From positions 7,209,063-7,250,030 of the forward strand of contig NC_057756.1 in the NCBI RefSeq assembly GCF_004010195.1: a DNA stretch of 40,968 bases, in the 5' to 3' direction. This document shows, one piece after another, positions 1-40,968 of the stretch (position 1 is its first letter; every line of letters starts with the position of its first letter). The stretch is from Chiloscyllium plagiosum. Taxonomy: Eukaryota. The translations under genes and the position numbers were made by a program. A model generated the notes under the pieces. The model had not been told where the DNA came from. It saw only the letters and a list, made by a program, of their open reading frames with translations, and ran no database searches.

Positions 1-994
1 TCAGCCTGGAGCCCAGTTACATGTGGAGTTCCGCAGGGATCAGTTCTGGGTCCTCTGCTGTTTGTAATTTTTATTAATGACTTAGATGAGGGAGTCGAAG
101 GGTGGGTCAGTAAATTTGCAGATGGTACGAAGATAGGTGGAGTTGTGGACAGTGAGGAGGGCTGTTGTTGGCTGCAGAGGGACTTAGATATGATGCAGAG
201 CTGGGCTGCGGAGTGGCAGATGGAGTTCAACCCTGCCAAGTGTGAGGTTGTCCATTTTGGAAGAACAAATAAGTATGCGGAATACAGGGTTAATGGTAGT
301 GTTCTTAGTCAGGTGGAGGAACAGAGGGATCTTGGGGTCTATGTACATAGATCTTTGAAGGTTGCCACTCAGGTGGATAGAGTTTGTAAGAGGGCCTATG
401 GAGTATTATCGTTCATTAGCAGAGGGATTGAATTCAAGAGTTGTGAAGTGATGTTGCAGCTGTACAGGACTTTGGTTAGGCCACAGTTGGAGTACTGTGT
501 GCAGTTCTGGTCGCCTCACTTTAGGAGAGATGTGGAAGCTTTGGAGAGGGTGCAGAGAAGATTTACCAGGATGTTGCCTGGAATGGAGAATAGGTCGTAC
601 GAGGATAGGTTGAGAGTGCTAGGCCTTTTATCATTGGAACGGCGAAGGATGAGGGGTGATTTGATAGAGGTTTATAAGATGATCAGAGGAATAGATAGAG
701 TAGACAGTCAGAAACTTTTTCCCTGGGTACAACAGAGTGTTACAAGGGGACATAAATTTAAGGTGAAGGGTGGAAGGTATAGGGGAGATGTCAGGGATGG
801 GTTCTTTTCCCACAGAGTGGTGGTGGCATGGAATGTGCTGCCTGTGGGAGTGGTAGAGTCAGAATCTTTGGTGACCTTTAAGCGGCAGTTGGATAGGTAC
901 ATGGATGGGTGCTTAAGCTAGGACAAATGTTCGGCACAACATCGTGGGCCGAAGGGCCTGTTCTGTGTTGTATTGTTCTCTGTTCTATGTTCTA
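1..994 (+). mobile_element. CR1-clade LINE, 3' part (RT C-terminus + 3' UTR), young copy
   Basis: Starts [31 protein letters not shown] 145-921 has CR1 C-terminal motifs (LVRPQLEYCVQFWSP, RRMRGDLIEVYK). Ends in a (gttctat)-type tandem tail. Confidence 0.95.
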
Positions 995-1169
995 ATATTG
1001 TTCACATTAAATTACCCTATCTGATTTATAATGAAAGACTTTTGGCCTGGAATTTCATATTAATATACTTGAAGCAGGATAACATAATTGGAACTCTTCT
1101 GACCTAACTTCTGGATGAGAGTCTGTTCCAGATCTTCCCAAAATGAGATTTTACCTTGTTGACTATTAA

Positions 1170-1426
1170 TTAAAGATTAACATTCCAACTCCAGTTTTGG
1201 TTCGATAAAGTTTCTGCGTTCAGCACTGGATCAGCTCCATTTCTGTGATTTGCTTGAATCCACCTTGAGCCCCATTTCTGTGTAACAGCAGCGTATGCAT
1301 AGGGCTCCTCTTCCTGGGTTTGAAGGTCAGATTTGTGAGCGTTGAAGACACAGACCACTGAATACAGAACCTCCTAACTTTCATCTGATTTGGTCCGTGA
1401 CAGAAAACAATGTGTTTGATATATAT
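1170..1426 (-). pseudogene. Siglec-like receptor terminal (cytoplasmic) exon with ITIM-like motifs, copy 1
   Basis: Acceptor ctccag|at (AG at 1427-1428). Reads DIYQTHCFLSRTKSDES*EVLYSVVCVF..QEEEPYAYAAV. VLYSVV fits the ITIM consensus (I/V/L/S)xYxx(L/V/I). In-frame TAG at 1374-1376. Confidence 0.6.
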
Positions 1427-2099
1427 CTGGAGGATCAGGCAGGAGTACACTGCCAGAACCCAGATTGTATCTTGCACATGATACAAAAAACACAAGTAGC
1501 AATTGATAGGACACACTGAAGTCACTCACCGAAGCTCCTCAGAGAGCACTTTCCAATTCACGGTCTCTACAATGTAGGTGGACAATGGTAGTACATGCAT
1601 GGGAACACTGACCCCTTCAAACTCCCTGTCTAACCATACATAATCCTGATTTGCAATTACATGAGCGTTCGTACCTTGTGTTTGAATAAAAAGGCTGGAT
1701 CTGCCTTCTCATAGCAGTGTGTCTCCATGTTTTACTCCCATTGTGGTCCACACTGTGGATCGGTGGAGGCTGGAACTGCTGAGAGGAGGGGTGATTAGCC
1801 AAGGTTATGGGGCATGTGCATGTCTTTATTCCCTTGAAGGGAGGTTTTGAGAGGGAGTTATCAGGTCGCCGTAAGAGAGAAACTGAGACAGAAGGCTCTC
1901 GTCAAGGATTCAGGGATGAAAAAAGTGTGTGGTGTTGGGGGTTGAGACCGAGAACATGAGGAGTGGTGGCCTGTGGGGCAGAGATTGTGACATGGGCGTG
2001 GTATCATGGAGCGCCGCCTCATGTAGGAAATGCATGAAGTGAAGCTTTTCAGAGGCAAATCACAAGGGATTCGTTCTCTACTGGGATTTCCTGCCTTTT

Positions 2100-2330
2100 G
2101 TGGGCTTCTGTCTCTCTCTCTCTCCTTCTATCTTTTCCTCGCAGTGATTTCCCTTTCTCTCTGTCCTTCTGTCTCGCTCTCTCACTATTTCTCCTCCTGG
2201 GTTTTCGCCTTCACTTGTTTGGTGTAGATTGTTCTTCTCTCTCTTCCTCTTTCTGTATGTCCCACTCTCTGCCTCCGTCAAAATTCTCTCTCTGTTTCCC
2301 TTGCTCTCTTCTTAGTCTTTTTATTGTCGG
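2100..2330. repeat. CT-rich low-complexity tract (paralog at ~39500-39730)
   Basis: Pyrimidine-rich (ct)n-derived sequence; explains the S/L-rich spurious ORFs here. Confidence 0.85.
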
Positions 2331-2776
2331 ATAAATATTTATACTGAATACACTAAATTGTCTAGTTCGTGTTTAAATGAAGTTATATTGTGTTGGGGTT
2401 TCTGACATGTAGTCAGTCAAGTGAATTGTTTTTTGTGGTCTGCACACTGGACACACATTTCACGGTTTGTGGAATAGCTGGACTCAGTGATCAGCACAAT
2501 CTAAGTCGTGACACACCAGAAAACGCTTGACATGGAAATCACATCACAAGTCGAACTTGTTTGTAAGTGCTTTGAAGCAGGGTGATGCAGACAGAAGTCA
2601 AAGCAGTTGTGTAATATTTACACTTTCTGTGATTTTGAACCGGAAATATTGCAAAACGCATATTGGGTATGCTGTATTTTGTTTTGAAGGCTAAAAATAA
2701 TGCTCAGTCTGATTATTATGTGCATGAGGAGGATAAATCTATTTTGGCCCATTTTTAGGTTCGTCACACAAAAGAT

Positions 2777-5700
2777 ACAGACAGATGTTTCTGTGGCCAG
2801 CAGCGAAAAATCAGAATGCTATCTTGTTTCCCTGGTGCTAAGATCAAGGATATCTCAGAGAGGGTGCAGAATGTTCTTAAGCGGGAGAGGGGCCAGCAGG
2901 AGGTCATTGTACACATTGGAACCAACGACACAGGAAGGGAAAAGGTTCAAATTATGAAGGGAGGTTACAGAGAGTTCAGCAGGAATTTAAAAAGGAGGTT
3001 CTTGAGAGTAGCTATATCTGGATTACTCCCGGTGCTACGAGCTAGTGAGGGCAAGAATTGGAGGATAGAGCAGATGAATTCATGGCTGAGGGGCTGGTGT
3101 ACGGGAGAAGGATTTACATTTTTGGATCATTGGAAGCAGTTTTGGGGTAGGGAAGTGACCTGTACAAGAAGGACAGATTGCACCTAAATTGGAAGGGGAC
3201 TAATATACTGGCAAGGAGATTTGCTCGAGCTGCTCTAAACTTGTAAAGTTGTGGGGAGGGGTGGTGGGTGGGACGAAGGTATTTAGTGAGGAAAGAGACC
3301 AATCTGAGACTGGCACAGTTGAGACCAGACATGAGTCAAACAGTCAGAACAGGCATAGATAAAGCAGAGAACAAGAGAGGACTGATAAATTAAACGATTT
3401 TATTTCAATGCAAGGGACCTAACAGGAAAGGTAGATGAACTCAGGGCATGGTTAGGAACATGGATGACACTTAATATTCCAGGATACAAATGGTACAAAA
3501 GGACAGAAAGGAGGCAAGAGAGGAGGCGGAGTGGCGTTTTTGATGAGGGATAGCATAACAGATGTGCTGAGGGAGGATAATCCCGGAAATACATCCAGAT
3601 AAATTATTTGGGTGGAACTGAGAAAAGAGAAAGGGATGATCACCTTATTGGGATTGTATTACCGACCCCCTAACAGTCAGTGGGAAATTGAGAAACAAAT
3701 TTTTAAGGACATCTCAGTTACCTGTAAGAATAATAGGGTGGTTATGGTAGGGGATATTAACTGTCCAAACATAGACTGGGACTGCCACAGTATTAAGGGT
3801 TCAGATGGACAGGAATTTGTGTGTAGAAGAAAACTTTCTGATTAAGTATGGGGATGTACATACTAGTGAAGGTGCAAAACTTGACCTACTCTTGGGAAAT
3901 AAGGCAGGGCACGTGACTGAGGTGTCAGTGGGGGAAACTTTTGGGGCCAGCGACCATAATTCTATTAGTTTTAAACTCGTGATGGAAAATGATAGACCAC
4001 ATCTAAAAGTTGATGTTCGAAATTGGAGAAAGGCCAAATTTGACTGTATTAGGCAAGAATCTTCAAAAGCTGATTGGGGGCAGTTGTTCACAGGTAAAGG
4101 GACGGCTGGAAAATGGGAAGCCTTGAGAAAAGAGACAACAAGAGTCCAGAGACATTATATTCGTGCTTGGGTGAAAGGAAAGGCTAGTAGGTCTAGGGAA
4201 TGCTGGATGACTAAAGAAATTGAGAGGTTGGTTGAGAAAAAGGAGGAAGCATTTGTCAGGTCCCGACAGAATAGCCCGAGTGAATCCTTAGAAGAGTATA
4301 AAAGCAGTAGGAGTCCACTTAAGAGGGAAATCAGGAGGTCAAAAAGGGGACATGAGCTAGCCTTGGCAAATAGAGTTAAGGAGAACCCAAAGGGTTTTTA
4401 CAAACATAGTAAGGTCAAAAGGGCAACTAGAGAGAGACTAGGGCCCCTGAAAGATCAGCAAGGCAGACTTTGTGTGGAACTGCATGAGATGGGGGAGTTA
4501 CTAAAGGAATATTTTGCATCAGTATTTACTGTGGAAAAGGGCATAAAAGGTATAGAATGTAGGGAAATAGATGGCATTGCCTTGAAATGTGTCCATATTA
4601 TAGAGGAGAAAGTGCTGGATGCCTTGAAATGCATAAAAGTGGATAAATCCCAAGACCTGACCAGGTCTACCCTTGAACTCTGTGGGTAGCTACTGGGCCT
4701 CTTGATGAGATGACAGTCACAGGTGAGGTGTCAGAAGTCAGGAGGTTGGTTAACGTGGTGCCACTGTTTAAGAAAGGTGGTAAGGACAAGTCAGGGAACT
4801 ATAGGCCAGTGAGTCTGATGTCAGTGTGAGCAATCATGTTGGAGGGAATCATGAGGGACAGGATGTACATGTATTTGGAAAGACAGAGACTGATTCAGGA
4901 TATTCAACATTGCTTTGTGCATGGGAAATCATGTCTCACAAACTTGATTGAAATTTTTGAAGAAGTAACAAAGTGGATTGATGAGGGCAGAGCGGTAAAC
5001 GTGATGTATATGGACTTCAGTAAGGCGTTTGACAAGGTTCCCCATGAGAAACTAGTTAGGAAAGTTAGATCTCATGGAATACAGGGAGAACTAGACATTT
5101 GGATACAGAACTAACTCAATGGTAGAAGACAGAGGGTGGTGGTGGAGGATTATTTTTCAGACTGGGGGCCTGTGACTAGTGGTGTGCCACAAGGATCGGT
5201 GTTGGGTCCACTACTTTGCATCATTTATATAAATGATTGGGATGTGAGCATAAGAGGTATAGTTAGTAAGTTTGCAGATGACACCAAAGGTGTAGTAGAC
5301 AGCGAAGAAGGTTACCCAGATTACAACGGGATGTTGATCGATAGCCCAATGGGATGAGAAGTGGCAAATGGAGTTTAATTTAGATAAATGTGAGGTGCAG
5401 TATTTTGGAAAGTAAATCTTAGCAGCACTTGTCCACTTAATGGCACGGTCCTAGGGAGTGTTGCTGAACAAAGAGACCTTGGAGTGCAGGTTCATAGCTC
5501 CTTCAAAGTGGAGTCGCAGATAGATTGGGTAGTGAATGAGGCATTTGGCATGCTTTCCTTCATTGTTCAGAATATTGAGTATAGGAGTTAGGAGGTCATG
5601 TTACAGTTGTACAGGACATTGGTTTGACCACTGTTGGAATATTGCGTGCAATTCTGGTCTCCTTCCTATCGGAACAATGTTGTGAAATTTGAAAGGGTTC

Positions 5701-6183
5701 AGAAAACATTGGCAATCACGGTCCCAGGATTGGAGAATTTGAGCTATAGGGAGAGGTTGAATCAACTACGGCAGTTTTTCCTGGAGTGTCGGAGGCTGAG
5801 GGGTGACTTTTTAGAGGTTTATAAAATCATGAGCGGTATACATAGGATAAATAGACAAAGTCTTTTCCCTGGGGTGGGGGAAGCCCAGAGGCCATAGGTT
5901 CAGGGTGAGAGCGGAAAGATATATAAAAGACATGTGGGGGCAATCTTTTCACACAGAGGATGGTACGTGTATAGAATGAGCTGCCAGAGGAAGTGGTGGA
6001 GGCTGCAATATAACTGCAATATTTAAAAGGCATCTGGATGGGGATATGAATAGGAAAGATTTGGCGGGATATGGGCTGGGTGCGGGCAATTGGGACTCAA
6101 TTGGGTTGGGATATCAGTACAGCATGGACAAGTTGGACAAAGGTCTGTTTCTGTGCTGTACATCTCTATGACTCTCTAACCCT
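2777..6183 (+). mobile_element. CR1 LINE, 5'-truncated, with decayed ORF1 esterase end and ORF2 (APE endonuclease + RT)
   Basis: ORF1 remnant CFPGAKIKD..IVHIGTND (SGNH-type esterase of CR1 ORF1). ORF2 pieces [48 protein letters not shown], broken by stops and frameshifts. ctctatgactct tail. Empty site in paralog (cacaaaagatgtcgatgactc, ~40174). Confidence 0.95.
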
Positions 6184-6347
6184 ATGTCTGCCACTCATTT
6201 CCAAGAAATGTGGTTGGCAGTCCCTGAAATGTCAGCATCATCAAACATGGACACTCTTTGTTGTATTGTCTTCTGAGTTGTTCATTCGCAGAATTCAAAA
6301 TAATGAGCCACCTCCTACTGATTGGGATAACGTGCATCCTCACTAAC

Positions 6348-6488
6348 TTGCATCCTCAATGTTGTTAAATAGGGTGCGGGAATGACAACTTTCATCACGT
6401 TTCTTCTTCCAGTTAATAACAAAATCGTGCAAATGTTTCGGATTAGGTGCTTGGCATTGTGTGTGGACAGTCGCCTTTGTGACAATAT
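6348..6488 (-). pseudogene. Possible juxtamembrane/TM exon remnant of the Siglec-like gene
   Basis: tttgtttcag|at acceptor, 141 nt, phase 1-1, reading ..FVINWKKKR... The paralog (40346-40430) reads FVIIRKKK and has a gcag|gtaagg donor. No intact hydrophobic helix is visible. Confidence 0.3.
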
Positions 6489-6639
6489 CTGAAACAAAAG
6501 TATTCCCACTTGTTACTGTGGCTGAGAGAAATTATGAATCAGCAACTGGTCAGTGGTATGACCACCGGGGGAGGAGAGGAGGGGGTAGGGGTAGGAGTGG
6601 GGACGGGGGAGGAGGTGCATGTATTATATCGTTCCATAT

Positions 6640-7900
6640 TTTCAGCAGCTGAAATAAGCAGAATTAATCATTTGATCAAGAAAATGACGCCACCGTAGCC
6701 TCCACATGCATAAAGAAATCGACAGGAAGAAATGAATTAGGGAGATTGCAGTCCACAAGTAGATAGAATTGAAGTTAACCACTGGGCCATTCATTAGTTT
6801 TGGCGTTGTGTTGCAACCAAGTTGACTCACACCCTATCTGCCTCATTTCAACTTTGTTTTGCGATAATGTTTCCTTTCATTTCATTTACCTCAGAAACGA
6901 TCTGTTATATCCTCGAACAATGTTATTATTGGACAGCTCAGATCCGTAACAAAAATGTGGAATGCTGCTTTATCTTATTTAATTTTTCATTTAATGTGGT
7001 AACCTTTCTTTGAAAGGTAAGAGTGCAACTCTGCATATTTGGCTTTCACAATGAAAAAAGGACATTATTAAAGGAAATGAAAATAATGAGTACATATCTC
7101 TGATTTTCACACATAAAAACATTTTGAAGTTTTCAAAGTGCGTGGCAATTTATCACAATGCCACCACTTTACAGTCGTCAAATATATGAAATAGAGTTTA
7201 ATTCTCTGTCTCATGAAAAGCTGTGACTTAGCTGTTTCTTTCACTCCCTAGTCTTAGGAGTTTGCTAGCCTTTCCTTTGATAATTCCCACAACTGAGCTG
7301 GAATATTCTTATCACTAACCAAAGACTTCAAGTTTGAATTTTTCATATTTACATTCTTACAGGAGGATAACGTGTCTTGAACATTTCAAAATGAACTCCT
7401 CATGGGAGGAGAATCTGTTTCACATTTTCCCACAATGAGATTTTATCACACTAATTATAAATTTAAGATTAACATTTCAGCATCAATTTGTGTTCAATAA
7501 AGTTTCTGTTCCAAGTTTTGAAACCACTAGCATTCAGCTGTGGATCAGCTGCATTTCTGTGAATTGAGTGACTCCACCATGAGTTCAATTCCATTTAAAT
7601 GCAAAGTATTCACTTGTCTCCTCTTCCTGAGCTGAAACATCAAGTTTGTGAGTTTAAAGACACAGATCACTGAATAGAGAAGCTTGTCCCATCCACCGAT
7701 TTTGATCTATGACTGGAAACCATGTGTTAGGTATGATCTGGTAGGACAGTCAGGAGTATATTACCAGTACCATGATGATTTCTTGCAATGTTGCGAATAA
7801 CACATGGAACAACCGGGTGTACAATCCACAGGAGCCACTGCAGTCGCTCAACAAAGCTCCTCTGGCAGCACCTTCCAAATTCATGGTCTGTACCACCTAG
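6640..7900. repeat. Older segmental duplication (paralog of ~36075-38950 after removing LTR/SINE inserts there)
   Basis: Collinear blocks, e.g. gcctcatttcaactttgtttt (6840) vs gcctaatttcaatttgtttt (36301), and gtgcaactctgca (7023 vs 37279). Confidence 0.8.
7585..7737 (-). pseudogene. Siglec-like terminal exon with ITIM + distal Tyr motif, copy 2
   Basis: Acceptor ctaccag|at. Contains KLLYSVICVF and, after a frameshift, QEEETSEYFAF..*. Arrangement resembles CD33-type tails (proximal ITIM, distal TEY-like motif). Confidence 0.6.
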
Positions 7901-8519
7901 AAAGATATGTATGGTAATGCCATCCCCTAGTATTTGTGCCTTATACATTTGACACACTTATCACAGCTTGTGGAAAGGTGAGGCTGAATAATCAACCGTA
8001 ACTGAGTTGTCACGAAATGGAAAACATTTGATGTGAAAACCATATCACGAGTCCAACTTGATCGTAAGTGCTTTGAAGTATTGCAGGGTGTGGCAGACTG
8101 GAGTCAAAGCAATTGGGCAACACCAGCACTTTTTGTGATGTCGAACCTGAACTATTGCAAAATGCATGTCGACAAATGCTGTCTTTTTTTTTGCAAGTTA
8201 AAATAGCGTTCAATCTTGTTAGTATGTGCATGTGAAAAGTAAATTTATCCTTGTGTCACTTTTAAGTTTGTGACACAGGAGACGTCTTCGACTCATTTCA
8301 CAGAAAAATAGCACTGTGAGTCACCTCCAACGTTGGGACTGACGTGGGCAGTCCCTGATTTATAAGCTCCATCAAACAGGTGCAACACTCCTTTGATTTT
8401 CTACTGACTTAGAATCTAAAAGGATGGGGTAGTCTTATTTAGGAATATTGTTGCTGGACTTTAGATTAATAATGTCAGTGTGGCAGACCTAACAGACACA
8501 TTTAAAAAAAAAACAGGGC

Positions 8520-9030
8520 TAGAAAAGCAAATGCAGCAAGGATATTCCCGGTGACCGGCAGTCCAAACCCATGGTGGGTAGTTGGGTGGTGGAGGGGAAT
8601 TGTCATTCTTAAAGAGTGCAATGTAGACTACTTAGGGCTGAAATGGGGCAACATATCTTTTCCCAGAGAGTGGTGAGTCTTTGAAATTTCTGCCACAGAA
8701 GTGCCTGAGACCAAAACATTGGATGCTTTCAAGAAAGAGTTAAATGTAGTTCTTATCATGTAGCATGAGTAGAAAGTCCGGGGGAGTTGAGTAACTCTCT
8801 CTATGAGAACGATAAGAAATCTTTGGGGCACTCCACTCCAGAGTGCAGTGGATGCGGGCCTTGGAATACACTAAAGGGTTTGATAAATTTTTGCTCAGGA
8901 AAAGAAACATGTTCTATGAGGAGGACTGACAGAAAAGTGCTTTCAGTTCAGAATCAGAGTGACCACCATCTGATTAAATGGTACAAGACAGTCAATGAGA
9001 CAAATGGCCTTCTTCTGCTCTCGGTCATTA
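8520..9030 (+). mobile_element. Degenerate CR1 3' fragments
   Basis: Remnants of the CR1 C-terminal consensus (tttcccagagagtggtgagtctttg; ctccactccagagtgcagtgga; aatggccttcttctgctc). Confidence 0.55.
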
Positions 9031-9249
9031 AATCAACTGAATGACAATCAGGGGCATGGTCTGTAACATTGACGTCAAAAAGGACAAATTGAACACAATG
9101 ATTCCTGCTATCTTTATGGTCACATTAGCCTTCTCTCATTTTATATGCATTCATTTTGATCACATCTGACAGAAGTGACATTCATCGTGATCAGACCTTC
9201 AGACAATGCATTCAAATGGGCATTATACATATATTATACATTGCACCCT

Positions 9250-9452
9250 CAAAAGCAATGATGAGGCCGTAGCATTGAATATTTTCATGAAGGACATAAA
9301 TATAACTTTTATGGCTAAAGGGATCCGAAAGCATGAGAAGAAAATGGGAGCAAGGGACTGAGTTCGATGGTCAGCAATAATCATATTGCATGTTGGAACA
9401 GCTAGAATGGCCGAAAGGTGTATTCCTGCTCCTATGTTCTACGTTTCTATGT
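9250..9452 (+). mobile_element. Short CR1 3' end
   Basis: Ends ggccgaaaggtgtattcctgctcctatgttctacgtttctatgtt, a typical CR1 3' UTR/tail. Confidence 0.6.
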
Positions 9453-9702
9453 TCAGCATTTATTGTGATAATGATCAGTCGGGGCTGGGCAAGGCAATCT
9501 TGTCCAGAGGAGAGGAACAATATCGCTCAACAGGTTGCTTAGAAAATATCAACATTGAATTTAATGATATATTCAGTTCAGCATTACTTATAGTTTTGGC
9601 TTGCAATCTGCTTAGTAGAAAAGAGACTCAGGATTTACACTTGACTCTGTGTCTGAGCAAGCTGTCTTTAATAATTTCATGATATAACATTCAGAGATTC
9701 AC

Positions 9703-9990
9703 ATGTTAAATGGAGATGGTATCTGCTGACAGTAACTTACTACTCGTTTATGGCTGTGCATGAGATTAGCTTTTCAGTTCCAGTGAGGTGAATAAGTGTC
9801 AGAGAGCTCTGAAGCAATCTATTATTCACTCTCCTGCAATATACTACAGTGTCTGAGTCGTTTCCTGTGATTTTCCTCCCATTGAGGGTCCATGTGATGT
9901 TTACTGGGGGATTGGCTCTGACTCTGCGGGTACAAGTGAAGACATTCTTGGAACTGGTGGAAGTCAGACCAGATACTGCTGTGGGTCGTT
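9703..9990 (-). pseudogene. Ig C2/I-type domain exon of Siglec-like gene (unit A)
   Basis: Acceptor cctttttatag|aa. ERPTAVSGL..FTCTRRVRANPPVNITWTLNG..SSLTL..LISCTAINE**VTVSRYHLHLT. 288 nt, phase 1-1 to the donor homologous with the 17354 copy. TAG TAA at 9737-9742. Confidence 0.8.
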
Positions 9991-10109
9991 CTATAAAAAG
10001 GAACAACAGTGTTCACATAATGAGCTTTTTAAGCATACAGTTGCCACATTTACATTGAAGAGCTCTGTTTATTATTGAAGAACTACAGGCCATAATGTAA
10101 TTAAGAAGT

Positions 10110-10408
10110 GCAGAAAGAAGCCATTGTGCACATCAAGTCTGCACCAATCTTCTGAAAAACATCATCACTTCCACCTTTCAAAAACTTTGCATTTACCATG
10201 GCTAACCCACCTTACTGTAAATCCCTGGACACGACAGGGTAATTTAGTTTGGCTAATCCACCTCACCTGCACATCTTTAGGAGGAAAACAGAGCACCTAA
10301 AGGAAACCCATGGAGACACTTGGAGAATGTGCAAAAGCCACACAGACTGGAATCAAACCCAGGCGGTGTGAGGGAGAAGTGCTAAGCACAGAGCCACCGC
10401 CATCACCA
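10110..10408 (-). mobile_element. tRNA-derived V-SINE (HE1-like)
   Basis: Reverse strand shows a ggtggctctgtgcttagcac A-box-like head and the V-domain ttgcacattctcc..tgggtttcc..gtgctctgttttcctcc. Confidence 0.75.
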
Positions 10409-12443
10409 TTCACTGACAACAATTTGTTTAATGCGGTTACTCAAGTAACATGTCCCACACTATTTCTGATTCATGCTGATCAGATAAATTCGAGGCTACC
10501 TTTCAAAGCCATTGGGCACTAGATTACGTTCACAGCTAATTCGATGCAGAACAGTAAGTTTAAATCAGTTTTTGATGCCAGCAGTTTTTGATGCCAGACG
10601 TTACAGACTGTGGTAGGAAGAACCAATCATTCCTTAGAATCTCTGCTTATTATTTAGATCAGTCATCCTTGATAAACCATTGAATGTTATTTCCATCATT
10701 GCATCATTAATATCCTTACTTTCAAAACAATAGAATTTTGCCAATTTCAGTTTTGACTTGCTCCCGTTTCTAGTTAAGCCCTTGTTTTAAAATGATAACT
10801 GCCAAGATGGTTGAGTCAAGCCGAAAGTAGATATTTCGACAGTGTCTGCAGTCACTATGCACAAAGTGGCAGGAAACTGCTGAGAACTACATGCAATGCA
10901 AACTTGACACTGAATGTATAGTGTAAAAATAATGTTGTATATGGATTGAAAATGAAGCAAGGTGAATTTTATGTCGTTTGTTTCATTTTCAAGTAGAAAT
11001 ATTTTGTTATGCACTAATTTTATTAGTGAATTGCATCTTTGGAACATAATATCCGTCTCAGTGGAAGGAATATTTGCAATGATGGACAGTTTGCATCAAT
11101 TCAATTTCAGAGCATTTCAGAAGCAGTCCCCGTTGAAATGCAGCAAGATCTGAACCTTCAGGCTTGAGGTGACAAGTGGCAGGAAGCAATCGTGCCACAC
11201 AAATATCAGTCACTGACCATCGCCAATAAGCGACAATCTAGTAATTGCCCGTTAACATTCGATGGCATTAGCATAATTAACTAGTCCAGTGGCATCATTC
11301 TGGACGTTACCATTAACTGTTATGGGTTCACCTAAAGAAAAGGAGCAGATTCACATCGTCATGATTGGAATCATGTAAATAAAGTGTCGAGATTGTGGAC
11401 TGTATACTATTTAAGTAAATGACCAGGATAATAAAATGATCACTGACGAGAATTTAGTTATCAAGAGATAATAACCGACGTGTTCCCTCCTCCCCTCCCC
11501 AATTAGATGTTATTGCCAAGCCAAAGGTAAGTATTGTATAATATCGGGCCTACCATAAGCTGTCCTCTTGTTGTTTATAAAATGCAACAAAATTTTATAA
11601 ATGCCTCATTTCGGCTAACTTTTCCCATCTGTCATTAACAGTCGACATATGAAATCTGCTATGATTATTGTCATTCCTTTATGGCAAGTTCTATGATTTC
11701 TTTTTAAATTAAGCTCTCACCTGCCCTGTTTGTATAGTTCAGGGGGCTGCCGATAAGTACTACAAGTAATTATTTGCCTTTATCGTCAGTACCAACATCT
11801 ATTTCCACAACTTGATTTCCTGAACGTAGTCCATTCCTCTCTATTGTGCAATGCTATCATTAGATAAAAAGGCCAAACCCCCAACCCTACTGTTCTTATT
11901 ATTCCTGTCATTCTTAAATGTCATGAGCGTTCTAAATACACGTCCTAATGCATAACATCATTGAGCTATATTTCCCAAAAAGCAACCAGATCATACTGAG
12001 TCATATATCCTTATGCTCTCAGATCATCTGCTTTCTTTCAGTCAGGGTCTTCAGTCAGATACAGGCTTGATTCCTTTCTTATCTTTCTACATTCTAATCT
12101 TATCTGTTGGTCGACTCTTAGATTTATTTTGTTGCCATCAGTCTGTTAATCATTTCCCACATTAACGTGTTTGTCCTGGCTTGAACTCGCTCTTTGTCCT
12201 CCTCTCCTCCATTCCTCCTCTCCTCCATTCTGCATCGAATCTTCTGTACTTTCTTAACTAGCAGGCAGCAAGAACACCAGTCCCAGCAAATCAGATAGAA
12301 TCTGTCCCATTGGTACATATTCCACTTTCAGTATTTCTGGTGACAATCCCTGTGGAACTGGAACACATTTCTCTTCCACCAGTCTTGGATATAGTATGAT
12401 GAACTATTCAAGTGTTCTGGAGCAGAGGGCATTGAGCTGCACT

Positions 12444-12668
12444 GAGCTGAAAATATGTTGCTGGAAAAGTGCAGCAGGTCTGGCAGCATCCAAGGAACAG
12501 GAGAATCGACGTTTCGGGCATGAGCCCTCCTTCAGGAATGATTCCTGAAGAAGGGTTCATGCCCGAAACGTCGATTCTCCTGCTCCTTGGATGCTGCCTG
12601 ACTTGCTGCGCTTTTCCAGCAACACATTTTCAGCGCTGATCTCCAGCATCTGCAGTCCTCACTTTTCC
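12444..12668. mobile_element. Palindromic Penelope-like-derived short element
   Basis: Inverted arms centred at ~12540 (caggaat g attcctg). Same family as 21345, 21686, 28269 and 33716. Confidence 0.8.
12541..12576 (+). ncRNA. Minimal type I hammerhead ribozyme motif
   Basis: attc CTGAAGA a gggt-tcat-gccc GAAA cgTC gatt: CUGANGA core, stem II, GAAA, palindromic ACGU stem III, UC cleavage site, very short stem I. Confidence 0.6.
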
Positions 12669-12878
12669 CATCATTTCTGCAACAGAACACCAATTGAGCA
12701 ATGCGACCTTGTGCAATAGGCTTGCCTTTTCCCATACTTTTGCTGTTTCTAGTTCAATAACCATATAACTTCAGTTTGAAGGCTTCAGTTTAACTTGTTG
12801 ATTAGGTGTTAGAGATGCATAAGATTATATTTGGAGAAAAAAGCCTCCCCCAATAACACTTCATTGCCATCTGGGGAT

Positions 12879-13523
12879 TGTTATGAACCAGGCCAGATCC
12901 CCTCAAAACATTACAAGAAGGTAGCCCAGACCCTAACATTTCAATTTTTTTGAACAATTCTGTGACGGATGTTCCAGGAGAGAATCAGCTGGTCAAACAA
13001 CTTCGTTTTAAACATAACAAAATTAATTTAAATGATTACTGAATGAAATACAAACAGCAAAAACGCAGAATACCGAATATCCTAACATCTCTGAAAACCC
13101 AATAGATTACCCCAAATTGATGATGGTGTTCCAAATGCTTGCAACAATCCCCATAAACACCCCTTGGCACAAAAAGTAAAACCAAACATAGGTTCTTACA
13201 TGATAGATGTCAGAGAGAGAGCGAGAGAGAGTACCAACCTGGACCTGCTTCTTTGGGTGCAGCCGTTCTTTCCAATACTTCTAAAATTCAAACCAAACCA
13301 GAGACAAAATTAGCTGGGAGAACTGGTCACTCCCATTTCATTGTACAAGTTTTTTTTAATTGAAAGCCTTCTGACTGAGACATTATCTGTTAGCTATTAT
13401 CAAATTGTACCTAAAACCTTTCAACCCCTTCAACAGACTTTCTAGAGTCTGTGCCATTTACTCCACTCTGAGAAAAAAAAGCCAAGGACACTATAAACTC
13501 TTTACAGGAGAAGCTTCATCACA
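12879..13523. mobile_element. Solo-LTR-like insertion
   Basis: TG...CA termini (tgttatg...catcaca). Absent from the paralogous site (~19735). Related to 17923 and 20150. Confidence 0.7.
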
Positions 13524-13795
13524 GAAAGGATGTGATCTGACTGACAAGAAATTGCTGACCAATGGTTGATAGATTTTCAGGCAGCCAATCTACCGCTTCT
13601 CAAATCATTGTGAGGAGACAATGTTATAGTCATTTCTTCAACACTATCTCCTACACTCTGCCTGAAGAATAAAGTGGAAGATGTGAATCCCCAATTTGGA
13701 AATGGTCACTTTTCCAGAGCAATTGAGCTAAAGAGAACAAATCTGAAGTTGTTCAGTGATTAGGTGGGCGATTGAGCGGAAATACGTATACCTAC

Positions 13796-14086
13796 ATTCG
13801 ACATGGACCTGAAGAGTTTCTTGACCGATCACCACTCCAACAGCCCCTGTAAATTTCCACAGCAGGTTCCGTCAGTGATTGTCAGCTGAAAGAGTGAAGG
13901 TGAACGTTGATAAAGCAATCCATGAATTCGCTAAATGTTTCCTGATTTTACCTAAAGCCTGAATAGGAGTTAGATTCGGTCCCTGTGTCCAAGTCAAATC
14001 AAAATCGCAACTGTGGGTGACTGAACAGATCAGGCCCACTGGTTTACCAACAAACAATTGTGCAGAGACGGCGACTTGAGGGTTCT
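13796..14086 (-). pseudogene. Siglec-type second Ig (C2-set) exon, unit A
   Basis: ctgatag|ag acceptor, t|gtaggt donor, 291 nt phase 1-1. ENPQVAVSAQLFVGKPVGLICSVTHSCDFDLTW..STFTFTLSADNH*RNLLWKF..ETLQVHVE. CSVxHSC and a DHG.NL.C-like motif match Siglec domain 2. TGA at 13872-13874; second Cys replaced by Trp. Confidence 0.85.
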
Positions 14087-14689
14087 CTATCAGTGGAAAT
14101 GATAAATAGCATAACTAGAGATTCCAATGTCTATATTCTGGAGGGACGCGCAAACAATGATAAGTAAATGGATGACGACATTTTCTTCTTCATCTTTGCT
14201 GCAGTCTAAGCTTCCTCGGACTGCGAGATTTAAGAAGAACGTACGTGTACTCCATTACTAATCGCTCACACCTCCCCTTTTCAGTCCTGATAGTTTATTT
14301 GTAATGTTCATCATTCAATATTCTTGTTTAGGAGATATAATTTGATGCGTAAAGAGACACGGTGTATTAATTAACGGGGAAAATACAGTCACTGTAAAAC
14401 AATGATCTCCTTTTGATGATAAGTACTCACTCCACAGAATGTGTCCACTACCCAGAATTCCTCACTCCATTACACAGACCCCATTTCTTAGCCTTAAAAA
14501 TGCCATATTAACATTGAATAAAAATTTCTAATGGCTGTTTTGAAGGTTGCAATGCCCTTTGCGCATAGAACTAAAGCCAGAAGCAGTCTCTGGTCTGCAT
14601 TGAGGATGTTACCAATCATTCGGATCTCCATGGACCAGGATTTGTTTGGACAAATCATCTAAGTTCAATATCTACCAGTACATCTCAGA

Positions 14690-15215
14690 GACTGGGAATT
14701 GTGCAGCAAGTAACTGGGATGCCAGGGAGGTGATTAGTGGGCCCCTTTCTGAGATATTTGTCTCATTAATATCAACAGCTGAGGTTTCAGAAGACTTCAG
14801 GTTAGCTCATGTGTTTCCATTATTTCAGAAAGATGGTAAAGAAAAGCCAGGGATCTATCGACTGGCGAGCCTGACGTCAGTACTGGGCAAATTGTTGCAG
14901 AGCCTTCTGAGGGATGGGATTTTCAGGTATTTGGAAAGGCAAGGACTGAGTAGAAAGAGTCAACATTCCATTTTGCTCGGAAAATCGTGTCTTACTAACT
15001 TGGTTGAGTTTTCTGAAGAAGTGACAAAGCATCTGACATAATTCTGCATGGCAAACTGTTTAGCAAAATTAAATCACATACAATTCAGTAGGAGTGAGCC
15101 AATACAAGATTGTTTTGAAGATAGGAGACAGAGTGTGGTGATAGAGGGTTGTTTTTCAGAATGGAGGCACGTGACCAGAGGTGTGCCACAAGGATCAGTG
15201 CTGGGACACTGCTTC
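14690..15215 (+). mobile_element. Old CR1 RT fragment (duplicated at ~21945-22490 and ~30415-30935)
   Basis: [37 protein letters not shown] remnants in the same flanking context in three copies. Confidence 0.8.
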
Positions 15216-15522
15216 TGAACCCATGACCTATGTATTGTGAATGACAGGGATGGAAGATAATGGAGACATCAATCCCTGTAAGTTGCCATGGCATCCACAC
15301 AACATTCAGATTTGGAAGGAGGTCGTCATGGAAGCTTTGGCGTTTGGTGAAAGTATTGATAGTCCCCCCCCCCCACCCCCCCCACCCTCATCTGAGTGTG
15401 GATACTCTAAGCTCCAGAAACAGCCACGCTTCAGGAAGGCAGATCACTCCGTCTGTTGGGAGTAGAATTATGTTTATACAATTAATGTTGGTCGAGTCAG
15501 CAATGACTACATCACATGCGCG

Positions 15523-15712
15523 AATTTTCACCCTGATGAATGACAATCTACATTTATCTTCCTGGCGTGTTTTATTCATGATGAACACTGATACTTTGTC
15601 AGTTTTCCCCTCCTTTCTGTTCTCTGTTTATATTCATACTTTCTGGATCTCTGGGACTGTAGACAATGATGCCTGGTTTTGGACCTCCCTCTAACCACAG
15701 AGTCGTTGGATT
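15523..15712 (-). pseudogene. Siglec V-set exon remnant (3' half), unit A
   Basis: RNPTTLWLEGGPKPGIIVYSPRDPESM / RTERRGKLTKYQCSS*IKH / FIRVKI across frameshifts. Homologous to 22865-23208. Confidence 0.7.
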
Positions 15713-16439
15713 TCTGCTTCTTGTTCATGATGAAATGAACTGTGTATTCTGTTGGGGTTCTGAGCTGTAGTCAGTCAGTTAAATCGGTTTATGTGCTATA
15801 CACATCATCACACATGTCACTGTCTTTGGAACAGTAGGGTTCAATGATCAGCCCAAACTGAGTTGTCACGAACTGGAAAAAGTGTGATTTGAAAACAAAA
15901 TCACAAGTTTAACTTGTTGGTAAGTGCTTTGAAGTACTGCAGGTTCTGGCAGACAGGAATGAAAGTAATTGAGCAACATTTGCACTTTTCGTAATGTCAA
16001 ACTGGTCATATTATAAAATTACATAAATATGTGAAAAGTTTTATCGTTAGAAAAATTCACTGTTGTTATTTGTATGTGAGGAATAAGTTTGTCTGTTTTC
16101 AAGTTTGTGACATGGAAGATGTTTGTGTCTTATTTCGAAAAACAGTAACTCAGTGAGTCAACTCCAAATATATTATGAGGTGGGCAGTCCCTGATGCATA
16201 ACTTCTATCAAACAACGGCATCACTCATTGGATGTTTCAGAGGTGGTCAGAACAATCTTTCCTCCACTAAGTTGCTTGTGCCCTGTTAGTCATTTAATGC
16301 TTTCAGTCTTAAAGGGCAGCCTATGAAACGTCAGTTTAAACATACCAACTATAAACTCATACCTCTGCAATTTCACTGCAATAGAATCAGACTGATAATG
16401 GCCAAAGCTGTTCTTGCGAGTCTGACAATTATCCAGGTA

Positions 16440-17340
16440 CAGAATTATCCAGGGCAGAAGGGTTATTTGCAATGATAGACCGAGTTGTTTTCGTAATGGA
16501 GTTAGCGGTCTCAAGCAATTAAATTTCAGGACATGTCTGAAATGCAGCAAGACCTAAACATCCAGACTTAGACTGACAAGTGGTAGGAAATAATCAAGCT
16601 GCACAAATGCCAGGCAATGACCATCTCCAATAACGGTTGTCTTCTAAGAAATCGATTGTATCACTATACTTTTTTGCCACGGTCAACATTCTGGGGTTTA
16701 GCATTGGACCGAAATTCAATTATGCTTGTCATATAAATGTAGAGGTGACAAGGACAGTCAAGAGCCTGGGAATATTCAGGAAATAACTCATCTTCTGAAT
16801 CACCAAAGCCAGTCCACCATCTACAACACACAAGTCAGGAGTTTGGTGGAACACTCCTCCCTTGCTTGAATGAGTACTCTTGCAAATGCACTCAACAGTC
16901 TTGATACCATCGAGGACATAGCAACCTGCTTGATTGGCATTACATTCATGAACATCCACTCCCTCGACCCTCCATGTTCAGGAAAAGCATTGTGTACCTT
17001 CTAAAAGATACACTATTGAAATTCACCAAGGCTGTTAAGACAGCACTCTCCAAACCAGCGACCACTTCCATCGTGAAGGATGAAGAGCAGATTCATGGGA
17101 AAACCATTTTCTGTACATTTGCTGACAAACTCCTTACAATCCTGACTTGGCAATATATCATTTTTGTTTCAGTATTGTTAAGTGAAAGATCTAGAAATCC
17201 CAACCAAGGAGGATACAGAGCGTACTTACAATACATGGACTGCAACGGTTTAAGGAGGCAGCTCAAGTGTAACTAGGGACAAGCAAAGGAATAATGGCCC
17301 TGCCAGCGATGCCAACCTCCAATGAAAGAAATAAAAATAA
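16440..17340 (+). mobile_element. Degenerate LINE 3' part with A-rich tail
   Basis: RT C-terminal remnants (tacaacacacaagtcaggagtttggtggaacactc); ends gaaagaaataaaataaaa. Related fragments at ~1530-1735 and 11040-11320. Confidence 0.6.
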
Positions 17341-17353
17341 AATTAGGGTGTAC

Positions 17354-17634
17354 CTGTTGAATTCAGCTGGTAGATAATGACAATACCATCATTCTCGTTC
17401 TTTGCCTTGCATATAATCAGCTCTCAAATCCATTTAGGTGAGTCAGTGTTAGAGATCACTGAAGCAGGCCATTATTCTCTGTCAGGAATAGACTCTAACA
17501 TTTGAAATGCTCCCAGTGATGTTTTTTTTTCCTCCGCTGATGTTACTTGTGATGTTTACTGGGAGATTGCAGATTCAAAAAAGCCTCATTCTTGGAACTA
17601 ACGCAGTTCAGACCAAATACTATTATATGTTCAT
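17354..17634 (-). pseudogene. Ig C2/I-type exon, unit B (paralog of 9703-9990)
   Basis: ctttag|at acceptor, g|gtacac donor. Pieces NLPVNIT, NNGLLQ*SLTLTHLNG, IICKAKNENDGIVIIYQLNST, with several frameshifts. Confidence 0.75.
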
Positions 17635-17922
17635 CTAAAGAAAAGGAGCAGATTCACATTATCATAAATGTAATCATCCACATATAATCTGTAGATTGTG
17701 GATGGCATTCTATTTAAGTAACTGGAGAAGTTAAGAAAATTTTCACTGACAGCAGTTTAAATACTAAGAGATAATAAATCGTCACCATCAAGTGGGTGCT
17801 GTTGTTAAGCAAAAATTAAGAATTATACCATATCCTGTCTGCTATAAATTTGTTCTCTCATTTGTTTTGGAACATGATCCTAAAAACATTTTATGAATGC
17901 TTCATTTCGGATATCTTTTCCT

Positions 17923-18720
17923 TGTTATGGACTCGGCCAGACCACTCAAAACATTTTTCAGCAGGCAGCCCCAGATCATAACTTCACAATTTGTTTCAGT
18001 AACTGTGCAGTGACAGTTACCTGGAGTAAGATAGTTAGGTTGACTACTAGACTTTTGAACAGACAAAAATCTATTCATAAAGTTACACAATGAAACACAA
18101 AGAACAGAATAAAAGAACCCCTACAAAACTCAATCGATCCAATTGGACTTAATCGTACTGCTCTGAATATACACAACAGACCCAACAAGCAAACACCCTT
18201 TTAAAGCATATAAAGGTGTCAATCTCAGTTTGGAAACGTTCACCTTTCGAGGTGAGCGGAACTAAAGAGAAAGAATCTGAAACTGTTTAATTATTGGATG
18301 GTTGAATAAAAAGGAAATGCAGCCACATGCAATTCACATTCAATCTATGAGTTTCTTGAGCATATGCTTACAGGTTCAAGTTGAAGGGCCGAAAGAGAGA
18401 GAGAGAGAGAGTTTCCACACAGCATTCTATTGAAATTCTTATCAGGTCAGAATGAACTAAAAACTGGTCAGCTCAACTAGAGAGCTAACCAATCCCCTTT
18501 CATTAAACAGGTCACTTCTAAACCATGACCACTTTGGCCTGAAGTCTCATCTGTTTGCATACAAACAAAAGGCCTCTTAAAATCATTTTCTTCTCTGTAC
18601 CAAACCAGACTAATTGGAGCCTGGCCCGGTTTATTACCCCTTTGAAACAAAAGCAAGTATAGAGTCTTCTTGAGCCAAGGAACAGCTTTTAGAGAATAAA
18701 AAGGGACTATCTTTGTGACA
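17923..18720. mobile_element. Solo-LTR-like insertion containing a 149-bp captured local fragment
   Basis: tgttatgg...ttgtgaca termini. Empty site in paralog (cttttcccatctg, ~11619). Degenerate 4-bp TSD tcct/cccc. Confidence 0.7.
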
Positions 18721-19989
18721 CCCCATCTGACATTAACAATCTTTATATGAAAACCTGCATGATTATGATCACAGCTTTCTGGCAAGGTTTCAGATTTCTT
18801 TAGTTATGCCGTAGCTTACCATCTCCTTACAGTTTGGGGGCTGCAGATGAATACCACAAGTAATTTTGTGCCTTTACCATTTCTCAGACGTATCAAAATA
18901 TGTTTCCACAACTTGATTTCGTGAACATAGGCCATCCCTCTCTGTTGTGCTAATGCCATCATTAGATAATTCACTTACCACATTCTTTTCTCTCTTCTTG
19001 TCATTCCAAAGTGTCCAGAAACCTTCAAGGTTAATGCCCTAATTCCTGTCATCATGAAGTTATGTCTCTCTAAAGGCTGCCAGATCATACTAATTCAATT
19101 ATCCTTGCGCTGTCAGAACATCTACTTTGTTTCTGATACAGAGTTCAATCAGATACAGAGCCTTCTGCTCCATCCCTTAGTTGTTTTTATAAATTCAACT
19201 TTCTCGGTTGATTGACACTTAAATTTCTTTTCTTCCTGTCACAGTCTATTTTTTATTTCTGACATTGAAATATTTGTCTTCGGCTTTAATTCACCCTTGA
19301 CTTAATATATTGTCCCAAGTTTGATATCTTCTCTCATCTACTCTGGTTTGAATTTTCTGTATTTTCCTCACTAGCAGGCAGCAAGAACACTAGCGGCAGC
19401 AAGTTCAGGTAGAATCTGTCCCATTTGTACACATTTCCACTTTCTGGATTTCTGATGATAGTGCACTCGAAACTGGAACCCCTTCTCTCCCACCAGTCTT
19501 TATTAAAGGCTATTTGGTCCATCATTTCTGCAACAGATCACCAAATGAAAAATACAACATTCTACAATACTTCTGCCTTTTCCCCATACCCTTGAATGTT
19601 GATTCTAATGAAATAACGATCTAAATTCAGCTTGAAAGCTTCAGTTGAACTTGCTCATCAGGTGTTAGCAATGTGTGAGATTATATTTGGGAAAAAAAAT
19701 GGATCTACCAATATAATTTCCGTGCCCAATTGGAATATACTCGATTAATTGAAAAGAAATTGCTGATCAATGATTAACAGGCTTACAGAGAGACGACATT
19801 TTCTGCTCAAGTCATCAGGACAGATGAAGGTGTTATTGTCATTTTTCATACCTGCCTGAAGATTACAATGGAAGGTGTCAATCTCAGTTTGGAAACGTTT
19901 ACCTTTCAAGGTGAGCAGAACTAAAGAGACAAAATCTGAAAGTGTTTAATTATTGGATGGTTGAATAAAAAGGAAATGCAGCCACATGC

Positions 19990-20893
19990 AATTCACATCC
20001 AATCTATGAGTTTCTTGAGCGATCCACTAGCCACTGTAAGTTCACAGAGCAGGGACAATCTGTAATGGTCGGCAGGTGTAGTGAGGAGCTATTTGGTATA
20101 ACAGTCCAGGAATTCTCGAAATTGGTCCTGAGTTGTACTGAAATCTCAGTGTTATGGAAGAAGCCAGACCCCCTCAAAACATTCCAAATGTCTGCCTAGG
20201 CCCTAACTTTTCTAGTTGTTTTAAGCAGCTTTATGGTGCATATTCCAGGATGCAGCTGGCCCAAAAACTCATTTTGTAGCAAAACAGCAGTTATTTATAG
20301 ATTACCGAATGAAACATGAACAAAAGAGAACCGAATCTCAAATAACTTAACCTATCTGAAAACTCAGTCGACTCTATTGCAACTTAATTATGCTGTTCCA
20401 AATTCGTCCAATATCCCCATAAACCACCACTTTGCAAATAACTAAATACATACACTGGTCGTTACAGGAGAGAAATACGAATCTAGGAACGTTTTTTCTC
20501 TTGAGCCGTTTTCTTTTACTAGCAGCAGCAAACAGATTACTTGCTAAAACCAAACCAAACCAGAAAGAAAAACTCTGAACTGAGTGAACTGACCACTCAC
20601 CTTCCATTATACAAGTGTTTAAAGAAAACTTAAAAGCTTTTTCAGGTAGATATTTCAGAACATATTGGAACCTCTGCTTTTATGACCCCTCTTGAAAAGA
20701 AAACCAAGCGCAAAATAACCTTGTTAAAGGAGAAGCATCGTCACAGCAAATCCTGATTGAATAGATATTAGACACAGCCCTGGTATCCATTTCAGTTCAA
20801 AACCACAATTTGAAAAACTGTGGGTGACTGAACAGTTCAGGTTCACTGGTTTTCCAGCAATAAATACACCAGAGACTGCAATTTGTGGTTTCT
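19990..20893 (-). pseudogene. Siglec-type C2-set exon, unit B, split by an LTR
   Basis: ctgacag|ag acceptor. EKPQIAVSGVFIAGKPVNLNCSVTHSFSNCGFELKW..[LTR 20150-20745]..NSWTV / PADHYRLSLLCEL / AQETHRLDVN. Donor position reads GC instead of GT. Confidence 0.8.
20150..20745. mobile_element. Solo-LTR-like insertion inside Ig exon
   Basis: tgttatgg...cgtcaca termini; similar along its length to 12879-13523. Confidence 0.7.
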
Positions 20894-21344
20894 CTGTCAG
20901 GGGAAAGCCAAAATAGCACAATCGAAGATTCCAAAGTCTGTACTCGAAACAGATTGCAACCAATAAAGAATAAGCGCGCGATGACATTTTATTCTTGATC
21001 TTTGCTACAGTCTAAGGTTCCTCAGAGTGACAGATTCAATAAGAATATACTTATACGACATTAACAGTCGCATTCCCCTCCCTTTTCTGGTCCAGATGTT
21101 TTATTTGCAATTATAATCATTCAATATTCTTGTTTGGAAGATAGAATTTGTTGTATACAAAGGTTCCTCAATGGTAACGTGTGTTAATTAGCAGGGAAAA
21201 TACACACAGTATGATGTCAATTATCTTCTATTGACAATAGTTAATTACACATCAGCATGTTTCCACTCTCCAGAATGTCTCATTCCATAAAGTAGATCCC
21301 ATTTCTTAGCCTTGCAATCACCATATAAACTAGGTTTTCCGAAG

Positions 21345-21553
21345 TGGAGAGTATAGTGCTGGGAAAGGACAGCAGGTCAGGCAGCATCGGAGGAGCAGGA
21401 GAATCGATGTTTCGGGCATAAGCCCTTCATCAGGATGGACTTATGCCCGAAACGTTGATTCTCCTGCTCCTCGGATGCTGCCTGACCTGTTGCGCCTTTC
21501 CAGGGCTACACTCTTGATTATGAGCTCCAGCATCTACAGTCCTCACTTTCTCC
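21345..21553. mobile_element. Palindromic Penelope-like-derived short element (older)
   Basis: Inverted arms; degenerate 14-bp TSD taggttttccgaag / taagttttctaaag. Confidence 0.75.
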
Positions 21554-21685
21554 TAAGTTTTCTAAAGGTTAGTTTGAAAGTTGCAATGCTCTTTCCACAT
21601 TGAAATAAGGTCAGAAGCGGTCTCTCAACCTGCACTGAGGTTGTTACAAATGAATTGGATCTCCCTTGACCAAGAGTTGATGGGA

Positions 21686-21885
21686 AAAAGTAAGGACTGC
21701 AGATGCTGGAGATCAGAGCTGAAAATGTGTTGCTGGAAAAGCGCAGCAGGTCAGGCAGCATCCAAGGAGCAGGAGAATCGACGTTTTGGGCTTGAGCCCT
21801 TCTTCAGGCTCATGCCCGAAGGTCGATTCTCCTGCTCCTTCGATGCTGCCTGACCTGCTGCGCTTTTCCAGCAACACATTTTCAG
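21686..21885. mobile_element. Palindromic Penelope-like-derived short element
   Basis: Inverted arms; perfect 15-bp TSD caagagttgatggga (21671-21685 / 21886-21900). Confidence 0.85.
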
Positions 21886-22864
21886 CAAGAGTTGATGGGA
21901 CAAGCCATAGAAATACAAGAGCTACTAACACAGGTCAAAGACTAGGAATTGTGCAGCAAACAAGCGGGAATCTAAGGAAGTGATTGATAGATCCCTTGCT
22001 GAGATATTTTTATCAATGATAGTCAGAAGGGAAGTGGCAGAACACTGTGTGTTGGCGAATAAGGTGCCATTATTTCAGAAAGGTGGGTAAGGAAAGGTCA
22101 GGGAACTTGAGACCGGTGAGGTTGATGTCATTGGTGTGCACGTTTTTGGAAGGGATTCTGAGGGGCAAGATTTACAGATATTTGGAAAAGCAAGGATTGA
22201 ATAGAGAGAGTCAACATGGCTTTGTGTATGGGAAATCATGTCTCAGTAGCTTGATTGAGTTTTCTGAAGAAGTGACAGAGAAATTGATGAAGGTAGATCG
22301 ATACACATTATGTATATGAACTCAGCAAAGCGTTTGACAAGGTTGTCCATTGTAGACTGGTTAGCAAGTTTCGATCACGTGAAAGCAAGGGAAAGCTAAC
22401 CAATTTGTTACAGAAATTGGCTTGAAGGTAGGAGACAGGCTGGTGGTGGAGGGTTGTTTTCAGAATGGAGGTGTTTAACTACCAGGGCGCTGAAGAATCA
22501 TTGCTGATACATTGCTTTCTGACCTATGACTTCCGGTATCGTGAGGGACAGGAGTGGCAGGAACTTGGGGACACCACACCCTAAAGAATCCATGGAAGCA
22601 ATATTCAGAATTGGAAGGAGTTCAGCACTGAAAGAAATGCACTGTGCCAAAATACTGAGGAAATCCCTCCCTAACCTCACTGTGGGTACTCTAATCTCCT
22701 GGAACTGACATGTTTGAGGAGTGCAGATCGCTCCCTCTTATGAAACTATGAATATTCAATGGATGTTGGTCCAGTCATCAATGACCACATCACATGCATG
22801 AATTTAAGAAAAAGACAGTCCTGAAATGAATGAAACTTCAAGCCAGAATATAGTCGGAGGCAGG

Positions 22865-23208
22865 AATATTGTTAATGTAGACATCCGATACATTCATGGC
22901 ATTCATAATCTTCACCCTGATGTAATAGTCTCCTTCATCTCTCTTCCTGATGTGTTATATTAACAATGAAGATTGTTGCTTTGTCAGGTTCTTCCTCAAT
23001 TCTGTTCCAACTTTAAATTCAGGTTTCATAGTGTCTGGATCTCTGGGACTATAGATACTGCTAACACTATGAGTTCCCTGTTCAGGACCTCCCTTTTACA
23101 GAGAATTTCCAGATTTCTGACACCGGCCAGATCCGATCTCTGCACATGACCCAATCACTGCCGAAACATTCCAGGGAACCTTCAGAGATCATCAGGAACT
23201 CTCGACAG
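22865..23208 (-). pseudogene. Siglec-like V-set Ig exon, unit B
   Basis: Strong acceptor tttttcttattcag|ct. One frame: AVESS**SLKVPWNVSAVIGSCAEI..IYSPRDPDTMKPEFKVGTELRKNLTKQQSSLLI*HIRKRDEGDYYIRVKI. GSC.I and D.G.Y..R are Siglec V-set signatures. Four in-frame stops; 3' boundary approximate. Confidence 0.8.
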
Positions 23209-23245
23209 CTGAATAAGAAAAATGGGTTAGACTTCCAGTGAAATC

Positions 23246-24155
23246 TGTAATGAGAGCAAAATTTGAACTAATACATTAAAATACAGTCGAATATTGTGGA
23301 CTAAATCTACAAACATCAACTATTACATAAATATCAATAACAATAACATACTCAGCAAATTATTACTGATAATTAACTCTTACAACATGGCAATGAACCC
23401 TTCTGCTAATTAAACCAAGCACCAAGAAAAGCTCACCTCGCCTTGTAATCTGCTAAGACACGAGTGACAGAGAATTCACAAATTCCAGTTTTTAAAGATA
23501 ATAATATTAATTTATTCCTTAACTCTAAAAGTGAACAGTAAACAAACACTATTCACAACTCTAAACCCCCATCTCCTAACTGCTTATTATCTGTCTGCAA
23601 CTCTGTAACAATATACTGTTGCAATAAAAACACTTATTAAAATTGCATCAACTTAATTTCAAAAGCACACAGTGGCTGTCGTCTCTGGTGTCTGTCTTCT
23701 TCCAGCTGACGATCTGCCTTGGTCATCTTCTTTCTTTTACTCCCAAGATGCTTCATATGAAAAAGATATCTTTGAGAGAGTGTTTTAGAATGAATCTTTC
23801 TTGATGGCAGGTACTCTCTCAATGGCAGTTGCTCTGTCTGACTTTTAAAATGACTGTATTTTAACCCTCATAATCAGATCATCTCATTGGTTCGATGTTG
23901 ACAAAAAACACAAACTCAAACTCGATTGGGCTTTGCTATCCTGGGGCAGAATTTAAACTGATTGTTTAAAATTGAATTGTTGCCAAAACAGCAACCAACT
24001 CAGGCATCTATTTCAAAGCCAAATGTTAAATATTTTCAATTTTCCAGTACACTCTGAGATTGTGAGCTAGTCATATGACAGGTGCTTGTAAGCTCTCAGT
24101 GCAAACTACATTCACTCTCTCTTAAAGGTACAGTACACATTTTAACTACATAACA
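23246..24155. mobile_element. Solo-LTR-like insertion
   Basis: tgtaatg...cataaca termini (TG..CA, short inverted repeat), ~900 bp, non-coding; no clear TSD. Confidence 0.55.
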
Positions 24156-24296
24156 TAACAAAGTACAATGAAAGCTCAGTTTGAAGAAATTAAAATGCAT
24201 ACTCCTGCATTTGTTTCAGTTTTTAACAAATTTCGCTCTGGACTCCAAATCTTAAGTTTTCATAGCATCTTGGCCAAGTTGCGAATCCATATCAGG

Positions 24297-25728
24297 GAAC
24301 ATAGAGCATAGAACGTAGAACAGTACAGCACAGAACAGGCCCTTCAGCCCACGATGTTGTGCTGACCATTGATCCTCATGTGAGGTAAACCTAATGTATG
24401 AACCCTCAAATTTCTGTGACCATATGCATGTCCAGCAGTCTCTTAAATATCCCCAATGACCTCGCTTGTACAACTGCTGCTGACAATGCATTCCATGCTC
24501 TCACAACTCTCTGCATAAATAACCCACCTCTGACATCCCCTCTATACTTTCTGCCAAACAGCTTAAAACTATAACCCCTCGTGTAAACAATTTCTGCCCT
24601 GGGAAAAAGTCTCTGGCTATCAACTCTATCTATGCCTCTCATTATCTTGTACACCTCAATTAGGTCCCCTCTCTTCCTTCTTTTTTCCAATGAAAAAGTC
24701 AGAGCTCAGTCAACCTCTCTTCATATGATAAGCCCTCCATTCCCGGCAGCATCCTGGTAAACTTCCTCTGAACCCTCTCCAAAGCTTCCACATATTTCCT
24801 ATAATAGGGCGACCAGAACTGGACACAGTATTCCAAGTGCGGTCTAACCAACATTTTATAGAGCGGCAACAAGATCTCACGGCTCTTAAACTCAATCTCC
24901 GTTAATGAAAACCAAAACACCATATGCTTTCTTAACAACCCTGTCCACTTGGGTGGCAATTTTAAGGGATCTATGTATCTGCACACCAAGATCCCGCTGT
25001 TCCTCCACACTGCCAAGAATCCTGCCTTTAATCCTATACTCAACTTCCAAAATGCATCACTTCGCATTTATCCAGGTTGAACTCGATCTACCACCTCTCA
25101 GCCCATCTCTGCATCCTGTCAATGTCACGCTGTAGCCTCCAACAGTCCTCTATACTGTCAACGACACCTCCAACCTTTGTGTCGCCTGCAAACTTGCTAA
25201 GCCATCCTTCAATCTCCTCATCCAAGTCATTAATAAAAATTACAAAGAGTTAAGCCCAAGAACAGAGCCCTGTGGAACACCACTTACCACTGACTTCCAG
25301 GCAGAATACTTCCCTTCCATTACCACTCGCTGTCTTCTGTCGACCAGCCAATTCTGTATCCAGACAGCTAAACTTTCCTGTATCCCATTCCTCCTGACCT
25401 TCTGAACGAGCCTACCATGGGAAACCTTATCAAATGCTTTGGTGAAGTCCAAATACACTACATCCACCGTTTGACCCTCATCAACTTGTCGAGTAACATT
25501 CTCAAAGAACTCAATCAGGTTTGTGAGGCATTACCTGCCCCTCACAAAGCCGTGCTGACTGTATTTAATCAAGCCATGCTCTTCCAGATGATCATAAATC
25601 CTATCCCTCAGAATCCTTTCTATCACCTTGCAGACGACAGACATGAGACTGACTGGTCTGTAATTGCTGGGGATTTCCCTATTTCCTTTCTTGAAGAGAG
25701 GAATTACATTTGCCTCCCTTCAGTCTTC
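24297..25728 (-). mobile_element. CR1 LINE, 5'-truncated
   Basis: Minus-strand pieces [44 protein letters not shown]; (gaacata)-type tail at 24297. Confidence 0.92.
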
Positions 25729-26077
25729 ATTCGCATTCACATTCAGGGAATAACTTCAGTTCTGGTCTCTTGTGATACACAACTGATTCAGTTAATACTA
25801 ATCGCAAAAGGCTTGGTCCTAGCCTGATGGTTTGAAGTTGTTTTCAGAAAAGTTCAATTTGATTGGATCAACAGTTTGCAATTATAAAAGGGCTGCCTGA
25901 GTGAAGTCTGAATTAAATATCTGTAATTTTATCAGGAACGTCTAGGGACTATCAAAGGAACAAAGGCCACACTGCATCTTGACCAGTCAGCAACTCCACG
26001 ACTAGGAAAGCCTCATCCACTGCCATTTGCCTTACTTGCAAAATCAGGAGGCTTCATTGCTTTATTGACCTGAAGAA

Positions 26078-26314
26078 TAACATTTTCACGCAGAGGCTGG
26101 TAAACGTTTGGAACAGGCTGCCAGATGTTTTGGTGGAGGCTGATACAATTACTTCATTGAAAAGGGAAATGGATGGGTATGTGAATAGGAAGAATTTAGA
26201 GGGATACGCGACAAATGCTGGCAAATGGGACAAGATCAGATTGTGATACCTAGTCGGCGTGGACGGGTTGAGTGGGAAAGCTTCTGTGCTGTATAGATAT
26301 ATGATTCTATGATT
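26078..26314 (+). mobile_element. Short CR1 3' end
   Basis: ttcacgcagaggctggtaaacgtttggaacaggctgccag... ending tatgattctatgatt. Confidence 0.75.
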
Positions 26315-26593
26315 TCTGCAATCTATTGCTCACAGGGATTGTCCTACTATCAGGCCACTATGGCTGTAAGCCTTTTGTTTGGCGTTTTCCTATGAAGCCT
26401 CAGAACTGAATAATTGGAATGCAATATGGACTTGTAACATATATTCGCAATCAAATCAGAAATAAGAATGATGCAACTTTAACATTCCCCTGGGAATCCA
26501 GTAGCGTGTAAAAGAGTTTCTAAACTCATTAATGCACTATTTAATTCAAAGGTTTTGACTTCATCACCCAGGAACAGATACTCCATACGCAAA

Positions 26594-26660
26594 ATGCTCC
26601 AATTGTTCACTATTATTGTTAAAGTATACTACATCAGTACTGCTGTGATTGCCATCCCGG
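26594..26660 (+). CDS. GPR139/GPR142-like class A GPCR, coding exon 1
   Basis: aaaATG MLQLFTIIVKVYYISTAVIAIP g|gtaagt (phase 1 donor). Splices in frame to exon 2 (G+TT = V, giving ..IP-VNALAIVIL), completing TM1. Confidence 0.8.
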
Positions 26661-27394
26661 GTAAGTTTTTTTTAAAGAAATGTTCATTAGATGTGTGCAT
26701 CGCTGACTAAAACCAGCATTTACGGCTCTACGGAAAAGTTTAAGAGTAAGGCACATTGTTATGGATCAGGAATCAAATTTCAGCCAGACCAGGTAAGCAT
26801 GGTAGGTTACTCTCTTTAAGAACGTGAGTGAAACAACTGGATTTATCCAAAAAATCGAGAATGCATTCGTGGTCATCATTACCTCTTAATTCCAGATTTT
26901 GCTTGCATTGAATTCAAATTTGAAAATCTGCCATGGCAGGATTCAAAACTGGATTGCTAATAAAATACAAGGGTTTCTGGATTAATAGTCTATTGGTGCC
27001 ACGAGGCCATTGCCTCCCTTCTGCAGAACTTGCAAAGTTGCATAAATTCAGGTAGTTGAAGCCCATGCCACCGTCCTTAAACTTTGCTCGGAATATTTGG
27101 CATTGTGGTTGGCAAAGCCATCATAAGACATGCATTGTCAGGATTGTTGTAAGTTTTGACTTGACCTGTTGTGAGTGGTTAGATTGACTTGATGGTATGA
27201 AGGAAATCCACTTTTGTAGAACAATTATGCTTCTTCTTTCAAGGGATCGTTCAAAGAAAGAAGTAATGACATTTCCTAATCCCAGGAAGTTACATGAATG
27301 GAAAACAATGAAGGCCATTCACTAACACTTCGCCCGTACTGAGAATGTTGCTACTTTTAAACATAATTAGTGAGTATAAATTGAAATTTTCAGA

Positions 27395-28152
27395 CAGTTC
27401 GATAAATGTGAGGTTCTAAATTTTGGAAAGGCAAATCAAGGCAGGACTTATACACTGCTTGGTAAGGTCCGGGGGATTGTTTCTGAACAAAGTGGTTCAT
27501 AGTTCCTTCAAAGCAGAGCTGCAGGTGCATATGATAGTCAAGACGGCAATGGGTACGCTTCTCCTTCGCGATCAGTGCATTGAGCATAGGAATTGGGACG
27601 TGATGTTGCAAGGTACAGAACATTGCTTATGCCATGTTTGGAATACTGTGTGCAATTGTTGTCACTTTGCTGTATGAAAAATATAGTTATACCTGGAAAG
27701 GTGCAAGAAAGATTTGCAAGCATATCGCCAGGATTGGTGGGTTTGACTAATATGTTCAGGCTGAATGGACTGGTTGCCTTTTCCATTGAGCATCGGAGGC
27801 TGAGTGCGATTCGTAATGTGAATAGTCAATGTCTTTCATCCAGGGTATCGCCATCTAAACCAAGAGTGCTTAGGTTTAAGATGAGAGCAGAAAGATTAAA
27901 CATGGATCCAAGGGGCAAAATTTTGATGCAGAGGATAGTGCATATATGAAATGAGCTGCCAGAGGAAATGGTGGCCGTTGGTACAATTACAAGATTTACA
28001 AGGCATTTAGAAGATTCGATGAATAGGAAGGACTTCGAGGGATAAGGGGCAAATGTTGGCATATGGGACCAGATTAGTTTAAGATATCTGGTCAGAATGG
28101 ATGAGTTTGACTGAAGGGCATGTTTCCGTGTTGTACATCTTTATGACTCTAA
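27395..28152 (+). mobile_element. Decayed CR1 3' part in GPCR intron (paralog 31340-32096)
   Basis: LEYCVQL remnants; tail gtacatctttatgact shared with ~32090. Confidence 0.8.
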
Positions 28153-28268
28153 GTGACTGAAAGTGATTGTTAGAAGCTTGGAGTACAGAATAGACACGCA
28201 GAGTAATTCAGCTGAAAGAGCAAGTTTACTTTACCCTCAACATAAATCGTTTTGTCTTATTTTCAAAG

Positions 28269-28394
28269 AGAAAGTGAGGACTGCAGATGCTAGAGATCAG
28301 AGCTGAAAGTGTGTTGCTGGAAAAGCGCAGCAGGTCAGGCAGCATCCAAGGAACAGGAGAATCGACGTTTCGGGCATGAGCCCTTCTTCAGGAA
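28269..28394 (-). mobile_element. Single-arm Penelope-like-derived short element
   Basis: Perfect 14-bp TSD tcttattttcaaag (28255-28268 / 28395-28408); empty site in paralogous intron (~32214). Confidence 0.85.
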
Positions 28395-28395
28395 T
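28360..28395 (-). ncRNA. Minimal type I hammerhead ribozyme motif
   Basis: Reverse complement: attc CTGAAGA a gggc-tcat-gccc GAAA cgTC gatt. Confidence 0.6.
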
Positions 28396-29105
28396 CTTAT
28401 TTTCAAAGCAGACTTTGTTATATTGTATCAGTTAGCTGCTCCGTTTGTTTAGCTTGATGTTCATCAATGGTTTCATTTACCTTAAACCACATTTCAGTTT
28501 CTCAATGATTATCCTATGACCTTCATGTAATTCCGGAATTGAAGTCCACGTGTCGATTGGGTGTGGGTATGTTCTCTCATCGTGGGTGTCAGTGTTCCCA
28601 GACTCTTATGGAACATTATATAAGAATGAGTCCGTCATGTAAGGCAGGATGATGCAATGTAATGGTGTCAAATCCATGATTCTTGGTGCCATATTTGCAA
28701 AACGGATATCATTCTACGTCAGCTTGCATTGTGACCATGTTAAAATGTGTCCTGACAACATTTTGGTCCATTGCTCCTTTTGCTGCACTCCTCATGTTTT
28801 TGTCTTGCTTCCATGAACAGAATGAACTCAGTTAGGCGAATAGAACACGTTCAGACTGATTCTGTATGCAACAGTAACATATTGAAATGGCCTTTTTCCA
28901 CCTCCGCAGCCATTTTTCAGTATTTCATGTTCAATACCACACACACTCCGTTTGAGCATTGGATGCAGATTAATGTGGGATGGAATCAAGATTAAAATTT
29001 CTGTTACTTTGTGATATTCTTCCTGAGTACCTTTTTGCTTTCTCCACTAAAATGCAATTATGCTTGAATTACAATTTCTAAACTAGTTTAGTTTTCCTTC
29101 TACAG

Positions 29106-30016
29106 TTAATGCATTGGCAATTGTGATATTGTCCCATGGAAGATGTGGCCTCTCCAGATGCACGACTCATTACCTAACGGCCATGGCGACAGCGGATCTG
29201 ATGTTCATTGTCACTGACAGTATATTGTTTGAACTGAATCGTTACTTTTATCAGGGATCATTCCTGCACCTCACACCTGCATGCATTGTGATTTACTTCT
29301 TACTTTTAGTAAGTTCAGACTGTTCTGTCTGGTTCACTGTCACTTTCTCCGCTGATCGGTTTGTGAGTATATGTTGCCGGGATCTGAAACTGAAATATTG
29401 TAACGTCAAAACAGCAACTGTTATTCTTTCAACAACCTTCACTCTTTTCTTTCTGAAAAATGTTCCCATTTTCATTACACGGGAACCAATGATTGTCGTT
29501 GACAATGTACACTGGTCTTGTCAAATAAAAGCCAGCTATTTTACTGAACCTGGATGGATGGTTTATGACTGGTTTGATAAGGTGTTAACACCTTTACTCC
29601 CATTCAGTTTAATTTTACTCCTGAATGCTATGACAGTCAGATACGTTTTAATAGCAAATCGGATCCGTCAAGGATTGAAGTTCCAGAACCCGGAAGAGGA
29701 GCGCAATGATCCTGAGATGGAGAGCAGGAGGAAGTCAATGATTTTACTGTTCGCCATATCGAGTAACTTCATATTGCTGTGGTCACCATATGCAATAAAT
29801 TTCTTATATTATCGAATTGCAGCAATTGATCCAGGATCTTACAATAACAGTTTGTATGTATTTGAAAGATGTGGAGTAATGCTACTGAATCTGAGTTGCA
29901 GCACAAATACGTTTATTTATGGAGTAACTCAGTCGAAGTTCAGAGAACAGTTCATTAGCGCTGTAAAATACCCACTGATTTCAATCAGCAGAGTCTTAAC
30001 TTTTAGAATGAATTGA
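29106..30016 (+). CDS. GPR139/GPR142-like class A GPCR, coding exon 2 (325 aa total)
   Basis: ttttccttctacag|tt acceptor; open frame to TGA. Hydrophobic TM segments; MATADL (TM2), SVWFTVTFSADRF (TM3), PLLPFSLILLLN (TM5), FILLWSP (TM6), SCSTNTFIY..SKFR (TM7/helix 8). Confidence 0.92.
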
Positions 30017-30105
30017 TGGCAATCGATAAGATAGTAACATGTACCACTGTTTTCCTGAGTAGACTGATATTTCCTCACCGGCACCATGTGTTAACTAGCA
30101 TGAAA

Positions 30106-30111
30106 AATAAA
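30106..30111 (+). terminator. Candidate polyadenylation signal of the intact GPCR
   Basis: AATAAA 90 bp after the stop codon. Confidence 0.4.
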
Positions 30112-30996
30112 CAGACTGTGAGGACAATTATCTTCTTCTGACAGCATTAATTATCCCACAACATATTTCCTCTATCCAGAATATCTGACTCCAAAATGCA
30201 GATTTCATTTCTTCACCTTGCAAGCACCATATTAACATCGAATTAAGCTTTCAAAAGGCTGTTTTGAAAGTTGGAATGCCCTTTGTACATTTAACTGAGG
30301 TTTGAAGTAGTCTCTGGATCTGCATTGAAGATGTTACCAATCAAATGGATCACCATTAACCAGGAATTGATTAGACAAGCATATGTAAATTTTCGCTACC
30401 AGCACAGTTCAGAGAGTAGGAATGTTCAGCAAGCAAGTGGGAAGCTCAGGAAGTGATACATGACCTCTTTGCTGAGATATTTGTATTGTTGATAAGCCAC
30501 AGGTGAGGTGCCAGAGTCCTGGGTGTTGGCCAATGTGGTTCATTTTTTAAGAAACACCGTAAAGGAAGAGCCAAGGAATTACAGACCGGTGAGACTGACA
30601 TCAGTTGTGGTCAATTTGTTGGAAGGGATTCTGAGGAAAGGACTGAATAGAAAGAGTCAACATGGTTTTATGCATGGGAAATCATGTCTCACGAACTTGG
30701 TTGAGCTTTTGAAGAAATGACAAAGCGTTTGATGAAGGCACAGTGGTACAAATTGTCTATATGGACTTTGACAGGGTTGTGCATGTAGATCTGTTAGCAA
30801 GATTCGATCCAAGAGGAGCCAGCCAATTGGATGCAAAATTAGCTTGAAGGTGGGAGACAGAGGGTGATATTGAAAGGTGTTTTTTTCGGAATGGAGGACT
30901 GAAACCAGCGGTGTGCCACAAGGATCAGTGCTGGGAAACAGCCACATTGCTGTGGATTTGGAATCACATGTCAGACAGACAGGGAAGGGTAGCAAT

Positions 30997-31198
30997 TATA
31001 GAACCAATCTGTTCAGTCTCTCCATCTAGGTCACATTCTTGAAATCTAGTGATATACTTTTAAATCATGTCTGCATATTCCAGTCCCGTATGCCAGAAAT
31101 TATCCAATACCCTTTAAACCCTTTCTATTCATTTACCCAATCAAATGCCTTTTAAATGTTGTAATTGCACCAGGCTCCACACTTCTTCTGACAACTCA
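30997..31198 (-). repeat. Two-part inverted templated insertion
   Basis: 30997-31082 is the reverse complement of 31648-31733; 31082-31198 is the reverse complement of 31904-32020 (one mismatch seen). Confidence 0.92.
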
Positions 31199-33715
31199 GA
31201 AGTTTTAATAGTCTTATAATCATAAAACTCTTAATGCCAGATTTTGCAAATGACACTAACCTAACACATTGCCAGGATTGAATTTTTTTTTTTCATTTTC
31301 AGCATAATTAGTGACTCCAAATGCATTTTTCAGAATTTTGGATGCATTTGACATCCTAAATTTTGAAAGGCAAATCAGGACAGAACTCATAGACTTAATG
31401 GTAAGGTCCTGAAGTGTGTTGCTGAATAAAGAGACCCTGAGTTGCAATTCCATGGTTCCTTCCAAGTGGAGTCGCGAGTGGATAGGATAGCAAAGTAGGC
31501 TTTGGTTACACTTGTCTTTTAGGTTAATGCATTGAGCGTAGAAGTTGGGAGGTCATGTAGAATCCTGTACAGGGTATTAGTTGCTCTACTTTTTGAACAC
31601 TACGTGCCATTCTGGTCATCTTGCTGCAGGAAAAGTGTTGTTAAACTTGGAATATGCAGACATGATTTAAAAGTATATCACTAGATTTCAAGAATGTGAC
31701 CTAGATGGAGAGACTGAACAGATTGGTTCTATATCCTTGGAGCATCGGAAGCTGAGGGCCATGGACAGTGTGAATAGTCAAAGTCTTTTTCCCAAGGTAA
31801 GCGAGTCCAAAACTGAAGCGCATACATTCAAGCTGAGAGGGGACAGACTTAAATGGGACCGATGGGGCAACATTTTCATGCAAAGTATGGTGTATGTATG
31901 GATTGAGTTGTCAGAAGAAGTGTGGAGCCTGGTGCAATTACAACACTTAAAAGGCATTTGATTGGGTAAATGAATAGAAAGGGTTTAAAGGGTATTGGAT
32001 AATTTCTGGCATACGGGACTTGAATAATGTAGGATATCTCATCAGCATTAGTGACTTCGAGTGAAGAGCATTTTTCCATTTGTACATCTTTATGACTAAA
32101 ATTGATTGTTAGGAACTGGGAGTGAGGAATAGACAGTTATTTGCATGCATACAGAGGGCGAACAATTTAAAATAACGTTCAAATTTCTCAATTGACAGAA
32201 ATCTTCTTTTTGGTCTTATGTTCAAGGCAGACTTAAAATGGATCTCCATTTTATTCATTGGAATAAATATTCATTTATATTAAACACATTTCAGTTTCTC
32301 AATGATGATTCCTCCATCTTTCATGATTTAAATGCCCATCGCGAGATCCACTTGTTCACAGAATGTGGACATGATCACTTATCGTGGGTGCTGGTGTTCC
32401 AATGTTTTTTGTGGAACATTGTTTAAGAATGTTTTTGTCTCGTAAGACAGGATTATGTAATGTAATGGTGTCAAATCCATGATTATGGTCACCATATTTG
32501 TAATACATTTGTTATTCTATGTCAGCTTACACTGTGACATTAAAATGTGTCCTTACAACATTTAAGTCCATCACTACATGGCTAGGAAAAGAACTTTTTT
32601 AATTGATGGGAACACAGAAGGCAAATGGACAGTGTACTAAACTCCTCACTTTTTTTTCTGTTTCTGTTAACAGCATCATGTCAGTAAAGCCAATAGGATG
32701 CCTTCAATCTGATTCTGTATGAAATAGTAGTGTCATAGAGTTATAGAGATGTACAGCATGGAAACAGACCCTTCATCCAACCCATCCATGCCGACCAGAT
32801 ATCCCAACCCACTCTAGTCCCACCTGCTAGCACCCGGCCCTTATTCCTTAAAACCCTTCCTGTTCATATACCCATCCAAATACCTCTTAAATGTTGCAAT
32901 TGTATCAGTCTCCACCACTTTCATTGGCAGCTCATTCCATGCACGTACAACCCACTGCGTGAAAAAGTTGCCCCTTAGGTCTCTTATATATGTTTCCCCT
33001 CTCAACATAAACCTATGCTCTTGAGTTGTGGACGCCCCAACCCCAGGGTAAGGAATTTGCCGATTTACCCTATCCATGCCCCTCATAATTTTGTAAACCT
33101 CTATAAGGTCACCCCTCCCCCAGCGTCTGACGCTCCAGGAAAAACAGCCCCAGCCTGTTCAGCCTCTCCCTATAGCTCAAATCCTCCAACCCTGGCAACA
33201 TAGAGTCATAGAGATGTACAGCATGGAAACAGACCCTTCTGTCCACCTGTCCATGCCGACCAGATATCCCAACCCAATCTAGTCCCACCTGCCAGCACCT
33301 GACCCATATCCCTCCAAACCGTTCCCCGATCCCAGGGAAAAGACTTTGTCTATTTATCCTATCCATGCCCCTCATAATTTTGGAAACCTCTATAAGGTCA
33401 CCCCTCAGCCTCCAAATCTCCAGAGAAAACAGCCCCAGCCTGTTCAGCCTCCCTATAACACAAATCCTCCAACCCTGGCAACATCCTTGTAAATCTTTTC
33501 TGAACCCTTTCAAGTTTCACAACATCTTTCTGATATGAAGGAGACCAGAATTGCACGCAATATTCCAACAGTGGCTTAACCAATGTCCTTTACAGCCACA
33601 ACATGACCTCCCAATAAAGTCCACATAGATCACATCTACTGCTCTGCCCTCATCAATCCTCTTTGTTACTTCTTCAAAAAACTCAATCAAACTTGTGGGA
33701 TATGATTTCCTACGC

Positions 33716-33925
33716 GGAGAAAGTGAGTACTGCAGATGCTGGCGATCAGAGCTGAAAATGTGTTGCTGGAAAAGCGCAGCAGGTCAGGCAGCATCCAGGG
33801 AACAGGAGAATCGACGTTTCAAGCATAAGCCCTTCCTGAAGAAGGGCTTATGCCCGAAACGTCGATTCTCATGTTCCCTGGATGCTGCTTGACCTGCTGC
33901 GCTTTTCCAGCAACACATTTTCAGC
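33716..33925. mobile_element. Palindromic Penelope-like-derived short element
   Basis: Perfect 15-bp TSD tatgatttcctacgc (33701-33715 / 33926-33940); inverted arms. Confidence 0.85.
33833..33867 (+). ncRNA. Minimal type I hammerhead ribozyme motif
   Basis: ttc CTGAAGA a gggc-ttat-gccc GAAA cgTC gatt. Confidence 0.6.
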
Positions 33926-34973
33926 TATGATTTCCTACGCACAAAGCCATGTTGACAATCCCTAATCAGTCCTTGACTTTCCAAATAATATATTGAGATG
34001 ACAATTTTACACCTCCACAACAACAGGTCTACTCAATACTCTGAGAAATAAAGGAAAGCATACCAAACGCCTTATTCACTATCCTATCTACCTGCGATTC
34101 CACTTTCAAGGAGCTATGAACCTGCACTCCAAGGTCTCTTTGTTCAGCAACACTCCCTAGGACCTTACCATTAAGTGTATAAGTCCTGCTAAGATTTGCT
34201 TTCCCAAAAAGCAGCACCTCATATTTATCTGAATTAAACTCCATCTGCCACTTCTCAGCCCATTGGCCCATCTGGTCAAGACCCTGTTGTAATCTGAGGT
34301 AACCCTTTTCGCTGTACACTACACCTCCAATTTTGGTGTCATCTGCAAACATGCTAACTGTACCTTTTATGCTCGCATCCAAATCATTTATATAAATGAC
34401 AAACAGTAGAGGACCCAGCACCGATCCTTGTGGCACTCCACTGGTCACAGGCCTCCAGTCTGAAAAACAACCCTCCACCACCATCCTCTGTCGTCTACCT
34501 TTGAGCCAGTTCTGTATCCAAATGGCTAGTTCTCCCTTTATTCCATGAGATCTAACCTTGCTAATCAGTCTCCCATGGGGAACCTTGTCGAACGCCTTAT
34601 GGAAGTCCATATAGATCACATCTACTGCTCTCCCCTCATCTATCCTCTTTGTTACCTCTTCAAAAAACTCAATCAAGTTTGTGAGACATGATTTCCTCTG
34701 CACAAAGCCATGTTGACTTTCCCTAATCAGTCCTTGCCATTCCAAATAATATATTGAGTTTACACCTCAACAGCCATTTTGCAGTATATCACATTCAAAG
34801 TCAGACATCGACTCCCTTTGCTCATTTGATACAACTTACTATGACATGGAATTGAGATTCAATTTACCCTTACAATTTAATATTGTTCCTGAACAAACTA
34901 TTAACATGTCAACTCAAATGGAAGGCTGTTCGAACTGCACTTTCGAACCTAATTTTAGTTCTCCCTCTTACAG

Positions 34974-35914
34974 TTAATGCACTGGCAATTGTGATCCTGT
35001 CCCAAGGAAGGTGCGGCCTCTCCAGGTGCACCACTCATTACCTGGTGGCCATGGCAACAGCGGATCTGATGCTTACCATCACTGACGTTATAGTCTATCA
35101 CCTGAACGATTTCTTTTACCAGGGATCATTACTGCACCTCAGAAATGCATGCATTGTGATTTACTTCGTACTCTATGTGAGTTCAGACTGTTCTGTCTGG
35201 TTCACTGTGACTTTCTCTGCTGATCGGTTTGTGACAATTTGTTGCCAGAAACTGAGACTGAAATATTGCACAGCGAAAACAGCAGCTGTTATTCTTTCAA
35301 CAACCTTCACTCTTTTCTTTCTAAAAAATGTTCCCATTTTCATGACACAGGAAGCTGTGATTGTGGTTGACAATGTACACTGGTCTTGTCAAATTAAGGC
35401 CAGCTATTTTACTGAATTCGGATTGATAGTTTTTGTTTTGTTTGATAAAGTGTTAACACCATTACTCCCATTCAGTTTAGTTTTGTTCCTCAATGCTTTG
35501 ACAGTCAGATACATTTTAGTGGCGAATCGGATCCGTAGAAGATTGAGAAGTCTGAAGATGGAAGAGAAGCACAGTGATCCTGAGATGGAGAGCAGAAGGA
35601 AGTCAATGATTTTACTATTCACTGTATCAAGTAACTTCATACTGCTGTAGTCACCGTACGTAATTCATTTCTTATAATATCGAATTGCAGCAATATATCC
35701 CAGATCATATAATGAGGGTTTGCACATATTTGAAAGCATTGAACTAATCTTGCTGAATCTAAGTTGCAGCACAAATACGTTTATTTATGCAATAACTCAG
35801 TCGAAGTTCAGGGAACAGTTCGTTAATGCTGTAAAATACCCACTGACTGTAATGAAAAGAGTAATTACTTTTAGAATGAAATTATGGCAATCTATAGGAC
35901 AGTACCACACATAG
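34974..35914 (+). pseudogene. GPR139-like GPCR pseudogene (exon 2 only)
   Basis: ctcttacag|tt acceptor; close paralog of 29106-30016. TGG>TAG at 35648-35650 (TM6 Trp), TAA at 35675-35677, ancestral stop lost. No exon 1 found upstream. Confidence 0.9.
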
Positions 35915-36364
35915 CTGTTTTCCCGACTACTGATTTGAGTAATAAACGTTCATCAACTGATTTATATTAAGATTGTTTATTTGTAGAAATAGAATGTGAA
36001 CAATAGTGTAACCTTCCCTTCAGTTGGGTGGTGTTTTATTTGAATTGTCAAATTATTGAGACAAGATTTTTAATCTTCACCTGAAGTCAGCATAATAAAT
36101 ATTTTGTTCAAGCTAAATATACCATCGCAGTATCCACAGAAATTGAGTAAATACTCAAGAATTCAACAGGAAGAACTGAATTAACTTAATTGCATTCCAA
36201 TAAATAGGTAGCACCGAATTTAACCACTTGGCTATTTGATACATAGATCACATCTACTGCTCTGCTTTATATTCCAAACGAGTTCCCTCACATTTTGCAC
36301 GCCTAATTTCAATTTGTTTTCGAATAAACTTTCCCTAATTTAATTTACCTTAGAATTGATTTGC

Positions 36365-37149
36365 TATGACGCCAAACTGTAGGTTATAGGTAAAGTAGTG
36401 TTACTTTATAATTACTTATGCAAGGTAAATGCTCTCTCACCAGTGTATAATTGTTTCAGCCAAGTGCTGAGTCAACAAGAATGAAAACTATGTGAAGGAA
36501 ATACATAATTGTTTTTTTGTATTAGCTAAAATGTGCATTCAAGAACGAAATGTGCCAGCAAACAATGGTAGATGTTACAGATAAGTAGATGAGGTGCTAT
36601 GAGGGGAGGGGGTTAGGCTAGATATGTCTGTACAAACAGTAGTTATAAGCATCTATTTCCCGCTTCTGTAAAAACAAGAACAAACCACAGTCAAGAAGTC
36701 ATAGGGTCATAAGATCATGCAAGTGAGGGAAACAGATGGTAGTGAAGGAGGATATATCTAACAATGTACCATGACGGGATGTGGTCAAACGGCCTTGTGA
36801 GGCCAGAATAAGCATTTTGTCACAGACAAGGCCGGATAAGGCAAGAGATGAACAAGAGTAATGGGCGCCGGTCTTCGAAAGGTGGGATATGTAAACAGTG
36901 GAGGAGCAATGGGATGAAAGAATAGGAAACAATTACATAAATATTGTGTTCAAGTTGAATTCAGTGCGTGTGTGTCCCTGTCTTGTGTACAGTGGTCACA
37001 ACACCCCTCTTGCAAGAGCGAAATAAATGACACTACTGATTCAGATCTTCAAAGTTTGTGAGAAAATTTGTAGCTCGGGTGCTCTTTGTTGTGGTTCTGT
37101 TGGCCGAGCTTGTCTCAGATCTTGTCTCGGACTGAAATTATTGAAGTGA
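36365..37149 (+). mobile_element. Solo-LTR-like insertion
   Basis: tatgacg...cctcaca termini, TATA-like tacataaata (~36934), AATAAA at 37022. Interrupts homology with ~6905. Confidence 0.65.
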
Positions 37150-37369
37150 GTGAGCTTCGTTCCTCACACAAACGATGATCGTATTAGACAGATCAGATTC
37201 GAAGTGGAGACCTAGATTGATAATTCATCTTTCTTTCATTTCTCATTTAACGTGCTGTCCTTTCTTTCAATGACAAGCGTGCAACTCTGCAAATCAGGCT
37301 GTATATTTAAAAAAGAATGCTTAATGTAAATAACAATAATGAGAATGTATCTGTTCTCTTAACGCACTA

Positions 37370-37690
37370 GGGCAGCACATTGGCTCAGTGGGTTAGCAAT
37401 TCTACCTCATGGCAAGTGACCTGGGTTCGTTTACAGCTTCAGGTGACTGTGTGGAATTTGCACATTCTCCTCATATCTGCGTGGGTGTCCTCTATGTGCT
37501 CCAGTTTCCTTCCACATTCCAAAAAAGATGTGCAGGTGAGGTGAATTGTCCATGCAAAATTAACCATTGTGTTAGGTACATTAGTCAGGAGTAAATACAG
37601 GGTCATGAGTTTGGGTGGGTTTCTCTTCAGAGGGTCAGTGTAAATTTGTTGGGCCAAAGGGCCTGTTTTCACACTTTAAGGAATCTAATC
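37370..37690 (+). mobile_element. tRNA-derived V-SINE (HE1-like)
   Basis: A box tggctcagtgg, B-box-like gggttcgttta, V-domain tttgcacattctcc..gcgtgggt..gctccagtttcct, CR1-like 3' end gggccaaagggcctgtttt. Confidence 0.85.
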
Positions 37691-37922
37691 ATAAAACTGT
37701 TTGCAAATTTTTAAAGCACATCTGTCACAATACCATCATATTGCAGTTCTCACATACATGAGGCAGAGTTTCATTTGAGTGGGAGTTCACAATTAATACA
37801 TGAGAGAGACAGAAAAAGAGAAGTCTGGGTAAGGGGACTGAAATTGATAGGGAGTGTGTGGTGTTGGTGGAAAAGACCGAGAAAGTGCAGAGCGATGTCC
37901 CTAGGGGCAGACAGTCTCAAAT

Positions 37923-38275
37923 GGGCGGCACAGTCGCTCAGTGGTTAGCACTACTGCCTCACAGTGCCAGGGACCGAGCTTCAATTCCTGCCTCGGGTGA
38001 CTGTTTATGTAGTTTGCACGTTCTCAACATGTCTGTATGTATTTACTCTGAGTGCTCTGGTTTCCTCCCACAATCAAAAAATGTGCTGGTTAAGTGAATT
38101 GGCCATGCTAAATTGATCGTAATGTTCAGGGATGTGTCGGGGAGGTGCATTAGTCATGGGAAATGTAGACTAATAGGATAGGGGAATGAGTCTGGGTGGG
38201 ATATTCTTCAGAGGGTTGGTGTGAACTTGTTGAGTAGAATGGCCAGTTTCCACACTGTCAGGATTCAATAATTCT
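37923..38275 (+). mobile_element. tRNA-derived V-SINE (HE1-like)
   Basis: gggcggcacagtcgctcagtggttagcac head, ttcaattcc B box, V-domain gtgctctggtttcctcccaca. Confidence 0.85.
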
Positions 38276-38384
38276 AGAGTTTTATTCTGCATCACATCTA
38301 TGGCTGTGACTTAACTCTTTCTTTCACTTCCAAGTCTTAGGTATTTGTTAGCCTTTACCTTGATCTTTCCCACAACTGAGCTTG

Positions 38385-40430
38385 AATATTCTTAAATGAC
38401 TCTATCTGATTTATAATGAAAGCCGTCTGGCCTGGAATTTCATATTTATATACTTGAAGCAGGGTAACACAATTGGAACTCTTCTGACCTAACTTCTCTC
38501 TGGATGAGAGTCTGTTCCACATCTTCCAAAAATGAGATTTTACCTTGTTGATTATTAGTTAAAGATGGACATTCCAACTGTACTTTTGGTTTGATAACGT
38601 TTCTGTTCCAAGCTTTGAAACTACTTGTGTTCAGCACTGGATCAGTTCCATTTCTGTGATTTGCTTGAATCCACCTCGAGCTCCTTTCTGTGTAACAGTG
38701 GTGTATACACTGGGCTCCTCTTCCTGGGTTTGAAAGTCAGATTTGTGAGCTTTGAAGACACAGATGATTGAATACAGAACCTCTTAACTTTCATCTGATT
38801 TGGTCTGTCACAGAGAACAATGTGTTTGACATATATCTGAAGGGTCAGGCAGGAGTATTACCAGAACTCGGACAGTATCTTCCACAGGATACAAAAAACA
38901 CAAGTAGCAATAGATAGAACACACAGAAATCACTCACCGAAGCTTCTCAAGGAGCACTTTCCAAACTCACGGCCTCCATTAGGCAGGTGGACAATGGTAG
39001 TACATGCATGGGAACACTGACCCCTACAAACTCCCTGTCAAGCCATACATAATCCTGATTTGCAATTACATGAGCGTTCGTACCTAGTGTTTGAATAAAA
39101 AGGCTGGATATGCCTTCTCATAGCAGTGTGTCTCCATGTTTTACTCCCATTGTGATGCAGACTGTAGGTAAGTGGATCGTTGGAGGCTGGAACTGCTGAG
39201 AGGAGGAGTAATTAGCCAAGGTTATGGGGGAGGTGCATGTCGCTATTCCCGAGAGGAGAGGCTTTGAGAGGGAGTTAACATGTCGGGGCATGAGAGAAAT
39301 TGAGACAGAAAGGTGACAGAGATGGAAAGGGAGTGTGGTGTTGCGGGGTAAGACCGTGAACATGAGGAGTGATGGCCCGTGAGGCAGAGAGTGTGACATG
39401 GGCGTGGTATCATGGAGCGCCGCCTCATTTAGGCAATGCATGAAGTGAGGCTTTTCAGAGTCAAATCCCAAGGATTCTTACTCTTTTCCTGGGATTTCCT
39501 TCCCTCTGTGGGTTTCTGTCTCTCTCTCTCTCTTTCTATTTTTTTTCTTGCTGTGCTTTTCCTTTCTCTCTGTCTTTTTGACTTGATCTCTCACTATTTC
39601 TCCTCCTGGATTTTCTCCTTCACTTGTAGTGGTGTTGTCTGTTCTTCTCGATCTCCCTCTTTCTGTCTGTCCCTCTCTGTCTCTCTCTCAGTCTAAATTA
39701 TCTCTCTGATTCCCTTGCCCCCTTGGTCTTTTTATTGTAGGATAAATATTTACAGCAAACAGACTGGTTTGTCCAGTTCATGATGAAATGAAGTGTGTAT
39801 TGTCTTGGGGTTTCTGACATGTAGTCGGTTAGCTGAATTGTTCTTTGTGCTGTCCACACTGGACACACATGCTGTGGTTTGTAAAATAGCGGAGCTCAGT
39901 GATCAGCCCAAATTAAGTCGTGACAAACCAGAAAACGCTTGATATGGAAACCACATCAGAAGTTTAACTTGTTTGCAAGTCCTTTGAAGGATGATGCAGA
40001 GTAAGGTCGATGCAGTTGTTTTACATTTACACTTGCTATGCTTTTGAACTGGAAGTATTATATTGCATGTTGGGTCTGCTGTGTTTTATTTTCAAGGCTA
40101 AAAAAAGGCTCAGTCTCGTTATTATGTGCATTTGGAGGATAAATCTATTCTTGGCCCATTTTTAAGTCTGTGACACAAAAGATGTCGATGACTCATTTCC
40201 AAGAACTGTGGTGGGCAGTCCCTGAAATGTCAGCACCATCAAACAGGGACACCGTTTGTTGTATTTTCTGCTGAGTTATTTATTAGTAGAATCAGAAATG
40301 ATGAGACAGCTCCTTACAGTTGGGATATTATATGTTCTCCCTTACCTGCATCTTCAAAGTTGCCCTGTCAAATGGGCTGCGGCAGCGACAACAACTTTAC
40401 CACATTTCTTCTTCCTGATAATAACAAAAT
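38385..40430. repeat. Segmental duplication copy B (paralog of 995-6425)
   Basis: Collinear with copy A; lacks the 3.4-kb LINE. Confidence 0.93.
38631..38836 (-). pseudogene. Siglec-like terminal exon with two ITIM-like motifs, copy 3
   Basis: cccttcag|at acceptor. DICQTHCSL*QTKSDES*EVLYSIICVF..QEEEPSVYTTVTQK..; VLYSII and SVYTTV both fit the ITIM consensus. Two in-frame stops. Confidence 0.6.
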
Positions 40431-40968
40431 TAGAACATAGAACATAGAACAATACAGCACAGAACAGGCCCTTCGGCCCACGATGTTGTGCCGAACATTT
40501 GTCCTAGCTTAAGCACCCATCCATGTACCTATATAATTGCCACTTAAAGTTCGCCAAAGATTCTGACTCTGCCACTCCCACAGGCGGCGCATTCCATGCC
40601 CCCACCACTCTCTGGGTAAAGAACCCACCCCTGACATCTCCCCTATACCTTCCACCCTTCACCTTAAATTTATGTCCCCTTGTAACACTCTGTTGTACCC
40701 GGGGAAAAAGTTTCTGACTGTCTACTCTATCTATTCCTCTGATCATCTTATAAACCTCTACCAAGTCACCCCTCATCCTTCGCCGTTCCAACGAGAAAAG
40801 GCCGAGAACTCTCAACCTAGCCTCGTACGACTTCCTCTCCATTCCAGGCAACATCCTGGTAAATCTTCTCTGCACCCTCTCCAAAGCTTCCACATCCTTC
40901 CTAAAGTGAGGCGACCAGAACTCCACACAGTACTCCAAATGTGGCCTAACCAAAGTCCTGCACAGCTG
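40431..40968 (-). mobile_element. CR1 LINE 3' part, young copy (same subfamily as 1-994)
   Basis: Open ORF 40504-40953 nearly identical to the C-terminus of 145-921; tagaacatagaacatagaac tail. Insertion site corresponds to ~6425 in the paralog. Confidence 0.95.

Follow-up and report, generated by a model that had tools for sequence, protein, structure and literature searches.

Disabled tandem copies of a probable MAG-related Siglec-type receptor gene in the shark Chiloscyllium plagiosum

The V domain of a Siglec is defined by cysteines on strands B and E and by the absence of a cysteine on strand F. The best match, in sequence and in fold, of the receptor family discussed here is MAG (Siglec-4). 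In one account of MAG (PMC5150538), Ig1 and Ig2 are connected by a disulfide (C37–C165), the mutation R118A abolishes ganglioside binding, and an N-terminal WxxW motif is conserved from fish to human. MAG of fish also contains an ITIM, for which [I/V/L/S]xYxx[L/V], with Leu or Val as the final residue, is the strict signature (PMC7226832). The CD33-related Siglecs (Siglec-3, -5 to -12, -14, and -16), as portrayed in two further sources (PMC6288428, PMC13358205), resemble our family in being clustered, in their fast turnover and pseudogenes, in combining an ITIM with a distal Tyr motif, in the loss of the arginine from some members, and in the possible occurrence of paired receptors. Over similar spans, however, they match the family less well than MAG does (1.5e-16 vs 4e-27).

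Elasmobranch members of this family are found among RefSeq models called MAG-like or Siglec-like. The model nearest to our locus is XP_043539253.1; others are XP_059497281.1, XP_078093182.1, and XP_067874825.1. In the literature searched we found no published study of the family, and the names of its members are automatic NCBI assignments. Twelve species of sharks and rays have intact relatives, which consist of an N-terminal V-set domain, C-type Ig domains, a transmembrane (TM) segment, and a tail, as judged by Pfam and alignment. Their domains correspond to Ig1, Ig2, Ig4, and Ig5 of MAG, including the extra cysteine pair of Ig5 and the Ig1–Ig2 pair (PMC5150538). In contrast to MAG, the family usually has three or four Ig domains instead of five, occurs as multicopy species-specific duplicates, has often lost the arginine, and shares only 20–26% identity with mouse MAG. 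The WxxW motif is absent from the family V domains in our alignments, with at most the first Trp present on its own. The missing WxxW, the domain number, the multiple copies, and the low identity do not fit a MAG orthologue. Elasmobranch multi-V Siglec-like genes (XP_072326180.1, XP_038670873.1, XP_059815055.1) have Siglec-type V domains in common with the family but contain two to four of them in tandem and form a separate clade (15 rows, 93/96), outside of which the exons of our locus are placed. In catsharks, two of these multi-V genes are on contigs that equal in length those carrying family members.

This locus lies in a stretch of 40,968 nucleotides of C. plagiosum DNA (the window). The window very probably holds the disabled remains of four tandem gene copies with exons that correspond to those of a MAG-related Siglec-type receptor. 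When intact, the parent was likely inhibitory, and the copies likely died by birth-and-death turnover. All four copies (X, B, A, and C) are on the minus strand (Table 1). The original prediction had listed eight ordered minus-strand pieces between 7585 and 23208. These pieces are real: seven align colinearly in tblastn with XP_043539253, a "MAG-like" model from C. plagiosum (copy B: V 6e-36, C2 9e-14, C2 1e-10; copy A: V remnant 5e-11, C2 8e-26, C2 4e-30, tail 5e-5), and the eighth, a stub, matches at the DNA level. Frameshift-aware scores of the Ig exons range from 139 to 294, as compared to shuffled maxima of 31–42 (20 shuffles each). AG acceptors are present at six predicted full-exon or tail starts (23208, 20893, 17634, 14086, 9990, 7737), but the first V exon extends to about 22843 instead of 22865, and the likely acceptor of the copy A tail is 7706, the site used by the database homologue, instead of 7737. 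The tandem arrangement also stands, with four copies rather than two, with B and A fused, and with a TM remnant at 16363–16450 that had been missed. The two extra copies, each a tail plus a cytoplasmic exon, lie outside the earlier span (38685–40414 and 1272–6410).

Table 1. Positions of receptor-gene remains in the window, in minus-strand order
Feature	Position	Strand	Evidence
Copy X, first cytoplasmic exon	40346..40414	-	score 37 vs shuffled max 19
Copy X, tail exon	38685..38804	-	E 2e-10 (tblastn); 90% DNA identity to C tail
Copy B, V-set exon	22843..23208	-	76/121 identical to XP_043539253 V
Copy B, second Ig exon (MAG domain 2 type)	19990..20893	-	tblastn match to XP_043539253
Copy B, first membrane-proximal Ig exon (MAG domain 5 type)	17354..17634	-	56/89 to XP_043539253
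Copy B, TM exon remnant	16363..16450	-	16/24 to TM of P0040, score 56 vs shuffled max 35
Deletion junction, last intron of B to mid V exon of A	15716..15723 (about 15720)	-	DNA homology breaks
Copy A, V-set remnant	15484..15716	-	46/76 to XP_043539253
Copy A, second Ig exon	13796..14086	-	54/96 to XP_043539253
Copy A, stub (~7 codons) of first membrane-proximal exon, remainder deleted	11309..11331	-	DNA match
Copy A, second membrane-proximal Ig exon	9703..9990	-	62/95 to second copy in XP_043539253
Copy A, tail exon	7585..7737	-	20/32 to XP_043539253 tail
Copy C, first cytoplasmic exon remnant	6346..6410	-	81.5% DNA identity to copy X region
Copy C, tail exon	1272..1394	-	E 4e-12 (tblastn); 30/39 residues

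The window and the elasmobranch MAG-like models share exon types and exon order, with 55–77% identity per exon, and both the window and the carpet-shark models have a shortened first cytoplasmic exon without the membrane-proximal ITIM. Unlike these models, the window copies are broken and are paralogues of the annotated gene. Copy B is disrupted by 4 stops and 8 frameshifts as well as by a 612-bp insertion. The V-set exon (three stops, two frameshifts) and the second Ig exon (two frameshifts, insertion at 20142–20753) have both lost their donors. The first membrane-proximal Ig exon carries one stop and three frameshifts between intact splice sites, and it clusters with the first membrane-proximal Ig domain of the carpet-shark models (support 100/99). 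The TM remnant, which is the best TM match in the window (46 vs 33 for the reversed control), has kept its donor, lost its acceptor, and acquired one frameshift; the search for a copy B cytoplasmic exon stayed at background. Further downstream, intron homology to copy X stops at 15723 and V homology starts at 15716, and the V remnant of copy A begins at this deletion junction, not at an acceptor.

Copy A, with 4 stops and 3 frameshifts, is left without a TM exon. Its V remnant lacks the first 35 of 127 residues and contains one stop and two frameshifts, while the second Ig exon is marred by a single stop (13874) between intact splice sites. The stub was recognized by a DNA match that passes from the start of the 17634 exon into the downstream intron of B (69/89 identity, score 98 vs shuffled max 26); the protein-level comparison gave no match (score 23 vs shuffled max 28). 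The second membrane-proximal exon contains two stops (9742, 9739) and is sister to the second membrane-proximal domain of XP_043539253 (95/96). In the tail, one frameshift accompanies an ITIM-like LLYSVI and a degenerate distal Tyr motif, and searches upstream of it for TM and first cytoplasmic exons stayed at background. A 707-nt contig from run X23, the RNA status of which is a guess, differs from 9757–9920 at 23 positions and by 4 gaps; it comes from a paralogue and may be spliced or genomic. Across the window, five leader queries scored at best 31–32 (reversed-window control 29–30), none clearly above the control; no second TM exon rose above the reversed-window background, and neither a MAG-Ig4-type exon nor an activating-type TM exon was found. 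The only neighbors seen in the window are two 7TM receptor ORFs.

We then compared the Siglec hallmarks, with strand cysteines checked against MAG in the alignment. Among 22 family V domains, 20 contain the B-strand Cys (two are truncated), 21 the E-strand Cys, and none an F-strand Cys. In the window, copy A retains the E-strand Cys and copy B has lost both through decay, the E-strand residue being Ser. The inter-domain Cys is present in 16/22 family V domains and in the V exon of copy B; its partner is retained in the second exon of A and lost from that of B. An Ig1–Ig2 disulfide is predicted for the family from the presence of these cysteines. The F-strand Arg (MAG R118) occurs in both window V exons and in XP_043539253, yet in only 8 of the 22 family V domains, so that lectin activity toward sialic acid may be absent from many members. 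The parents of our copies, too, might have been Siglec-fold receptors with protein or microbial ligands instead, a reading that gains from the 14 V domains without the Arg, including all 8 rows of one shark-and-ray clade (100/100), and from the behavior of MAG R118A. Since the window V exons and XP_043539253 keep the Arg, the lectin reading fits better at this locus, and we consider the loss of lectin function in these parents unlikely. By analogy with described Siglecs, sialic acid on host glycans would be the ligand of the V domain that carries the Arg.

The parent as modeled on XP_043539253 would comprise a V-set domain, a MAG-domain-2-type domain, two MAG-domain-5-type domains, TM, a cytoplasmic exon, and a tail in which an ITIM is joined by a distal Tyr motif. 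Inhibitory Siglecs combine an ITIM with a TM segment free of charged residues. That such receptors are inhibitory, as originally proposed, is deduced from the tails of intact relatives, of which 17/29 models carry an ITIM-like motif behind the TM (pattern also allowing final Ile). The strict signature fits VLYSVV of copy C and SVYTTV of copy X, both behind stops, and the first motif of XP_043539253; LLYSVI of A and VLYSII of X end in Ile. Once phosphorylated, the ITIM would recruit SHP-1/2 and dampen leukocyte activation, as in other Siglecs. Two models without ITIM, Mustelus P0053 and basking shark P0013, have a distinct Arg-bearing TM, and P0053 shares 360/416 aligned residues with the ITIM-bearing P0006. 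Activating CD33-related Siglecs use DAP12 by way of a charged TM residue; in the shark candidates, the Arg sits close to the N-terminus of the TM. Receptors coupled to FcR-gamma are marked by an NxxR motif (PMC2413239). The shark TMs contain no such Asn, and therefore the activating reading stays weak.

Copy C is a fragment. Its cytoplasmic remnant has a mutated acceptor, a frameshift, and a weak protein match (score 30 vs shuffled max 23), and a stop at 1376 directly precedes the ITIM of the tail. In copy X, a stop at 38786 occupies the same codon, ahead of VLYSII and the second motif SVYTTV; an AATAAA follows at 38286. Copy X can be judged only in part because its 5′ portion, where the upstream exons would sit, is beyond the window. 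It could be the 3′ end of a living gene for a short-tail receptor without ITIMs, either a decoy or adaptor-coupled: both splice sites of the first cytoplasmic exon, the tail acceptor, and AATAAA are retained, and the stop shared with C could predate death. However, a LINE 3′ end lies immediately upstream of the cytoplasmic-exon acceptor, and dN/dS between the X and C tails (2.33; 0.83–8.45; 39 codons) gives no evidence of constraint, though a tail behind a stop is unconstrained either way. We regard a living copy X as improbable.

For A and B, the claim that the genes are disabled is borne out by 8 stops, 11 frameshifts, and lost exons and splice sites in genes that have kept their introns. 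Mismatches between A and B are spread over the codon positions (47/53/54 in 166 codons), and dN/dS is 0.73 with a bootstrap interval (0.49–1.07) that includes 1, which gives no clear purifying signal. In single-cell RNA run X21 (about 2% read, tissue not given), depth was 0–0.14 in bins with V, C2, and tail exons, and up to 143 in repeats. No spliced joint between family exons appeared among the 15 joints listed of about 2840, which repeats dominate. Retained introns, lesions, relaxed selection, and read counts close to zero in the portion read of one RNA run characterize A and B as unprocessed pseudogenes. They are real but broken receptor-gene remains from which no receptor is made.

The Siglec architecture assigned in the original prediction is supported, as the matches of intact relatives to Siglecs are much stronger than those to nectins. 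In a phmmer search of 1.84 billion proteins, the V exon matched XP_043539253 best (E 3.9e-26, 58%), and its eight best matches, once a bacterial repeat protein and a multi-Ig protein of a lungfish at ranks 5 and 6 are set aside, were elasmobranch proteins with the name MAG-like or Siglec-like. In the XP_043539253 gene model, V is connected to three C2 exons, the TM, and the tail in window order; this joining is that of a gene model, with no spliced read among the joints listed. The model itself is automatic, its first 96 residues are partly intron-like, and Ser replaces the inter-domain Cys. Each of the four database models from carpet sharks has a defect, lacking a leader, the V domain, or the TM. 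For intact P0010, the top 14 PDB rows are all Siglecs, with MAG first (3e-40). The family profile ranks MAG (5.6e-66) before Siglec-8 (6.7e-38) and nectin-1 (3e-13), and Foldseek with the predicted model of P0006 (mean pLDDT 64.6) gives the order MAG (1e-24), CD22 (8e-18), nectin-1 (2e-14).

The decayed exons by themselves are less telling. The V exon gave Pfam V-set at E 0.003 and Ig_CD22 at E 0.01, neither of which reaches the curated cut-off, and its best PDB matches were an antibody chain (E 0.097) and, at 0.24, sialoadhesin. Single decayed exons had no Siglec below E 0.2 in the PDB, only weak mixed matches (antibody, TCR, MHC II, DSCAM); Pfam found no family in 8/8 frames or pieces of frameshifted exons, and a word-indexed protein search with the V exon returned 13 candidates, none significant. 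The Siglec assignment of the window exons therefore runs through XP_043539253. Those weak mixed matches speak for an origin from some other immunoglobulin family (nectin, CEACAM, butyrophilin, SIRP, or shark-only). Against this stand the wide margins by which Siglecs top the PDB, profile, and Foldseek rankings, the Siglec-type cysteine pattern, and the absence of butyrophilin and SIRP among the 60 rows listed from PDB and profile searches; such an origin is largely refuted and very improbable. That the genes are intact and only seem damaged through errors of sequencing or assembly, for which we found no supporting evidence, is barely conceivable and refuted for stretches under the listed contigs, given gap-free contigs from another study (run X7: 15497–15942 with one difference, spanning the B–A fusion, and 16977–17751), an X9 contig from a second organism that also spans the fusion, the absence of codon-position bias, and the loss of entire exons. 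Since contigs of both origins cross the junction, the B–A fusion did not arise through misassembly; the V exon of copy B lies outside the contig pieces listed.

The remains of MAG-related Siglec-type receptors can also be placed by trees. The two window V exons are sisters (97/85), although long-branch attraction between the two pseudogenes may play a part, and they are nested in a carpet-shark group (93/89), while other species pair among themselves (100/89–100). These relationships support the proposed origin from a cartilaginous fish and birth-and-death evolution. Since the trees contain neither mammalian Siglecs nor true shark MAG, position within the Siglecs rests on search scores. The suggested lineage-specific family does not hold: the family is elasmobranch-wide, and only these window copies are lineage-specific. 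Likewise, with MAG as the nearest solved relative, the comparison to CD33-related Siglecs holds only as an analogy. The history of the locus may have begun with segmental tandem duplication in carpet sharks, followed by early loss of constraint and then by deletions (TM and cytoplasmic exons, B–A fusion) and LINE/SINE insertions.

These pseudogenes are functionless, and immune-receptor genes often decay in tandem. The wreckage is thus ordinary gene turnover, yet it points to a little-studied Siglec-type family that is clustered, bears ITIMs, and turns over fast. It is possible, if doubtful, that elasmobranchs have their own CD33-like system derived from a MAG-type gene, with clustered ITIM receptors, activating partners, and a large branch that lacks the Arg and probably does not act as a lectin, and that in carpet sharks this subfamily is dying wholesale. 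If true, this would mean that paired inhibitory and activating Siglecs existed, or were invented independently, at the base of jawed vertebrates. Confirmed leukocyte expression and pairing would bear on whether the fast-evolving cluster of inhibitory Siglecs goes back to the ancestor of jawed vertebrates or originated on two occasions from MAG-like genes.

We could confirm that the Ig-type exons of the original prediction are visible in the minus-strand translation, complete with stops and frameshifts, and that an AG acceptor directly precedes each of its exon starts at 23208, 20893, 17634, 14086, 9990 and 7737. As queries the decayed exons are weak: Pfam matched them to V-set at E 0.003 and to Ig_CD22 at E 0.01, in each case short of the cut-off, a PDB search returned no significant Siglec match, and a word-indexed protein search returned no significant match. 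Queried with the first V exon, phmmer found 25 matches, topped by P0004 (XP_043539253.1, E 3.9e-26, 58%), a "myelin-associated glycoprotein-like" protein of Chiloscyllium plagiosum. The 20 of these 25 that were named comprise 12 elasmobranch MAG-like or Siglec-like models, 2 bacterial repeat proteins and 6 other vertebrate Ig proteins. By tblastn, P0004 matches seven of the eight predicted pieces in colinear order and reveals two additional tails. Because of this ordered match, the V, C2 and tail types assigned to one gene do co-occur in a single gene model. The observation is real and was correctly spotted; as pseudogenes, the copies are ordinary. They are new members of an automatically annotated elasmobranch family of Siglec type.

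By comparing the window with itself and applying frameshift-aware alignment, we resolved four copies in tandem, X, B, A and C (table). Copies A and B share 71-78% DNA identity over the exons compared, and the tails of C and X are 90% identical. A deletion at about 15720 took the tail of copy B, the spacer and the front of the copy A V exon. Within the window we found no cytoplasmic exons for B, no TM exon for A and no leader exon for any copy. Copies A and B are unable to encode a receptor.

Features of the receptor cluster and the two 7TM ORFs (window positions)
Feature	Position	Strand	Remarks
Copy X, cytoplasmic exon + tail	40414-38685	minus	LINE end just upstream; stop before ITIM
Copy B	23208-15723	minus	V, second Ig exon, first membrane-proximal exon, TM remnant
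Copy B, V exon		minus	3 stops, 2 frameshifts, donor lost
Copy B, second Ig exon		minus	612-bp insertion, 2 frameshifts, donor lost
Copy B, first membrane-proximal exon		minus	3 frameshifts, 1 stop
Copy B, TM remnant	16450-16363	minus	1 frameshift, acceptor lost
Copy A	15716-7585	minus	V remnant, second exon, stub, second membrane-proximal exon, tail
Copy A, V remnant		minus	1 stop, 2 frameshifts
Copy A, second exon		minus	1 stop
Copy A, stub		minus	7 codons
Copy A, second membrane-proximal exon		minus	2 stops
Copy A, tail		minus	1 frameshift
Copy C, cytoplasmic exon + tail	6410-1272	minus	Stop at same codon as copy X
Rhodopsin-type 7TM receptor ORF 1	29087-30016	plus	Pfam 7tm_1, E 5e-19
Rhodopsin-type 7TM receptor ORF 2	34856-35650	plus	Pfam 7tm_1, E 4e-15

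The remainder of the window consists of LINE/SINE debris and the two 7TM receptor ORFs, which are located on the plus strand in the stretch separating copy X from copy B, are 81% identical in DNA and presumably resemble GPR139-like genes, a group expanded in sharks; the second stops after 264 codons. The insertion in copy B (20142-20753) is a repeat, parts of which match 12879-13354, with deep coverage in all four sequencing runs compared. A 149-bp local duplicate (18213-18361 and 19872-20020, 95% identical) holds the end of the copy B second Ig exon and the intron downstream. LINE 3' ends in opposite orientation (457-1002 and 40423-40968, 94% identical) sit at both cluster edges, adjoining copies C and X. 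A short repeat at 12444-12673, 21357-21886, 28268-28396 and 33716-33935, in head-to-head or inverted pairs, is the highest-coverage sequence in RNA and DNA runs.

Four of 24 sequencing runs were compared with positions 7000-23300 at 80% likeness, and the contigs described here are among the matches listed. In run X7 (labelled as the same organism, another study) one contig covers 15497-15942 with 1 difference and a second covers 16977-17751 with 16 differences, both without a gap. A contig of run X9, from a second organism, crosses the B-A fusion (15176-15866); therefore, the fusion predates the split of the two organisms. At the stop at 17458, X9 contigs carry a sense codon, so that decay continued after this split, unless these contigs are paralogues. 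Depth in single-cell RNA run X21 was 0-0.14 in the V, C2 and tail exon bins (about 2% of the run examined), and run X23, presumably RNA, gave one 707-nt contig about 85% like the 9990 exon, which is a paralogue. Mismatches between A and B number 47/53/54 at codon positions 1/2/3 (166 codons), with dN/dS of 0.73 (0.49-1.07); this divergence was mostly neutral.

P0004 and a 14-sequence profile, each used as a query with about 8000 candidates scored, returned at least 15 and at least 27 proteins, respectively. Combined with the phmmer matches, the family covers at least 12 shark and ray species in at least 10 genera. Outside the elasmobranchs, the matches listed include just two teleost CD22 proteins, with far lower scores; chimaera, skate and whale shark are absent from the matches listed among the roughly 8000 candidates, which is weak evidence of absence. 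Within a species, several models come from contigs of identical length (5 models in Heptranchias, 3 each in Stegostoma and Scyliorhinus torazame), which would fit clusters. Against PDB, the best 14 matches of the intact P0010 are Siglecs, with MAG on top. The family profile matches MAG at 5.6e-66, its domains corresponding to MAG Ig1, 2, 4 and 5, compared with 6.7e-38 for Siglec-8, 3e-30 for CD22 and 3e-13 for nectin-1. Foldseek with a predicted P0006 structure (pLDDT 64.6, pTM 0.41) likewise ranks MAG first, then CD22, then other Ig proteins; differing domain angles keep the TM-scores low (0.32-0.36 by query). The cysteines follow the Siglec-type pattern. Both V copies of the window retain the essential Arg, as do 8 of the 22 V domains from the family. 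WxxW, a MAG motif according to excerpts of PMC5150538, is absent from the family, which is nearest to MAG, yet does not consist of MAG orthologues.

In a V-domain tree (47 sequences, LG+G4), in which the outgroup is not monophyletic and only shallow groupings are usable, the window copies are sisters (97/85) within a carpet-shark group (93/89), and other species group as their own pairs. In a membrane-proximal tree (41 sequences) the copy B exon joins the first such domain of P0004 and the copy A exon the second. The V domains of P0043 and P0057 are the two with Asp replacing the inter-domain Cys; both models also lack the second Ig domain that bears the partner Cys. A second elasmobranch Siglec-like family (P0007, P0011, P0015, P0034, P0037), with 2-4 tandem V domains, carries the Arg in some members only and forms a separate clade in the V tree.

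The parent would be a type I receptor with a V domain that would bind sialic acid via Arg and a tail ITIM that would recruit SHP phosphatases, as described for inhibitory Siglecs (excerpts of PMC6288428 and PMC13358205). ITIM-like motifs follow the TM in 17 of 29 family models; a match in P0060 was discarded for its position in the ectodomain. P0053 (Mustelus), P0013 (basking shark) and an internal unit of P0054 have no ITIM and share a distinct TM in which an Arg lies close to the N-terminal end; P0053 agrees with P0006, which does bear an ITIM, in 360 of 416 aligned residues. Beside such ITIM-bearing paralogues these three may be activating partners, an arrangement that fits paired receptors. 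Against pairing, their Arg-bearing TMs lack the Asn that belongs to the NxxR motif (excerpt of PMC2413239), and all three are automatic models. Each of the four carpet-shark database models has a defect: P0004 lacks a leader and includes intron-like sequence, P0005 lacks a TM, and the V is missing from P0038 and P0040.

Bornhofft and colleagues reportedly surveyed Siglecs across vertebrates in 2018, and cartilaginous fish may be among the groups covered. In literature on Siglecs of sharks, Callorhinchus, elasmobranchs and Chondrichthyes and on shark spleen single-cell data, with most subscription journals outside its scope, we found no study of the elasmobranch family. A paper on the whale shark (PMC8455134) refers to Siglecs in one place, as a family of jawed vertebrates; its Supplementary file 9 may list members. 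The value of the finding rests mostly on this unstudied parent family, the pseudogenes themselves being ordinary. That the family comprises paired, leukocyte-expressed receptors lost wholesale in carpet sharks is a tentative reading that we hold to be rather unlikely; if true, it would give the finding more weight.
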